DNA from: an uncultured delta proteobacterium
GTDB lineage: Bacteria; Desulfobacterota; Binatia; Binatales; Binataceae
NCBI GenBank assembly: GCA_963765675.1
Contig: CAVXXK010000004.1
Span: 160,001-224,000, forward strand
Direction of reading: 5' to 3'
DNA length: 64,000 nucleotides
Shown here: positions 1 through 64,000 of the stretch, piece by piece
Layout: each line of letters opens with the position of its first letter
Numbering within the stretch: the first letter of the stretch is position 1
The notes under the pieces: generated by a model
The model's database searches: none
What the model saw: only the letters and a program-made list of their open reading frames with translations
What the model was told of the DNA's origin: nothing
Made by a program: the position numbers and the translations under genes

Positions 1-254
1 GCATAGCCGCCGGAGCGGGATTCGTTCTGGGCGGCGGCCTGAACACCTGGATTGGCCGATTGATGCTCGTGTCGGCAATACGGTTCGCGGCGCCAAAACT
101 GGTGATGGACGCGATCGCCGGATTGGGTGAGAACAATGGCAAACGATACAGATCGACTCGAAACAGAGCTGGCACAGGCAAAGAGACGGCTTCATCGGAC
201 CCTGACGGAAGTGAACGAAAGGGCCGAAGCCGTCGGCGATCAGCTTCAGCCTGA
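1..254 (+). CDS. 5'-truncated small membrane protein, ElaB/YqjD (DUF883)-like C-terminus
   Basis: Frame open from the window edge: IAAGAGFVLGGGLNTWIGRLML..., a hydrophobic Gly/Ala tail; neighbours are stress membrane proteins. Confidence 0.4.
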   Translation, partial: IAAGAGFVLGGGLNTWIGRLMLVSAIRFAAPKLVMDAIAGLGENNGKRYRSTRNRAGTGKETASSDPDGSERKGRSRRRSASA

Positions 255-435
255 AAAATTGATCGAACGCTACTCGATGCCAGTGCTGTGCGCCGCGGGC
301 GCGGCGGGCTTTCTGCTCGGCGCCGTCGACGAGAGTTTTCTCGCGCTCGGTCTGATGGTGGCGGGAACCGCGATCGTGCTGGCCGGCACTTCCGGTCGCT
401 CGCCCAAATCTTTGCCGGATGGCGAGCCGCGATGA
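136..435 (+). CDS. DUF3618-like small membrane protein
   Basis: N-terminal helix DRLETELAQAKRRLHRTL followed by two hydrophobic segments; ATG at 136. Confidence 0.55.
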   Translation: MANDTDRLETELAQAKRRLHRTLTEVNERAEAVGDQLQPEKLIERYSMPVLCAAGAAGFLLGAVDESFLALGLMVAGTAIVLAGTSGRSPKSLPDGEPR

Positions 436-803
436 GTTCTCCACGAGAAGATCCGGTCCACCGCCAGCCACCGGGAGAGATAACCTGGCCCGAACTGGCC
501 GAACGGGTTATCAGCGATCTGACGCATGTGATTCGCGTAGAGATCGAGCTGTTCCGCAATTCGCTCATCCCGATTTTTTCCGATCTTACCGATCGCGTGG
601 TCGCGGGCCTGATCGCGGGGTTTGTGATGCTCGCGGGCGGAGTGACTCTGCTGGCGGCGCTGATCATGCTCCTGCATGAATGGCTGCCGTGGTGGCAGTC
701 GCTTGCGATCAGCGGCGCCGCCGCGATCCTGGCCGGGTACCTGCTCACTCGGTTCGCTATGCGCTCGGCGAGCCATCACGAATCGAACGACAACGCCGCA
801 TAG
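432..803 (+). CDS. YqjE/phage holin superfamily III-like membrane protein
   Basis: ATGA overlap with upstream stop; LAERVISDLTHVIRVEIELF helix followed by two TM helices. Confidence 0.65.
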   Translation: MSSPREDPVHRQPPGEITWPELAERVISDLTHVIRVEIELFRNSLIPIFSDLTDRVVAGLIAGFVMLAGGVTLLAALIMLLHEWLPWWQSLAISGAAAILAGYLLTRFAMRSASHHESNDNAA

Positions 804-823
804 GCGGCGCCTGGGAGATCTCT

Positions 824-1054
824 ATGAAACCACTTGCCGGTCTCGGAGCGGTGCTGCTGCTGCTCGGCATCATTGGGATGGCGATGCCGTTTTTCACCAC
901 GCAAGACACTCATCAGGTCGCCAAGCTGGGCAACCTTTCGGTCCAGAGCACGCAGCAGACTACACACGTTATTCCGGTCCAGGTGAGTATCGGTGCGATC
1001 GTCATTGGCATCGTGCTGCTGGGGGCCGGAATTTATAGCGGACGCGCGCGATGA
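824..1054 (+). CDS. Small two-TM membrane protein (DUF3185-like)
   Basis: GGGAG RBS; TM-loop (TTQDTHQVAKLGNLSV)-TM architecture. Confidence 0.6.
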   Translation: MKPLAGLGAVLLLLGIIGMAMPFFTTQDTHQVAKLGNLSVQSTQQTTHVIPVQVSIGAIVIGIVLLGAGIYSGRAR

Positions 1055-1089
1055 CCAGCGGTGATTCTTCGTGCCTATGCGTTTCTTGA

Positions 1090-1105
1090 TGGCACAGGTA
1101 GTGCT
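1090..1105 (+). promoter_or_regulatory. Putative sigma54 -24/-12 promoter
   Basis: TGGCAC-AGGTA-GTGCT, GG-N10-GC spacing, upstream of the hybrid kinase. Confidence 0.35.
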
Positions 1106-1295
1106 CTATCTTCCGATATGCCTGCGCGGATCCGCGTTTATTCACGGCTTCTCGGACACGCACCAGGAATCGTGAAATTTTTTTATGCTGCGGCGGAAAG
1201 CCGCTCTCCCCTCTGGCTGGGGCGGCGTCGCTGCGTCTTAGACGGCCTTTCAAGCACGATCCAGCTCCGCGTCTGTGGCATCCGGTGAAACTGCG

Positions 1296-2894
1296 ATGCG
1301 ACGGCAATCATTGCGCGCCGGAATACGGCAAATCGCCCGAGAGACGACGCGCTTGGGCGGCAGGATCGCCGATTTTGCAAGCGGCTGGTCGCGCTCCGAC
1401 CTGTTCGAAAAATTCTCGCTGTCGATAAAAGACTCCGCAATTCTGACCCTCGACCGAGCCGGGAAAATTACCGGCTGGAGCGAGGGCGCCACGCGCATGA
1501 CCGGGTACCGCGGCGAAGATATAGTCGGGCGCTCCTTCAGCCTGCTCTACCTTCCGCAAGAATTGATGCGCGACCGGCCCGGCGAGGCGCTTCGTGTCGC
1601 ATCGGAGCTGGGCAGTTTCTCCGAAGAGGGCATCCGCGTGCGCCGCGACGGCAGCATCCTGTGGGTCGCAATGACCATCCGCAAAGAGCATTCGCGATGG
1701 CGCCCCGGTACGCGCTTCACCTGCGTTCTGACTGACATCACCGAAACGATGCGACTGCGCAGCGAGGTCCTGCGCATGCGCGAAGCGGTATCGCCAACCG
1801 GGGTTGCCCGTCAGGGACGTTTGCAGTCGTCGGCGCTGGCGCACGATCTGAACAATATCCTGAACGCGATGGCGCTACGGCTTGAAGCGATGCGTTCGGC
1901 GGTGCCCGCTCAGATTGAAAATATCGACCGGCTCCGGCGCCTGCTAGGCGACGCCAGCGACGTCACCAAGCACGTGCAGAAAGGCCAGGGCGCCGAGTCC
2001 CCGATGACTGGACCGATTGATCCATCGGAATCCATTCGCGCCGCAGTCGAGCACGTGCGTGGCCAGTTGCGTCAGCGCTATCCGGTGAAAGATCGCGTGT
2101 TTCACGTCGATCTGGAAATAGCCGCGTTCGAACCGATGACGATCGTCGCGGAAGATCTCGGCGACGCGCTTGAACGGCTGCTGCTGAGCATTTGCGACAC
2201 GATGCCGTCGGGCGGAGCGGTGATGATCAACGCATCAGCCAACTCAACCCGTCTGACTATTGCGATCGAGCCGCATCCATTGACCACGCCGGGCGGGGAT
2301 GGCTGGAATCGATCGATCGACAGTTCGATTTTCGAGGCGGGCGAGATCTCGCGCTCACTTGCGCAGTCGGGCTTGATCGCGCGTCTCGGCGCCAGCCTTC
2401 GGGTTGAAGATCGCAGCGACACTAATGCAGTGATCCTCCTGTCAGTTCCCATTGCCGAGGCCGCGCATCGGACTTCTGTTCGTCCAGCCGACACGGGACA
2501 CGACGGAAACGGCAGCGCGTCATCGGACGGCCGCTTGCGGGTCCTGATAATCGACGACGACCGAGACAATCTGGACGCGCTGGGCGAGGCGCTGGAGGGC
2601 AAGGGCTACTTCGTCGCGACGGCGATGAACGGGTACGAAGGACTGCGCCATCTGCGCGATGGTACGCACTTCGATTTCGTTATCTGCGATATCGGGATGC
2701 CCGGCCTCAACGGCTGGGAGATCGCCGAAAAGACGGCGGAGATCGCGCCCGGCACTCAGGTTCTATTGGTCACTGGATGGAGCAGTGAAGTTGGCCGGCT
2801 CGATCCGCGGCGCAAACTGGTAGTCGACGTGCTCGCAAAACCAATCGACCTCGAGGTCGTCAGCGCGCTTATCGCGCGCTCCGGTGCGAAATGA
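1296..2894 (+). CDS. PAS-HisKA-(degenerate HATPase)-REC hybrid sensor protein
   Basis: PAS (GKITGWSEGATRMTGY), H-box AHDLNN, receiver domain IIDDD...CDIGMPGLNG...LAKP. Confidence 0.85.
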   Translation: MRRQSLRAGIRQIARETTRLGGRIADFASGWSRSDLFEKFSLSIKDSAILTLDRAGKITGWSEGATRMTGYRGEDIVGRSFSLLYLPQELMRDRPGEALRVASELGSFSEEGIRVRRDGSILWVAMTIRKEHSRWRPGTRFTCVLTDITETMRLRSEVLRMREAVSPTGVARQGRLQSSALAHDLNNILNAMALRLEAMRSAVPAQIENIDRLRRLLGDASDVTKHVQKGQGAESPMTGPIDPSESIRAAVEHVRGQLRQRYPVKDRVFHVDLEIAAFEPMTIVAEDLGDALERLLLSICDTMPSGGAVMINASANSTRLTIAIEPHPLTTPGGDGWNRSIDSSIFEAGEISRSLAQSGLIARLGASLRVEDRSDTNAVILLSVPIAEAAHRTSVRPADTGHDGNGSASSDGRLRVLIIDDDRDNLDALGEALEGKGYFVATAMNGYEGLRHLRDGTHFDFVICDIGMPGLNGWEIAEKTAEIAPGTQVLLVTGWSSEVGRLDPRRKLVVDVLAKPIDLEVVSALIARSGAK

Positions 2895-2933
2895 GTCTTT
2901 GCTGCGGCGCCCTGGTCAGGGCGCCCGGCGCTA

Positions 2934-3932
2934 TTACTCACTTGTAGTCACTCGCACCTCTGAATCGGCTGCAGGGATGGTTTCGTGGGAGGCGAATTGC
3001 AGGTTTCCTCCATCGGCTTCTTCGATCAGATTGCGCTCGAGGCGCTGCGAACGCGGAATCCGTAGCACGATTTCGCGCGCGTCGTCTTCCTCTGAGCGCG
3101 CCAACTCGATGTCGCGTAATTGCAGCAGGCCCATCGCCGAATTTATCGCGATATCAATCGGGTCCCACGCTGGCTGCAGGTTGACGTCATAGCGGCTCCC
3201 CTGGGCCGCGAAGAGCTGCTCTCCGTCCTGGGTCGAAACCATCTTCACGTCTGCGCTGACCTGCCATGCTGAGATCAGGCCCGCGTAGTAGGCCTCGTAA
3301 TGGGTTATTCTTCCGTAAATCACCGCGTCGACGCCGAGCCATTTGCCCAGCGTTTGTGGCGGCACCTGGTCGAGCTTTTTCTCGTCGTCGATTCCATGTT
3401 CTTTCAGGACTGCATCAACTTGAAATAGATTCGCTTCCACGAATTCCCGTTCGGCCAGATAGCCAGTTACAGCCCGGCGCATCCGATTCGCATCGGTCCA
3501 GGCCCAGTTCTCGCGCTCGGTTGCGTCGCGATGCGTCAGCGGAATCTTGTCAACGACGTAGTTGGCGCTGCCCCAATCGGTGAACGGAAGCACCGCGATT
3601 CGTTGCGGCGCATCGCTGTCGTAGTTGGACGCAATCTCGGTTTTTATTCCGCCCGGATCGACTTCCACCAGATGATCGAACCAGGTTTTGCGCCCGTGCG
3701 TTTCAAGTCCGTACTCGGGGCGGAAGAAACGCCGCTGGTCAGGCCTCGCGGTCGACGCGCAGGCGCTCAGGCTCACGGCCATTGCAAGCAGCGCCACGAA
3801 GGCTCCTGCCGCGGTCGTCAGCGCATGGCGCGCTGGCAGTATCTGGGAGCTGAGTGAGGGAATTTGTCGATGCGGGCGCGATACGCGAGGTGCGCAGCAT
3901 GAGGGACTGAAGCTCCATCGGCAATTCAGCAT
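2934..3932 (-). CDS. DUF799/GNA1162-family lipoprotein (start uncertain)
   Basis: Lipobox LSAC; RIAVLPF and LGVDAVIYGRIT motifs. Confidence 0.7.
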   Translation of the reverse strand: MLNCRWSFSPSCCAPRVSRPHRQIPSLSSQILPARHALTTAAGAFVALLAMAVSLSACASTARPDQRRFFRPEYGLETHGRKTWFDHLVEVDPGGIKTEIASNYDSDAPQRIAVLPFTDWGSANYVVDKIPLTHRDATERENWAWTDANRMRRAVTGYLAEREFVEANLFQVDAVLKEHGIDDEKKLDQVPPQTLGKWLGVDAVIYGRITHYEAYYAGLISAWQVSADVKMVSTQDGEQLFAAQGSRYDVNLQPAWDPIDIAINSAMGLLQLRDIELARSEEDDAREIVLRIPRSQRLERNLIEEADGGNLQFASHETIPAADSEVRVTTSE

Positions 3933-4058
3933 ATGGATACCCCTGCTGCTTTATTATCGCTCGCGCATTTGGCACGGCGCCATAAAAAAATTTGATCAGC
4001 GCGCGAATTGGCGCATTCGCCGCGATATCCGTGTAACATCTACATGGTACTTAACCTT

Positions 4059-5855
4059 ATGAGCTCCAAGATCGAAGACTACGCACTCATCGGAAATACT
4101 CACACGGCCGCGTTGGTCGGACGCGACGGATCGATCGATTGGCTATGTATGCCGCGGTTCGATTCCGGCGCGTGCTTCGCCGCGCTGTTGGGCGGCCCTG
4201 ACAATGGCCGCTGGCTAATCGCACCCGAGGGGGAAACGAGCGCGGTGCGGCGGCGTTACCGCGACTCGACTCTGGTGCTCGAAACCGAGTTCGAGACCAA
4301 AGACGGGGTCGCGCAGGTCGTCGACTTCATGCCGATCGCGGAGCATCGCGATCGCGTCGATTTGACCAGGATTGTTCGCGGAGTGCGCGGACACGTGCGC
4401 ATGCACACCGACCTTGCGCTCAGATTCGACTACGGGCGGACGATCCCGTGGGTCACCGGCCACGATTTCGGTCTGCGCGCCGTCGCGGGACCCAACGCCG
4501 TGCGGATTAGAACTTCTGCGCGGCTGCATGGAAAGGATTTCACTTCTGTCGGTTCCTTCAACGTCGTCGAGGGCCAGAACATCCCCTTCTCGCTGACGTG
4601 GTATCCCTCGAACGATCATGAACCGGGAACGCGTCATCCATTGAGGATGCTCACGGAGACCGAAAAGTTCTGGCAGGAATGGTCCGCAAAATTCACCGGT
4701 ATCGGGCCGTGGCGCGACGCGGTCCTGCGGTCGCTCATCACGCTCAAGGCATTGACCCATCAGCGCACCGGCGGGATGGTCGCGGCGGTGACGACCTCGC
4801 TCCCCGAATGTATCGGGGGTCAACGCAACTGGGACTACAGGTACTGCTGGCTGCGTGACGCGACGCTGACACTCTACGCGCTGTTGATCTCCGGCTATAC
4901 GCAAGAGGCGATCGAATGGCGCGAGTGGCTGGTGCGCGCGGTCGCCGGACATCCGCAGGACACCCGCATCATGTACGGAATCGCGGGCGAACGGATGCTT
5001 CAGGAGTTCGAGCTGCCGTGGTTGTCCGGGTACGAGAACAGCAGCCCGGTGCGGGTGGGCAATGCCGCAGATGATCAGCTTCAGCTCGACGTGTATGGCG
5101 AAGTGATGGACTCGATGCACGTGTCGATGAAATACGGAATCGCTCCACAGAATGAAGCATGGCGCGTGCAGCTGGCGCTGATGGATTTCCTCGAGAGCGG
5201 ATGGCGTCAGCCCGACAGCGGAATCTGGGAAGTGCGCGGACCGCGCCGCGATTTCACCCATTCCAAGGTGATGGCGTGGGTCGCGGCCGATCGCGCGGTC
5301 AAGGCGGTCGAGCGTTTTAAAGCCGAGGGTCCGGTCGAGAAATGGCGCGCGATGCGCGACGAGATTCATCGCGACGCGTGCACCCGCGGCTTCAACACCG
5401 AGCGCAACGCCTTCGTGCAATATTATGGCTCGAAGGCGCTCGACGCGTCGCTGCTGATGATCCCGCTGGTCGGATTTCTCCCCGCCAAAGATCCGCGCGT
5501 GATCGGGACTATCGCCGCCATCCAGCGCGAGCTGGTACACGACGGCCTGGTCAGCCGCTATCAGACCGAAACGGGTGTGGACGGGCTTCCGCCCGGCGAA
5601 GGCGCGTTTCTGGCCTGCACCTTCTGGTTAGTCGATAATCTTGCGCTGACCGGCCGCTACAGCGAGGCGCGTGAGATCTTCGAGCGTTTGCTTGCGCTGC
5701 GCAACGACGTGGGCCTGCTCTCGGAAGAATACGATCCCCGGCTGAACCGGCAGGTCGGAAACTTCCCGCAAGCGTTCACGCATGTAAGCCTGGTCAATAG
5801 CGCACATAACCTGACTTTGGCCGAGCAGGCTCCAGCAACGCATCGGGCGGAGTGA
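4059..5855 (+). CDS. Glycoside hydrolase family 15 (trehalase/glucoamylase-like)
   Basis: IEDYALIG N-terminus, RNWDYRYCWLRD, GLLSEEYD and GNFPQAFTH motifs. Confidence 0.95.
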   Translation: MSSKIEDYALIGNTHTAALVGRDGSIDWLCMPRFDSGACFAALLGGPDNGRWLIAPEGETSAVRRRYRDSTLVLETEFETKDGVAQVVDFMPIAEHRDRVDLTRIVRGVRGHVRMHTDLALRFDYGRTIPWVTGHDFGLRAVAGPNAVRIRTSARLHGKDFTSVGSFNVVEGQNIPFSLTWYPSNDHEPGTRHPLRMLTETEKFWQEWSAKFTGIGPWRDAVLRSLITLKALTHQRTGGMVAAVTTSLPECIGGQRNWDYRYCWLRDATLTLYALLISGYTQEAIEWREWLVRAVAGHPQDTRIMYGIAGERMLQEFELPWLSGYENSSPVRVGNAADDQLQLDVYGEVMDSMHVSMKYGIAPQNEAWRVQLALMDFLESGWRQPDSGIWEVRGPRRDFTHSKVMAWVAADRAVKAVERFKAEGPVEKWRAMRDEIHRDACTRGFNTERNAFVQYYGSKALDASLLMIPLVGFLPAKDPRVIGTIAAIQRELVHDGLVSRYQTETGVDGLPPGEGAFLACTFWLVDNLALTGRYSEAREIFERLLALRNDVGLLSEEYDPRLNRQVGNFPQAFTHVSLVNSAHNLTLAEQAPATHRAE

Positions 5856-5966
5856 CTTCGCGTCTGTCTCGAACGATCAGGCGGCGAAGCACTGTAAGTG
5901 TGAAATATTTGCTCACCGCGACAAGCGTTTTTTTGGGATTGGGCGCATCTTCATTAGACAAATCCG

Positions 5967-5982
5967 TGGCCCCGCTATTGCT
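5967..5982 (+). promoter_or_regulatory. Putative sigma54 -24/-12 promoter of the BON gene
   Basis: TGGCCC-CGCTA-TTGCT, GG-N10-GC, about 60 nt upstream of ATG 6042. Confidence 0.45.
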
Positions 5983-6041
5983 GTTATTCCCCAAACCAAT
6001 CGCCGCGCATTAGCGCCGGCGTCATTGGAGGAGAACTAAGC

Positions 6042-6470
6042 ATGAAGCGATCATTTGGATATCTCGCGATTATTCCGGCGATGGCGTTTGGGCTCTCGCT
6101 TTCCGGACCAGCTTTCGCGCAAGACGCCGGTGCTCCGAACGCCAGTGCGTCAACCGGCATGACCCAGACCATGAAGAATGCTGGAACTGACACCGAGAAC
6201 GCGGCCAAGGGCGCATACAACACCACCGCGACTGCGGTCGGCGACACTGGCCTGACGGCAAAGGTGAAGATGGAGTTGGATAAGAACTCCGAAACCGAGC
6301 ATGCCCATATTCACGTCAAGACCAAGTCCGCCGTGGTCTATTTGACCGGACATGTTCCCAGCGCTGCCGTGTCGCAAGAGGCCGAGCAGATCGCAAAGGG
6401 CGTCTCCGGAGTTGATCACGTGAGCAATCACCTGAAAGTCCGTGCATCATCTTCTTCGAACAACAGCTGA
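6042..6470 (+). CDS. Secreted BON-domain protein (OsmY-like)
   Basis: GGAGGAG RBS, signal peptide ending AFA, DTGLTAKVK...VYLTGHV...GVDHVSNHL. Confidence 0.9.
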   Translation: MKRSFGYLAIIPAMAFGLSLSGPAFAQDAGAPNASASTGMTQTMKNAGTDTENAAKGAYNTTATAVGDTGLTAKVKMELDKNSETEHAHIHVKTKSAVVYLTGHVPSAAVSQEAEQIAKGVSGVDHVSNHLKVRASSSSNNS

Positions 6471-6597
6471 GCTACCGCTCCGCTGTGAGTGATGACCAAG
6501 GGCGCTTGCGGGTGATGCCTTGAAGAAATAGACCTCGAGCACGACGCACGCCCTTCCCCTCGACCAGATCCTCCCCCCTCCCCACACACATGTGACT

Positions 6598-6631
6598 TGC
6601 CCGCGCGGACTAAATTTCGTCCGCGCGGGCA
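6598..6631. other. GC-rich stem-loop (terminator-like or sRNA element)
   Basis: TGCCCGCGCGGAC-TAAATTTC-GTCCGCGCGGGCA, perfect 13-bp stem. Confidence 0.5.
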
Positions 6632-6772
6632 CGGTTGCGTCTTGCGGCCGCGCGCGAGCATTGCGGCAAGCGTGCGGATGTTAGATCGTAATCTGCGGAG
6701 CGCGAATCGGTCCGACTGACTCGCCCGCACGAAAAACGAGCCGGTCACAAGCTGCTCTCGGAGGAAACGATT

Positions 6773-6934
6773 ATGCCCGCTGCGTTAATCAGTGTAATGG
6801 ACGCGAAAGAGCGCACCCGTTACGCCAAGCAAATGGATGAGCTGATAAAGCTGCTGCGCAAAAACAACGAGCAAGTGACCAAACTGGCCATCTTAATGGA
6901 AAAAATGGTCAGAGCGATGGGCGGTTCCGCGTAA
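6773..6934 (+). CDS. 53-aa small helical protein, absent from the ORF track
   Basis: GGAGG RBS 8 nt upstream; MPAALISVMDAKERTRYAKQMDELIKLLRKNNEQVTKLAILMEKMVRAMGGSA. Confidence 0.6.
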   Translation: MPAALISVMDAKERTRYAKQMDELIKLLRKNNEQVTKLAILMEKMVRAMGGSA

Positions 6935-6992
6935 CAATCTCCAAACGAACCAGTCTCCGCATCACGCGCGCAATTCGGCGCGTCGCGGTGAA

Positions 6993-9900
6993 ATGACTAA
7001 TCCGGGCTCCAGGCTTATCGGGCGGACGCCCGAACTGATCGAGGTGCGCACCGCGCTGGCCGACGCGATAGCGGGTCGCGGCAGCTTACTGATGCTCGGC
7101 GGCGAACCGGGTATCGGCAAGACCGCGCTCGCCGACGAGATCTCGACTGAAGCGGCCGCGTGCGGCGCGCAAGTCGCGTGGGGCCGATGTTCGGAAGATA
7201 GCGGCGCGCCCGCGTACTGGCCATGGACGGAGATTCTGCGCACGCTGGTGCGGGGGCGTGATCGCAATTCGGTCGACGCGATACTTGGCGATCGCACGGC
7301 ACAGTTGACGGCGCTGATACCGGAGTTGGCCGCCTCCGCACCCTCCTCCGCCGGTCTGGCGCCCGCGCCGCGGGCAACCGGGATGGGTTCCGACGAGCCC
7401 GCCGATCAACGCTTTCGCCTGTTTGATTCGATCGCGACTCTGATCGGCGCGATTGCGCGCGAGCGTCCGCTGCTGATCGTTTTCGATGACGCGCACGACG
7501 CCGATCCCGCATCGCTGCTGCTGCTCCGGTTTGTCGCCCGCAGCGTGCGCCGACTCCCGCTGCTGCTGGTCGTCACCTATCGCGAAAACGAGCTGCGGCT
7601 CGATCCGAAACGGGCCGAGTCGCTGGCGGCCCTGCGCCGCGAAGGCTCAACCATGGTGCTCACCGGCCTGACGGCACCCGAGGTTGCGGTCTTCGTCGAA
7701 TCACGCATGCCGAGCGCGCCCGATGCGTCGCTGGTTGCGGAGCTGCGCAAGGTCACGGAAGGCAATCCATTTTTCTTAAGCGAGATTGTCCGTCTGTTGG
7801 CGGCCGAAGGTCCGGGCAGAGGCACCAAAAGTCCGTCGGCGTTCCGCATTCCCGATGGAGTCCGCGCCGCGATCCTGCGCCGGGTCGCGATGGTCTCGCA
7901 AACTGCGCGCGATGCACTCGGCGTCGCGGCGGTCGCGGGACGCGAGTTCGACCTCGCCACAATTCGCGAAGCATGCGCGATGCCGATCGAGTCGCTGCTG
8001 GCCGCGCTTGACGAGGCCGAGGCAGGAGGCCTGGTTACGACGCGACACGATCACATGGGCGGCTACCGCTTCAGCCATGCTCTGATTCCCGAGACCCTCT
8101 ACGCCGATCTGGGCAAAACAGCCGCGCGCGAGCTGCATCTGCGGATCGCACAAACCCTCGAAACGCTGCATCACTCGAACCTCGAGCCGCAGCTCGCCAA
8201 GCTCGCGTATCATTACGCCGCCGCGCTGCCGGCAGGCCCTCTCGACAAGGCGATTGCGTACACACGCCAGGCGGCGCAACACGCGCAGGCGATGCTCGCC
8301 TATGAAGAAGCAGTGCGGATGTACGAGATGGCAATCTCCGCGCTCGAACTCGGGCATCCCGACGCGGAGCGGTTGCGCTGCGAGATGCTCTTGAACCTGG
8401 GCGAGGCGCTCTACGGCGCGGGGTTGTTCGATCGCGCGCGGACTGCCTTCGCACGCGCGTCAGCGAGTGCGCGGCAAATCGGCAGCGCAGAAGATATGGC
8501 GCGCGCGGCATTGGGATTCGGGATGCCGCCGTCAACCCCGGATCGCGCCGATCGCGATCTGATCACGATGCTGGAGCAGGCGCGCGATGCTCTTGGCGCG
8601 TCCGATTCCGCGCTGCACGCGATGATCCTGGCGCGGATGTCAGTCGAATATTTCTGGGCGCACGACTCGCGCCGCGCCGAGCTTTCGCGCCAGGCCGTCG
8701 AGATCGCGCGGCGCTCCGGCGACCCGGCAACCCTGCTGTACGTTCTGTATGCGCGCCACACGGCGGTGTGGGAGCCTGACAATCTCGAAGAGCGCCTGGC
8801 GATCGCGAGCGAAATAATCGCGCTGGCGGGGCAGACCGGAAATCGGCGCTGGGCGCTCCGGGTCTGGGGTCTCGGCGCGCACTACATGCGCTTCGCCGAC
8901 CTGCTCGAAGCCGGGGATATTCCAGCGGTCGATCGGGAGATCGCGGAGTACTCGCGCCTCGCAGCCGAGCTGCGCCAGGACCTCGGATACGAGGAGCTGA
9001 TTCGCGCGACGCGCGCCCTGATGGACGGGCGCTTCGACGAGGCCGAACGGCTGGGAGTCAAGACGCTGGAAGTCGCGATGCGCCTGGAGCGGCGACTGGG
9101 TCCGTTTCGCGCGGCGGTGAATTCGCAATTGCTAATCCTGCGGCGCGAACAAGGCCGGCTCGCGGAGCTCGAGCCCGTCCTGCGCGCCGGTCTGGCGCGA
9201 ACTCCGGGCTCGGCGCTCAGGCGCTGCGCGATCGCTTTTCTATACTCGCAGACCGGCCGCCGCGCCGAAGCGCGCGCGAGTTTCGAGGAGCTGGCCGCCG
9301 GCAACTTCGCCGCGATGCCGCGCGACATGAGCGGGTACGCGACGATGGTGCTGCTGACGGAAGTGTGCGCGTACCTAGGCGACGCACCGCGCGCGCGGAT
9401 GCTGTACCAGTTGCTCGAACCGTACGCCGGCCGCAACGCCGTGCTCGATATCCACGTTTGCTACGGCTCGGTCGCGCACTACCTCGCGATGCTGGCGGCG
9501 ACGATTGGTGAGCTGGACCAGGCCGAGCGTCATTTTGAGGCCGCGCTGCGCTTCAATCTCGCAATGGGCGCCAGCGCCTGGGTCGCGCGCACGCGCTACG
9601 AATTCGCCGCGATGCTGCTCGCGCGCGACCAGCCCGGCGACCGCGAGCGCGCCCTCGAGCTCGCGGAGCTTGCACTGGCGACAGCCGAATCGCTCGGGAT
9701 GATCGCGCTCAAGGAAAATCTGCGCGAACTGACCGGCCCCGCTCCTCGCGCCGACGCCGGTCCCGACGGCACCGTCACGATCATGTTCACCGATATCGAG
9801 GATTCCACCGGCACCACCGAGCGCCTGGGCGATGTCCGCGCTCAAGCGTGGCTGCGCGAGCATAACGCGATCGTCCGCGAAAAGATTAAGGAGCATCAGG

Positions 9901-10289
9901 GGTTCGAAGTAAAATCGATGGGTGACGGATTCATGGTCGCCTTTCCCAGCGCGCGCCGCGCGCTCAATTGCGCGATCGCGATTCAGCGCGCGTGCTCGGC
10001 CTACTCGGAGAAGCATCGCGACGCACCGATCCGCGTGTCGATCGGTGCGCACACTGGCGAAGCGATAAAAGAGACCGGCGATTTTTACGGCAAGACGGTA
10101 ATCGTCGCATCGCGAATTGGCGCACGCGCGCGCGGCGGCGAAATTCTGGTCTCGGCAACGCTCAGAGAGCTGACCGTGAGCGCCGGCGATCTGATTTTCG
10201 ATGCCGGACGCGACCTCGAACTCAAAGGCCTGACCGGCGCGCATCGCGTGTACGCTCTCGAATGGGCAAACGCCAGCCCGCCGAAGTGA
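6993..10289 (+). CDS. STAND AAA ATPase-TPR protein with C-terminal class III adenylate/guanylate cyclase
   Basis: Walker A GEPGIGKT, Walker B IVFDDAH, helical repeats, cyclase motifs MFTDIEDST and VKSMGDGFM. Confidence 0.9.
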   Translation: MTNPGSRLIGRTPELIEVRTALADAIAGRGSLLMLGGEPGIGKTALADEISTEAAACGAQVAWGRCSEDSGAPAYWPWTEILRTLVRGRDRNSVDAILGDRTAQLTALIPELAASAPSSAGLAPAPRATGMGSDEPADQRFRLFDSIATLIGAIARERPLLIVFDDAHDADPASLLLLRFVARSVRRLPLLLVVTYRENELRLDPKRAESLAALRREGSTMVLTGLTAPEVAVFVESRMPSAPDASLVAELRKVTEGNPFFLSEIVRLLAAEGPGRGTKSPSAFRIPDGVRAAILRRVAMVSQTARDALGVAAVAGREFDLATIREACAMPIESLLAALDEAEAGGLVTTRHDHMGGYRFSHALIPETLYADLGKTAARELHLRIAQTLETLHHSNLEPQLAKLAYHYAAALPAGPLDKAIAYTRQAAQHAQAMLAYEEAVRMYEMAISALELGHPDAERLRCEMLLNLGEALYGAGLFDRARTAFARASASARQIGSAEDMARAALGFGMPPSTPDRADRDLITMLEQARDALGASDSALHAMILARMSVEYFWAHDSRRAELSRQAVEIARRSGDPATLLYVLYARHTAVWEPDNLEERLAIASEIIALAGQTGNRRWALRVWGLGAHYMRFADLLEAGDIPAVDREIAEYSRLAAELRQDLGYEELIRATRALMDGRFDEAERLGVKTLEVAMRLERRLGPFRAAVNSQLLILRREQGRLAELEPVLRAGLARTPGSALRRCAIAFLYSQTGRRAEARASFEELAAGNFAAMPRDMSGYATMVLLTEVCAYLGDAPRARMLYQLLEPYAGRNAVLDIHVCYGSVAHYLAMLAATIGELDQAERHFEAALRFNLAMGASAWVARTRYEFAAMLLARDQPGDRERALELAELALATAESLGMIALKENLRELTGPAPRADAGPDGTVTIMFTDIEDSTGTTERLGDVRAQAWLREHNAIVREKIKEHQGFEVKSMGDGFMVAFPSARRALNCAIAIQRACSAYSEKHRDAPIRVSIGAHTGEAIKETGDFYGKTVIVASRIGARARGGEILVSATLRELTVSAGDLIFDAGRDLELKGLTGAHRVYALEWANASPPK

Positions 10290-10342
10290 TCCCGCCGGCT
10301 CATTCCATCGGGCGGGATTTCGCTGCTAGGATTTCGATCGCC

Positions 10343-10684
10343 ATGAAAAAAGTTCTGATGATCTGCACGGGCAACAAGGATCGCAGCCCGACCGCAGCGA
10401 TGCTGGTGGCGGAGATGTGCGCGCCGATGTGGGTGACGTCGGCCGGCACCGAGCCGTGGGCTAAGAATCCGGTCAATTCGGAATTGATCGAAGAGGCCGA
10501 CGTGATCTGCGTAATGGAGGAAGCGCATCGCCGCTTCATCCTGGAGCGCTTTGGCTCCGCGCACGCCGAGAAGGTCGTCGTGCTCGATATCCCCGATAAT
10601 TACATCTGCTGGGAAGCCGAGCTGGTGCATCTGCTGAAGCCGAAGCTGCGCGCCGCGCTGGGGCTTGCAGCGCCCACTCGCTAG
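10343..10684 (+). CDS. Low-molecular-weight protein tyrosine phosphatase family protein
   Basis: CX5R motif CTGNKDRS, LDIPD. Confidence 0.85.
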   Translation: MKKVLMICTGNKDRSPTAAMLVAEMCAPMWVTSAGTEPWAKNPVNSELIEEADVICVMEEAHRRFILERFGSAHAEKVVVLDIPDNYICWEAELVHLLKPKLRAALGLAAPTR

Positions 10685-10735
10685 CGCGTCCATCTGGTGT
10701 AAGTTGGGAAAACGAACCCAACGGAGGCCCGCACG

Positions 10736-11221
10736 ATGGAAGACGCCCGGCTTAAACTGCTGCTCGATCGATCCGAGATAAGCGACGTTCAATTGCGCTA
10801 CGCGACCGGCCTGGATTTCCGCGACTGGACCGCATTCCGCTCCTGCTTTGCCGATGAAGTCGAGGTGGACTTCACTTCGCTGTTCCCCGGCCCGCCGCGC
10901 ACCGTCAGCGCCGATCGGTGGACCGAGTCGGCGCGCCGAACGGTCAGCGGACTCGCCGCGACTCAGCACATGATCACGAATCATGTCATCACCGTCGACG
11001 GCGACCGAGCCCTGTGCGTCGCATACGTGCAGGCGCAGCACTATCTTCCCAATGACAAGGGCGACAGCACGCAGACGATGGGCGGCTACTATACCAATCA
11101 GTTCGTCCGCACCTCCGCCGGATGGAAAATCAGCGCGTGCAAGCTGACGCTCACCTGGACCACCGGCAACTGGCACATCTTCGCGCTCGCGCGCGAGCGG
11201 CTGAAAGCCTCGGGCGGCTGA
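10736..11221 (+). CDS. NTF2/SnoaL-family protein (BaiE/scytalone dehydratase-like)
   Basis: RYATGLDFRDW, TQHMITNH, GWKI. Confidence 0.85.
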   Translation: MEDARLKLLLDRSEISDVQLRYATGLDFRDWTAFRSCFADEVEVDFTSLFPGPPRTVSADRWTESARRTVSGLAATQHMITNHVITVDGDRALCVAYVQAQHYLPNDKGDSTQTMGGYYTNQFVRTSAGWKISACKLTLTWTTGNWHIFALARERLKASGG

Positions 11222-11285
11222 GCGTCCCTTCGCGCTCACGCGGCGAAGTTAGCTATGCTGGATACGTCGCGCAGGAGAAAGATCG

Positions 11286-12824
11286 ATGGCAGAGCATGTT
11301 GTCGCTGATACGACCTCAGGAAAAATTCGCGGGACGGTTGACCAGGGCGTCAACATCTTCAAGGGAATCCCGTACGCCGCGCCGCCGATTGGTGCGAATC
11401 GGTTCAAGCCTCCGCTGAAAGCGGCGCCGTGGGCGGGAGTGCGCGACGCACTGAAGTTCGGCGCGCGCGCGATGCAGGACGACAACGCGTTCGCACTGCC
11501 TCCCGCGCTGCTGAAACTATTTGGCAGCGTCGAGCCTCAACCGATGAGCGAGGACTGCCTGGTCCTCAACGTGTGGACGCCCGCGCTCGCCGACGGCCGC
11601 AAACGCCCGGTGATGTTCTGGTGCCACGGCGGCGCGTTCATCGCTGGCTCCGGGTCCGCGCCGTGGTATGACGGCACCAATCTGGCACGCAAGGGCGACG
11701 TGGTCGTCGTGACGATCAACCATCGCCTGGGCGCATTCGGCTATACGCACCTGGCGGATATCGCCGGCGCCGAGTTCGATTCGTCAGGCAACGCCGGGAT
11801 GCTCGATATCGTCGCGGCGCTCGAATGGGTGCGTGACAATATCGCGAACTTCGGCGGCGATGCCGGCAACGTCACGATCTTCGGGGAGTCGGGCGGCGGC
11901 GCCAAAGTGTGCGTCCTGATGGCGATGCCGGAGGCGCACGGATTATTCCATAAAGCGATCATCCAGAGCGGACCGGCGGTGGAGATGGCGAGCCGCGACG
12001 ATGCGAGCGAAACCGCGCGCCAGCTTTTGTCCGAGTTAGGACTCACACCCGCACAAGCTGCAGAGCTGCGCGCGACCCCCGCTGAGCGCATCGCAAAGGC
12101 GCAAGCGGCGCTGTTAAGGCGCGTCAGCATGATGTCGTTCGCGAACCGGCGCAGGGTCGGGTTTAATCCTGTCGTCGATGGGAAACATCTGCCAGGCGGC
12201 CCATTCGCACCCGTCGCGCCGGCGATTTCTGCTCGCATACCGCTGATGATCGGAACCAACAAAGACGAAATGACGCTCTTCTTCGGATTTGCGCCGTGGC
12301 TCGACGGGATGGACGATGCCGCGATGCGCTCGCGCGTCGCGATGTTCGTGGGCGACCGCGCCGACTCGATTATCGCGTCGTACCGGAGCGCGCGGCCGTC
12401 GGACTCGCCGCGCGATATTGTGCTCGCGATCGCAACCGACCAGTCGATGCGCATCCCGTCGCTCGTCATCGCGGATCGCAAGGTCGCGCAGAACGGCGCG
12501 CCGGTCTTCGTCTACATGTTCACTTGGGAGACGCCGGTGCTCGAGGGCAGGCTCAAATCTCCCCACGCGCTCGAAATTCCATTCGTGTTCGATACGCTCC
12601 GCACCTCGAACCTGGCCGGTGAGGCACCGACGCGTTTCGCGTTGGGTGAAAAGATGAGCACGGCGTGGCTCGCGTTCGCGCGCACGGGAAATCCAAATCA
12701 TGGCGGGCTGCCGGATTGGCCCCATTACTCGCCCGAGCGTCGCGCAACTATGATTTTCGACAATCAATGCCGAGTCGAGGATGATCCGTACCGCGCGGAA
12801 CGGCTCGCGTGGAGCGGTCAATAG
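11286..12824 (+). CDS. Type B carboxylesterase
   Basis: FKGIPYA, SEDCL, HGGAF, catalytic GESGG, HALE. Confidence 0.95.
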
Positions 12825-12868
12825 CATTTCGACTGGCGGCGCTCCAGGTAACAACACGTGAGTGCCGA

Positions 12869-13447
12869 ATGACCGTGGCTGAGTATATTCACCGTGCGCG
12901 GCGAGCGCCGCGAATCTCCGCTCTCGTACTGGCTATCCTCGTGTACGGCTGTGCGGCGGAACAGGCTACCGTCGTCGAGCCACCACCGGTCCCGCCGACT
13001 GTCGAAGCGTTGCCGTTTCAGGGACGCTTAGTCGAGGGCGATCCGACCGAGATTCCGCAGGCGGTAGCGATGTCATTGTCAGATACTTCTCCGATTCGAT
13101 TTTCGTACCGCGAAGAGCTAACTCACGACGAGCATCACACGCCGCTCTGGCTGACGGCGCTCGCTCCGACTACCTATTTGGGCGGAACGCTCGGCACCTA
13201 TGACGTTACTGCATTCGCTACCCTGTCCATCTCAAATCGAGACACGGTAATCGGGTACTATACGGCCAAAGCGCTGGTCTCACGATCCTATACTATTTAT
13301 TCGGAACCCACCCACGCGGAACTCGAGCGTGACGCGCGCGCCGAGGTGCGGGATAAGATCGACACGGAACTGGCTTTCGACAGGAATCGGCTGGCGGGCG
13401 CGCTCGCCGAATCAAGGAACCTGGCGAACGCTCCGGCAGCACCATGA
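12869..13447 (+). CDS. Hypothetical lipoprotein
   Basis: Hydrophobic stretch ending LVYGC; ATGA-coupled to the next gene. Confidence 0.6.
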   Translation: MTVAEYIHRARRAPRISALVLAILVYGCAAEQATVVEPPPVPPTVEALPFQGRLVEGDPTEIPQAVAMSLSDTSPIRFSYREELTHDEHHTPLWLTALAPTTYLGGTLGTYDVTAFATLSISNRDTVIGYYTAKALVSRSYTIYSEPTHAELERDARAEVRDKIDTELAFDRNRLAGALAESRNLANAPAAP

Positions 13448-13860
13448 ATCGTCGCACTAGATTGTGGATGCTTTGCATCGCGATGCTGCCGGCGGCGGGT
13501 TGCGCCGTACAAGGTCAGCCGTTCGAGAAGGTGGAATTTCCGCCGAATCACGCCGTGATTTATGTGTATCGACCGTACAACTACGCCGGATCGTTGTTGC
13601 GGCCTGCTGTGACTTGCGGCGGCGAGAGCGCGGAAATCGGCCCGGGAGGCTATCACGCGTTTATTGTTCCGGCGGGCAAGGTCACGTGCACCGTTGCGGG
13701 GAGCGAAAGTTTCGACCAGGTTGAGATATTAGCGGAGCCACGAAATTACTATATCAAAGAGGAATACGCGTGGGGCATTCTCGACGGGCATCCGCATTTG
13801 AACCCGATTGATACGGACACTGCACACGACGAGATCGAGAGCTGCGTCCTCGAGCCGTGA
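13444..13860 (+). CDS. DUF2846-like lipoprotein
   Basis: Lipobox AAGC; AVIYVYRP motif. Confidence 0.7.
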   Translation: MNRRTRLWMLCIAMLPAAGCAVQGQPFEKVEFPPNHAVIYVYRPYNYAGSLLRPAVTCGGESAEIGPGGYHAFIVPAGKVTCTVAGSESFDQVEILAEPRNYYIKEEYAWGILDGHPHLNPIDTDTAHDEIESCVLEP

Positions 13861-13872
13861 ATAGACGAGTTG

Positions 13873-15522
13873 CTACTTACTCTTCGCCCGGTTCGCGCGG
13901 TACTTGGTAATCAACGCGTTGGTCGAGCTGTCGTGCTTGAGCGCCGAATCGCTCTCCAACTCGGGGACGATTTTCTGCGCGAGTACCTTGCCCAGCTCGA
14001 CTCCCCATTGATCGAACGAGTCGATACTCCAGACCGTCCCCTGCGTGAATACGCTGTGCTCATAGATCGCGACCAGTTTGCCGAGGGTTTCTGGAGTAAG
14101 CTTTTCGGCGAGAATCGTGGTCGAAGGACGATTGCCCTCGAACACGCGATGCGGCACCAGCCAATCGGGAGTGCCTTCGGCCTTCACCTCTTCGGCAGTT
14201 TTGCCGAACGCAAGCGCCTCGGCTTGTGCGAATACGTTGGCCATCAGCAAATCATGATGACGTCCGAGCGGATTGAGCGTGCGGTAGAATCCGATGAAGT
14301 CGCAGGGAATGAGTTTCGTGCCCTGATGGATCAGTTGATAGAACGAGTGCTGCCCGTTGGTGCCGGGCTCGCCCCAGTAGATTGGACCGGTCTGGTAGTT
14401 AACTGTGGCGCCGTCGAGCGTGACGTGCTTGCCATTTGATTCCATCGTGAGCTGCTGCAGGTAGGCGGGAAAGCGTTTCAGATATTGCTCATAAGGAAAT
14501 ACGCCGACGGTTTGCGCGTCGAAGAAATCGTTGTACCAAACGGCGAGCAAGCCCATCAGTGCCGGCAGGTTTTTTTCAAATGGCGCGGTGCGGAAATGCT
14601 CGTCGACCGCGTGGAACCCGGACAGCATCGCGAGAAAATTCTCCGGACCGACCGCGATCATCGTCGAAAGCCCAATCGCCGAGTCCATCGAATAGCGTCC
14701 GCCCACCCAGTCCCAGAAGCCGAACATATTGGCGGTGTCGATTCCGAACTTCGCGACACCCTCGGCATTGGTCGAGACCGCCACGAAGTGCTTCGCGATC
14801 GCCTTCTCGTCGCCGAGTGCCCGCAGGCTCCAGTCGCGCGCGGTATGCGCGTTGGTCATCGTCTCGAGCGTGGTGAAAGTCTTGGACGAGATGATGAACA
14901 GGGTCTCGGCGGCGTCGAGGTCGCGTGTGGCCTCGGCGAAATCGGTTCCATCGACGTTCGAGACAAAGCGCATCGTCAGGTTGCGGTCGCTGTAATGGCG
15001 CAGCGCCTCGTACGCCATCACCGGGCCGAGATCCGAACCACCGATGCCGATATTGATCACGTTGCGGATGCGTTTGCCGGTGTGGCCGAGCCAGGCGCCG
15101 CTGCGCACCCGATTCGAAAAGTCGGACATCCTATCGAGGACCGCGTGAACTGCCGGCACGACGTTCTCGCCGTCGACGGTGATCGAGGCACCACGCGGCG
15201 CGCGCAGCGCGACGTGCAGCACCGCGCGTTTTTCGGTCACATTGATTTTCTCGCCCGAGAACATCGCGTCGATTCGCGAACGAAGTCCCGACTGCTCGGC
15301 GAGCGCGAGCAGCAGTCGGACAGTCTCGTCGGTGATGCGATGCTTCGAATAATCGGCGTGAAGGCCAACGGCGTCGAGCGTGAAGCGTTCGGCGCGGCCC
15401 GGATCATCTTTGAACATCGTCCGCAGATGGACGCTGCGAATCTTGCGATAGTGCTCGGCGAGCGCCTTCCACGCGGGACGTTCGGTTAACGGCACAATTT
15501 TCGCGGATACGGCGGTCGCCAT
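13873..15522 (-). CDS. pgi: Glucose-6-phosphate isomerase
   Basis: [38 protein letters not shown]. Confidence 0.98.
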
Positions 15523-15525
15523 CGC

Positions 15526-16611
15526 TCAGCTTGCCTTTTTGATCGCGGCGCTCTTGTCCTTGATGCATGACAACAGGTCATCCCAGGACTTGACGAACGA
15601 CGCGGCGCCTTCTTTCTGAAGCTGCTCAGCCAGAGCGTCGATATCGATACCCGCTTTCGTGAACTCGGCGAGTTCGCGTTCGGCGTCGCCGCCGTCGCGC
15701 GAGAGCATCGCACCGACTTCACCGTGATCCGCCATCGCGTGCAAAGTCTTTTCCGGAATCGTGTTAACAGTATGCGGCGAGGCGAGAGCTTTGACGTACA
15801 GAATGTCCGACGATTTGGGATCCTTGGTGCCGGTGCTTGCCCACAGCAAACGCTGCGCGCGCGCACCAAGGTTCGCGAGCCGCAGCCATCGGTCGCTGTC
15901 GAGCAGATCGCGATAAGCCTTGTAGGTGCGCTTCGCAATCGCAATTCCGAGCCTATCGCGCATCGCAGGCGGGACCTTCTGCGCGACGGCGACATCCCAT
16001 CGACTGATGAACACCGATGCGACCGAGCCGACGAACGGATTGAGGCCAGCGGCGACGCGGCGCTCGATTCCGCGCAGGTACGCCTCGGCGGCGGCGACAT
16101 ACTGCTCGCGCGAGAACAGCAGGGTGACGTTGATCGAGACGCCGGCGAAGATTGCTTCCTCGATCGCAGGCAGACCTTCGCGCGTGCCGGGAATCTTGAT
16201 GAACAGATTGGGGCGCGCTGCGCGGGCGAAAAGATCTTTGGCGGCCTTCACCGTGCTGGCGGTGTCGTACGCGAGTTTCGGGGAAACCTCGAGCGAGACC
16301 CATCCGTCCACGCGGTTGGTGTGCTCGTGCACCGGGCGGAACAGATCGGCCGCGCCGGTGAGATCTTCAAGCGCGAGATCGAAGAACAGTTCCTCGCCGT
16401 GGCGTCCGGCGGCGTTCTTTTTCGCGATCGCGGAATCGTAATCACCGCCGTTTTTGATCGCCTGGTCGAAGATGGTCGGATTGGAGGTAAGGCCGGTGAC
16501 CGAAAACTCGTCGATGTAGCGTTTAAGTCCGCCGCTGGTGAGCAGCGCGCGCGTGATGTTATCGAGCCACAGGCTTTGGCCTGCGTCGTGAAGCTGTTTG
16601 GTCGCTTTCAT
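15526..16611 (-). CDS. tal: Transaldolase
   Basis: GQSLWLDNI, GLTSNPTIF, IKIP, RLLWASTGTKDP; GGAG RBS before ATG 16611. Confidence 0.97.
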   Translation of the reverse strand: MKATKQLHDAGQSLWLDNITRALLTSGGLKRYIDEFSVTGLTSNPTIFDQAIKNGGDYDSAIAKKNAAGRHGEELFFDLALEDLTGAADLFRPVHEHTNRVDGWVSLEVSPKLAYDTASTVKAAKDLFARAARPNLFIKIPGTREGLPAIEEAIFAGVSINVTLLFSREQYVAAAEAYLRGIERRVAAGLNPFVGSVASVFISRWDVAVAQKVPPAMRDRLGIAIAKRTYKAYRDLLDSDRWLRLANLGARAQRLLWASTGTKDPKSSDILYVKALASPHTVNTIPEKTLHAMADHGEVGAMLSRDGGDAERELAEFTKAGIDIDALAEQLQKEGAASFVKSWDDLLSCIKDKSAAIKKAS

Positions 16612-16668
16612 ACGGTCTCCTGCCGGATCGTCTTCTTCATTGATCATCCTCGCGGCGCGGACCGCGGG

Positions 16669-17880
16669 TCAATCGACGATCGCGGAATAAATTATGTTGC
16701 GTAACTGGCCGCGGAAGTTAAAGGTTCCCGAGGGCATGAGCTGGGTCATGAAGATCACGACCAGGTCTTCCTTCGGATCGACCCAGAAGATGGTCGAGGC
16801 GGCGCCGCCCCAGTAGTAGTCGCCCTCACCCAGCGCGCCGTGCGCGACCTGCCCGAGCGTCATCGCGAAGCCGAGTCCGAAGCCCACGCCTTCGTACGCG
16901 GTCTCGGAAAAATCTCCCGCCGCCATCTGGGTCAGGTCTTTGCCGCCAGCCAAATGATTCTGCCGCATCAGGTCGATCGTGCGCGAGCCGAGGATACGCG
17001 CGCCGTCGAGCTCTCCGCCGCGCCGGAGCATCTCGCAGAAGCGGAGGTAGTCGGCGGTGGTGCCGGTGAGTCCGCCACCGCCCGAGAAGAACGAGGGCTG
17101 CCTGAGATATGCGCTGCGTTCAGGATCGTCGATCAGCTTGAGAGTCTTGTCGGGTTTGCGTTCGTAATTCGCGGCGAAGCGGCCGGCGTTCTTCGGTGCG
17201 ACCGAGAACGCGGTGTCGGCCATGCCGAGCGGATCGAAAATCGTATCCTGCAAATACTGATCGAACCGCTTGCCCGAAATCGCTTCGACCAAGTAACCGC
17301 ACACGTCGGTCGAGAACGAGTACATCCACTGCTCACCGGGAGTATAACGCAGCGGCACTTTTGCGAGCTTGTGGACGAAGCTCGCGAGCGTCTCGCCCTC
17401 GGCACGGTTTACTCCTGCCGCGCGGTAGGCGCGATCGACAGGATGATTGGTCGCGCCGTAAGTCAGGCCGCCCTGATGGCTAAGCACGTGGCGCATCGTC
17501 ATCGGACGCGCAGGAACGGCCGTCTCCATCGCGGCGCCCTCGCCGGAAATCCAGACCTTGTGATCGCGCCATTCCGGAATAAATCGCGAGACCGGATCAT
17601 TGAGCTGGAAATACCCCTGCTCGTAGAGGCTCATCAGCGCGACCGAGGTAATCGGCTTCGACATCGAGTAGAGGCGAAAGATCGTGTCGTCGGCCATCGG
17701 CGTTTTGCGCTCGCGATCCGCCATGCCCATCGACTTGAAGTAGGCGACGTGGCCGTGGCGCGCGACGAGCGTCTGGCATCCGGAGATTTTCCCGGACTCA
17801 ATATAGTTGCGGTTCAGGTGATCGGTAATTCGATCGAGCCGATCGGGCGCGAATCCTGCGCGTTTCGGTGAGGTCTCCAT
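16669..17880 (-). CDS. Serine hydrolase, beta-lactamase/esterase family
   Basis: SxxK (SMSK), YS, WGG motifs. Confidence 0.9.
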   Translation of the reverse strand: METSPKRAGFAPDRLDRITDHLNRNYIESGKISGCQTLVARHGHVAYFKSMGMADRERKTPMADDTIFRLYSMSKPITSVALMSLYEQGYFQLNDPVSRFIPEWRDHKVWISGEGAAMETAVPARPMTMRHVLSHQGGLTYGATNHPVDRAYRAAGVNRAEGETLASFVHKLAKVPLRYTPGEQWMYSFSTDVCGYLVEAISGKRFDQYLQDTIFDPLGMADTAFSVAPKNAGRFAANYERKPDKTLKLIDDPERSAYLRQPSFFSGGGGLTGTTADYLRFCEMLRRGGELDGARILGSRTIDLMRQNHLAGGKDLTQMAAGDFSETAYEGVGFGLGFAMTLGQVAHGALGEGDYYWGGAASTIFWVDPKEDLVVIFMTQLMPSGTFNFRGQLRNIIYSAIVD

Positions 17881-17924
17881 CCCGGTCTCCTCTGTACGTC
17901 TTGTGCGAATGAATGAGCGCCGCG

Positions 17925-18341
17925 CTACGCGATGCGTTCGAGCGTGAACACCGGAATCTCGCGCTTGGTCTTTTGCCGATATTCATTGAATTGCGGCATC
18001 TGCGCCGCTTGCGCGTTGAACAGACGCTCGCGCTCGGCTCCCGAGGTCACGTGCGCTCGCGCCTGAAACTTTTCGGTCCCGACTTCGACCGTGATGACGG
18101 AGTTCGCGACCAGATTGTGGTACCAGTCGGGATTCTTGGGCGCTCCCGCCTTGGACGCGATTATTACGAGCCGATCGCCGTCGCGCGTATAGACCAGCGG
18201 GGTCGTGTAGGTCTTGCCGCTCTTGGCGCCCTTGGTCGTCAGCAGGATCATCGAAGCGCCCGCGAACGGACCGCCGACCTTTCCGCCGTTGGCGCGAAAT
18301 TCCTCGATCACCTTCCGATTAAAATCATTCATGTCCGCCAT
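17925..18341 (-). CDS. Deazaflavin (F420)-dependent nitroreductase family oxidoreductase (Ddn-like)
   Basis: FNRKVIEEFRANGG, LLTTKGAKSG, ASKAGAPKNPDWYHNL; GGAGG RBS. Confidence 0.92.
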   Translation of the reverse strand: MADMNDFNRKVIEEFRANGGKVGGPFAGASMILLTTKGAKSGKTYTTPLVYTRDGDRLVIIASKAGAPKNPDWYHNLVANSVITVEVGTEKFQARAHVTSGAERERLFNAQAAQMPQFNEYRQKTKREIPVFTLERIA

Positions 18342-18411
18342 GATTCCTCCGTGCTCGCGCGCAGGATGTGCGAGTCCACTTGTCAGAGTAGCAGACCGTG
18401 CGAAATCTCGG

Positions 18412-19455
18412 CTAGCGTGCTCGCTCAGAGGAAGGAACTGCGATTCGATAGGTCTCCGCGGCAGTGCGATGGAACATCCACGCCTTGTCAGCGGTGCTGA
18501 ACCCTGCCGCGATCTTCTTGAACGCGTTCCACAGCACCAGGTACGAGCACGAGGCGCGATCCACCGGAAAATTGCTCTCGAACATGCATCGCGACGGACC
18601 GAATCGATCGATCGTGTGGAGATAGTAGTCGCGCGTCGCCGCCACGAGTTCATCTGAGGTCGCCGGCGATGGCCGCTTGTGCCATCCAAATCCGTTGACC
18701 GGCATGTTGATACCGCCGAGCTTGACGACCACGTTGGAGCATCGCGCAAGCTCAGCGATGTCGCGCTTCCATTGATCGAAGACCTCGCGGCGGTGGCCTT
18801 CGTAGGGACCGAGTCCAAGCGGACCGCCGAAGTGATCCAGAACAATCTTCGTGTCGGGAAACGCTCTCGCCAAGTCCGTCAGTTCCGGCATCTGAGGATG
18901 GTATTGCCACGCATCGAACACGAGCCCGAGCTTCGCTAGCTGAGCGAAGCCTTCGCGAAAGCGCGGCAACTTGTACAGGCCGACAGGAGGATTGGTGTGG
19001 GAGTTGCGAATCTCGGGCGACGCGTCAAAACCTCCGGCGTGGCGGATTCCGCGAAATCGCGCGGGCGCCGCCGCAAGGTGCGCGCGCAATACAGGCTCAA
19101 CCGCCGCGCCGAGGCTCAAGTCGGCGAAGCCGACTATCCCCGCCGCGATTCGGGTGTCTCCATATCCGCCGCTCGCACTCTGCGCGGCGATGCCATTGAC
19201 GAACTCGGTCTCGCCGACCGGCTTCATCGCCGGGTCGCCGTCGGCGCGGTACATCGACATGCATTCGACGAACACGGTCGCGAGCACGCGATGGCCGGAG
19301 CTAGTGTCGTGCAGAATTTCGTCGAGCAGGAAGCGGCTGCCCGGATGGTCCCAAAGATGATGATGCGGATCGATAATCGGCAGCGCGGGCTCGAGCGGCG
19401 CTTCGATAACTTTAGCGAGCCACGCTTCCCTTTCAGTCTCAGCACTAGTCGGCAT
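18412..19455 (-). CDS. Amidohydrolase_2 family protein (lactonase-like)
   Basis: IIDPHHHLW, VLDHFGGP, MFESNFPVD. Confidence 0.9.
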   Translation of the reverse strand: MPTSAETEREAWLAKVIEAPLEPALPIIDPHHHLWDHPGSRFLLDEILHDTSSGHRVLATVFVECMSMYRADGDPAMKPVGETEFVNGIAAQSASGGYGDTRIAAGIVGFADLSLGAAVEPVLRAHLAAAPARFRGIRHAGGFDASPEIRNSHTNPPVGLYKLPRFREGFAQLAKLGLVFDAWQYHPQMPELTDLARAFPDTKIVLDHFGGPLGLGPYEGHRREVFDQWKRDIAELARCSNVVVKLGGINMPVNGFGWHKRPSPATSDELVAATRDYYLHTIDRFGPSRCMFESNFPVDRASCSYLVLWNAFKKIAAGFSTADKAWMFHRTAAETYRIAVPSSERAR

Positions 19456-19497
19456 CTGAATTTCTCCCTCGCGCTAACGGCGTCGCAAAGGTTTCGA

Positions 19498-19587
19498 TGG
19501 CGGAGGGGGTGGGATTCGAACCCACGAGCGACGCTAGCCGCTGCCGATTTTCAAGACCGGTGCCTTCAACCACTCGGCCACCCCTCC
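19498..19587 (-). tRNA. tRNA-Ser(TGA)
   Basis: GGAGGGGTGGCCGAGTGG...CCGGT-CTTGAAA-ATCGG, long variable arm, GTTCGAATC, 3' CCA. Confidence 0.97.
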
Positions 19588-19657
19588 AAGGTTTGTCTAT
19601 AAACCAAGTATAGCATCCCGGCTATCGGCGCGACTGTTCCGGCTTCACGACTGATTC

Positions 19658-20188
19658 CTATTTCAGACTGTCGGCAATCGTCGCCGCACCGGCGCGGGCA
19701 CAGGCTTCGTCCTTTGCGCCGAAGGGAGATCCCGAAGCACCGATCGCGCCGATAATCTCGTGGTTGAACACGATCACGACGCCGCCCGGCGCCAGAATCA
19801 GCCGGGGTAACCGATTGAGCGCCGGCGACATCTCCGCCCCGCTCTTGGCCTTCGCTACGAGAGCGCTGGTATCGACCTTGTAGGCGACCGCTGTGTAGGC
19901 CTTGTGGTCGGCGTTCTCCAGTGTTGCCAGCCCCGCGCCGTCTCCACGCAAGCATGCCTGCTGATTGCCCCCTGCGTCCACCAGCACGGCGCTTTCGGTA
20001 TAACCCCCGGCCGCGCAGACCTTGACCGCCTCACCAACCGCCTTGAGCGCCAGCGTCGCCGGGATGCGATGAGTCACGATAAGCGTGTCTGCCGCGAGCG
20101 CGGGGCCGGCGGTGACCGTTACGATCGCCGCCACAGCAATCAGCGCGGCGAGGGCAATCATCGAAAGCGAGCGGGCAATACGCCTCAT
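19658..20188 (-). CDS. Secreted GlcG/HbpS heme-binding protein
   Basis: Signal peptide; VDAGG, KAYTA, GG...IGAIGASG...DEACA. Confidence 0.88.
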   Translation of the reverse strand: MRRIARSLSMIALAALIAVAAIVTVTAGPALAADTLIVTHRIPATLALKAVGEAVKVCAAGGYTESAVLVDAGGNQQACLRGDGAGLATLENADHKAYTAVAYKVDTSALVAKAKSGAEMSPALNRLPRLILAPGGVVIVFNHEIIGAIGASGSPFGAKDEACARAGAATIADSLK

Positions 20189-20431
20189 TCAAATCTCCGT
20201 CCAGCTTGTTATTAAGTTATTGTCGCCGTACAACTAGCTCCGCTGGTAGACAGATGTCAACTTCTAATGAACTCATTAGCTAGCGTTGACCGCACAATGA
20301 GGTCGACGTAAAGTATTGCTATATTAAGCCGTCAAGTAGATACACGCACTAGTCTCTAGCACTACTGCTCTATCAGCAGTGAGAACTCGTATCGATAACC
20401 TCACTGAGCCAACTATGAAGAACGACGCGAT

Positions 20432-21439
20432 ATGAAGATCCTGATTGAACGAAGGCCTACGGAGAACCACAATCGCAGTCGGTTGCGTTGTGCCGTCGCG
20501 ATCGCCGTCGCGCTCATCTGTTTACTCATTTTGGTAAATCCTGCAAGCAGCGAAAGTAGCGACGACTGGATAACCGGCTTGCCGCGGGAAGCTATTCACG
20601 TAAAAGCATGGCCGGAAGGGAAGAAAGTTGCGGTCTGCTTCATCCTGTATGTTGAAGTGTGGGGTCATGGACAAGGGCCGGACCTCAGGCCGGATACGAT
20701 AACGCGACAGCCAGACGTTGTGAATGAAGCATTTCGTCAATATGCAATAAATTGGGGCCTTCCGCGCGTCGGCAGAGTCTTTAATGAACAAGGTCTACCG
20801 CTGAGCATTGCTCTCAATGCACTCTTTCCCAAACAGAACCCCCACGTGTGGCGACAGTTCCGTTCCCTGGTCCCTAAGGCACCTATCATCGCCCATGGAA
20901 TCAATAATTCGACGGACCTACTACCTCTCCGGGACGGCCTCGCCGCTCAGCAGGCATATATTCATCGGACACTGGATATAGTAGAGAAAGAAACGGGTAT
21001 GAGGCCGCGTGGATGGAGCAGTCCGAGTGTATACCCGAATGCCGATACGTTTACCGCAACCAGAGCGGAGGGAATTACCTACTCGCTCGACGCGATGGAC
21101 TCCGATATCCTGTCTCGCCTTGTCACCAAATCAGGACCTCAGGTCTTGATTCCTTATCCGACAGTCACAGTCGACATGGGGCAGTATTTTGAGCGATTGA
21201 AGAACGCGAGTGATATAGAGCGGCTGTGGATTGATTACGTAACTGAATTGATCAAAGAGGCTGAGATCGATCCAGATCGTGAAGCAACTGTCGTCGCGAT
21301 CGGTATCCATCCTTTCGTGTTTGGAACCCCTGATGGTGCCGCGGCATTGCGACGCGTGCTCGAACATTTCAAGAGTCAGAAACTGGTCTGGGTAACTGAC
21401 GTTCAAGCCGTTCTTGACGCAGCAGGAGTGAGTCGGTAA
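20432..21439 (+). CDS. Polysaccharide deacetylase (CE4, PuuE-like) family protein
   Basis: YAINWGLPRV, IAHG, PRGWSSP, IGIHPF; N-terminal hydrophobic segment. Confidence 0.8.
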   Translation: MKILIERRPTENHNRSRLRCAVAIAVALICLLILVNPASSESSDDWITGLPREAIHVKAWPEGKKVAVCFILYVEVWGHGQGPDLRPDTITRQPDVVNEAFRQYAINWGLPRVGRVFNEQGLPLSIALNALFPKQNPHVWRQFRSLVPKAPIIAHGINNSTDLLPLRDGLAAQQAYIHRTLDIVEKETGMRPRGWSSPSVYPNADTFTATRAEGITYSLDAMDSDILSRLVTKSGPQVLIPYPTVTVDMGQYFERLKNASDIERLWIDYVTELIKEAEIDPDREATVVAIGIHPFVFGTPDGAAALRRVLEHFKSQKLVWVTDVQAVLDAAGVSR

Positions 21440-21492
21440 ATGCCAGCGGTTTTCCTATTCGGACGAACGATGAACGCCCTGGACGAATACCA

Positions 21493-22119
21493 ATGCGCCT
21501 GATCCTGATCCGGCACGGAGAATCTCGTATTCAGAAACGCGAGATTATTGCTGGTGTCCGGAGCTGCGAGGGGTTGACCGATCGTGGCGTTCGGCAGGCA
21601 GAGATGTTGGCCGAGCGGTTTCGTATTGCGGGCGAAATTCGCGACTGCGCCGCGCTGCTCAGCAGTCCGGTGCTCCGAGCACGTCAGACCGCGGAAAGGC
21701 TGATACACAGTCTACCAGTGCGCGAGATTGAGGAAGATCCCGCGTTGACGGAGATAGATACGGGCGTGGCCGACGGCATCACACGCGAGGAGTACCGATC
21801 GAGACACGGCGAGTTCAACCTGATCGAGCATCCGGATCGGCTCTTCGCTCCCGGCGGCGAGAGCTGGACCCAATACCTGAACCGCGTTCGCCTGAAAATG
21901 GACCGATTGGCGGAGCGATTCAGCGATCAGACGGTGGTCGCGGTCACGCACGCCGGATTCATCGTCGTCTCAATCCTGGCGACTTTCGGCATCCCGCGGC
22001 CCGGGACCAGCGCACGGCTTGAGCCCGAGAATACTTCGCTGACCGAATGGTGTTTCGATCAAGGGAATTGGCGGCTTCAGCGATACAACGACGCGTATCA
22101 CCTGCTGAATCGCCAATAG
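21493..22119 (+). CDS. Histidine phosphatase (phosphoglycerate mutase family)
   Basis: RHGE, SSPVLRARQTA, VTHAG, RYND. Confidence 0.92.
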   Translation: MRLILIRHGESRIQKREIIAGVRSCEGLTDRGVRQAEMLAERFRIAGEIRDCAALLSSPVLRARQTAERLIHSLPVREIEEDPALTEIDTGVADGITREEYRSRHGEFNLIEHPDRLFAPGGESWTQYLNRVRLKMDRLAERFSDQTVVAVTHAGFIVVSILATFGIPRPGTSARLEPENTSLTEWCFDQGNWRLQRYNDAYHLLNRQ

Positions 22120-22138
22120 TTACTTGTTTGGGTATCGG

Positions 22139-23162
22139 TCACTTCGCTTCGGGCCATACGCCCGGAACCGCAGTTGCAAGCCACTTCGTCAGCGCGGCAT
22201 TGACTTCGAGCGGTCTCTCCTGCGCCATCCAGTGACCCGAGCGAATAGTCTGTTCAGTCAGATTGGGGCAAAAGCTGCGCATCGGCTCGGCCAGCCGTGA
22301 ATGCGTGCACTCGCAGACATAGTCATAGCGTGCATTGAGGAACAACGCCGGCATTTCGAGGTAGCCGCCATTGCGCGCCGTCTTTGAGTATTCCGCGTTC
22401 GCGGAATGATTCATGTACCACGAGGATGGTCCGAAGAAACCGTTGCGCTCGAGCGCCGAGGCGTAGGCGCAGAGATCCTCTTCGGTGAGGACGTCGCCGT
22501 CGCGAGGAACATCGCGCAACGCGCCCCCAAGCATGCCCTGGTTGCGGCGAGCCGAAGCGGTGATGGCAGGTTTGCCTTCGCCGGCAGGATCGCCCTTGCG
22601 CAACGCGAGCTTCACGAAGTTGCGCGGGTTCGCGTCCATCGGCGCTATCGCCACGGCAAAGTTCTCCTCGTAATGGCGCATGTAGTCCCATTGCCCATTG
22701 GGAAATTCCTTCTCGGGATAAAGCTCGCGGTCGACTAGCGTCAACGCGTGATCGAGTCCGCGTTCCAGCGTGAAGTACGGAACGCACAGGCTCGCGACGG
22801 CGCTACATCGTTCCGGATGATGGCTCGCAATATTCCATACCACGGGGCTGCCCCAGTCGTGGCCGACCCACACTGCTTTGTCCCGGCCGATCGTGGTCGA
22901 TGAGATCGATCATATCGCGCACGATATGTTCCTGCGCATAGTCACTATGACGATTGTAGACTGTAGACCGGCCGTATCCGCGCATGTCCGGCGCGATCGT
23001 GCGAAAGCCAAGCGCCGCCAGCGCGGGCAATTGATGACGCCAACTGATCGACAGCTCGGGCCATCCGTGAGCGAAGATTATGAGTGGTCCATCCTCCGGC
23101 CCGGCGGCTAGATAGAATGTCGTGTGCCGGTTGGTTTTGACGACGTGCTCGGAGATTGCCAT
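22139..23162 (-). pseudogene. Epoxide hydrolase-like alpha/beta hydrolase split by a +1 frameshift near 22895 (pseudogene or sequencing error)
   Basis: HGWPE and PDMRGYGRS in one frame; GHDWG nucleophile and GHWMAQE in the next; removing one base restores ...IDLIDTIGRDKAVWVGHDW. Confidence 0.8.
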
Positions 23163-24061
23163 CAGCGAGATTCTTTGGGTGGCGGCCCGAACCCGCCAGC
23201 TTCGGGCATGTGGCCGTAAACATCTTCGGAATAGTATTCGGACTGATAGGTAGCCGGACGCGCGCCCCATCCGTATTCCAGCATCCATCCAGACGGTGTC
23301 CGGAAGTAGAACGAATACATATGATCGTTCGAATGTTTACCGGGCGTGATATTCACGGGAATCTTCTCGCGGCGAACGATATCATGCGTCAGCCCAACGT
23401 CGTCGAGATTGTCCACTTCGATCATCAAGTGATTAAAGCGCTTCTCCGGGCCGGCGAGCCCGAAAGCGACGGTATGATCGCGATCGTTGCAATGCATGAA
23501 AGTGAGCGCGACTGTATGCTGGCCCATTTTGATTTTATATTCGACTCCTCCACGCATCCCGAGTTGCGTATAGAAACGATACGCCGCTTGAGGATCTTTC
23601 TCACGAATAATGCAGTGTCCGAGGCCTCCGGCGCCGGTCTTGAACCTGCCGTGCATACCTCTGGCCGGATGAAAGGGCTTGGCGAACTGCAGGTGCGGCC
23701 CATGAAAGATTTCGATCGGGTTACCGTCGGGGTCATCCAGCTTCATAATTTCAAGCACGTGACGCTCGGAGGCCTCGTCTTCGGAACCGACGGTGAACTT
23801 GATCCCGGCCTCCTTTAACTGGTTTTGCATCTCGCGGAATTCTTCGCCCCCGGCCACCCGGAAGCCGAGATACATCAAGTCGTCGGACGGATCGGAATGA
23901 AGAGCGATTCGATGATGCCAGTAATCCATGCGCAGGTAGCAGCGGTCCCTTTCGCCATCGTCGACGACTTCCAAACCGAGAACGTCGGCGGCAAACTTTT
24001 TCCACGCCTCGAGGTCTTTCACCCCGAAGCCGATGTATCCGAGCTCTGTTACCTGAATCAT
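23162..24061 (-). CDS. Type I extradiol ring-cleavage dioxygenase (BphC/NahC/HsaC-like)
   Basis: ELGYIG, YLRMDYWHHRI, GLGH, HCNDRDH, NHLMIE, GKHSND...SFY...EYGWG. Confidence 0.93.
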   Translation of the reverse strand: MIQVTELGYIGFGVKDLEAWKKFAADVLGLEVVDDGERDRCYLRMDYWHHRIALHSDPSDDLMYLGFRVAGGEEFREMQNQLKEAGIKFTVGSEDEASERHVLEIMKLDDPDGNPIEIFHGPHLQFAKPFHPARGMHGRFKTGAGGLGHCIIREKDPQAAYRFYTQLGMRGGVEYKIKMGQHTVALTFMHCNDRDHTVAFGLAGPEKRFNHLMIEVDNLDDVGLTHDIVRREKIPVNITPGKHSNDHMYSFYFRTPSGWMLEYGWGARPATYQSEYYSEDVYGHMPEAGGFGPPPKESR

Positions 24062-24131
24062 GTTCTTGCCTCCATGGGCGATATCTAGTTCAGCGACCGC
24101 TTCTGCTGCAAGGTTTTTCGGTCGTTCCAGA

Positions 24132-24989
24132 TCACTTTGGATCAGTGCGCACCCAATCAGAGCCGAGCGCGACTCGGCGGACCGCGTCAGTGTCGGTCGG
24201 CTGATGACCTACCTTATGCGCTGGCGCCGGCGCTTCGGCAACCCGATTCGAAAGCCGCCCGAGGCCGGTCACTTCGACTTCGACCAGATCACCGATATTC
24301 ATCGGCCGCGAATTCCTGGGCGTGCCGGAAAGAATAATGTCGCCGGGCAGCAGCGTGATGAAGCGGCTAAGGTCAGCCAGGATGTAGTCGATCGGAAAGA
24401 TCATCTCGCTGATCGCGCCTTCCTGGACCATCTTGCCGTTGATGTATGTACGCAACGTCGATTTGCGTATATCGACCCCACTGACTAATCCCGGTCCAAT
24501 CGGGCAGAAACCGTCCTGACCTTTCACCCGCAGCATCGAACCCGCATCAGTCTCCCGATAGTCCTGACATCCGACATCGTTGGCCGGCGCGAATCCCGCT
24601 ATGTAGTCCCATGCTTCAGCGCGTCCGACATTCCGCATCGGCTTGCCTATGATAACTCCGACTTCGCCTTCGTAGTTCAGAAACTTGTGCCCGGCGGGCC
24701 GGAGCAAAGTTCCACGATGACTGTTGAGCGCGGTGGTCGGCTTTTGAAAATAGGTCGGCGTTGGAATCTCCGGAGCGCGAAACTCGATCCGGCGCGAATC
24801 GTAGTTCAAATGAATGCATAGAATCTTGGTCGGATCGCAGGGCGGCAAGTAGGTCGCTTCAGCATCGGCGACGTTGCGGCCATCGCCGAGCACCAGACGG
24901 TCGCCGACCGGCCTGACCCACTTCGGCTGCCCTTCGTGGAGAATCCGCCGCCATTCCTCTTTTGGTCCGTCAAGAACGCTCATTTTCAT
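24132..24989 (-). CDS. Fumarylacetoacetate hydrolase family isomerase/decarboxylase (HpaG-like)
   Basis: PTKILCIHLNY, NYEGEV, ANDV, FCPIGP, TLLPGDIILSGTP. Confidence 0.9.
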   Translation of the reverse strand: MKMSVLDGPKEEWRRILHEGQPKWVRPVGDRLVLGDGRNVADAEATYLPPCDPTKILCIHLNYDSRRIEFRAPEIPTPTYFQKPTTALNSHRGTLLRPAGHKFLNYEGEVGVIIGKPMRNVGRAEAWDYIAGFAPANDVGCQDYRETDAGSMLRVKGQDGFCPIGPGLVSGVDIRKSTLRTYINGKMVQEGAISEMIFPIDYILADLSRFITLLPGDIILSGTPRNSRPMNIGDLVEVEVTGLGRLSNRVAEAPAPAHKVGHQPTDTDAVRRVALGSDWVRTDPK

Positions 24990-25028
24990 TTTCTCCGGCT
25001 GCTTTGTTCGTTACCCATTTAGGAGTTT

Positions 25029-26483
25029 TCAGGCAAACGACCCTTTCATCGCCGCGATATTCTTCACGTCACAGTAGAAATCAAAGCTCCAGTTGCCGCC
25101 CTCGCGGCCGATACCCGAGTTGCGGCTGCCACCGAACGGTGCGGCCAGCTCGCGCACGAAAAAGCAATTCACCCACACAGTGCCGGCGACGACCTGACGC
25201 GCCAGACGCATCGCACGTTCCTCATTCTTGCTGAAGATGACGGCGGCGAGTCCGTAGTTGGTGCCGTTGGCCAGCTTCATCGCTTCGTCTTCGTCGCGGA
25301 AGGTCTGCCACGTGAGGACCGGCCCGAACACCTCGCGCTGCACAATCTCCTGCTCCTGCGATACGCCCTCGAGCAGGGTCGGCTCGAAATAAAGTTCGCC
25401 AGCGCTGTGGCGATGCCCACCCCAGAGCGGCTTGACGCCGGCCTTGAGCGCGCGATCTACGAAGCCTTCGACCCGCTGGTAGTGCTCAGGCGTGATTAGC
25501 GGCCCGATACGAGTGGTCTTCTCGCGCGGATCGCCGACCGTCATCTGCGAGGCTGCGGCGCGGAATTTCGACTGAAACTGGTCCGCGACTTTCGCGTCGA
25601 CCAGAATTCGCGTACCCGCAAGGCATACCTGACCCGCGTTGAAATACTGCCCCGCGGCGGTCTGCGCCGCCGCATCCAGGTCGGCATCGGCACACACGAT
25701 GAACGGCGACTTGCCGCCGAGCTCAAAGCTCGTCGCGGTTATCGAGCGCGCCGTCGATGCGCCAATCAGTCGCGCGGTGTCGGTCGAGCCGGTGAAGCTC
25801 AGCCGATCGATGTCGGGATGCGCGGCGAGCGCCGCGCCCGCCTCCTCGCCGATTCCTTGCACGACGTTGAGGACGCCGGGCGGTATTCCCGCTTCGGTCG
25901 CGAGGTCGGCCATCATCGAGCAGGTGAGCGGCGCCCACTCCGGCGGCTTGACCACGGCGGTATCGCCAGCGGCGAGGCACGGACCGACTTTCCAGGTCGT
26001 CAGCATGAACGGACCGTTCCACGGCGTGATCAGTGCGGCGACACCGGCGGGATCGAAGCGAACCTGGTTGACGACCTCCGGCGAATCGATCATCTCGTCG
26101 TTCAGCTTGCGCGCCCGATCGGCGAAGAACTGGATATTGAGCGCCGCGCGCGGAACCATCCGCGTCGCGTTGCCTATCAGGAGCGACCCGTTGTCCTCGG
26201 TCTCGACTGCGGCGATCTCCTTGGCGTGATCGTGAATCGCCTTGGCGAAGCGGCTCAGAATCGGATGCCGCCCCTCGGGTCCCAGCGCCGCCCATTTCGG
26301 AAACGCGCGGCGCGCCGCCGCCACTGCCGCATCGATCTCCTCGGCGCCGCCCGCACTCACGTCGCCCAGATGCTTGCCGTTGATGGGCGAGCAGGTCTGA
26401 AAGGTGCGTTTCGACTCGACCCGCTTGCCGTCAATAAAGTGCGCGGTTGAAACTTCCACTCCCGCTACTTTGCTACTTGCCAT
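25029..26483 (-). CDS. Aldehyde dehydrogenase (hydroxymuconic semialdehyde dehydrogenase-like)
   Basis: ITPWN, SFTGST, ELGGKSP, NAGQVC, EVFGP, PFGGSRNSGIGREGG. Confidence 0.93.
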   Translation of the reverse strand: MASSKVAGVEVSTAHFIDGKRVESKRTFQTCSPINGKHLGDVSAGGAEEIDAAVAAARRAFPKWAALGPEGRHPILSRFAKAIHDHAKEIAAVETEDNGSLLIGNATRMVPRAALNIQFFADRARKLNDEMIDSPEVVNQVRFDPAGVAALITPWNGPFMLTTWKVGPCLAAGDTAVVKPPEWAPLTCSMMADLATEAGIPPGVLNVVQGIGEEAGAALAAHPDIDRLSFTGSTDTARLIGASTARSITATSFELGGKSPFIVCADADLDAAAQTAAGQYFNAGQVCLAGTRILVDAKVADQFQSKFRAAASQMTVGDPREKTTRIGPLITPEHYQRVEGFVDRALKAGVKPLWGGHRHSAGELYFEPTLLEGVSQEQEIVQREVFGPVLTWQTFRDEDEAMKLANGTNYGLAAVIFSKNEERAMRLARQVVAGTVWVNCFFVRELAAPFGGSRNSGIGREGGNWSFDFYCDVKNIAAMKGSFA

Positions 26484-26587
26484 TTCAAAACCTCCGAAGG
26501 TTTCAAGCTGTGTCGAGAAAAGAACGATTAAACTCTGGCTTGCAGCCGTCCATGACTGAAGTCAATTCTGACCATAGTCGAAATTTA

Positions 26588-28105
26588 TTATTTTCGCACC
26601 CATTCGGCAGCCGCTCGCGGCAAACCCATCACCTTCTTTTCATCGCCTGTCTCGCCGGAAGCCTCTCGAGGTTCCAGCCCAAGCAGTTGATTCACCAGGC
26701 GTTTGCCGCGCTCGCGCGGCGCAAGCGTATGCGCGAGCGCGTAGTTGCGAGCTCCGGAAGCGAGGTAGAAGCGTTCGTACAATTCATTGCGTCCGGCCAG
26801 CGCGCTGCCGGTGAAATCCCACGCGAGCCGGAAGATGCGCGCGCGGTCGCGCGCGGAGACTCCCTTGGCGCCGCGCAAATAGCGGTTCACCAAATCGCGG
26901 AGCCCCGGATCATCGAACTGCGTCTCGGCAGGAGTCGCGAGCAGGTTGTGCGAGCCGATCAGGGTGAGAATCTCGCCGACGCGCGGAAACCATGCCGGCA
27001 ATGCGGCGCGCAGCGCCGCGAGCGGACCGCCGTTGGGGAACCATACCCCGTTGCCGTACTCGAACGCGTCGATTTCCGCGCTATGAACGGCGGCGCGCGC
27101 GAACTCGGCGTAGGTCCAAATTTCGCCGAGCATCTGCGAGGTTGCAGGCGACTTGTCGTTGATGATCTCCGCCATCGCGCAGCCCAGCCCGTATGCGAAC
27201 TCAAGCTTGGTCTGCGCGCGGATCATCGTCTGCTGCATGATGTTCGGGTACCAGCCCGTCGTCATCACGGTGTTGTAGGCCATCCAGTTCGCATTGATGA
27301 AAATGCGGTCGCGCGGCACTTCCACGTTGTCGAAGATCACGAATGCGTCCTGCTCGTCGAAGCGGCTGGAGAGCGGATGGTCGAAGCTGCTGCGGCCGCT
27401 CGAGCAACTGTCGCGGCACAGCAGCTTGAGTCCCGGCGTGCCCGTCGGAATACAGAACGACAGCGCGTAAGCGTCGGCGCCCTCGGGCAGCGGCACCGCG
27501 GGATAGACCGCAATTTCATCCGCAAACGGCGCAAGCGTCGCGAGGATCCGCGCGCCATTCACGACGATCCCGCGCGAGGTATCTTCAACCTTTCGCAATG
27601 CGACATCGTTGCCGGCCACCGGCGCGTCGCCCCAGGATTTGTCGATCGTCGGCTGGACGATGGTGTGGGTCAGCGCGATATCTTTGCGCGCCAGAAATTT
27701 CTGGTATGCGACCAGGTTGGCGGCGCCTTGTTCATTGGCGTTGATCGCCCATTCGTCCGCGCGTCCGGCGAATCCGGCGAAGGTGACGTTCATATAGTCG
27801 GGCGTGCGGCCCATCAGGCCGACGGTGAATTCCGCCGTCAATTGCAAAGCGCGATGCCGCCGTTCGAGGTCCGCCTTCGAGCGGGGAATCATGTGGCTCA
27901 GGTTGATCGGCTCGCGGGTCTCCGGATCCGGCATCAGGCAGACATCCGCCGCCTGGTGCTGCAGATCGAAGACCTCAGCGAGCGTGGCGGCGGCGCCGGC
28001 AAACGCCGGATGCGACGCGACGTCACGGACTTTTTCGCCTCCGACCCAGACCTCGCGCGGGCTCTTCAGTCCCTGCAGAAATTCTTTTCCCGTTCGTGCG
28101 GCCAT
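26588..28105 (-). CDS. Two-component flavin monooxygenase, oxygenase subunit (HpaB family)
   Basis: RTGKEFLQGL, MGRTPDYMN, VNGARILAT, DHPLSSRFDEQDA, RNELYERFY. Confidence 0.93.
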   Translation of the reverse strand: MAARTGKEFLQGLKSPREVWVGGEKVRDVASHPAFAGAAATLAEVFDLQHQAADVCLMPDPETREPINLSHMIPRSKADLERRHRALQLTAEFTVGLMGRTPDYMNVTFAGFAGRADEWAINANEQGAANLVAYQKFLARKDIALTHTIVQPTIDKSWGDAPVAGNDVALRKVEDTSRGIVVNGARILATLAPFADEIAVYPAVPLPEGADAYALSFCIPTGTPGLKLLCRDSCSSGRSSFDHPLSSRFDEQDAFVIFDNVEVPRDRIFINANWMAYNTVMTTGWYPNIMQQTMIRAQTKLEFAYGLGCAMAEIINDKSPATSQMLGEIWTYAEFARAAVHSAEIDAFEYGNGVWFPNGGPLAALRAALPAWFPRVGEILTLIGSHNLLATPAETQFDDPGLRDLVNRYLRGAKGVSARDRARIFRLAWDFTGSALAGRNELYERFYLASGARNYALAHTLAPRERGKRLVNQLLGLEPREASGETGDEKKVMGLPRAAAEWVRK

Positions 28106-28774
28106 CTATTTTTCTCCTGAAGGACGAAATCCCTCGAGGTGCAATTCCAAAGAAGCGCGGAGCACCGCGTCACGTTCTTCCGGCGTGACCACTCCCGCTC
28201 CAAGCCATTCATGAAGACACGCGAAATAGAGCGCGAACAGATTCTTCGCAAGACGGTGAGACGGAATTCCCGCGCGCAATTCGCCGCGTGCCTGCGCGCG
28301 ATCGATCAGTGCCGCCATCCGCCTGAACAAATCAGCCATGAAGGCCGCGCGTCCGTGCCGCTCGTCGTCGACGAAGGGCAGTTCCTTGACGAAGACGCGC
28401 GCGAGACCGATGTTGCGCTCGTGATGAGCGATCAGGGCGCCAAACACGCGCAGAAGTTGATCGATCAGGCGCCGCTCGGTCATGGTCTTGAATGCCGCAT
28501 CGACTGCTCGCCCCGCTTCCTCGCGGAAGATCATGACCAGCAAATCCTGCTTGCTGCCCGCGTGCAGGAACACGGTGCCGGCTCCAACATCCGCCGCCTG
28601 CGCGATTTCCCGGGTGGTGGTCAGCTCGAAGCCTTTGCGGGCGAAGAGCGCGCGAGCGGCGCGCTTGATCCGGTTGAGTTTGTCGAGCTTGTTGCGCTCG
28701 ACCCGGCCGAGAGCGGCTTCCTTGCGGCGATCACGCTTGCTGGCCGGAATAAGTATAGTGGTCGATGCAGGCAT
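28106..28774 (-). CDS. TetR-family transcriptional regulator
   Basis: HTH AARALFARKGFELTTTREIAQAADVGAGTVF...KQDL. Confidence 0.9.
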   Translation of the reverse strand: MPASTTILIPASKRDRRKEAALGRVERNKLDKLNRIKRAARALFARKGFELTTTREIAQAADVGAGTVFLHAGSKQDLLVMIFREEAGRAVDAAFKTMTERRLIDQLLRVFGALIAHHERNIGLARVFVKELPFVDDERHGRAAFMADLFRRMAALIDRAQARGELRAGIPSHRLAKNLFALYFACLHEWLGAGVVTPEERDAVLRASLELHLEGFRPSGEK

Positions 28775-28776
28775 TC

Positions 28777-28804
28777 TGAGCACGCTCAGTTTTGAGCGTG
28801 CTCA
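28777..28804. promoter_or_regulatory. Putative TetR operator
   Basis: Perfect inverted repeat TGAGCACGCTCA-GTTT-TGAGCGTGCTCA between divergent tetR and dioxygenase genes. Confidence 0.65.
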
Positions 28805-28879
28805 TCGGATAACCCGAATCTCCCTGGAATGTCAAGCGCGGACAATGCCGCCGCGCGGGCGGTTTGATATCCTTCAATC

Positions 28880-29719
28880 ATGGCAGCCGACAAACTGACC
28901 GAGTACACGATCACCGAGGTCGTCCGCAGCCGTATCGCGGACGTTCCCAATCCCCGCCTCAAGCAGGTGATGCAATCGCTCATCGATCATCTCCATCAAT
29001 TTGCGCGCGACGTGCAGCTCACCCCCGAGGAATGGAATGCGGGAATCAAGTTTCTCACGGCGGCTGGCCATATCACTGACGACAAGCGCCAGGAATTCAT
29101 TCTGCTTTCGGACACGCTCGGGCTAAGTGCATTGGTTGATCTGATGCATCATCAGGGCGAATCGAATCGCACGACGGAATCGAGCTTGCTCGGACCGTTC
29201 TATCGCAACGGAGCGCCCGAGCTTGCGCTGGGTTCGGATATCTCGAACGGCACCGCGGGGGAACCGCTGACAATCCGGGGACGGGTTCTTTCGAGCGAAG
29301 GCACAACGATTCCGGGCGCCGTGCTCGACGTGTGGCAAGCGGCACCAAACGGTCTTTATGACGTCCAGGATGCAGGACAGCCGGAAATCAATCTGCGCGC
29401 GCGCTTTCGCACCGACACTCAGGGCCGCTTCGAGTTTCGCACGATCAAGCCCGCAAGCTATCCGGTGCCCCACGACGGTCCCGTAGGTCGAATGCTCCGC
29501 TCGCTCGGGCGGCATCCGTTTCGGCCTGCGCACATACATTTCATAGTATCTGCGCCCGGGTTTGAGACCCTTACCACCGCGCTATATATCGCCGGCGATA
29601 AGTATCTGGACTCGGATGCGGTGTTTGGATCGCGGCCGTCGCTGGTCGTTGACTATCATCACGCGGACGGCCGCCGTCCCGATTCGATCGAGTTCGATTT
29701 CGTGCTGCCAGAATCGTGA
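28880..29719 (+). CDS. Intradiol dioxygenase (hydroxyquinol 1,2-dioxygenase-like)
   Basis: RQEFILLSDTLG, LLGPFY, DVWQA...YD, RPAHIHF. Confidence 0.92.
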   Translation: MAADKLTEYTITEVVRSRIADVPNPRLKQVMQSLIDHLHQFARDVQLTPEEWNAGIKFLTAAGHITDDKRQEFILLSDTLGLSALVDLMHHQGESNRTTESSLLGPFYRNGAPELALGSDISNGTAGEPLTIRGRVLSSEGTTIPGAVLDVWQAAPNGLYDVQDAGQPEINLRARFRTDTQGRFEFRTIKPASYPVPHDGPVGRMLRSLGRHPFRPAHIHFIVSAPGFETLTTALYIAGDKYLDSDAVFGSRPSLVVDYHHADGRRPDSIEFDFVLPES

Positions 29720-29743
29720 GCGCCGGATCAGCGGGCGCGCGTA

Positions 29744-30716
29744 TCAGAATTTCACCGGACGGAGCGGAAGTTTCCCGCTCGCGATTTTCTCCGGGATATC
29801 GGGCGATGCGTTCTCCCACACCAGCAGCATCGAGCGCTTGGGCGAGTACCCGCGATGGCGAATATCGGCGGGCATCGCGGCAACGTCGCCCGGCTTCATC
29901 ACGACCTTGGCGCGCGGCGCGCCGGTTGCACCATCTTCGACCTCCCAGTGGATCTCGTCGCTGAACTGGACGAACCATTCCACCCGATCGTTGCCGTGGA
30001 TTATCGGCAGCACATACTCCTCGGTCGTCGGACACATCAGGCTATGCTTGCAAACCGAAACGACGCTCGGATTCCAGGTCACGTCCGAACGCGAAAGATA
30101 CGCCGCGAGGTTGAACGCGCGAACCTCGTTCTCGAATCCGGGCTCCGCGCTGATTTCCGGTTCGTCCTGCGCGACGTCGGCGAATTGGCGATTCACGGTG
30201 AATCCATTCTGGTCACTGCGCAGTTGTTCGTCGTCCGGAACATTGACCATCCGCTTGGCGGTGACGCGATGGCGGCCGATCGCCGCGCGATTGTTTCCAT
30301 GCTTCGGGTCCGAACGCACTTCCGGTTTCGGTCGGGCTTGCGAATGGATCGAAGCCTTCGTTGGTCCAGTCATCGAGCATCGCGGCAAACAGCGCTTTGA
30401 TTTTTTCGCTATCGAATGTCTCCGCAAAATCAGTTTTCGCTTCACGGTAGGCAGCATTGAACCGCCCCGCGGAAAGATCGACGGTGCCGTAGTGATTCTG
30501 TGTCGCGATGACGGCATCAAAATTCACGGTGCCGTAGAAAAATCCCCACGCCACATCGCGCTGCAACGCGCGCAGGAACGCGTCGGCGGCCATCAGGTGG
30601 CGACCCTTGGGCCATTCGATGTGCACGAAGTACTCATCGCGCGAGAATTTGAAGCTCCCGAGAGAGAAGCTGCGGTAGCCCTGCGCGTTAGCCGAATCGT
30701 TTTGTGAGTTTGCCAT
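29744..30716 (-). pseudogene. Hydroquinone 1,2-dioxygenase large subunit (HapD/PnpC2/HqdB-like) split by a +1 frameshift near 30306
   Basis: N-half RDVAWGFFYGTVNFD...FDPF; C-half SRSDVTWNPSV, PTTEE...HGNDRVEWF, MPADIRH; removing one base gives ...SAFGPKHGNN. Confidence 0.82.
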
Positions 30717-30730
30717 GATGTTTTCTCTGG

Positions 30731-31234
30731 TCACTTGCGCGCCTGGCAGATCTCGGCCCATCGCTCGATCGTATCCACGCCCTTCATTGTCTGCATCAGG
30801 ATTACCGCGGGGCGTTCAGCGTGAAATTGGTAAGCGGCGCCCGCGGGCAAGAGAGCCATATGGCCGCGGCGGGTCTTGATCGTTCCCATCCTGCGGCCGG
30901 CCGGCGGTCCTTCCAGCGCGATCGAGCCCTGCTGGCCATCCGGCACCAGCGAATTGTCGTCAGGCTTGAGGAGTCGCACTTCGACTTCGCCGTCCATCGT
31001 CAGCGCGAACTCGTCGTGCGCCGCGATGCGCCATTCCGAGGTGCCTTCGGCGCGAATCGCCTCGAGCACGTACTCGACGTTCTGCCCGACCGCGACCTTC
31101 TCGTACGGACGCGACTTCGACGCCACCTCGAATACGTTCGAGAAGGCGTAGTTGCGAGGGTCGTCGTTGATGACCTCGACGCCGCCCTTTTCAAAATTGC
31201 CGAGCGAGGCGAAACGGGTTTCGTATTTGCCCAC
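30731..31234 (-). CDS. Hydroquinone 1,2-dioxygenase small subunit (HapC/PnpC1/HqdA-like)
   Basis: KGGVEVINDDPRNYAFSNVFEVA...PYEKVAV, HDEF; directly upstream of the large subunit. Confidence 0.85.
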   Translation of the reverse strand: MGKYETRFASLGNFEKGGVEVINDDPRNYAFSNVFEVASKSRPYEKVAVGQNVEYVLEAIRAEGTSEWRIAAHDEFALTMDGEVEVRLLKPDDNSLVPDGQQGSIALEGPPAGRRMGTIKTRRGHMALLPAGAAYQFHAERPAVILMQTMKGVDTIERWAEICQARK

Positions 31235-31249
31235 GGCGATGCTCCTGGA

Positions 31250-32458
31250 TCAATGATGTCCCGCGGCGCGGACCATCGTGGGCAGTCCGGCGGGAAATTC
31301 TATCCTCGGCTTACGCTTCATTGCTTTTTCGGAGAGCCGCGCGACCAGGGCCGCTTTCTCGCGCTTGCGCCGCGCGTCACGCTCTTTTATCTCGGGTAGC
31401 ACTTCGCGGCCGAACAACTCGATCGAGGAACTCAGCAATTCGTGCGGAATCCTGCCCGCCTGCGACAGGAACAGCACCTGGTCGACGCCGGAATCCTCGA
31501 AGCCTTGCAGCGCAGCGCGGATCTGATCGGGCGTGCCGACGCAGTTCTGCGCCTGCGATCCCGAAGCGAGCGGATCATCGATCACCGGCTTCACCGTCTG
31601 ATTCTTATAGCTCTGCCACAGGTTAGTCTTGCCCGGCTCGTGCTGTCCGAAAAACGCGTAGTGGCCGAGTCCATACATGAAAAAGCCGTGGTTCTCTTTA
31701 GCCATGCCGCGCACGAGGGTTTCATCGCGATCGCACAGGAATGGACACGCCATCGCGATGTTTGGATTGATCGCGTAACCGACGGGCTCGCATTCGTTCT
31801 CGATCGTCGCGTAATAGTCGTGCACCCATTGGCGCGATTCCTCCGGCGACACGAACGCGAAAGTCAACGCGCCGAGCCCGAGCCGCGCGGCAAGCAGGAT
31901 CGTCTCGCGCCGCGAGCACGCGAGCCACAAAGGGGGATGCGGTTTCTGCAGCGGCTTCGGCACTACATTGCGGACGGGGGCATTGACGAATTTTCCCTCG
32001 AAGCCCATGAACGGTTCTTCGACCAGCATCCGGGTAACGGTCTGCAGGCCTTCGAGCCACTGCGTGCGCTTGTCTTCCTGGGCGACGGTGAAGCCGCCGA
32101 GCTCGACCTCGCACGCACCTTCGCCGGTGCCGAAGTCGCATCGTCCGTCGCTGATAAGATCGAGCGTCGCGATTCGCTCGGCGACGCGCGCGGGATGATT
32201 GATGTACGGCGGCATCTGCACGATACCGTGCCCGATCCTGACGTTCCTGGTGCGGGCTGCGCACGCGGCGAGAAAAATCTCAGGCGCGGAAGAGTGCGCG
32301 TACTCCTCGAGAAAGTGATGCTCCGTCGCCCAGACGTAGTCGTATCCAATGCGGTCGGCGAGCTCGACCTGCTCGAGCGCCTGCTTGAACAGTTGATGCT
32401 CGGAGTCAGATGTCCACGGCCGCGGGAGCTGGAGTTCGTAGAAGGCGCCAATCTTCAT
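31250..32458 (-). CDS. LLM-class flavin-dependent oxidoreductase
   Basis: WATEHHF, HPARVAERIATLD, PKPLQKPHPP. Confidence 0.92.
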   Translation of the reverse strand: MKIGAFYELQLPRPWTSDSEHQLFKQALEQVELADRIGYDYVWATEHHFLEEYAHSSAPEIFLAACAARTRNVRIGHGIVQMPPYINHPARVAERIATLDLISDGRCDFGTGEGACEVELGGFTVAQEDKRTQWLEGLQTVTRMLVEEPFMGFEGKFVNAPVRNVVPKPLQKPHPPLWLACSRRETILLAARLGLGALTFAFVSPEESRQWVHDYYATIENECEPVGYAINPNIAMACPFLCDRDETLVRGMAKENHGFFMYGLGHYAFFGQHEPGKTNLWQSYKNQTVKPVIDDPLASGSQAQNCVGTPDQIRAALQGFEDSGVDQVLFLSQAGRIPHELLSSSIELFGREVLPEIKERDARRKREKAALVARLSEKAMKRKPRIEFPAGLPTMVRAAGHH

Positions 32459-32504
32459 CGCGGGTTCCTCATTCTTGTTTGCCGACTATGCGCACGAATC
32501 ACCC

Positions 32505-32927
32505 TCACTTGTCGAAGCCCTGTGCCTTGCGCAAGTTGTCGTTCAGGACGAGCCACGGCACTCTATCCGGCCAGAAAGCGTGCCGCTCGCTCTCGGCGGG
32601 ATGACCGGTGTTGGCGGCGGGATCGATACATGCGCGGCTGACCGCGATCAAATCGGGCAGCGCGTCGAGATTGATCGTTAGCGGCGAGCCGCAGTTCTTG
32701 CATCGGTTGCGATGCACCTTGTCCGAGCTGCTGAAGCTCTGAAGATCGCCGCCCTTGGTCCATCGGAAGCCGGCTTTCGGAAAAATCGAAAGTGTCACAA
32801 AGGCGGCGCCCTGCAGGCGGCGGCAAACCGAGCAGTGGCAATGATGGCTATCGACCGCCGGTTGCGTGATTGCGAATTGATTCGCCCCGCAGAAGCATGA
32901 GCCTTTTATCTCGTCAAATTTCGCCAT
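32505..32927 (-). CDS. GFA/CENP-V family zinc protein
   Basis: GSCFCG, CHCSVCR, CKNCGSPL; GGAGG RBS. Confidence 0.9.
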   Translation of the reverse strand: MAKFDEIKGSCFCGANQFAITQPAVDSHHCHCSVCRRLQGAAFVTLSIFPKAGFRWTKGGDLQSFSSSDKVHRNRCKNCGSPLTINLDALPDLIAVSRACIDPAANTGHPAESERHAFWPDRVPWLVLNDNLRKAQGFDK

Positions 32928-32955
32928 AGCCTTATCCTCCGATCGAGAAAATTGA

Positions 32956-33996
32956 TTAGCCGAGCCGGGCGCGAACAATTTTCGCACCTTCAACCATCGC
33001 TTTAAGTTTGCCGAACGCGACTTCCCGCGGCAGATACTTCATCCCGCAGTCGGGCGCGACCATCAGACGCTCAGCGGCGACGTGCTTCAGTGCGGCCTCG
33101 ATCCGCGCCGCTACGACATCAGGCGTCTCGATATTTTTGTCCCCGAGGTCGAGCACGCCCACGATCATCGTCTTGCTCGGAAGCTCGCGCAGGACCGCGA
33201 GGTCGAGCCGCGGCTGCGCGGTCTCGATCGACACCTGTTTCACGACACTGCCTTCGAGTTCCGCCAGGAATGAATAGCTCGACGGTTTCTGCGGAACCAC
33301 CGCCGCGTAGCCGAAACAAATGTGAATCGCGGTGGTGCCAGTGATTCCCTCGAGCGCGCGATTCACCATCTTGACGCCATACTGTTTTGCACGCTCGGGA
33401 AAACGCTGCATCCATGGCTCGTCGAGCTGCACAATATCGGCGCCCGCTGCGAACAGGTCTTTCACTTCTTCGTTGACTGCCGCGGCGAGTTCCATCGCCA
33501 GCGTCTCGCGATCGCGATGGTGGCGCGTCTCCGATTGCTCCGACATCGTGAACGGTCCCGGCAGTGTAATCTTGATTGTGCGATCGGTGTGCGCGCGCAG
33601 AAACGCGACATCGCGAACCTCAACCGGCGCAAGACGGCGCACGGGTCCGGAGAAAAGCGGCACCGCGACCGTAACCGTGCGGCCCGCGTTGACGAAAGTC
33701 AGCTTGCCTTCTTTCTCACGATCGAGTCCCGCCAGCGCGTTCGAAAATTTATTGGAATAGCTCTCGCGCCGAATCTCGCCATCACTGATGATATCGACGC
33801 CCGCGCGCTCCATGTCGCGGATCGCGACGATCGTGGCGTCGTCCTGCGCCTGCTCAAGCCATCGCTCGGGAATGCGCCATAATTCCGGAACGCGGATGCG
33901 CGGAACGAAGTGGCTCAGCTTCTCGCGATCGATGAGCCAGTCCGGTTGCGGATAGCTTCCGACCACCATCGTCGGCAGAAGCGTATGCGGTGTCAT
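32956..33996 (-). CDS. Cobalamin-independent methionine synthase II-like (short, single-barrel) protein
   Basis: VVGSYPQP, DGEIRRESY, QLDEP, zinc ligands HICFGY and APDCG. Confidence 0.88.
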   Translation of the reverse strand: MTPHTLLPTMVVGSYPQPDWLIDREKLSHFVPRIRVPELWRIPERWLEQAQDDATIVAIRDMERAGVDIISDGEIRRESYSNKFSNALAGLDREKEGKLTFVNAGRTVTVAVPLFSGPVRRLAPVEVRDVAFLRAHTDRTIKITLPGPFTMSEQSETRHHRDRETLAMELAAAVNEEVKDLFAAGADIVQLDEPWMQRFPERAKQYGVKMVNRALEGITGTTAIHICFGYAAVVPQKPSSYSFLAELEGSVVKQVSIETAQPRLDLAVLRELPSKTMIVGVLDLGDKNIETPDVVAARIEAALKHVAAERLMVAPDCGMKYLPREVAFGKLKAMVEGAKIVRARLG

Positions 33997-34026
33997 GGTC
34001 GCCTTTCCTGCCCGGCTGCCGTCGAT

Positions 34027-34944
34027 TCAGAGATTCGGGACCACATCGCGCGCCAGCAACTCCATATGCTCCACATGATCAAAAACTGGATCCAGCAAAA
34101 GACGCTGCGCACCGGCGCGCACCAGTTCCCGCAATTTGTCGATACATTCCGCACGGCTGCCGTAAATCGAGACGCGAGGAGCCATATCAGCATTGCGGTA
34201 GCGGGCGCCGAACCACTCTCGTAAGCGACGCTCCGCGCGCGCCCGATCATCATCGACCGCGATGTAAACTCGCTTTGAGACGGGGAAGGTCTTGGGATCG
34301 CGCCCGGCATCGTCCAGCAGGCGGCGCAGCCACTCAACGTGTTGGACGAATTCGGCCGACGACGATGATCCCGGCCCCATCCATCCGTCACCATGCCGGA
34401 CCGCGCGCTTCAGGCCGAGTTCGGTGCGAGCGCCAAACCAGATCGGAGGACGCGGCTTCTGCATCGGCTTGGGTTCCATCGCCACGTTTTCAAATTTCCA
34501 GAATTCTCCGCTCACCGAGGCCTTTGGCTCGGTCCATAACGCCTTCAGGACTTGCAGTCCTTCGACGAAACGGCGCGGTCGGCGCTCGCGGGGCACTCCG
34601 AAAATCTCGTGCGGCGTGGTCGGACCGCCGATACCAACGCCCAGAATCAGCCGTCCTTTGCTGAGTTGATCCAGCGTGGACAGAGTCTTGGCTAATTCCA
34701 CCGGGTTACGGATCACGGTCAGCAACACCGCTGAGCCGAGGCGAACTCGCGAAGTCAGCGCCGCAACGTAGGTCAAGAGCGTCACCGGCTCCAGCGCCGA
34801 AATCTCACCGATCATCTGCTCTTGAACCCACAAACTGTCGTATCCGAGCGCTTCGGCCCTGGGGGCGAATGCTCGAATGAGTTCGAGATTAACCGGAGTT
34901 TTGTCGAAGGTTTGCGGAATTGAGATGCCGCATGGAATCGTCAT
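34027..34944 (-). CDS. LLM-class (possibly F420-dependent) oxidoreductase
   Basis: AEALGYDSLWV, STLDQLSKGRLILGVG, PKPMQKPRPPIW. Confidence 0.9.
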   Translation of the reverse strand: MTIPCGISIPQTFDKTPVNLELIRAFAPRAEALGYDSLWVQEQMIGEISALEPVTLLTYVAALTSRVRLGSAVLLTVIRNPVELAKTLSTLDQLSKGRLILGVGIGGPTTPHEIFGVPRERRPRRFVEGLQVLKALWTEPKASVSGEFWKFENVAMEPKPMQKPRPPIWFGARTELGLKRAVRHGDGWMGPGSSSSAEFVQHVEWLRRLLDDAGRDPKTFPVSKRVYIAVDDDRARAERRLREWFGARYRNADMAPRVSIYGSRAECIDKLRELVRAGAQRLLLDPVFDHVEHMELLARDVVPNL

Positions 34945-34970
34945 TTGAATTCCTTTTCGAGTCGGCCCGA

Positions 34971-36578
34971 CTATGGATCAATCAGCACGCCTGGATTCAG
35001 GATGCCCCGCGGGTCGAGCGCCTTCTTTGCCGCGCGCAACGCATTCGCGAAACCGTCAGGCCGCTGGAGGTCGTACCACGGACGGTGATCGCGTCCGACC
35101 GCGTGATGATGCGTGATCGTGCCGCCGAGCTTTATCAATAGATCGGAGGCCGCCTGCTTGACGGCATCGCGCTGCTCCAGTTGTGAGTCTTTTTTCCCCG
35201 GCCCCAGGAATGTGTAGTACGGCGCAGGCCCGTCAGGATAAACGTGGGTGAAGCGGCAGGTCACGCTGCCCTTGCCGCAGATGCGCTTCATCGCGTCGCG
35301 CGCGCATTCGATCACCTGCAAGTGAAAATCCTCGAAGCGATCCCACGTGATCGAGGTCTCGAACGTGTCGCTCACCATCCCCATCGCCGCGACCGTGTCC
35401 ATAAGATACGGAGCGTTGAGAAACGCGTTGCGCCATGCGCCCGCGGCGCCTTCGTGCGTCGCCTCCTGATCGGTGCGCGTCTTGATTTCCTCTTTGGGAA
35501 TCTTGCCGCCGTGATCGGCGCAGCATTCGAGCGCTCGTTTCATCCACGGTTCGAGCGGATGGTCTCCGGATTCGAACGCCAGCACCATCACCGCCTCGTC
35601 GCCGTTGGCGGCGCCGGCGTTGAGCGCCTCGCCCTCATCAAGCACGCGGCAGTTCGCAGGAAACAATCCCGCCTGACCAATCTGCCGGACAGCCTTTGCG
35701 GCGGCAAAGAAACTCGGAAACGGCACCGACGCGCCGATCCGAAACTTCGGGCGATCCTGCAAGCGCATCCATGCCTCGGTGATGATGCCCAGGATTCCTT
35801 CCGAGCCGATGAACATGCGGTCGGGACTTGGCCCCGCGCCCGAGCCCGGCAGGCGCCGCGACTCGATGATGCCGGTCGGCGTGATGACACGGGTCGATTC
35901 GACGAAGTCATCTATGTGCGTGTAGTTGGTCGCGTAGTGTCCGCCCGAGCGCGTCGCGATCCATCCGCCTAGAGAAGAGAACTCGAATGACTGCGGATAA
36001 TGGCGCAGCGTGAGGCCGTGCGGCTTGAGCTGCGCTTCCAGATGAGGTCCGAGTACGCCGCCCTGGATACGTGCGGCGCGCGAAGCCTTATCGACTTCGA
36101 GCACACGATTCAGATGGGTCAGATCGATCGACACCGCGCCACGATAGTCGCCCTTGCTCGGAGCCTCGACGCCTCCGACTACAGACGATCCGCCGCCATA
36201 TGGCGATGCGGCGATCTTCGCGCCGTCGCACCATTCGAGGATCCTCACGATGTCCTTCTCATCGCGCGGAAACGCCACCACATCAATCGGGTTTGGATAG
36301 TATCGGCGAAACGCGCGGATAATATCGCGCGATCCTTTGCCGTAGCTATGGCCCGCGCGATCGTGTGTGCCGGTCGAGCAGATTTCTTTGAGCGAATCGG
36401 GAGGTTGCACCCGTGGAGCGCGAAGACTTAATTCCTTTTCGGTTGGAGGCGGCGTCAAGGTCAACTCGTCCAGGCCGAAGCGTTTCGCCATCCGCTCCGC
36501 CATATGCTTTTGCTGCTCGGGAGTGGGACCCTGGTCTTCGTAGCCCCATCCCCAGAATTTTCGTCGCCGTTCCGCCAT
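34971..36578 (-). CDS. FAD-binding oxidoreductase, alkyl-DHAP synthase-like
   Basis: PYGGGSSVVGG, HYPQSFEFSSLGGWIATRSGG, GSEGILG, THHHAVG. Confidence 0.88.
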   Translation of the reverse strand: MAERRRKFWGWGYEDQGPTPEQQKHMAERMAKRFGLDELTLTPPPTEKELSLRAPRVQPPDSLKEICSTGTHDRAGHSYGKGSRDIIRAFRRYYPNPIDVVAFPRDEKDIVRILEWCDGAKIAASPYGGGSSVVGGVEAPSKGDYRGAVSIDLTHLNRVLEVDKASRAARIQGGVLGPHLEAQLKPHGLTLRHYPQSFEFSSLGGWIATRSGGHYATNYTHIDDFVESTRVITPTGIIESRRLPGSGAGPSPDRMFIGSEGILGIITEAWMRLQDRPKFRIGASVPFPSFFAAAKAVRQIGQAGLFPANCRVLDEGEALNAGAANGDEAVMVLAFESGDHPLEPWMKRALECCADHGGKIPKEEIKTRTDQEATHEGAAGAWRNAFLNAPYLMDTVAAMGMVSDTFETSITWDRFEDFHLQVIECARDAMKRICGKGSVTCRFTHVYPDGPAPYYTFLGPGKKDSQLEQRDAVKQAASDLLIKLGGTITHHHAVGRDHRPWYDLQRPDGFANALRAAKKALDPRGILNPGVLIDP

Positions 36579-36641
36579 AGCCCGAGCTCCTTGTCCGAAT
36601 TACGCGCCCACGCGCCGGCGCCGGAGGTCCCTGTGGCTTCT

Positions 36642-37038
36642 TTACTCCGCGGAGACTCTCGCGAGCAATCGCGCTTCGATCACCGACGCCCCGACGCCAC
36701 ATGACGGCCGGGAGTTTCTTTCGCCGGCGCGCCTGGCGGTGACGCTGCCGCTGCCGCGGAACCAGGGAGCTTGCATCCACTTGGCGGGGCCGCATTTCGC
36801 CAACTCGTGCTCCTGGCAAATCAACTCGTCGGATGACGTGATGCGGCAGTTCCAGTCGCCGACATCGACGACGTGCAGGAACATCATCGTCATGTAACTC
36901 ATCGTTTCGCGCAGCGCGATCGTCTGCCCGCGCGCGACATCACAACCCAGCGCTGGCTGACGCGCCGAGAAAGATTCCGGCGTCGGATAGAATCGCCAGC
37001 GTCCCGATCAACCTGAGCAAGCGCGCACTACGCCTCAT
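36642..37038 (-). pseudogene. Possible secreted Cys-containing protein split by a +1 frameshift
   Basis: Signal-peptide-like MRRSARLLRLIGTLAILS from ATG 37038 stops early; the adjacent frame continues ALGCDVARGQTIALRETMSYM... to TAA at 36642. Confidence 0.4.
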
Positions 37039-37073
37039 GCGAGATTCTCGCGACCGAAGCTGCCAGTTTCTCC

Positions 37074-38036
37074 TCACGCTTTGAATAGTACGCTGATGCT
37101 CTCGCGGTTGTGGATACGCTTGATCGCCTCACCGAAAAGCGGCGCCACCGAAACAACCTCGACCTTCTTCGATAGCGCGACAGGCTGGGTTTCGATCGAA
37201 TCGGTCACTAGCAGACGCTTTATCGGACTGGCGTCGAGCCTTTCCATCGAGCCTTGGCTGAAGACCCCGTGAGAGACCGCGGCGTAGACGGCTTTCGCCC
37301 CGCGTTCGACGAGCTTCTCGGCCGCATCGACAAGCGTGCCCATCGAGATCGTGAAGTCATCGACCAGCAGCGCGGTCTTGCTTTCCACGTCGCCGATGAT
37401 CTCGAGGATCTCGGCGCGTTCATCGTGCGCCTTGCGTTCTTTGTCTGCGATAGCGATGGAGGTGCCCAGGAACGACGCAAACTTGCGCGCCTGCTTTGCG
37501 AAGCCGGTGTCGGGCGAGACCACGACGAGGTCCCGCAACTTCATGCGTTTGATTTCCTTGCCGAGTACCGGCAGCGCGTAGAGATCATCGACCGGAATAT
37601 GGAAGAAGCCCTGGATTTGCGGCGCGTGCAGGTCCAGCGTCACCACCCTATCCGCTCCGGCCACCGCGATCGCGTCAGCGCAGACTCGTGCTCGAATTGA
37701 AACCCGCGGTTCGTCCTTCTTGTCGCCCTTCGCGTAGCTGAAATAGGGCATCACAACAGTGACCGACTCGGCACTGGCGCGCCTGAACGCGTCGATCCAG
37801 AAAAGCAGTTCCATGAAATTATCGTTGGTGGGAAAGACCGTCGATTGAACCAGATAGACGTCGCGCCCGCGCACGTTTTCTTTGACCCGCACAAACAGGT
37901 TCCCGTCCGAGAAACGCAGCACTTCGCCGGCGCCCGGCCGCAGGTTCAAGTACTCACAAATCTTCTGGGTCAACTTGGGACTGCCGCTGCCGCCAAATAT
38001 GGCGATGTCGTTCGCCGAATCGGACTTCCGCTTCAT
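37074..38036 (-). CDS. prs: Ribose-phosphate pyrophosphokinase
   Basis: RFSDG, VRGRDV, MPYFSYA, DLHAPQIQGFF, VVSPDTG, LVDD. Confidence 0.95.
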   Translation of the reverse strand: MKRKSDSANDIAIFGGSGSPKLTQKICEYLNLRPGAGEVLRFSDGNLFVRVKENVRGRDVYLVQSTVFPTNDNFMELLFWIDAFRRASAESVTVVMPYFSYAKGDKKDEPRVSIRARVCADAIAVAGADRVVTLDLHAPQIQGFFHIPVDDLYALPVLGKEIKRMKLRDLVVVSPDTGFAKQARKFASFLGTSIAIADKERKAHDERAEILEIIGDVESKTALLVDDFTISMGTLVDAAEKLVERGAKAVYAAVSHGVFSQGSMERLDASPIKRLLVTDSIETQPVALSKKVEVVSVAPLFGEAIKRIHNRESISVLFKA

Positions 38037-38216
38037 CCCTCTCGATTAGCATGCGACAGGCAATTTCCACTACGCCCGAGTTCGAATGCGCGGGTGTGGA
38101 AAGCCCAATTCGATCGATACTGGATCAGTGGATGAAAGCGAGGACCGTGCGGCAGCCCGCGACGCGACGTTGATTCGCATCGGGCAGGTCTGCCGCATCC
38201 GAAGTGAAAGACTCTT

Positions 38217-38513
38217 CTAGTAGTTAGTGGTAGTGCTCGACGAATGCTCGCTCGAGTTGCCCATCGGCGCGCCGTTCGACGATGACGACGAATGTTCGGT
38301 AGTTGTGGTTGGAGCCTCGACAGCCGGCGCCACGACCACGGGAGCAGGTGCAACCACCACCGGCGCGGGATATGCCACGACGGCGGCCGGCGCCGAGGTT
38401 GTGGTTTCGCTCGTGCTCGTGGTGTCGGAACTGTCAGCGAATACGACGCCGACGCTTCCGAACAGCACCGCGATGCCCAAGGACAAAGCTGCAGTCTTCA
38501 AAGAGTGTTTCAC
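38217..38513 (-). CDS. Small secreted Ser/Thr/Pro/Val-rich low-complexity protein
   Basis: GGAG RBS, signal peptide ending VFA, PAPVVVA repeats. Confidence 0.75.
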   Translation of the reverse strand: MKHSLKTAALSLGIAVLFGSVGVVFADSSDTTSTSETTTSAPAAVVAYPAPVVVAPAPVVVAPAVEAPTTTTEHSSSSSNGAPMGNSSEHSSSTTTNY

Positions 38514-38750
38514 AATGATGTCTCCGTTAGTTCCTCATAAGAATCGTTCATCTTTAGAGTAAGAATGTATTCAGCTTCGCGGCAAGCACATCTCTGGGGC
38601 GATTGCGGTTTGAGTGCTCTGGGGCACCGCAATCGCGAGTAGATTGTCGACGTTATGAATCGGGAGACGGCGACTAGACGATCGCGTACGAGCGCGTCGA
38701 CAAGGCGACCTTATGCAGCCTTGACTTCTCGAGGCCGAAAACGCCCAGTC

Positions 38751-39521
38751 TTATGCGTCAACCAGGCCGAAGCGGACGCCGCCGATCATCACGATATCGT
38801 TCGCGACGAGGCTGCCGCGTTTCTTCGCGCTCGCGAGCAGACGCGGCCGATCGACGACGACCAAATCGATCCCGCCGAGGCCCTCGCCACGTCCGTCGGT
38901 TTCCTTGACGAAGCGGATCGTTCCGATATCGAGACGAATCGCGGGGTTGCCGTGCGTGTCGCGAGTGAGCGGCCGCTCCAGGATTTGAGCCCATCGCTCG
39001 GCCAGCGCCGCAGGCTCGGGTGATTGAATTTCGGCGGCCGCGATCGCGCGGACGACGTCGGTCCGCACTGCCGGCTTCCAGTTGCGTCCGGCCGGAGCCC
39101 ACGGGCCGTCAGGAGCTTCACCGCCCTTTTGATAGTCGATCTCCAGAAACGTACCGCCGGTGTCGCGCGGATGGAGCTGCATGATGCTGTACTCGGCGGA
39201 GTCATCCTCGAGCGCCTTGCGGATGCCGAGCTCGGCGGCACGGCGCTTGCGCGGTGCATGCTCGTCGCATTGCAGGATACACATGTAACCGCCGTCGCCG
39301 CGACGCCGTTCCAGGTAGCGGCCCCCGGCGGTGTTTTCCTTAATCGGAGCGACCACCTCGATAAACTGGCTGCCGACCGGGAGCAACGCGTTCTCGAGCC
39401 CGAAAACTTTGACGCCGGGGTCGCGATGCCCTACTTCGAGGCCGAACACCGCGTGCAAATCGTCAACCACCGGAGCCAACTTGTTCGCGACCAATGCCAA
39501 CTGGCGCATACGGAGCCACAT
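38751..39521 (-). CDS. VOC/glyoxalase-like protein
   Basis: LRMRQLALVA, DPGVKVFGLEN, QLHPRDTGG; GGAGGA RBS. Confidence 0.85.
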   Translation of the reverse strand: MWLRMRQLALVANKLAPVVDDLHAVFGLEVGHRDPGVKVFGLENALLPVGSQFIEVVAPIKENTAGGRYLERRRGDGGYMCILQCDEHAPRKRRAAELGIRKALEDDSAEYSIMQLHPRDTGGTFLEIDYQKGGEAPDGPWAPAGRNWKPAVRTDVVRAIAAAEIQSPEPAALAERWAQILERPLTRDTHGNPAIRLDIGTIRFVKETDGRGEGLGGIDLVVVDRPRLLASAKKRGSLVANDIVMIGGVRFGLVDA

Positions 39522-39538
39522 ATGAAATCCTCCTCCGG

Positions 39539-40342
39539 CTAACGGCCTTCGAATCGTGGTTTGCGCTTTTCGACCTTCGCGGCGAATGCCTCTTGCGTGT
39601 CGTGGGTGGCGAACATCGGTATGTGGCGCGCGGTTTCCAGGTCGATATAAGTTCTGAGATTCGTCCGCTCGGCTTCGACGAAGTTCGACTTCATCGTGCG
39701 CAACGCAATCGGCGCTGCCGCGGTCAGCCGCTCGACGATCGCGCTAATCTCCGCGCGAAAAGATTGGTCGGGAAACATGCGCGTGATCAGTCCAATCCGC
39801 AACGCTTCGGCGGCGTCGAATTTTCCCGGCATGAAATACAATTCGCGGGCGCGCGCCGCGCCTACGATCCGCGGCAATGTCCATGGACCGCCCATGTCGC
39901 CCGCCACGCCCACGTCGAGGAACGCGACATTGAACCGAGCCGACTCGGCGGCAAAGCGAAAGTCGCATGCGCACGCCCATCCGAACGCCGCGCCGGCGCA
40001 CGCACCGTTGATCGCCGCGATCGTGACAGCGGGCATCTCATGCAGGAGCGTCGAGACGTGATAGTCGCGCGGCCCGGAACCGTCGCCGTCCGAATTCTGC
40101 GCGCGATTCTCGCCGGACGACACGACGACGTTTAGATCCGCGCCGGGGCAGAAAGCCTTGCCCGCGCCCGTCAGCACCAGCACGCGGATCTCAGTATCGT
40201 CGGCGGCGCGGGTCAGCGCCTCGCGCGCTTCATGCACCATCAGGCCGGTCATGCCGTTCATCCGCTCGGGACGATTCATCGTCAGCGTGGCGAGCGGTCC
40301 GGTCTTCTCGAACAGAATTGTCTTGAAGTGCGGGTCGCTCAT
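39539..40342 (-). CDS. Enoyl-CoA hydratase/isomerase family protein
   Basis: TMNRPERMN, AFCPGADL, AAINGACAGA, KRKPRFEGR. Confidence 0.92.
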   Translation of the reverse strand: MSDPHFKTILFEKTGPLATLTMNRPERMNGMTGLMVHEAREALTRAADDTEIRVLVLTGAGKAFCPGADLNVVVSSGENRAQNSDGDGSGPRDYHVSTLLHEMPAVTIAAINGACAGAAFGWACACDFRFAAESARFNVAFLDVGVAGDMGGPWTLPRIVGAARARELYFMPGKFDAAEALRIGLITRMFPDQSFRAEISAIVERLTAAAPIALRTMKSNFVEAERTNLRTYIDLETARHIPMFATHDTQEAFAAKVEKRKPRFEGR

Positions 40343-41151
40343 ATTTCTTCTCCTTTCAATCGCGCGAAGCGCGGCGGCCGCCGCTCGACGAACGATTTCA
40401 CGCCCTCGGTCGCATCCGGATGCGCCAGCGACTCGTGCGTCAGGCGATCCGCGTCGCGAATTGCCGGCTCGAGCGCGAGCGACGAATGGCGATAAATCTG
40501 CGACTTCATCACCGCGATTGAACGGGGCGATACATTCGCCGCGAGGTCGCGGATGTAGGCCTTTGCGTCGTCGAGAAGCTTTTCGTTGGGCACCACGCGA
40601 TCGACGAAACCGATTCGGAGCGCCTCGGCCGCGTCGATTCGGCGCGCACTCCAGAGCAGATCGAGCGCACGGTTGAGCCCGACCAGCCGCGGCAGAATCC
40701 AACTCGTGCCGTGCTCCGCGATCAGCCCGCGCTTCGAGAATGCGGTTGTGAAGCTCGCGCCGGCGGCCGCGAAACGCAAGTCGCACATCATCGCAAGCAC
40801 AAAGCCGCCGCCCGCGGCAACGCCATTGACCGCGGCGATAACAGGTTTCGGAATTCGCAGCAGATGGCTGAACAGCGCAGGCAATTCGTCCTCCGAAACG
40901 TTGGCAGCAGGTTCGGCTTCCCGCGCCGTGCCCGACGCCGAGCGCGTCAGATCGCCGGTATCGAGGCCTGCGCAAAACGCACGGCCCGCTCCCGTCACAA
41001 CGATGCCGACGACGCGCTCGTCGGCAGCCGCCATGTCGGCTGCCTTGCGGATTTCGGCGATCATCTCGAAGGTGAACGCGTTGAGCTTCTCCGGCCGGCC
41101 CAATCGGATCAGACCGACGGAGTCTTCCACCTGGTAATCCACGTTCGTCAT
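40339..41151 (-). CDS. Enoyl-CoA hydratase/isomerase family protein
   Basis: RPEKLNA, AFCAGLD, KPVIAAVNGVAAGGG, AEHGTSWILPRLVG. Confidence 0.93.
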   Translation of the reverse strand: MTNVDYQVEDSVGLIRLGRPEKLNAFTFEMIAEIRKAADMAAADERVVGIVVTGAGRAFCAGLDTGDLTRSASGTAREAEPAANVSEDELPALFSHLLRIPKPVIAAVNGVAAGGGFVLAMMCDLRFAAAGASFTTAFSKRGLIAEHGTSWILPRLVGLNRALDLLWSARRIDAAEALRIGFVDRVVPNEKLLDDAKAYIRDLAANVSPRSIAVMKSQIYRHSSLALEPAIRDADRLTHESLAHPDATEGVKSFVERRPPRFARLKGEEI

Positions 41152-41184
41152 CGCGCTAGCATACCTCGCCCACCCGCGAGAGCG

Positions 41185-42186
41185 TCAACTCGAAAGGGCA
41201 GGCAGCACTTCGCGTGCGAAGCGCTCGAGCGAGCGCATCGCCTTCTCCGGCGCGAGGCCCGGTAGCTGTGTGATCAGGATGATCTCCGTCGCACCGCTGG
41301 TCGAAATCACCTCGGCAAGACGATCCTTCACGATCTCTGGCGGTCCGATGATGCTGCTCTGCTTGAGCTGATTCGCGTCGGGCTGGATCCATCGCTGGCC
41401 GGGATTCGCGGCCGAAAGCCATTTTCCATAGAGCGCCGCCTGATACATCGCGGCCGGCTCGATATCCGCCCACGCCCGCTCGGCGCTGTCGGCGACGTAA
41501 ACGATACGACTGTTGACGATGCTAAAGGCGTCGGGGTCTTTGCCGAGGCTGCGCAGCTCCTCGCGATAGATCTCGACCTGATGACGTCCGAGGTTGCAGG
41601 CAAATGACAAACCGAGCCGCGCGCCGCGCTGGATCGCCGTGGTGGTCATCCCGCCCCACAGCAGCTCCGGATGCGGCTGGCTTTTGGGGCGCGGCAGCAC
41701 ACGCACGTCGTGAAACTGAAAGTGCTGGCCCTCAAAGCTGAAACGTTCACCGGTCCACGCGCGGCGCATGATCTCGATCGTTTCGAGCGTGCGGCTGAGC
41801 CGATGCTTTTTCGAGACTTGCAAACCGTCGAATTCTTCGTCGCGGTAGCCCATCCCGATTCCCAGGCGCAGGCGGCCGTTGGAGATGACGTCGATCATTG
41901 CGGCGTCCTCGGCCAACCGCAGTGGATGATAAAACGGCGCGAGCAAAACATAGGTGCCGAGCGCGATCCGCGTGGTGCGCGCCGCGATCGCCGCGAGCAT
42001 CGGCATCACCGAGGACAGGTAGCCGTCATCGACGAAGTGATGCTCGGTGACCCACAGCGACTCGAAGCCGGCTTTTTCGAGAAACTCGATCTGCCGGAAC
42101 ATCGCGGAATAGAAGGTCCCGAAATCCATATGCGACGATTCAGGATTCCGGAAGTCGAGCATGTAACCAAATTTCATCTTCGGCAT
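41185..42186 (-). CDS. LLM-class flavin-dependent oxidoreductase
   Basis: WVTEHHFVDDGY, HPLRLAED, GRLRLGIGMGY. Confidence 0.92.
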   Translation of the reverse strand: MPKMKFGYMLDFRNPESSHMDFGTFYSAMFRQIEFLEKAGFESLWVTEHHFVDDGYLSSVMPMLAAIAARTTRIALGTYVLLAPFYHPLRLAEDAAMIDVISNGRLRLGIGMGYRDEEFDGLQVSKKHRLSRTLETIEIMRRAWTGERFSFEGQHFQFHDVRVLPRPKSQPHPELLWGGMTTTAIQRGARLGLSFACNLGRHQVEIYREELRSLGKDPDAFSIVNSRIVYVADSAERAWADIEPAAMYQAALYGKWLSAANPGQRWIQPDANQLKQSSIIGPPEIVKDRLAEVISTSGATEIILITQLPGLAPEKAMRSLERFAREVLPALSS

Positions 42187-42393
42187 ATCAGCATCTCTCC
42201 ATCGCGGCTGTTACCGCGGTTGTAACTGCTTAATCGAAAATGAGAAAGAGGATACGATCTGCGGAGAGAGCCTCAGCATTCGGCGAGCCAACTGAGCGGC
42301 GCGCGCGGCCTCTTTGTTGGTGCATCCCGTCCGCTAACCCTCAACCGTCTTTCCGGTGTAAGTTGTCCCCGCAGGCTGACGCTGGAGGCGCTG

Positions 42394-43323
42394 ATGGGAA
42401 TCAAAGTTCAAGATGTCGCGTTCGTTCGATTTCGCGCGCCCGACCTCGACGCTATGGAGGAGTTCCTGGTCGATTTCGGGATGGTGCGCGCGGACCGTAC
42501 GAAGGACGCTCTTTACATGCGCGGGACCGACGGTGATCCGTTCCTGCATGTGACGCATCGGGGCGAGGCAGGCTTCGCAGGGGTCGCTTTCGAGGCGGCG
42601 TCGCTCGCCGACCTCGAAACGATAGCGCACGCCGACGGCGCCGCAATAGAACCGCTCGAAGGGCCGGGGGGCGGTAAGGTCGTTAAGTTGACCGCGCCGG
42701 ACGGATTCGCGGTCGAAGTCGTCGCCGGGCGCGAGCAGACCGCGCCGATCGTCGTGCCGCGCATCGGGATCAGCAACAATTCATACGAAACTCTCCGGCT
42801 GAATGCGCTCAAGCGACTCGGGCACGGACCCGCGCACGTCAAGCGGCTCGGCCACTGCGTGTTCAACGTCAGCGACTTTCGCCAGACGGAAGCCTGGTAC
42901 AAAACACATTTCGGGTTGATTACTTCGGACGAGATTTTTCCCGACGACCAGCCTTCCGCCGTGTTTGGAGCGTTTCTGCGATGCGATCGCGGAGCCACCC
43001 CGAGCGACCATCACACGCTCTTTCTGATCGGGAGGGGCAAGCCCGCGTTCAATCACGCGGCCTTCGAAGTTGCGGACTACGACGACCTGATGAAAGGCAA
43101 CGCGTGGCTCGAAGCGAAGCAGCGGCGTCACCAGTGGGGCGTAGGACGTCACGTTCTGGGGAGCCAGATATTTGACTACTGGCGCGATCCGTGGGGACAT
43201 ACTGTCGAGCATTGGACCGACGGCGACCTGCTGAGTGCGGATTGGGGATCGCGCCGCACCTCTATGACCGAAATGATGGGCGTGCAGTGGGGACCGCCGC
43301 CCCCTCCAATGCGTGGCGATTGA
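42394..43323 (+). CDS. VOC-family extradiol dioxygenase, trihydroxytoluene oxygenase (DntD)-like
   Basis: KRLGHCV, DHHT, HAAFEV, WGVGRHVLGSQIFDYWRDP...EHWTDGD. Confidence 0.82.
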   Translation: MGIKVQDVAFVRFRAPDLDAMEEFLVDFGMVRADRTKDALYMRGTDGDPFLHVTHRGEAGFAGVAFEAASLADLETIAHADGAAIEPLEGPGGGKVVKLTAPDGFAVEVVAGREQTAPIVVPRIGISNNSYETLRLNALKRLGHGPAHVKRLGHCVFNVSDFRQTEAWYKTHFGLITSDEIFPDDQPSAVFGAFLRCDRGATPSDHHTLFLIGRGKPAFNHAAFEVADYDDLMKGNAWLEAKQRRHQWGVGRHVLGSQIFDYWRDPWGHTVEHWTDGDLLSADWGSRRTSMTEMMGVQWGPPPPPMRGD

Positions 43324-43361
43324 CTATTGCGAAAATAGCAGCGTACCTAGGAAGAGAACAA

Positions 43362-44225
43362 ATGAAACTGGTTACATACTCCCACGCAGGCACAACGAAA
43401 CTCGGCGTTGTCAAGAATGACGGAGTGATCGATCTGGGGAAGCATCTCGCGGGATTACCGAGCGGGATGATTGGCCTTATCACCGAATGGGATCGCATCG
43501 CTCCTCGCGTTCGCGAGCTGGCGGAGAAATTGCCCGCCGACGCGCCGCTCGCGTCGGTGCATCTGCTTGCGCCAGTTCCTCGTCCCGGCAAGATTTTCGC
43601 GATCGGACTGAACTACGCCGATCATATCAAGGAAAGCGGGCTGCCTACGCCGCAGCATCAGACCTGGTTCACGAAGGCGGTGACCTCGATCAACGGACCG
43701 TATGATCCGATACTGCTGCCTAGAGCCTCGAAGCTGATCGACTACGAAGCGGAGCTGGTCGTGGTCATCGGCAAGCATTGCAAGCACGTCTCAAGAGAAC
43801 GCGCGGCCGAAGTGGTGTTTGGCTACATGGCCGGCAACGACGTGTCGGTGCGCGACTGGCAGATGCGCAGCGGGCAATGGTCCATCGGTAAATCATTCGA
43901 CACGCATGCGCCGATCGGCCCGTGGATCGTCACGGCCGATGAGCTGGGCGATCCGCATACCCTCGGCATCCGATGCCTGGTCAACGGCGAGGTGCGGCAG
44001 AACTCGAACACGAAGAACCTGGTCTTTGGCGTGTTCGACGAGATCGCGCATTTGACCCAGGCAATGACGCTCGAGCCGGGCGACATCCTCTTCACCGGCA
44101 CGCCGGGCGGAGTCGGCGCGGCGTCAAAACCGCCGCGATGGCTGGTGGAGGGCGACAAGGTGCGCGTCGAAATCGATCGAATCGGCGCGCTCGAAGCGAC
44201 GATGAAGGCCGAGGCCGCCGGTTGA
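43362..44225 (+). CDS. Fumarylacetoacetate hydrolase family protein
   Basis: KIFAIGLNY, DYEAEL, NDVSVRDWQ, GKSFDTHAPIGP, TGTPGGVG. Confidence 0.93.
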   Translation: MKLVTYSHAGTTKLGVVKNDGVIDLGKHLAGLPSGMIGLITEWDRIAPRVRELAEKLPADAPLASVHLLAPVPRPGKIFAIGLNYADHIKESGLPTPQHQTWFTKAVTSINGPYDPILLPRASKLIDYEAELVVVIGKHCKHVSRERAAEVVFGYMAGNDVSVRDWQMRSGQWSIGKSFDTHAPIGPWIVTADELGDPHTLGIRCLVNGEVRQNSNTKNLVFGVFDEIAHLTQAMTLEPGDILFTGTPGGVGAASKPPRWLVEGDKVRVEIDRIGALEATMKAEAAG

Positions 44226-44235
44226 TCGCGGCGAT

Positions 44236-45009
44236 CTAAGTTCCGTAGTTGTAGCCGGGCCTGTCCAGAGCGACAAAGCCGCCTTTACGGTCAAACGCTT
44301 CGCGGTCGTAAACCACGCAGAACGTGCGATGCTGCCGATCGCCGAAGTCGTCATCGTATAGGACGACTCCTCTGAGATAGAAGATCGCGGCGCCGCTGCG
44401 AAGGTCTTCGAAGTGCCGCTTAGTCAGTTCCGCAAATGGGAATGTCTCAGCGCGGCGTGCACCCGGTTCGAGCACGCAATACTCAGTTAACTCGCCGCCT
44501 GGTATTTGAGTAGTACTCGCCGATGGTAGCGCGGGAGCCATCGCGGCCTCGAGCGTCAGACCTCTGACGACGACCCGGGTCTTGCCCCAGTTGCGCAGCG
44601 TAAATGGAATCTCGATCGGTGCGTTAGTTGCGTTCCCAGGTAGCGAGACCGGACTATCGAAATCGACGGCAACGACGCCGCGGCGGCCTCCGCTACGATC
44701 AATCCGAACAGGTGAGTCGGTGACGATCGCCTTTCCATCGGTGATAGCCCGTATCGAATGCGCGGCATTTGGTGGAACGATTGCGACCAGGCCGGGCGTC
44801 GCCATGATCGTATCGCCGCCAACCGTCACCTGCAGTTCGCCTTCGAGAACAGTCCACACTTCCTCATTGGAGTGGCAATGCTCATGGATCGCCGCACCCG
44901 CGGTGAAAGTGAAATGAGCAAAGGTCATCTTCTCACTGCTGAAAGTGCGATCCTTCCATCCAGGAAGACGCTCGCCAACTCCTAGTGCGCTCGTGTCGAC
45001 AACCGACAT
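44236..45009 (-). CDS. Cupin-domain protein with an uncharacterised C-terminal domain
   Basis: Cupin EHCHSNEE...VPPNAAH in the first ~100 aa; GGAGG RBS. Confidence 0.75.
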   Translation of the reverse strand: MSVVDTSALGVGERLPGWKDRTFSSEKMTFAHFTFTAGAAIHEHCHSNEEVWTVLEGELQVTVGGDTIMATPGLVAIVPPNAAHSIRAITDGKAIVTDSPVRIDRSGGRRGVVAVDFDSPVSLPGNATNAPIEIPFTLRNWGKTRVVVRGLTLEAAMAPALPSASTTQIPGGELTEYCVLEPGARRAETFPFAELTKRHFEDLRSGAAIFYLRGVVLYDDDFGDRQHRTFCVVYDREAFDRKGGFVALDRPGYNYGT

Positions 45010-45073
45010 GGGATTCCTCCGCCTAACCTAAAGACTCGACTCTATTACTCATTTAAATGCATTTTAGATCAAC

Positions 45074-45835
45074 TCACCTTGCTTCCGCGCGACCGGATTC
45101 TTCCCAGAGCTTGATTCCGCCGAGCAGGCCCTCGAGATTACTTACTATCTTGACGTTCGCGGGGAGCTTTATCGTGATGTGCCTGGCGTTGCCGCCTCCG
45201 ATATAGAGCCGATCATAGTTGAACATCCGCGCCAGATCGCCGATCGCCTCGGCGAGCAGCTTGTTCCATTTCTTTTTGCCTTTCTTCTTGAACGCCTTGT
45301 CGCCCAACTCGTCCTCGTAGGTCTTGCCCTTGTGAAAAGGATGATGCCCCGCTTCGAGATGGATTCGGTGCCCGTCGACGAAAATCACCGAGCCGACTCC
45401 GGTGCCAAGCGTGATTACCAGCTCGACGCCCTTGCCGCTCACGCTGCCGAGGCCCTGCACGTCGGCATCGTTGGCGACACGCACGGGCGCGCGCAGCTTC
45501 TTGCGCAGGCCCTCGGCGAGCTTGAACCCCTTCCATCCTTTGCCGAGGTTGGCGGCGGTGTAGATTACGCCGTCCTTAACCACGCCCGGAAATCCCACGG
45601 AGACGCGATCGAACGACGCGCACATCTTGCCGAGCTTTTTCACGATTGCGATCACTTCGCGCGGCGTCGCCTGCTTCGGAGTAGGGATCCGCTGCCGCTC
45701 GTTCACAGGCTTGCCGCGAGCGTCGAGGGTTTCGGCCTTTATTCCGGTACCGCCGATATCGACCGCGAGCGTGCGCATGCCGGCTGCGATCCTGGTTCCA
45801 GATTGAGCGGCTGAGGATTTCTTGGTGGACGGCAT
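45074..45835 (-). CDS. ROK-family sugar kinase (polyphosphate glucokinase-like)
   Basis: VDIGGTGIK, GFPG, NDAD, TLGTGVGS, YIGGGN. Confidence 0.88.
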   Translation of the reverse strand: MPSTKKSSAAQSGTRIAAGMRTLAVDIGGTGIKAETLDARGKPVNERQRIPTPKQATPREVIAIVKKLGKMCASFDRVSVGFPGVVKDGVIYTAANLGKGWKGFKLAEGLRKKLRAPVRVANDADVQGLGSVSGKGVELVITLGTGVGSVIFVDGHRIHLEAGHHPFHKGKTYEDELGDKAFKKKGKKKWNKLLAEAIGDLARMFNYDRLYIGGGNARHITIKLPANVKIVSNLEGLLGGIKLWEESGRAEAR

Positions 45836-45885
45836 CAGGTGCTCTTCCTACCTCAAGGCTAGTCAGTTCGCCAAGTTCAGAATAA

Positions 45886-47949
45886 CTAATCGCGCTCGGC
45901 CAGCACCAGCGCGCCCGGGCGGCGCTGGGTGCGGGTATCGACCCGGAGCTTGCGCGCCTGTTCGTTGAAGAGCTGCGCGTACACGCTGGCGTTGCGCAAA
46001 AGCTCCGCGTGGGTACCCATCTCGACCAACTTACCCTGGTCCAGCACGACGATCACGTCGGAGTCCACCGCGCTTGCGAGCCGGTGTGCGATCAGGAACG
46101 AGGTGCGCCCCTTCATCAGTCGGCGCACGGCATCGTGGATCAGATTTTCGACCTCGGAATCGAGGCCCGAGGTCGCCTCGTCGAGAATCAGGATCGGGGG
46201 ATTTTTCAGGAACACGCGCGCGAGCGCAAGCCGCTGGCGCTGGCCGGTCGAAGGACGAACTCCCCCTTCGCCGATCACCGTGTCGAGCTTGTCGGGCAGA
46301 GACTCGACGAACTCGCGGATATTGGCCTGCTCGAGCGCGCGCCACACCTCGGCGTCGTTCGCCGAAGGACGGCCGTAGAGAACATTTTCGCGAATCGAGG
46401 CGCTGAACAGCACCGCGTCCTGCGGCACGATCCCGATCGAATCGCGCAGCGACTTGAGCGTCACCGTCGAGATATCGACGCCGTCGATCTCGATCCGGCC
46501 CGCCGACGCTTCGTAGAAACGCGGCAGCAGCCCCGCGAGCGTCGTTTTGCCCGCTCCCGAGCGTCCGACCAACGCGACTGTGGTGCCAGCGGCCACGCGC
46601 AGGTTGATGTCGTGCAGGACGGTGCGCGGCGCGCCGCCTTCGTAGGGCTGATAGGCGAAAGTCAGATGATCGATCAACACGTCGCCGCGGCCGACGGTCA
46701 GGGTTTTTGCGCCCGGCGGATCTTTCACTTCGGGAGTCTCGTCGAAGAATTTGAAGATACGCTCGATCGCGGCGAGCGAGGTCGCGACGATAATCGACAG
46801 CTCCGAGTAGCGCTGCAGCGGCAGATACAGCGAGCCGAGAAATCCGAAGAACGCCACCATCGTTCCGACCGTCATGTGGTGGTGCAGGATGAAGATCGCG
46901 CCCGCCCAGATGACAATCAGCGGTGCGCAACGGCCGATTAACTCGCCGAACATCTGGTGGGTCGAGGCAAGCCGGACGTTGCGAATCGTAAGATCGTAGA
47001 GCTCGGTGGTGCGGTTGTAGAACCGATGCGCCTCTTCTTTTTCGCGCGCGAATGATTTCACCGTCGCCACGCCGGCGACCCGTTCCTGCAGCTCGCCGGA
47101 AAATTCCTCTAGAGTTTCCTGCAAGTCGTGGCTCGCCTCCTTGATGCGCGGGGAGAGGAGGCGGATCACGGCGACGTAAAACGGCACGATGATGAGCGAG
47201 ATCCAGGCCAGGCGCACGTCCAGCTTGAACATCAAGTAGAGCACCGCGCCCAGCGACGCCGCGTCCATCCAGGTGTTGATCATCCCGGAGCCGACGAAGT
47301 TTTGCGCGCTCGCGATATCCGAGATGAAGCGCGAGACGATTCCCCCTGACGCGTTGCGGTCGAAAAACGAATGCGACAGGCGCTGCATGTGGATGAACAG
47401 CGCGTAGCGCAGATCGAAAATCAGACGATGACCCGCCATGCTCGCCCAGTAGTTGCGGAAGTAGGTCGCGATCGCCTGCACCAAGAAGATCACGAACATC
47501 GCGGCAGTCAGCGCTTCGAGCTTGGGAATCGCGCCGGTCCCAAGATGCAGCACCGCGGCAAAACTGACGCATCCGCGGTCGATCAAGCTGTTGATGTGAT
47601 CCATCTTCGGCTGCGGAACCAGCAGCACGTCGATCACGTATTTGAACGCGAGCGGAAACATCAACGGCAACGTGAACTTCAGCACGCCCATCATCGCGCC
47701 GCCCGCGACCAGCCACGCATGCGGACGCACGTAGCTCAAGAATCGCCACAGGGGAGTGTTGGGAAACAGGCGCCCTATTCGCCCGCGCCGCGCGCTATCC
47801 TTGGCAGATCGCGGCGCAGGAGCAAGCTCACGCAGGGCCGCCTCGACGGCGGCGGGTCCGTCAGGGTCGTCGGCGGATTCGTCCGGCAAATCGGAACTAT
47901 CCGGCGCCGCCCCGCCGGTCGGGGATGCTGGAATTGATTTGTCAGGCAT
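45886..47949 (-). CDS. ABC exporter, fused permease/ATPase (MsbA/Sav1866-like)
   Basis: TM domain, GRSGAGKT, PSTGQRQR, LDEATS, IAHRL. Confidence 0.95.
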   Translation of the reverse strand: MPDKSIPASPTGGAAPDSSDLPDESADDPDGPAAVEAALRELAPAPRSAKDSARRGRIGRLFPNTPLWRFLSYVRPHAWLVAGGAMMGVLKFTLPLMFPLAFKYVIDVLLVPQPKMDHINSLIDRGCVSFAAVLHLGTGAIPKLEALTAAMFVIFLVQAIATYFRNYWASMAGHRLIFDLRYALFIHMQRLSHSFFDRNASGGIVSRFISDIASAQNFVGSGMINTWMDAASLGAVLYLMFKLDVRLAWISLIIVPFYVAVIRLLSPRIKEASHDLQETLEEFSGELQERVAGVATVKSFAREKEEAHRFYNRTTELYDLTIRNVRLASTHQMFGELIGRCAPLIVIWAGAIFILHHHMTVGTMVAFFGFLGSLYLPLQRYSELSIIVATSLAAIERIFKFFDETPEVKDPPGAKTLTVGRGDVLIDHLTFAYQPYEGGAPRTVLHDINLRVAAGTTVALVGRSGAGKTTLAGLLPRFYEASAGRIEIDGVDISTVTLKSLRDSIGIVPQDAVLFSASIRENVLYGRPSANDAEVWRALEQANIREFVESLPDKLDTVIGEGGVRPSTGQRQRLALARVFLKNPPILILDEATSGLDSEVENLIHDAVRRLMKGRTSFLIAHRLASAVDSDVIVVLDQGKLVEMGTHAELLRNASVYAQLFNEQARKLRVDTRTQRRPGALVLAERD

Positions 47950-48135
47950 GGCGACCAGAGTAGCAGCGCCGCAAAGACGAAAAAAGAACGAGGGCTCAGC
48001 GGTTCGTCGAGAATGGCGGGATGGTCGCGATCTGCTGACCCAGAATCGTGTAAAATCAAATACTTAGTGGCTTCGTTTGGTCAGTTTCCGCTGTCTGATT
48101 CCTCTCCAGTTTCTCCATGGAAGCGGATCCGACGC

Positions 48136-49248
48136 CTACGCGGTGATTCTTTCTACCACCTGGGCGATTCGGCTGCGCTTGCGGCTATGATTCAGGCCAG
48201 CCGCTTCCAGGCGCTCCAGATATTCGTGCGAGACCAGGCGCATAAATTTGGCCGCGGCTTCCCGGCCAGCTTTAACCTGATGTTGCTCCAAGCCGCCGCC
48301 GGAAATTATGATCAATGGCTCAAGCAGCTCGGGGCTGCCCAAAAGCGCGAGCATCACATGCTCGCTCTCATCGACATATTCCTGCATCGCGGAGTGCTCG
48401 CCCGGGCGATGCTTCAGAAAGTAGCGTAGCTGTCCCGAGCCATAGGCGGTCTGGCGCGCGGTATCCTGCATCGCATAGCCCATCAGCGCGCGATCGGTCT
48501 TGCTCGGTGCGAACGCGGCCACGTGGCGGCAGATCGCGAGTACTATCCCGCCAAGCGACAGGTTAATCGAGAGCGAGCCCTTCGGATACGAGTCGGCCCA
48601 CAGCCATTCCTTCAGGCCTTGCTCGCCCGAGACGCTGGCGCGTCCGAGTCCGCCGCCACCGTAGAGCGCGCGCTTGCGGAACGCCTCGTTGAGGCGCGCC
48701 CAATTGAACATCTGCGCGCACATCCAGCTTTTCTGCTCGATGAAATCCTGATTGACCAGCGGAACCCATCGCGACGCGAAATCCATGGAGACCAGCGAGC
48801 ACTCCTGCAGGAAAGTGCAGAGCTGAGCGACCGCGGCCTCGAGCGGCGGATGCAGCGGATTCTTTTCGAGCAGGCTCCATGGAACGTCCACGGCCGGCGT
48901 CCAGCGGCGCGCCTTGTCTTCCTCGTACAGCTCGGTGACGTTGTCGGACCAGACGTCGGACTTGCGGTTGACGACATAGCCCATGTCGGGCAGGTTGCCC
49001 CACTTCTCACTGCCGCGCGCGACCATCGATTGGCTGGTGCGCACGTTCTCGGGGATGTCGGTGTAGCCGTAGCTGCCGAGATCGAGATCCTGGTAGGTCA
49101 GGCCGCGGCGAGGATCGGAGGGCTTGCCTTTGACTTTTTCGGTTTTCGCGTCATACCAGAACAGCGTCAAATTTCCCGCCATCACCTGGTTGGCGGCTTC
49201 GAGCACCGTCTCATCGACCGTGTAGTCCTTGTCGGCGTAAAATGCCAC
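48136..49248 (-). CDS. Ferritin-like protein lacking diiron ligands (putative structural beta subunit)
   Basis: Collinear paralog of 49260..50402, but DEARH becomes NWARL, AEG becomes LGG and the second DEARH becomes DTARQ. Confidence 0.85.
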   Translation of the reverse strand: MAFYADKDYTVDETVLEAANQVMAGNLTLFWYDAKTEKVKGKPSDPRRGLTYQDLDLGSYGYTDIPENVRTSQSMVARGSEKWGNLPDMGYVVNRKSDVWSDNVTELYEEDKARRWTPAVDVPWSLLEKNPLHPPLEAAVAQLCTFLQECSLVSMDFASRWVPLVNQDFIEQKSWMCAQMFNWARLNEAFRKRALYGGGGLGRASVSGEQGLKEWLWADSYPKGSLSINLSLGGIVLAICRHVAAFAPSKTDRALMGYAMQDTARQTAYGSGQLRYFLKHRPGEHSAMQEYVDESEHVMLALLGSPELLEPLIIISGGGLEQHQVKAGREAAAKFMRLVSHEYLERLEAAGLNHSRKRSRIAQVVERITA

Positions 49249-49259
49249 GTGGATAAACC

Positions 49260-50402
49260 TCAGAGCTTGATTCCGGCCGCTTCGGCCGCTGCCCTGCCCA
49301 TTTCATACATCTGGAAAAGCTTCGAGCGTCCCTTGCGTTCCGGCATTCCGCATTTATCCAGCCGCTCGAAATGCTCTTCCATCTGCTTCAGATTGAACTT
49401 GGTGGTGATCTTGATGCCTTCCTCGATGTTCTCTCTCTTGAGCCCGCCACCCGCCAGGATGATGAACGACTCGGTCAGCTCGGTCGCGGCCGAGCCGGCG
49501 AACGAGATGTTCTCGGCTTCATCGAGATGCGCATGCAGCACCTCGCGCTTTTCGGGAAAGTTCTCGAGAACGTATTTGAAATGCTGCATTCCGTAACCGA
49601 CGTGACGCGCTTCATCCTGCATCACAAGGCGGAAGATGCGCTTGTCCACGTCGGTCGGCGACAGATACTCGCTGAAGCGGAACAGCGTCAGCACGTTGCC
49701 CTCGGCCACCAGGTGCAGCGCCACCGACATCTCGCTGAACGAGTCGGCGTCGCGCAGATGCTTCAGCGCCATCTCGTTGACGGGGCTCGCCTTCATGAGG
49801 CCCCATCCTGTCGTCAGCGCACGCTTGCGAAACGCCTCGGTGTGGCGCGCTTCGTCCGACGCCTGCGTGGCGATAAACGCCTTGACCTCGATAAAATCCG
49901 GATTGAGCCGCGGCAGCCACATCGCCGGCGTATCGGTCGCGATCATCTCGACTTCGGTCAGGAAGGTCATGAGCTGCGAGAGCGCCTTGCCGATCGTTTC
50001 CGGCAGCTCGACGCCGTCGAGTCGCTCCCATGGGATGTCCGTGGTGACGTTCCATTGGCGGCTGACCGCTTCTTCGTAATAGCTTTCGGTGTTGAAGGCC
50101 CAGACCTCGCTCTTGCGCGAGACCCACGGCTGCGCGTCAGGAACGCCTGCCGGAATCTCCGCACCGCGCGGAGCGTAGGAGCGGTTACCGCGGACCTTTT
50201 CGGGCACATCGGTAAAGCCGTAGCTGCCGAGGTCGATGTCACGATAGGTCAGTCCCCGGCGCGGGTTGGCTTCATGTGGCTTGATCTTTTCGGTCGCGGC
50301 CTTCATCCAGGACAGATCCATCTCTCCGGTGCGGATCGTGTAGAGCCACTTGTCGATGAAGTCCTTGTCTTCGAGATAATTGGTGGTTGAAAGATAAGCC
50401 AT
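49260..50402 (-). CDS. Ferritin-like carboxylate-bridged diiron protein (putative catalytic alpha subunit)
   Basis: Canonical E...ExxH...E...ExxH pattern: TEVE, DEARH, AEG, DEARH; GGAGG RBS. Confidence 0.9.
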   Translation of the reverse strand: MAYLSTTNYLEDKDFIDKWLYTIRTGEMDLSWMKAATEKIKPHEANPRRGLTYRDIDLGSYGFTDVPEKVRGNRSYAPRGAEIPAGVPDAQPWVSRKSEVWAFNTESYYEEAVSRQWNVTTDIPWERLDGVELPETIGKALSQLMTFLTEVEMIATDTPAMWLPRLNPDFIEVKAFIATQASDEARHTEAFRKRALTTGWGLMKASPVNEMALKHLRDADSFSEMSVALHLVAEGNVLTLFRFSEYLSPTDVDKRIFRLVMQDEARHVGYGMQHFKYVLENFPEKREVLHAHLDEAENISFAGSAATELTESFIILAGGGLKRENIEEGIKITTKFNLKQMEEHFERLDKCGMPERKGRSKLFQMYEMGRAAAEAAGIKL

Positions 50403-50441
50403 GTTAACCGCGCCTCCGGGCAGGGTTTGCGACTTTGACGC

Positions 50442-50882
50442 TCAATTGAAGCTGACTTCGACCTGACTCGAGAGGTCGAAAAATTTCTGGATCGACTCCA
50501 TGAAACGGTAGAGCTTGTCGTGCCCGTCGGGGTCGTCATAGACGATCTTCAACTGCTCGCCGAAATGCGCGAGCGTGTTCAGATCGTGCGAAGAGTCGGC
50601 CTCGCCGTGGCGATGGATATTCTCGATCATCTCGCGCCAGATTTTGGCGTCGCCTTCGATCATGAAATCGACCTTCTTCAGATCGATCGCGTCAACCTCA
50701 TGCACATTCTTGAGATCGAAGACCTCGAACTCGAGCACGAAGTTGCGCGCCTTCCCGTTTTGTCCAACGCGAACGCCGAAGGTGGTGTCGATAAAGCCGA
50801 GGCGGCGAAACTTTTCCTGCTGCGCCGTCATCTTGCCCTTAAGGGCCTCGAAATAGTCGGTCGAAGGAAAGCTGATTGGCAT
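50442..50882 (-). CDS. SCP2 sterol/lipid-binding-like protein
   Basis: Begins FPSTDYFEAL and contains VDFMIEGDAKIWREMI, an SCP2-like pattern; ATG 50882 preferred over TTG 50942. Confidence 0.6.
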   Translation of the reverse strand: MPISFPSTDYFEALKGKMTAQQEKFRRLGFIDTTFGVRVGQNGKARNFVLEFEVFDLKNVHEVDAIDLKKVDFMIEGDAKIWREMIENIHRHGEADSSHDLNTLAHFGEQLKIVYDDPDGHDKLYRFMESIQKFFDLSSQVEVSFN

Positions 50883-50929
50883 TTGGATAGTCGTCCCTAC
50901 GGTATTGCGGCGAGAATTATCTGTCACCG

Positions 50930-50993
50930 ATGTTACGGTCAAAGAAGCGATAGTTGCAAGCTCGCCGCGAGCTACCGATTAAACGGTCGGTAG
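50930..50993 (-). promoter_or_regulatory. Putative sigma70 promoter plus upstream TetR operator for the diiron operon
   Basis: Minus strand TTGCAA-N18-TAACAT; palindrome CTACCGA-TTAAACGG-TCGGTAG at 50972..50993. Confidence 0.5.
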
Positions 50994-51042
50994 GTTTTGC
51001 CGTGCGTTTCTGGCGAGTTGTGATGCCCATTTTTGGCGATGC

Positions 51043-51741
51043 TCACTTCTGCTTTCGCGACGCGGTTTTCGCGGGCTCGCTGAGGGTGCGGCCGAGCGAC
51101 TCGATCACGCGCAGAATCTCGTCTACACGGTCGAAATCGCCGATACTCTTTTCAAGCGCCATCGAGCCAAAAATAAAAAAGATCGTCCATGAGATCAGCT
51201 CGAAGCGCTGGCGCATTTCGGGCGCGGGCTTGAAGATCTGCTGAAGCGCGCGATGCAGGTAGTCGTTGGTGCGCTTGTTGAGCGCGCTGACCGACTTGTG
51301 CAGCGCAGGGTCGGTGCGGGCGGCGACCGCGAGCTCGAGCCAGGCGAAAAACAGCGGACCGTTCCATGCCTCCCAGAACGCCGCCATAGCCGCGGTCCAC
51401 AGGTCCGCGCCCTTGGGCAGGCCCGCGACGGTCTGCTGGAACTCGGCGATGCGCAGCTCGATCAGGTACTCGACCGCGCTGGTCAGAAGCGCATCCTTCT
51501 TCGGGAAATGATAAAGCTGCGAGCCGCGCGAAAGGCCCGCGCGACTGGCGATTTCGAGCGTGGTGGTATTCGAGTAGCCGCGATCGATCAGGCATGACAG
51601 GGCCGCGTCGAGCACGCGGCGGCGCGACTCGGCGGCTTTCTCTGCCTGGGTCAAGCGCTGTTCCGGACGCGCGCGGTATTTGAAGCGCGGAGGGTCGGCG
51701 CCAAGTTCAGATGTCGGCCGCGCGGAAACTCTGGAAGCCAT
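51043..51741 (-). CDS. TetR-family transcriptional regulator
   Basis: VLDAALSCLIDRGYSNTTTLEIASRAGLSRGSQLYHFPKK; ELAVAARTD. Confidence 0.93.
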   Translation of the reverse strand: MASRVSARPTSELGADPPRFKYRARPEQRLTQAEKAAESRRRVLDAALSCLIDRGYSNTTTLEIASRAGLSRGSQLYHFPKKDALLTSAVEYLIELRIAEFQQTVAGLPKGADLWTAAMAAFWEAWNGPLFFAWLELAVAARTDPALHKSVSALNKRTNDYLHRALQQIFKPAPEMRQRFELISWTIFFIFGSMALEKSIGDFDRVDEILRVIESLGRTLSEPAKTASRKQK

Positions 51742-51854
51742 GATAATTTTGCGCAGGTAATTCGCCGATCTGACATGCCCCCCTACCGTGGTGAATAGCG
51801 CAGCCCGACAAAACCGTCAAGTGTGCTTAAACCGGACGCGATGTCCGTTTTGAG

Positions 51855-52958
51855 TCAGTTCGCGCGCGCCTCTTTCGGACCCCCAGCGCCTTTGGTGGCC
51901 AGCTCCTCGTCGATCACATTGGAGAATTCGTCTATCGGTTGCGCACCGACGAGTTGGCGCCCGTCCACATAGAAGGTCGGCGTGCCGTCGATTCCGAGCG
52001 CCCGACCCTGTTCGAGTTCGCGCTGTACCGTAGCCTCGGTCTTCGCCTGATCGAAGCACGCGTCGAATTTCGTGGTGTCCAGACCGACCTTCTTCGCGGT
52101 CGCCTTCAGGTCGGCCGGTGCGAGCTTCGACTGATTGGCAAAAAGCTGATCGTGATAGGGCCAGAATTTGCCCTGCTGGTCCGCGCATTGCGCGGCTTTG
52201 GCGGCGTCGAGCGCATGGCTATGCATCGGCAGTGGAAAATCGATATACACCAAGCGCACCTTGTCGCCGTATTTCTGAATCACCTGCTTCACGGTCGGCT
52301 CGGCGCGCTCGCAGAAGGGGCACTGGAAATCCGAGAATTCGACGATCGTGACCGGGGCATCGGCGGGGCCAAGAGCGGGACGGCCCGCGCTGGCGACCTC
52401 AGTCCGCGGCGGTTTGAGCAGGATCTTGAGCGGCTCGGCCTTTCGCAGTCCGGCCAGAAGCTTGTCGCGTTGCTCTGAATCTCGCTGATTCTGCATCAGG
52501 GAGAGCAACCGATCCTTGATTTGAGCATAGGTAACGGTGCTGGTGCCCTTGTGGGTGTCGAAGTACTTCTTCGCTTCGGCGTCGGTTACTTTTGGGGTCG
52601 GATCGATGACGTGTTTCTTGACGTATTCATCAACGCTCAGATGCTCTTTCGCGGCGGCCTGTTCGAGCAGGAAGTCGTCGGCGAGCGATTCGATCGCTTC
52701 ATGCTTGAGATCGTAAATCTTGCCGTCAAGCGCAGCCATCTGCGGTTTGATTTTTTCGTCTACCTGCGCCTGCGTTATTTTATGGCCACCTACCGTCGCC
52801 ACCACCGGACCTGGTTGTCCCGCGAGGACAGGCGACGCCGCTGCCATAGCAATCAACGCACCCGCTGCGAGTGCGGCTGTGGCTGATCGTCGGACGATTT
52901 TCAGCACCGATGCGAAATGTCTGAGCCTTGTAAGAGCGGAGATTTCCCGAATGTGCAT
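51855..52958 (-). CDS. DsbA-family thioredoxin with SurA-N-like N-terminal domain (start uncertain)
   Basis: VATVGGHKIT, VEFSDFQCPFC, GTPTF. Confidence 0.9.
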   Translation of the reverse strand: MHIREISALTRLRHFASVLKIVRRSATAALAAGALIAMAAASPVLAGQPGPVVATVGGHKITQAQVDEKIKPQMAALDGKIYDLKHEAIESLADDFLLEQAAAKEHLSVDEYVKKHVIDPTPKVTDAEAKKYFDTHKGTSTVTYAQIKDRLLSLMQNQRDSEQRDKLLAGLRKAEPLKILLKPPRTEVASAGRPALGPADAPVTIVEFSDFQCPFCERAEPTVKQVIQKYGDKVRLVYIDFPLPMHSHALDAAKAAQCADQQGKFWPYHDQLFANQSKLAPADLKATAKKVGLDTTKFDACFDQAKTEATVQRELEQGRALGIDGTPTFYVDGRQLVGAQPIDEFSNVIDEELATKGAGGPKEARAN

Positions 52959-53232
52959 CCCCCCAGCGTATCATGCGGGGTACCTGTGCCGCGAGTGCCC
53001 CCGCCCGCGTCGCATAGCACAAGGAATGGAGCGTTTATTATAATCTCGTGACCTCGATGCCCGCCGTGATGAAACCGATTCCTGCCACGCGTGCAAAGCG
53101 TCCAGCCCTCCTTGAACTCAAGACGCCGCGCACTGTCAGCCTCGAGGCCTGCCGATAGTCGTGGCTGCAGCAACCAAGTTTGACGCAACCGCCGCCAGGC
53201 GCGGTCTGCGAACGAAGCTCGGCGATACGTTT

Positions 53233-54057
53233 ATGCCGGTGCGGCGGGGCAACAAGCTGGTGACGTTCCGTTTCCTGGGACTGCTCGGGCGGCTCGGCAA
53301 TCAAATTTTCCAGATTGCCGCGACGATTGGGATCGCGCGAAAAAACGCTTGCCCATTTTTGCTGCCGTCTTGGGATTACGCGCGCCACTTTGCAAATCCG
53401 TTTCCGCAATCTTCCTTTCGTCCGCGCGCTCGCCGACGGCGCGAGACCAGCTTCGCTTATCAGGAGATCGTGATCGATCGCCCGACTGAGCTGTACGGAT
53501 ATTTTCAATCGGAGCTCTACTTCAAGCATTGCGCGGACGAGATTCGCGGCTACTTTCAGCCGCATCCGAAACTGGCGGCGATGCTCGAGCAGCATTTCGC
53601 CGATCTCCTTGCCCCCGACACCTGCTCGGTCCACGTGCGGCGAGGTGATTACGTCGGCAATCCAAACTTCGTCGATTTGAGCGCCACCGATTACTACGCA
53701 CGCGCGTTCGGGCAGTTCAGCCCGGACACCAGGTTCGTGGTCTTTTCCGACGACCCTGGATGGTGCCGTGCAAGGTTCGGCGAGGAGCGTTTCGTATATA
53801 TCGAAGCACTTAGCGACATCGAGGATCTAATCCTGATGTCCTGGTGCCGGGGACATATAATCGCCAACTCCTCGATGTCGTGGTGGGGAGCATGGCTCGA
53901 CGGGCGCGCGCAGAAGAAAGTGATCGCACCGGCGCACTGGTTCGCGGGTGGGCACGTCGATCCGAGCGTGCGCTTCCATACGCGGCGCGACGGCAATCTG
54001 ATGGACGGTTACTTCGACGCCAAAGATCTGATTCCGGCGGATTGGATCAAGCTCTGA
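53233..54057 (+). CDS. Alpha-1,2-fucosyltransferase (GT11)
   Basis: GRLGNQIFQ, GYFQSE, HVRRGDY, IIANSSMSWWGAWL. Confidence 0.92.
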   Translation: MPVRRGNKLVTFRFLGLLGRLGNQIFQIAATIGIARKNACPFLLPSWDYARHFANPFPQSSFRPRARRRRETSFAYQEIVIDRPTELYGYFQSELYFKHCADEIRGYFQPHPKLAAMLEQHFADLLAPDTCSVHVRRGDYVGNPNFVDLSATDYYARAFGQFSPDTRFVVFSDDPGWCRARFGEERFVYIEALSDIEDLILMSWCRGHIIANSSMSWWGAWLDGRAQKKVIAPAHWFAGGHVDPSVRFHTRRDGNLMDGYFDAKDLIPADWIKL

Positions 54058-54153
54058 GAGAACCGCGTCTTTTGAGGTAGATCGAAAAATGCGTTCGCGC
54101 TGAGCAATGATAGAGTGAGTTCGCCTGTGGACCTCGTCTCAGAGGGGGAGCAG

Positions 54154-54930
54154 TTGTTCAAGTCGTGCTGCCGTTTGATTGTCGGGTCGGCCGTCGCGAT
54201 GGCGCTGTTTTTGCTGCTCTTCGTCCGGTAGAGTTACGGCGATCCCGAAAACCTGCGTGCGGATGAATACTCCGGCCGATTTGGCGATCTCAGCGATGTC
54301 TACCTTTCTGACAACTCGGACTGGTGGTCCGAGATTGCTGAGCAAAGTGACGGAAATCTACAGGAAAAGTTCTTGGCCGTTCAACCCGACCGCCAGAATT
54401 TCCAGCTTCTCGGAATCAGCGTATGGGGATATTCGCTGAACTGGCCGCAAAAGATCATCCACACGCTCGGCCGGGCTACGGTTATAGAACGTGGCGACGC
54501 GTCAACGGGGAGATTCCAAGTCTGTTACAAGCCTGCCGAGAATTCCGGACACACCAAGCTGATCTTCGAAGAAGGGGAGTGCAACGAATCGTTTTATCTA
54601 TTCGAAGACGGGCCATCTTTCCTCGGATCAGATAGCTGTGTCTCCTCCAAGTTGGTAAACGAGCACGTCAAAACGCTTTCGGGGTTGGGCCTCGGCCTAA
54701 CCCCGTCCGAGGTAGTCAAAATTCTTGGTCCGCCTTCGACTACTCGCTCGGACCTTTTGGTCTACAGCTATCACGTCAAGATCCGGCGAACGAAAGAACA
54801 GATCGAAGCTGCGAAACGGGAAGCTCCGTACGCCACGCCCGACCTTGAGTATGACAATCCTCTGCTTCTTATGATGCGATTCCGCAATGGCCGACTGTGG
54901 TATCTATATGAGACTTCCGAAACGTGTTAG
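54154..54930 (+). pseudogene. Secreted hypothetical protein interrupted by an in-frame TAG at 54229..54231
   Basis: GGGGGAG RBS, TTG start, signal-like MFKSCCRLIVGSAVAMALFLLLFVR*SYGDPE... in frame with ORF 54373..54930. Confidence 0.55.
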
Positions 54931-55131
54931 CTGTCACAACCAACCAAACCTGAAAACCGCGTCCACGGCACTCATATAGACCCGACGAATTTACCTGGCT
55001 TCCCGCGCATCGAGCAGCTCTCCTCATCTTTGACTTAAGCTCGAGGAGCGAGACCAAGCCGGATGCGGGTCAATGGTGGGAAATCTCCTCACTTCTAAAT
55101 ACGGCGCTCTTCAAATAGTTTGACAGTCTCT

Positions 55132-55212
55132 GCGAGAGTGGCGGAACGGCAGACGCGCTGGACTTAGGATCCAGTGCCGCAAGGCGTGGGGGTTCAAGTC
55201 CCCCCTCTCGCA
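55132..55212 (+). tRNA. tRNA-Leu(TAG), CCA not encoded
   Basis: GCGAGAGTGGCGGAACGGCAGACGCG-CTGGA-CTTAGGA-TCCAG, variable arm, GTTCAAGTC, CTCTCGCA. Confidence 0.96.
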
Positions 55213-55256
55213 TCGCACCGGCGCAAAAGATCGCCTGACCAGGACGGCTGACGCAG

Positions 55257-55970
55257 ATGAACATGCCCCTGCATCCCAGTTGGCAAGATATTGTGCTTCG
55301 CCTCGTCCTCACGATGGTGGCCGGCGCGGTAATCGGTTTCGACCGGGGCGTGCGGGGACAAGCCGCCGGTCTCAGGACCACGATCCTGGTGGCGCTGGCC
55401 GCGTCGGTTGCGATGATCCAGGCCAATGTCCTGCTTTCTGTCGGCGGGAAGACAGCCGACTCGTATGGCGTCATGGACCTGATGCGTATGCCGCTCGGCA
55501 TTCTGACCGGCGTCGGTTTTATCGGCGGCGGGACGATTTTGAAACGCGGCGATCTCGTCAGCGGGGTGACCACGGCGGCGACGCTGTGGGTGACCACGGT
55601 GATCGGGCTTTGTTTCGGCGGCGGCCAACTGGATCTCGGGATCGCGGCGACGATATTAGCCGTCATCACGTTGTGGACCCTAAAGTGGCTCGACATCCGA
55701 ATTCCGCGCGAGCGCCGCGCGATGCTGGTAATCAACGCGGACGTCAGCGCTGCATCAGCCTACGATCTGGAAAACTTGATCATCCCGGAGGGTTACAACG
55801 CCCAATTCCGCCGCCAAAGCCGTGGCGACGACGCAATGCATGTCAGGCTCTGGTACGAAATCACGTGGACACGGCCCGAGTTGGCAGGTCCACCTTGGGA
55901 TCTCCTGAAGCTCGTCAACGAGCACTATCCTGTCCTCTCCTTCGAAGTGACCTCCGGATTTCGTCACTGA
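55257..55970 (+). CDS. MgtC/SapB family membrane protein
   Basis: AGLRTTILV, GILTGVGFIGGG, GVTTAATLW. Confidence 0.93.
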   Translation: MNMPLHPSWQDIVLRLVLTMVAGAVIGFDRGVRGQAAGLRTTILVALAASVAMIQANVLLSVGGKTADSYGVMDLMRMPLGILTGVGFIGGGTILKRGDLVSGVTTAATLWVTTVIGLCFGGGQLDLGIAATILAVITLWTLKWLDIRIPRERRAMLVINADVSAASAYDLENLIIPEGYNAQFRRQSRGDDAMHVRLWYEITWTRPELAGPPWDLLKLVNEHYPVLSFEVTSGFRH

Positions 55971-55979
55971 TCGAATCAA

Positions 55980-56077
55980 GCGGCCACAAAGACACTAAGA
56001 CACAAAGAGATGAAAGAGCGGGTCTTTCCCGAAGGAAGACCCGCTTCTTCTTCGTGTCTTGGTGTCTTAGTGGCCGC
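55980..56077. repeat. Palindromic intergenic element / possible bidirectional terminator
   Basis: GCGGCCAC-AAAGACAC-TAAGACAC...GTGTCTT-GGTGTCTT-AGTGGCCGC with inner stem GCGGGTCTT/AAGACCCGC, between convergent genes. Confidence 0.7.
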
Positions 56078-56085
56078 CTGATCTC

Positions 56086-57996
56086 TTACGCAGTCAGCGT
56101 CTGCGCGTCGCATAGCGCGCGAAACTTTCCGTCAGAGCGCGAAATGAGCGAGGTCCAGGTGCCCTGCTCCACTATGCTCCCGCTTTCGATCACGTAGATC
56201 AGATCGGCGCATCGGATCGTCGAGAGGCGATGCGCGATTATCAGCGCCGTCACCGCGCCGCGGCGCCGTGTGATCTCGCCGAGGACGCGCGCCTCGGTTT
56301 CGGAGTCGAGGCTGTTGGACGCTTCGTCCAGAATCAAAACGCGCGGACGCCTGAGCCACGCGCGAGCGAGCGCCAGGCGCTGGCGCTCTCCCTGCGAAAG
56401 CGTGACGCCGCGATCGCCGACTATCGTGTCGAGTCCCAAGGGCATCGCGGCAACGAAATCGCTCGCGGCAGCGGCGGCGAGTGCTCCGCGCAGGTCGTCA
56501 TCGGAGGCGTCGGGACGCGCCCAGAGCAGGTTGGCGCGAATCGTATCGTGGAACAAAAACGTATCCGACGCGGCGTAGCCGATCTGTTCGCGCCATCGGC
56601 GCAACTCGCCCGCTTCAAGCGGCACACCGTCGATCATCAGGCATCCGGAGTCCGGCGTTATGAGCCCCATCACCAAATCCGCGATGGTGCTCTTGCCGGC
56701 GCCTGACGGCCCGACAATCGCGACGATCTGTCCGGCCGGAATCGTGAGGTTCACGCCGCGCAACGCAGGCGCCTGGGGTATATAAGCGAAATTCACGCTC
56801 TCCAGCCGGATTTCCCGGCGCAGCTCGGGCGCGCGGCCCGTCGGAGCAGCCAGTTCAAGCTCGTCCGCAAAGTGCGATCGCATCGCGATCAAATTGAGGA
56901 AGGAAGGCGCCGAATTGATGATCGAGTGCCAGTGCTGCAAAGCGGATTGAAAGCGCGGCATCACGCGCGCGAACAATAGCAGCAGAATCAGGATCGCCGC
57001 GGGCGGAACCGCAAGCCATCCGATCGCGAAATAGAGCACGGCACCCAGGATGATCGCCGATCCCAGCTCGAACCACGCCGCGGCCGCGGTCTGGCGGCGC
57101 TGGGCCGTTATATTGGCGCCTTCGACCTTGCGCGTCAGAGCCGTAAACATCGCATAGTTGCGATCCTCGGCGCCGTAGGCCTTGGCCAGCTTGAGATTTT
57201 CAAGATGCTCCGTCATCGCGGCGAACAGGGAATTCATCGACTCGGAAATATCCTCGCCCGCCTGATGAATCTCGCGCGTGCGGCCCCGCATCGCCGCGAT
57301 CAGCGCGATCCCGCATCCGACCACCAGCAGCGTCATCGCGGGCGCAAGCCGCAGCGCGATCGCCAGATAAAGCGCCGTCAGAATCAGGTCGGCCGTAAGC
57401 GTCATCATCTCGAATGCGGCCATCCCGGTCCGCGCCAATTCCGCGGAGAGCGCGTGGGTGAAGTCCGAGCTGCGGCTGCGGACCAGGTAGAGCCAACTCG
57501 CGCGCGAGATCGCGCGGTACAAGTCGAGCCGCAAGGTCGTCTCGAAGCGCTGCTCGACGATAAACATCGCGTCGCTCTGGATCCGTCCGAGAAGCGTGCG
57601 CGCCGCGATCAGGATCACGAAGATCGCAAGCAGGATCGGAAGCGAAGGATAAAGCCCGAACACCGCGAACGCGTTGGTCACCGCGCGCGCGAAGCGGCCG
57701 GCCTCGCCCTGATGCGTCAGGTCGAGCCCCGCGACTTGCAGCAGCGGGAAGAGCAGTAGCACGCCGATCCCTTCGGTCAGCGAGAACGCGATCATCAGCG
57801 CAAGCGCGCCGGCCGCGCGCCAGCGCGCCTCGCGAATCAGCGCCCGTCCCAATCCGATGAGTGCGGGAATCATTCGCGCGCGGCCCGACTCTCGCGCCAG
57901 CGGCTCGCGCGCGGCAGCCGGCGCGATCGGCGATGCCGGGCGCGAAAGCTCTGCGGCCGCTGCGTCAGCTTCGGTCATCAGGGGAGCGCTTGTCAC
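56086..57996 (-). CDS. ABC exporter, fused permease/ATPase
   Basis: SLTEGIGVLLLFPLL TM region, GPSGAGKS, LSQGERQR, LDEASN, IAHRLST. Confidence 0.95.
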   Translation of the reverse strand: MTSAPLMTEADAAAAELSRPASPIAPAAAREPLARESGRARMIPALIGLGRALIREARWRAAGALALMIAFSLTEGIGVLLLFPLLQVAGLDLTHQGEAGRFARAVTNAFAVFGLYPSLPILLAIFVILIAARTLLGRIQSDAMFIVEQRFETTLRLDLYRAISRASWLYLVRSRSSDFTHALSAELARTGMAAFEMMTLTADLILTALYLAIALRLAPAMTLLVVGCGIALIAAMRGRTREIHQAGEDISESMNSLFAAMTEHLENLKLAKAYGAEDRNYAMFTALTRKVEGANITAQRRQTAAAAWFELGSAIILGAVLYFAIGWLAVPPAAILILLLLFARVMPRFQSALQHWHSIINSAPSFLNLIAMRSHFADELELAAPTGRAPELRREIRLESVNFAYIPQAPALRGVNLTIPAGQIVAIVGPSGAGKSTIADLVMGLITPDSGCLMIDGVPLEAGELRRWREQIGYAASDTFLFHDTIRANLLWARPDASDDDLRGALAAAAASDFVAAMPLGLDTIVGDRGVTLSQGERQRLALARAWLRRPRVLILDEASNSLDSETEARVLGEITRRRGAVTALIIAHRLSTIRCADLIYVIESGSIVEQGTWTSLISRSDGKFRALCDAQTLTA

Positions 57997-58876
57997 CGCG
58001 CAATTTCGACAGTTCCAAATTGGCTTCTTTCAGCTGGTCCCTGGTCTTCGCGAGCTTGACGCGTGCGCTATCCAGCTCTTGCGCCAACTCGAGGATGCGG
58101 AGCATTCGCTGCTCGCCGCTCACATCTCCCAACCACGAAACTTTTCCGGCATGCGCCTGGTGGGCAAAGACCATCCAGTAGTGATCATAGCCATTCCTCC
58201 AGATCAGCGGATATCCGATCAGGCCATGCTGCCGCGCTTTCTCAATCACAAACTTTACCGGATACGGAGCGAATCCCGGGTAGATCCAATCGTCGCCGTT
58301 GTAGGTGTCGTGGCCGTTGGAGAAGAAACTCGCGGCAAACAGCCCCTCAGGCTTCAGCGCGAGCTTCGCCTGCGACAGACAGCGATCAAGCTGCGCTTGC
58401 GACACATGAGTCAGCACCGACTGCGCCAGCATGAAGTCGAAGGGCACATTGAACGCGGTCAGCGAGAAATCGTCGACATACAGGAACGCCGGCCGCTTCA
58501 GGCGGCGCAGCTCCTCACCGACTTCAAGATTGATCCCGTCCTCGACCAGCCAGGCCTGCGGCTCGATGCCGAAATATCCGCCGGGAAGCAGATAGGGAAT
58601 GAACAGGCGTCCCCCGCATAGCGATCCGCAGCCGATGTCCAGCAGCGTGTGACCTTCGCGCAGCCCCAGCGCAACCATCAGCGCGAACTGCGTCGCAGCG
58701 GTCACGTCGTACGCCTTGGGACTGCCGACGTAAGCGCGATAATGCCGCGCCCCGGCATCCAATTTCCGCGCCTCCTCGATACTCGCGGAGCGGTAATCCT
58801 GGTCCTCCTGCGCCGCCGTCTTTGCTTGCGCGGGAAGTTCGTCTATTCGTTTCTTGTCCGGGAGTTCTGAAGCCAC
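57965..58876 (-). CDS. Class I SAM-dependent methyltransferase with C-terminal coiled coil
   Basis: LLDIGCGSLCGG, FDFMLAQSVLTH; heptad tail LAQELDSARVKLAKTRDQLKEANLELSKL. Confidence 0.88.
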   Translation of the reverse strand: MASELPDKKRIDELPAQAKTAAQEDQDYRSASIEEARKLDAGARHYRAYVGSPKAYDVTAATQFALMVALGLREGHTLLDIGCGSLCGGRLFIPYLLPGGYFGIEPQAWLVEDGINLEVGEELRRLKRPAFLYVDDFSLTAFNVPFDFMLAQSVLTHVSQAQLDRCLSQAKLALKPEGLFAASFFSNGHDTYNGDDWIYPGFAPYPVKFVIEKARQHGLIGYPLIWRNGYDHYWMVFAHQAHAGKVSWLGDVSGEQRMLRILELAQELDSARVKLAKTRDQLKEANLELSKLRGDKRSPDDRS

Positions 58877-58917
58877 CGAGGTAATTTACTCCAGGTTGAT
58901 TGCGCGGCGGCGCTCAG

Positions 58918-60150
58918 TCAGACGCTGGCGCCGAAAAGTATTCGGCGGATGTGCGACTGGACCGCCTCGTTTCGACGCAGCTCCAGGAACATGTTGTGAC
59001 GATCGGCAAAGTCGTTGAGCCATTCGCAAGCGAGCTGCCGAGCGTCAACGGACTTCAACTGTTCGGCGGCGTCCGCAAGTGTGGCTTGGATCTTCGATAG
59101 TGCCGCACGGGCATAGGCGTTGTTTGCGCATCTCGTGAGGCGGGCGCGTATCGCTTGTTCCACCGCCAGGAACGGCAACAATTCGCATTTGAGTTCGGCG
59201 CGAAAGACCTCAGGCAGGCGGTTCGCCAGGGTACTCATAAGCTGTTCACCACGAGGCTTGATCTCTCGAAGTGCGCGCGTGATCGCCGTGCCGACAAGCT
59301 CCGAGATGATCGCTTCCGCGCTTGGGTGTCCGATGCGCGGCGGCAGATGTTGCACATTCATTCCGCTGGCCTCCAGAAGGGCCGTTCCATAGAAAGCTGC
59401 CTGCAGGAAGCTCCAGTTCAAGTCCGCGTTGTACTCGTCTGGAAACGGGACCCACTCTATTCCCTTATCGCGGAGAGCTATGAGTTGACCATCCAGGAGT
59501 TCTCTTACGGTCGTCGCCGCGGAGGTTTCGTCGCTCGTATTTTTTCCGGTTTTCCACAGCGGGTTTGATGGCGAGTACCATGACTTCGGATTCGCCGACA
59601 GGCCGGTATCCGACACGAACTGCTCCCATTCGTCTCGTTTCAGAACCGCGACCAATCGACTGAGATACGCCATGTCGCTTATGCCAAGGTTCCTGGGTGT
59701 AGCAACAAAGCTATCGGCGCCTTGGAGGTTTACGCACCAGTGAAAAAAACAATTCTCCTCATGGCGAACGACCATGTCGTCATCGACCAAGAAAAGCACA
59801 TCAGGATTGAGCGAAAGACCCGTGACGAGCGCAAGGTTTCGTCCACCTTCGGTCGGGCTGGCGGAGCGCCTTGCCACCAGATGCGCGAAGGAACTGCGCA
59901 ACGCAGCTTCCGGGAGGGATTCCGCGATCTCCTGCTCAACGGTCTTATCCACGCAGGCCAGCCGTAATCCGAACCCCTTCCAGAACTGCGCTATCTCACG
60001 GGTGGGACCACGGTGCTCTGGAGAAGAGTCGTCGAGGATCACCCAGAAGGCGTCCCGAGCGACGCTGCATCCGTCAACGGCTTGCTCGATGCAGCGGTTG
60101 AGGATTTCCGGACGGTTCGCCGTGCGGACAACGATAGCAGCGCGGCTCAT
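58918..60150 (-). CDS. GT-A fold (GT2-like) glycosyltransferase
   Basis: IVVRTANRPEILNRCI, VILDDSS, GGRN, LFLVDDD. Confidence 0.65.
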   Translation of the reverse strand: MSRAAIVVRTANRPEILNRCIEQAVDGCSVARDAFWVILDDSSPEHRGPTREIAQFWKGFGLRLACVDKTVEQEIAESLPEAALRSSFAHLVARRSASPTEGGRNLALVTGLSLNPDVLFLVDDDMVVRHEENCFFHWCVNLQGADSFVATPRNLGISDMAYLSRLVAVLKRDEWEQFVSDTGLSANPKSWYSPSNPLWKTGKNTSDETSAATTVRELLDGQLIALRDKGIEWVPFPDEYNADLNWSFLQAAFYGTALLEASGMNVQHLPPRIGHPSAEAIISELVGTAITRALREIKPRGEQLMSTLANRLPEVFRAELKCELLPFLAVEQAIRARLTRCANNAYARAALSKIQATLADAAEQLKSVDARQLACEWLNDFADRHNMFLELRRNEAVQSHIRRILFGASV

Positions 60151-60228
60151 AGGTGCGTAGGACGAAGACCGATGAGCAAGCTCCTGACGGGCATTATCAA
60201 TAACAGGAATGCCATGTTGGCTACTGAA

Positions 60229-61011
60229 CTAGATATTCGATCGAACCATCCCCACTGCATGGCCATAACAAGTCCCTCCGCCATAATACATCAGATCTAT
60301 CCCGGCTTCACTCATCTCCGAATCGATCTGTTGCCGGTCAAAGTGATGTTGGAATCCGTCCTTGAGCCAGTCCCCTTGCTCGACAGGTTCGGCTCGCCGA
60401 ACTCGGCGAATGGCGCTCCCGATCCTGGCCGTCCAGACGCGCCGCCTTCCGGGAAGACCTTCGGTAAAGGAGACCATCACCGGTGCGCCCGGACTCAAGC
60501 GATTTCGCAAGTCTCGAAGAAAACGGATTCTGCGGGATCTGCCCGGTATATACATGTAGCCGGAAAAGCCGACCAGGACGGCGTCGTAATCGCTGCCAAA
60601 TGCCGGCACGGTCGAGGACGGTGCATATTCCAGTTTCGCCTCGATGCCATGTTTCCTCAATTCATTGCGGCCTGCTTCAACCAGGGGCGCACAACAATCG
60701 AATCCGTCAACCATGAATCCGCCATTTGCCAAAGCGATCATCTCTCGGCCCGCGCCGGCGGCGGCCACCAGTATTCGGCGACCCGCCGGGAAATAACGCC
60801 GAATCGCCTCTCGCTCCCAGAGGAAAAGGCCGGAGTTCAAGTACGACTCATCAGAATACGGAGCCGAGTGTATCGAATATCGATACTCTGTTAGCCGCTC
60901 CAATGCCCGGTTGCTTAAGACCCCCAGAGACAAGCCTTGAATCAGAGCAGTAGCGCCATTGTGAATCGATGTGAGAACGCGTTCGATAAAAAAATAGAGC
61001 GGCGCAATCAT
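60229..61011 (-). CDS. Class I SAM-dependent methyltransferase
   Basis: ILVAAAGAGRE, VDGFDC, YDAVLVG, LSPGAP. Confidence 0.82.
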   Translation of the reverse strand: MIAPLYFFIERVLTSIHNGATALIQGLSLGVLSNRALERLTEYRYSIHSAPYSDESYLNSGLFLWEREAIRRYFPAGRRILVAAAGAGREMIALANGGFMVDGFDCCAPLVEAGRNELRKHGIEAKLEYAPSSTVPAFGSDYDAVLVGFSGYMYIPGRSRRIRFLRDLRNRLSPGAPVMVSFTEGLPGRRRVWTARIGSAIRRVRRAEPVEQGDWLKDGFQHHFDRQQIDSEMSEAGIDLMYYGGGTCYGHAVGMVRSNI

Positions 61012-61100
61012 CTGTTTGGTTGATATATGCGATCGTCCACGATTGCTGATGCCGTCAGTGGCAACCGGCTCGCCAAGCGCAGGCACCGCCAAAGAATCGG

Positions 61101-61134
61101 GATTCCTCGCGCGGCAGCCACGCGCGGGAATGAC
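61101..61134. repeat. Short REP-like hairpin
   Basis: GATTCCTCGCGCGG-CAGC-CACGCGCGGGAATGAC; ends in ATGAC like the 62615..62770 element. Confidence 0.45.
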
Positions 61135-61290
61135 ACGCAAATGCTATGTGGAACGCGAGACTCATCGAGCCAGACATCGCCCTCCTGCGTCAGGGAAGGT
61201 TCGGTCCCGTCTTTTCCGTAATGTGTCTCGGCCTTCATCGCGTGCGCCGCTATCAAGAACTCGCGCGGCCCGAACCTACAGCGTAGGCTG

Positions 61291-62481
61291 GTGCGGTTCA
61301 AGTCGGATTTCTTTAAGGAACAATTCCGCGCAGTGGAAAAGGATCAGCGCCAGGGAAAGCCGCCGCGGCAGACACGCGAGTTTGATTTTTTGCTCGCCGC
61401 GGTTCGGCGATTCTTTCGGCCGGATTCGCTTCTTCCTTCGCCGGAACGGCTGGATTGGAGCGAAATCCTGCGCCTCGCCGATCGTCATGCGGTCACAGCG
61501 TTTCTATGCCATTCCTGCCCAAACCCAGAACTCAGAGACATCGCGATCGAGGCGGCCCGGTTCAACCTGACCCTGAGCGCGGAACTGCTCAAGCTGCTGG
61601 ATTTGTTTGAACAACAGGCTATCGGCGTAATTTCTCTCAAAGGGCCAGTGCTGGGCGTTGCGCTATACGGAGACGAGGCACTTAAAACGTCCTCCGATCT
61701 CGATCTGCTCGTCCATCCGCGCGACGCGCTGTGCGCCATACGCGCGATGCTGGCTGCCCGCTACCGTCTGACATCCGTTCAGCACTGGTCTGACGATGGA
61801 GCTTACCTCCGCGACCTGAACGGCGAGCTTTCTTTCAGCGGTCCTACAGGCGCCTTGAAGATTGACCTCCACTGGCAACTGCTTCCAACGTATTATCCGG
61901 CCTTGTTCGATGAGGCTGAGCTCTGGGGAAAGCTGCGCCCGGTATCGTGGGGCTCCGGTCACGCACTGACCCTCGCGCCCGAACATCTGTTGTTGTTTCT
62001 GTGCGCGCACGGAACAAAGCACTCGTGGGAAAGGTTGGGATGGCTCTGCGATACGGCTCGGCTGATCCAAGTGGAGCCCGACCTCAGCTGGCCCGAGGTT
62101 TTTGCGCATGCGCGCCGGACCGATACATCGCGGATGCTCTCGCTGGGTCTTCTACTGGCATCGGATCTGTTGGGCGTGGACCTCCCGCGGGCAGCGCTCG
62201 AGTTGGCGGATACCGATGCGCGCACCCGAGCTTTAGTTGAGGCGGCGCGGGAGCGGCTTCGCGCCGATGGTCCCATTTCTGCCCTGGAGGCTGTGCGATT
62301 CCCTGCTCGAGCTTTTGAACAGAGCCAGCACCGGATGCGGCTGATCGCCGGAATGGTTTGCCAGCCGACCGAGGCCGAGTACCGCGCGCTCAAGCTGCCG
62401 CCGGGCTTGTACTGGCTATATTACCTGTTCCGGCCGATGCGCTTAGCGGTCAAGTACAGCAGACGATTCATCGGCCGCTAG
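61291..62481 (+). CDS. Nucleotidyltransferase family protein (NTP_transf_5)
   Basis: LKGPVLGVALYG, SDLDLLV, IDLHW, HGTKHSWERLGWLCD. Confidence 0.9.
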   Translation: MRFKSDFFKEQFRAVEKDQRQGKPPRQTREFDFLLAAVRRFFRPDSLLPSPERLDWSEILRLADRHAVTAFLCHSCPNPELRDIAIEAARFNLTLSAELLKLLDLFEQQAIGVISLKGPVLGVALYGDEALKTSSDLDLLVHPRDALCAIRAMLAARYRLTSVQHWSDDGAYLRDLNGELSFSGPTGALKIDLHWQLLPTYYPALFDEAELWGKLRPVSWGSGHALTLAPEHLLLFLCAHGTKHSWERLGWLCDTARLIQVEPDLSWPEVFAHARRTDTSRMLSLGLLLASDLLGVDLPRAALELADTDARTRALVEAARERLRADGPISALEAVRFPARAFEQSQHRMRLIAGMVCQPTEAEYRALKLPPGLYWLYYLFRPMRLAVKYSRRFIGR

Positions 62482-62562
62482 GTGATGAGTTGGAATGGGC
62501 TGCGCGCGCACCTTGATGGATGAAAGGCAATGCGCTGGGCCGAAGCTGATTCTCAGGCAATA

Positions 62563-63153
62563 GACCTAACCCCTGTCCCCTTCCGAGGGTGTCGATAAAT
62601 GGCGAGTTCTTTTCCGTCATCCTGAACCCTTCGGCGCAGCTCAGGGCAGGCTCCGTGAAGGATCTCCGCGAAGCGATTAGTGCGAATGGCCCAGAAGGGT
62701 TGCACTAATCGCTTCGCGGAGATCCTTCACGGAGCCTGCCCTGAGCTGCGCCGAAGGGTTCAGGATGACGCCAATTGAGCGTCTGCGAGAAAATCGACAG
62801 CCTCCTTCCCGCACGAGGGAGGGAAATTCGGTGCGCGCCGACCCTCAAACGCGATCGGCACAGTGCCTGACTCCCCTTCCCGTGCGGGAAGGGGTCGGGG
62901 GTTAGGTCGGATGCACTCCTCGAAGCTCGAAGCGTTCGAACATGAAACGGTTTCGCGTTCGTGAGAGCGCGAAGAAAAGACCGACCTCTCCCGACGGCTT
63001 CGGCGCCACCTTCCCCGCACGGGGAGGGAAATTCGGCACTGGATCAGTTTGAAAAGAACCAGTGCCGGAAATTCGCTGCGCGCCGACCCTCAAACTCGAT
63101 CGGCGCAGTGCCTGACTCCCCTTCCCGTGCGGGAAGGGGTCGGGGGTAAGGTC
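62563..63153. repeat. Two tandem copies of a CCCCTTCCC/GGGAAGGGG-type palindromic element
   Basis: 62804..62908 closely matches 63009..63153 (GGAAATTCG...GCGCGCCGACCCTCAAAC...GTGCCTGACTCCCCTTCCCGTGCGGGAAGGGGTCGGGGGT); termini GACCTAACCCC/GGGGTTAGGTC. Confidence 0.8.
62615..62770. repeat. Perfect 69-bp inverted repeat with 18-nt loop (REPIN/MITE-like)
   Basis: 62615..62683 is the exact reverse complement of 62702..62770; termini CGTCATCCTG/CAGGATGACG. Confidence 0.92.
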
Positions 63154-63273
63154 GATTTTTTTTGGCGTGCTCGGGAGCCGGGTTCATTTTCCCCTAACGC
63201 GCGAGAGATGTATTGACTTTCTTGACACGGACGATCCGATTGCTTTGCTGACTATGCAGCGGCATTCTGAGGT

Positions 63274-63873
63274 TTGAGTATGGATGCTTGCGCACGTTTC
63301 AGCCGCGATCGCTATGTTGTGCTTCGAGGGTGGCTGTCTGATCCTCAGCTTTCATTTACTTACCGCTACGTCCGTAAAATGGAGCAGCGGGGATTCATGC
63401 GTCCCGGAGATGAGCAGGTTCCGGGAACGCCAGCCGGGTCCGGCGATTGGGTCATGGACGGCATGCTGAGTGACCTTCTGCCCGCGGTAGAAGCGGCCTC
63501 CGGCTTGCGCCTTTTCCCGACCTACGCCTATTTCCGCGTTTACAAGCCCGGAGACATTCTGAAGATCCACAAAGACCGGCCCTCGTGCGAAATCAGCATC
63601 ACGCTCTGCCTGGGCTATTCGGCGCCAATGCCCTGGCCGATTTGGATCGCGGGTCCCAATGGGCGCAGCGCAGTTTCACTGAAAGCAGGTGACGCCGTGC
63701 TGTACCGCGGGATGGAATGCGAGCATTGGCGTGAGCCATTCGAGGGCGACCACCAGGCGCAAGTCTTCTTGCATTACGTCGATCAGAATGGACCTTGCGC
63801 CAAGTGGAAATACGACAAACGGCCCGGCCTCGCGATTAGCACCAAGCCGTGGACCGTGCCCTCGACCGACTGA
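63274..63873 (+). CDS. 2OG-Fe(II) oxygenase-like protein
   Basis: RVYKPGDILKIHKDRPSCEIS (HxD), YRGMECEHWRE, QVFLHYVD. Confidence 0.8.
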   Translation: MSMDACARFSRDRYVVLRGWLSDPQLSFTYRYVRKMEQRGFMRPGDEQVPGTPAGSGDWVMDGMLSDLLPAVEAASGLRLFPTYAYFRVYKPGDILKIHKDRPSCEISITLCLGYSAPMPWPIWIAGPNGRSAVSLKAGDAVLYRGMECEHWREPFEGDHQAQVFLHYVDQNGPCAKWKYDKRPGLAISTKPWTVPSTD

Positions 63874-63877
63874 CCGC

Positions 63878-64000
63878 TTAAGACACAGGTTTCGATACTT
63901 CGCTCCCGGTCAGCGGAGCTTCCGGGCGGTCTTCTTCTGCCTGCGTAAACCAAGTCACGATCACGTACCGTTTTCCGAAGCTTACGGGTTGAGCCTCATG
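63878..64000 (-). CDS. C-terminus of a 2OG-Fe(II) oxygenase (prolyl hydroxylase-like), truncated by the window edge
   Basis: Minus strand HEAQPVSFGKRYVIVTWF...* carries the distal His and 2OG-binding Arg motif; not in the ORF track. Confidence 0.75.
   Translation of the reverse strand, partial: HEAQPVSFGKRYVIVTWFTQAEEDRPEAPLTGSEVSKPVS

Follow-up and report, generated by a model that had tools for sequence, protein, structure and literature searches.

A minus-strand gene set in the genome of an uncultured, soil-dwelling member of the Binataceae encodes a ferritin-like protein (alpha), its paralog (beta) and a small protein with an SCP2 fold. They belong to a widespread protein family to which Pfam, NCBIfam and the source annotations give no functional name and for which we found no describing paper. 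The dimetal-carboxylate site of alpha is complete and invariant. The beta of the window, the 64,000-nucleotide stretch of DNA analyzed here, has none, and is under purifying selection despite the loss of all ligands. We consider it reasonably likely that alpha acts as catalytic subunit in a dimetal oxidase family not described before, with beta as structural partner, the SCP2-fold protein as substrate carrier, an electron donor supplied from outside and a TetR regulator as switch.

Gene layout and conservation of the cluster

All four open reading frames of the original prediction were found on the minus strand (Table 1), and the two paralogs are separated by 11 nt (49249-49259), as it had stated. 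The SCP2-like gene lies 39 nt upstream of alpha. Its open reading frame spans 50442-50942 at full extent, with a TTG at 50942 as a possible alternative start; we placed the real start at 50882 ('MPISFPS'), and the orthologues are 145-147 residues long. GC3 is 0.75-0.80 across alpha, beta, the small gene and the TetR gene, inside the 0.58-0.84 range of the neighboring genes, which supports the normal codon usage that had been claimed.

Table 1. Features of the gene set, in window coordinates.
Feature	Position	Strand	Basis
Beta, 370-aa alpha paralog in which all six metal ligands are replaced (S, W, L, G, T, Q); non-catalytic partner by prediction	48136..49248	-	ORF and alignment
Alpha, 380-aa subunit of the ferritin-like R2/BMM-type fold; complete dimetal site at E152, E184-x-x-H187, E234, E264-x-x-H267	49260..50402	-	ORF and invariant ligands
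SCP2-fold protein, 146 aa	50442..50882	-	Start MPISFPS as in orthologues
Candidate TetR operator, perfect palindrome CTACCGA-N8-TCGGTAG	50972..50993	.	~90 nt 5' of the SCP2-like start
TetR-family regulator, 232 aa, lineage-specific cluster addition	51043..51741	-	TetR_N match

The trio is a conserved set, as proposed: among Binatia loci, a full-length beta stands beside alpha in 73 of 80 and the small gene in 74 of 80. The regulator, a clear TetR family member (TetR_N 50.7 bits, cut-off 24), had been counted as part of the system as well. It is not part of the conserved set, since an orthologue lies directly upstream in only 6 of 80 related loci, and it belongs only to the closest relatives. 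Of 80 distant metagenome loci, 51 have at least 1300 nt of downstream sequence, and 36 of these carry a second paralog; all second paralogs seen (37/37) lack the full ligand set. The SCP2-like gene accompanies 12 of 27 distant pairs with at least 2200 nt downstream. It is missing from alpha/beta-only and solo-alpha lineages and is therefore neither universal in the wider family nor essential to it. The family comprises 828 clusters (50% identity) at E <= 0.001 and 399 at E <= 1e-10, occurring in Binatia and with named members from Chloroflexota (Dehalococcoidia) and Actinomycetota.

The conserved neighbors around the Binatia trio (DsbA-like, ABC-exporter and ROK genes) give little information on function. 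Genes of lipid and acyl-CoA metabolism (CoA-transferase III, enoyl-CoA hydratase, thiolase, ketoacyl synthase, thioesterase, acyltransferase) lie near members from other lineages than Binatia, and one locus (L099) holds a canonical SCP2 gene. An electron-transfer partner had been described as absent, which is correct for this locus: genes for a reductase, ferredoxin or rubredoxin are absent from ~18 kb to each side of the trio, and the genes of the window from 29.7 to 63.9 kb contain no reductase, ferredoxin or coupling-protein Pfam domains. In other lineages a four-cysteine Zn_ribbon_8 gene joins the cluster, as in 7 of 9 distant trio loci. The genome itself has four Zn_ribbon_8 genes above the Pfam cut-off, none of them near the trio and none with the cluster-type tail.

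The dimetal site of alpha and its closest relatives

Aligned with beta, alpha carries DEARH twice and two lone glutamates. This E/ExxH/E/ExxH ligand set is invariant in 43 diverse alpha-like homologues and kept in 81 of 81 Binatia orthologues, and the median dN/dS of alpha is 0.038. The full diiron set originally assigned to alpha thus stands as a complete and invariant site with one correction, the invariant first ligand across the 43 homologues being E152 and not E150. The AF2 model of alpha shows a confident ferritin/R2-type fold (pLDDT 93.2, pTM 0.90), and ligands, model and fold scores (Z 20-23 to R2, R2lox, the VlmB homologue and BMM subunits) together place the protein in the ferritin-like superfamily with an R2/BMM-type long-helix bundle. 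VIA-align gave Z 21-23 against a VlmB homologue, R2lox, sMMO alpha, ADO and phenol hydroxylase beta. Alpha is probably an oxygen-using two-metal enzyme, with metal binding and O2 chemistry as inferred properties.

None of the three proteins reaches the cut-off of any Pfam or NCBIfam model, and the 36 beta-like members match no Pfam family. DUF455 (PF04305) gives alpha 21.4 bits against a gathering cut-off of 34.3 and matches 16 of the 43 alpha-likes weakly. FA_desaturase_2 (acyl-ACP desaturase) has no match at E<=0.01 among the 43 alpha-likes and 36 beta-likes; the alpha model aligns with 1oq4 at a structural Z of 15.5. The profile checks suggested at the outset (Phenol_Hydrox, PaaA_PaaC, FA_desaturase_2 and AurF) and that for R2lox indicate that the family, by model, is none of these.

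A ferritin-like fold would also suit iron storage or peroxide detoxification (ferritin, Dps or rubrerythrin type) or a ribonucleotide-reductase R2 subunit pair. Three distant loci of the alpha/beta type (L108, L111 and L116) have iron-dependent repressor genes upstream, and Ribonuc_red_sm (PF00268) matches weakly in 12 of the 43 members. The score of alpha is 16 bits against a cut-off of 33.6, however, and ferritins and Dps match the alpha model over the core bundle only, at Z ~11, far below the R2/BMM-type values. As no locus scanned holds a gene for the large subunit of ribonucleotide reductase and an SCP2 partner fits neither role, we regard such functions as very improbable.

The best solved relatives of alpha are VlmB-type diiron oxygenases (PDB 8wvr, 6d9f), which lead by profile against PDB sequences (E 1.1e-12), by Foldseek (E 8e-5, TM 0.52/0.61) and by VIA-align (Z 22.9, with an rmsd of 2.8 over 257 residues). 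The title of PDB entry 6d9f refers to aldehyde-deformylating activity. Alpha could accordingly be an N-oxygenase or azoxy-type tailoring enzyme of secondary metabolism like VlmB, AurF or AzoC, acting on an amine or hydrazine intermediate and not on a lipid chain, and AurF (PF11583) indeed matches 12 of the 43 alpha-likes weakly (best E 3.5e-6) and is found on 12-50% of members in ESM Atlas neighbor clusters. We nevertheless judge this improbable, given an identity of 18% to the VlmB homologue, no AurF match of the window alpha at E<=1, and no biosynthetic-cluster genes around any locus scanned. VlmB works in azoxy natural-product pathways together with VlmO (PMC11705231). The trio has no VlmO-type neighbors, and the description of VlmB consulted in that source mentions neither a dead paralog nor an SCP2 partner.

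R2lox (PDB 4hr0, 3ee4/4ac8), which is typified by a Mn/Fe cofactor and a bound fatty acid, shares the R2-type ferritin fold and the E/ExxH/E/ExxH site with alpha. It ranks second among the solved relatives by profile (E ~5e-8), with homology running from the N-terminal 'W..LYE.A...W...DI' through the ligand helices, and ties in fold (Z 21.9). In the sections of PMC9314684 consulted, R2lox is described as binding and co-purifying with long-chain fatty acids, haloarchaeal R2lox genes as clustering with sterol-carrier-protein and ferredoxin genes, and the function of R2lox itself as still unknown. Since R2lox is among the nearest characterized relatives, its handling of long aliphatic chains counts for a lipid substrate of alpha. 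It also raises the prospect of an R2lox-like 'ligand-binding oxidase' that modifies itself or turns over once on a tightly bound lipid, which would make the pair a lipid-binding or sensing module and not a multi-turnover enzyme. The lack of an electron donor encoded at the locus fits such a module, as does the fact that the R2lox model (NF006200) is the sole NCBIfam match, but at 29.9 bits this match is far from the curated cut-off of 194. Furthermore, the tyrosine of the R2lox Tyr-Val ether cross-link (PMC9314684), five residues before the third ligand glutamate ('TVYNMIVEG'), aligns in one HMM alignment with a consensus leucine (alpha L229). Solved R2lox entries show a single type of chain. 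Alpha, in contrast, is longer by an N-terminal extension of ~100 residues and comes with a paralogous partner devoid of ligands and with an SCP2-like gene specific to the family, and other lineages have a possible electron carrier. An R2lox-like oxidase of this kind is in our view unlikely.

A ligand-less partner maintained by selection

The claimed paralogy of alpha and beta is borne out by BLASTP, with 136 of 367 positions identical (37%, E 7e-89, one gap) and every quoted motif common to both in the alignment (PRRGLTYxDxDLGSYG, RKSxVW, YEE, DxPW, EAFRKRAL, IIxxGGGL). At the ligand places of alpha, beta carries NWARL, LGG and DTARQ, with a serine at the E152 position, which leaves the window beta without all six ligands (SWLGTQ). 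Across 74 beta sequences, E234 and E264 are never retained, and E184 (4/74), H187 (6/74), H267 (4/74) and E152 (7/74) rarely.

Such losses, and an evolutionary rate about three times that of alpha, might be expected if beta were a decaying duplicate without function, its pairing being accidental to tandem duplication. We find this barely credible. The median dN/dS of beta is 0.121 over 45 pairs, indicating purifying selection and agreeing with the original argument for selection over decay, and 53 columns are invariant across the 36 beta-likes. The intact, full-length reading frames in Binatia, the recurrence of a ligand-less partner after alpha in the distant loci and a strong predicted interface with alpha all speak against decay as well.

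Complex prediction, one of the checks initially suggested, gave ipSAE values of 0.93/0.94/0.93 for the alpha/beta pair against 0.00 for the best of three controls, a pass that could stem from similarity to solved R2 homodimers and BMM alpha/beta pairs. The runs share 92% or more of their contacts, and partner pLDDT is at least 91. Of 80 solved complexes, 58 reach the ipSAE mark of the heterodimer, as do 2 of 110 mismatched pairs. Beta is thus predicted to bind alpha as a large heterodimer.

The same logic, a catalytic diiron alpha and a ligand-less beta of the same fold in pseudo-symmetric arrangement, is found in BMM hydroxylases (sMMO MmoX/MmoY, phenol hydroxylase, toluene monooxygenases), whose two chains, alpha as well as beta, superpose on the alpha model with Z 20-21.6, including part of its N-terminal extension. 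Membership can be rejected, with no Phenol_Hydrox (PF02332) match at E<=0.01 among the 43 alpha-likes or the 36 beta-likes and profile E values of 0.38-0.54 to sMMO and phenol hydroxylase chains. Alpha has 380 residues compared with ~510 in the solved chains, and genes for a gamma subunit, coupling protein, Rieske ferredoxin and reductase are absent at the trio. PaaA/PaaC of phenylacetyl-CoA epoxidase likewise combine an active alpha with a metal-free paralog and a small extra subunit, and their substrates are CoA thioesters; genes for CoA-transferase, hydratase and thiolase are found repeatedly near members of the present family outside Binatia. PaaA_PaaC (PF05138) is nonetheless absent among the matches of the 43 and 36 members at E<=0.01, the fold score of 3pvr_B is 16.2 and that of the benzoyl-CoA oxygenase BoxB weaker still (Z 15.8). 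Unlike PaaABCE, the trio has no PaaE-type reductase, and its small subunit has the SCP2 fold. The tree places beta inside its own family, supporting an origin by duplication there and not from BMM or Paa beta subunits, in line with the independent evolution that had been claimed for the pair. Together with an AU test, it suggests that a ligand-less partner arose at least twice.

The SCP2-fold protein, the regulator and a proposed mechanism

As expected from the original annotation, the model of the small protein shows an SCP2 fold, an alpha/beta fold with a five-stranded sheet and a helical lid (AF2, pLDDT 84.6). Foldseek retrieved 1wfr (TM 0.68/0.69, E 7.7e-7) and 2cx7 (TM 0.65/0.73) among 23 fold matches at E <= 0.001, mostly SCP2 entries, and an ESM Atlas neighbor cluster bears the name 'SCP2 domain-containing protein' at 0.95. 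It matches no Pfam family at E<=1, the SCP2 model (PF02036) included. The gene has a median dN/dS of 0.075, and three histidines invariant in Binatia are not conserved in other lineages. The modeled protein resembles a lipid carrier, which makes a carrier role and a lipid substrate plausible. Conceptually this would recall the COQ7:COQ9 complex and UbiJ, in which an accessory protein that binds lipids offers a hydrophobic substrate to a hydroxylase. The comparison is an analogy only: the fold search with the small protein does retrieve the UbiJ SCP2 domain (6h6n, E 6e-4), but COQ9 is not known to be an SCP2 protein, and COQ7 showed no sequence relation to the trio proteins in the searches made.

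The palindrome upstream of the SCP2-like gene occurs once in the window against 0.01 matches expected. The five closest loci with a TetR gene keep it at an unchanged distance and with at most two mismatches, and it is degraded (4-6 mismatches) in three TetR-less loci and in L013, whose TetR is at 65%. The palindrome thus tracks TetR, consistent with a putative operator function and control by the regulator.

In the mechanism we propose, alpha would be an O2-activating dimetal (Fe/Fe or Mn/Fe) oxidase whose four-helix core holds the ligand site. Beta, having lost its site, would be retained as an obligate structural partner that makes up a pseudo-symmetric heterodimer with alpha, the contacts running through the N-terminal extensions and the helices at the ligand positions. 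For the SCP2-fold protein, the most likely task is to bind a lipid-like substrate with a long chain, such as a fatty acyl group, an aldehyde or an acyl-CoA, and to pass it to the heterodimer, where oxygenase, desaturase or epoxidase chemistry on this hydrophobic substrate may follow. Electrons would come from a donor encoded outside this locus, a role that the dedicated four-cysteine Zn-ribbon protein may fill in other lineages. In the sublineage with the regulator, a TetR repressor bound to the palindrome probably turns the operon on in the presence of the substrate or a related lipid.

More tentatively, the family could be a new multicomponent class of lipid-oxidizing dimetal enzymes apart from BMM and PaaABCE, with an active alpha, a dead paralog evolved at least twice independently, SCP2 delivery and, in some lineages, a rubredoxin-like Zn-ribbon carrier. 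Its reaction with long-chain lipids might be ADO-like or a hydroxylation, in uncultured bacteria that are widespread in soil and sea. Some of the hardest biological oxidations, including those of methane, arenes and alkanes as well as N-oxidation, are the work of ferritin-like dimetal oxidases, and to our knowledge every newly characterized family of these enzymes has so far brought new chemistry. The pairing of an active with a dead subunit, apparently more than once in the history of the family, offers a natural case for the origins of pseudoenzyme partners. With a lipid carrier in the set and a TetR repressor in one sublineage, whose inducer could reveal the substrate, what the family oxidizes is directly testable.

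Conservation of the gene set within the Binatia

The source genome of the window (4.5 Mb, 95.6% complete) has as its nearest public relatives MAGs labelled Binataceae or Candidatus Binatia. On the minus strand of the window, four consecutive genes encode a TetR regulator, a small 146-aa SCP2-like protein, the 380-aa ferritin-like dimetal subunit alpha, and its 370-aa ligand-less paralog beta, with intergenic gaps of 160, 39, and 11 nt. The reading frame of the small gene continues without a stop as far as a TTG at 50942, and its start was placed at 50882 because the orthologs measure 145–147 aa and begin with MPISFPS. The codon usage had been described as normal, and a GC3 of 0.75–0.80 across all four genes, resembling that of the neighbors, agrees with this. 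A promoter and terminator scan returned no signal exceeding shuffled expectation. Elsewhere in the window, the region 31250–42186 contains three luciferase-like monooxygenase genes, as well as GFA (glutathione-dependent formaldehyde-activating), Meth_synt_2, FAD-linked oxidase, and enoyl-CoA hydratase genes; these genes may form an island of oxidative catabolism that has no relation to the small-alpha-beta trio.

Coordinates of the genes and sites discussed (L-numbers denote related loci from genomes and metagenomes)
Feature	Location	Strand	Remark
TetR gene	window 51043-51741	-	ORF
Palindrome	window 50972-50993		CTACCGA-N8-TCGGTAG
Small SCP2-like gene	window 50442-50882	-	ORF; start set by orthologs
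Alpha	window 49260-50402	-	ORF
Beta	window 48136-49248	-	ORF
Luciferase-like monooxygenase gene	window 31250-32458		
Luciferase-like monooxygenase gene	window 34027-34944		
Luciferase-like monooxygenase gene	window 41185-42186		
Zn_ribbon_8 gene	L139:10995-11273		trio locus
Zn_ribbon_8 gene	L144:11056-11385		trio locus
Zn_ribbon_8 gene	L148:11064-11339		trio locus
Zn_ribbon_8 gene	L151:4285-4584		trio locus
Zn_ribbon_8 gene	L159:4946-5242		trio locus
Zn_ribbon_8 gene	L160:10312-10605		trio locus
Zn_ribbon_8 gene	L134:6806-7084		trio locus
DtxR/IdeR-type repressor gene	L108:375-1316		alpha/beta-only locus
DtxR/IdeR-type repressor gene	L111:6244-7002		alpha/beta-only locus
DtxR/IdeR-type repressor gene	L116:6176-6886		alpha/beta-only locus

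All 80 Binatia genome loci found with alpha were surveyed, with beta scored at ≥45% identity and ≥85% length. The trio proved to be conserved, with a full-length beta after alpha in 73 of 80 loci and the small gene before alpha in 74. Contig ends (L039, L042, L051) and partial matches (L023, L024, L057, L059, L068) account for most of the exceptions. No beta adjoins alpha in L079, and in the distant locus L078 an AAA_21 and DUF4276 gene pair of ~2 kb (9354–11155) splits alpha from beta. The AAA_21 gene of this insert encodes an AbiEii/OLD-like ATPase, and the insert looks like a small defense-type cassette that landed within the operon. In the most distant Binatia loci, identity to the window is 68–73% for alpha, 49–52% for beta, and 45–52% for the small protein.

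The TetR gene, which the original prediction had counted as part of the system, did not hold its place, with an ortholog directly upstream in only 6 of 80 loci (L001, L002, L003, L005, L006, L013). A perfect palindrome lies between the TetR and small genes (one match against 0.01 expected); its 7-nt arms are under the length floor of the inverted-repeat search, which was blind to it. Among the TetR-bearing loci, the five closest retain it with at most two mismatches, whereas it is degraded in L013 and in three loci that lack TetR.

Matches at E ≤ 1e-40 occurred in 121 of 301 genomes of a class sample, a tally that takes in beta and a distinct subfamily at 45–48% identity as well; about 80 of the 301 have a gene at ≥62% identity, as read off the match list. 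Four of the genomes behind the class tally (G590, G585, G470, G562) are flagged as unpublished, and the other results are independent of them. A phylum-wide sample gave matches in 8 of 401 genomes, every one inside the class. Owing to this patchy distribution across both samples, a housekeeping role was rejected and the system is regarded as accessory. Many Binataceae genomes carry an extra family member at a separate locus, 45–48% identical to alpha and without ~20 N-terminal residues (e.g., in genomes G256, C6:25403-26398, and G168, C61:4089-5075); it is absent from the window's own genome.

An alpha subunit with a complete metal site and its ligand-less partner

The claimed paralogy of alpha and beta was borne out by 37% identity across 367 aligned residues with a single gap (E 7e-89), and all of the motifs quoted for the pair were found. 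Ten columns are invariant among 43 diverse alpha-like proteins spanning 25–92% identity to alpha, namely E152, E172, E184, R186, H187, E234, D263, E264, R266, and H267. From this invariance, the metal site is assigned to E152, E184xxH187, E234, and E264xxH267. Alpha thus has the full diiron ligand set originally described, with a correction to the first glutamate, which is E152, as E150 is not invariant. All six ligands are retained in 81 of 81 Binatia alpha sequences.

No curated Pfam or NCBIfam model matched alpha, beta, or the small protein at cut-off; alpha scored 21.4 bits against DUF455 (cut-off 34.3), 16 bits against Ribonuc_red_sm (33.6), and 29.9 bits against the NCBIfam R2lox model (194). 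When the 43 alpha-likes were scanned singly, weak matches were obtained to DUF455 (16), AurF (12), and Ribonuc_red_sm (12), and none to Phenol_Hydrox, PaaA_PaaC, or FA_desaturase_2, in keeping with the earlier statement that the sequences were not recognized as members of the soluble diiron monooxygenase or PaaA/PaaC families. The 36 beta-likes gave no relevant match to family models. The literature searched, with subscription journals and supplementary files outside its coverage, held no published description of the alpha/beta family. Nine of the 43 alpha-likes, all distant (proteins P0151, P0154, P0160, and others), have an N-terminal TusA-like domain and one has FrhB_FdhB (F420 hydrogenase beta-like) domains, both as putative fusions. 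The only longer relative, P0454 (751 aa), is alpha-like in its C-terminal ~240 residues; it was rejected as a fused form of alpha and is most likely a mis-called frame, given its Arg/Pro/Ala-rich remainder.

Searched against the PDB, the alpha sequence alone found at best a VlmB homolog at E 0.067. With the predicted model of alpha (pLDDT 93.2, pTM 0.90), Foldseek ranked VlmB (8wvr, 6d9f) at the top (E ~1e-4, TM 0.52/0.61), followed by R2c, R2lox, and sMMO. VIA-align, covering 48,161 representative chains, returned tied top ranks for the VlmB homolog 6d9f (Z 22.9), R2lox 4hr0 (Z 21.9), sMMO alpha 1fyz_A (Z 21.6), ADO-type 5ux2 (Z 21.3, rmsd 2.2 over 209 residues), and phenol hydroxylase beta 2inn_C (Z 21.1). 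PaaC 3pvr_B (Z 16.2), BoxB 3per (Z 15.8), acyl-ACP desaturase 1oq4 (Z 15.5), AurF 2jcd (Z 14.5), and several ferritins and Dps (Z ~11) scored lower, and the fold alone gives no clear winner. The sequence profile of alpha ranks the PDB entries more clearly, with the VlmB homolog at E 1.1e-12, R2lox at ~5e-8, and sMMO and phenol hydroxylase at 0.4–0.5, which places alpha on the R2lox/VlmB side of the superfamily, outside both families. Alpha differs from both, as the VlmB homolog is 18% identical to it, and the tyrosine of the Tyr-Val cross-link described for R2lox in PMC9314684 aligns with a leucine.

In the window's beta, the six ligand sites are occupied by S, W, L, G, T, and Q, matching the replacement originally noted. 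Among 74 Binatia betas, E234 and E264 are retained in none, E184 and H267 in four each, H187 in six, and E152 in seven, and the second-shell residues R186, D263, and R266 are each present in 74 of 74. Nei-Gojobori estimates from the window and its nine closest loci gave a median dN/dS of 0.038 for alpha and 0.121 for beta (45 pairs each), and the window with its eight closest loci gave 0.075 for the small gene (29 of 36 pairs, those with dS 0.05–1.5). The value for beta indicates that it is not decaying, in line with the selection proposed.

Prediction of the alpha/beta complex from purpose-built alignments (A1 and A4) gave ipSAE values of 0.93, 0.94, and 0.93, whereas the best of three controls scored 0.00; 58 of 80 solved complexes attain this ipSAE mark, as do 2 of 110 mismatched pairs. 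The runs agreed in ≥92% of contacts with a partner pLDDT of ≥91, and in the predicted interface of ~440 contacts, each chain takes part through its N-terminal 90 residues and its ligand-bearing helices. This modeling supports binding of alpha to beta, although the pass may partly reflect likeness, since solved structures already exist for R2-type homodimers and for alpha/beta pairs of BMMs. The pair belongs to the known theme of an active plus a dead ferritin-like subunit.

The label SCP2-like is justified for the small protein by fold and not by the Pfam model. Its predicted model (pLDDT 84.6, pTM 0.82, residues 97–102 poorly defined) matches Thermus TT1886 (1wfr, TM 0.68/0.69, E 7.7e-7) and 2cx7 (TM 0.65/0.73), with human, insect, and yeast SCP2 and the UbiJ SCP2 domain at lower ranks. 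Its sequence had no meaningful match in the PDB, and an iterated SCP2 HMM search added zero loci. A conserved metal site in this protein was rejected, as its three invariant histidines are confined to Binatia.

The wider family and the origin of the ligand-less partner

An exhaustive search recovered 828 clusters (50% identity) at E ≤ 0.001, 399 at ≤ 1e-10, and 98 at ≤ 1e-30. Named members come from MAGs of Acidimicrobiia, Dehalococcoidia, and Actinomycetota and are annotated as "hypothetical" or "ferritin-like domain-containing protein", with one cluster "TusA-related". A metagenome scan, with a query alignment led by a Dehalococcoidia-type member, yielded 80 loci, and the first ferritin-like gene has the full ligand set in every case. 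A second paralog follows directly in 36 of 51 loci with ≥1300 nt downstream, and 0 of 37 second paralogs have the full set (patterns at the six sites include ALHDRM, ACHGHH, AAHGKH, and GAKKSH). SCP2-like genes, frequently as a tandem pair, follow 12 of 27 alpha/beta pairs with ≥2200 nt downstream and are missing from whole sub-lineages; alpha stands alone in five metagenome loci with ≥2.5 kb on both sides. The genes run alpha-beta-SCP2 in the metagenome lineages and SCP2-alpha-beta in Binatia.

In seven of nine non-Binatia trio loci scanned, the cluster ends with a Zn_ribbon_8 protein of 92–110 aa, which combines CxxC...CxxC with a conserved C-terminal tail, LDPxYxxMVD...PF, and may be a candidate rubredoxin-like electron carrier or docking peptide. 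Four Zn_ribbon_8 genes above cut-off were found in the window's genome, none of them near the trio or with this tail. At the solo-alpha locus L127, a Zn_ribbon_8 gene lies 1.6 kb downstream. The related alpha/beta-only loci L108, L111, and L116 have a DtxR/IdeR-type iron-dependent repressor (FeoA domain) just upstream, and L111 and L116 also a PadR regulator, which hints at iron-responsive control in this lineage.

The alpha/beta/SCP2 set is a real finding and a member of an unnamed, fairly large family. Computation upholds the core of the proposed architecture, with the amendments that TetR was added locally, SCP2 occurs often but not universally, and the Zn-ribbon protein joins elsewhere.

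A tree was built from 44 of 81 available rows (37 dropped for run time), comprising six Binatia alpha/beta pairs, 18 distant alphas, and 14 distant betas (IQ-TREE "quick", LG+C20+F+G4, SH-aLRT support only, unrooted). In this tree, Binatia alpha and Binatia beta group together (support 99), their sister being the SCP2-linked solo alpha from L165 (98), and all distant betas fall in one separate clan (100). Constraining all ligand-less proteins to one clade, a group defined after viewing a FastTree tree, costs 44.9 log-likelihood units (p-AU 0.0024). Taken at face value, this unrooted sequence tree would have the dead partner arise at least twice in the family; the same tree would also result from alpha/beta gene conversion in the Binatia ancestor.

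Clues to substrate and electron supply

The clues to the substrate come from the SCP2 fold, the relatives, the neighbors, and TetR, and none is decisive. The SCP2 fold of the alpha/beta partner is a clue to a lipid. The nearest characterized relatives of alpha act on or bind long aliphatic chains: PMC9314684 reports that C16–C18 fatty acids co-purify with R2lox and that haloarchaeal R2lox occurs next to ferredoxin and sterol-carrier genes, and the titles of PDB entries 6d9f and 5ux2 describe them as aldehyde-deformylating. Lipid- and acyl-CoA-related genes recur near non-Binatia members, among them those for CoA-transferase III (L131, L156, L160, L162), enoyl-CoA hydratase (L136, L156, L162, L164), and thiolase (L130, L139), and L104 has ketoacyl synthase, thioesterase, and lipid-A-type acyltransferase neighbors. 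In L099 (248–5163), the genes after a solo alpha encode an FAD/NAD-binding oxidoreductase, a canonical PF02036 SCP2, and an amine-oxidase/phytoene-desaturase-like flavoprotein, which links the family to SCP2 a second time and independently.

Several points count against the lipid reading. In keeping with the lack of a reductase originally stated, no ferredoxin or reductase gene lies within ~18 kb at the window locus; the SCP2-like gene is lacking in sub-lineages, and its histidines do not extend past Binatia. DsbA-like, ABC-exporter, and ROK genes, which are the conserved neighbors of the trio in Binatia, are uninformative, as is the GFO/IDH/MocA oxidoreductase that follows beta in L074 and L080, and these neighbors also weigh against the lipid reading. 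On balance, we somewhat favor the general model in which, as a best guess, a long-chain lipid handed over by the SCP2-like protein would undergo O2-dependent oxidation. The role of the enzyme is directly testable, and its dead partner may have evolved repeatedly.
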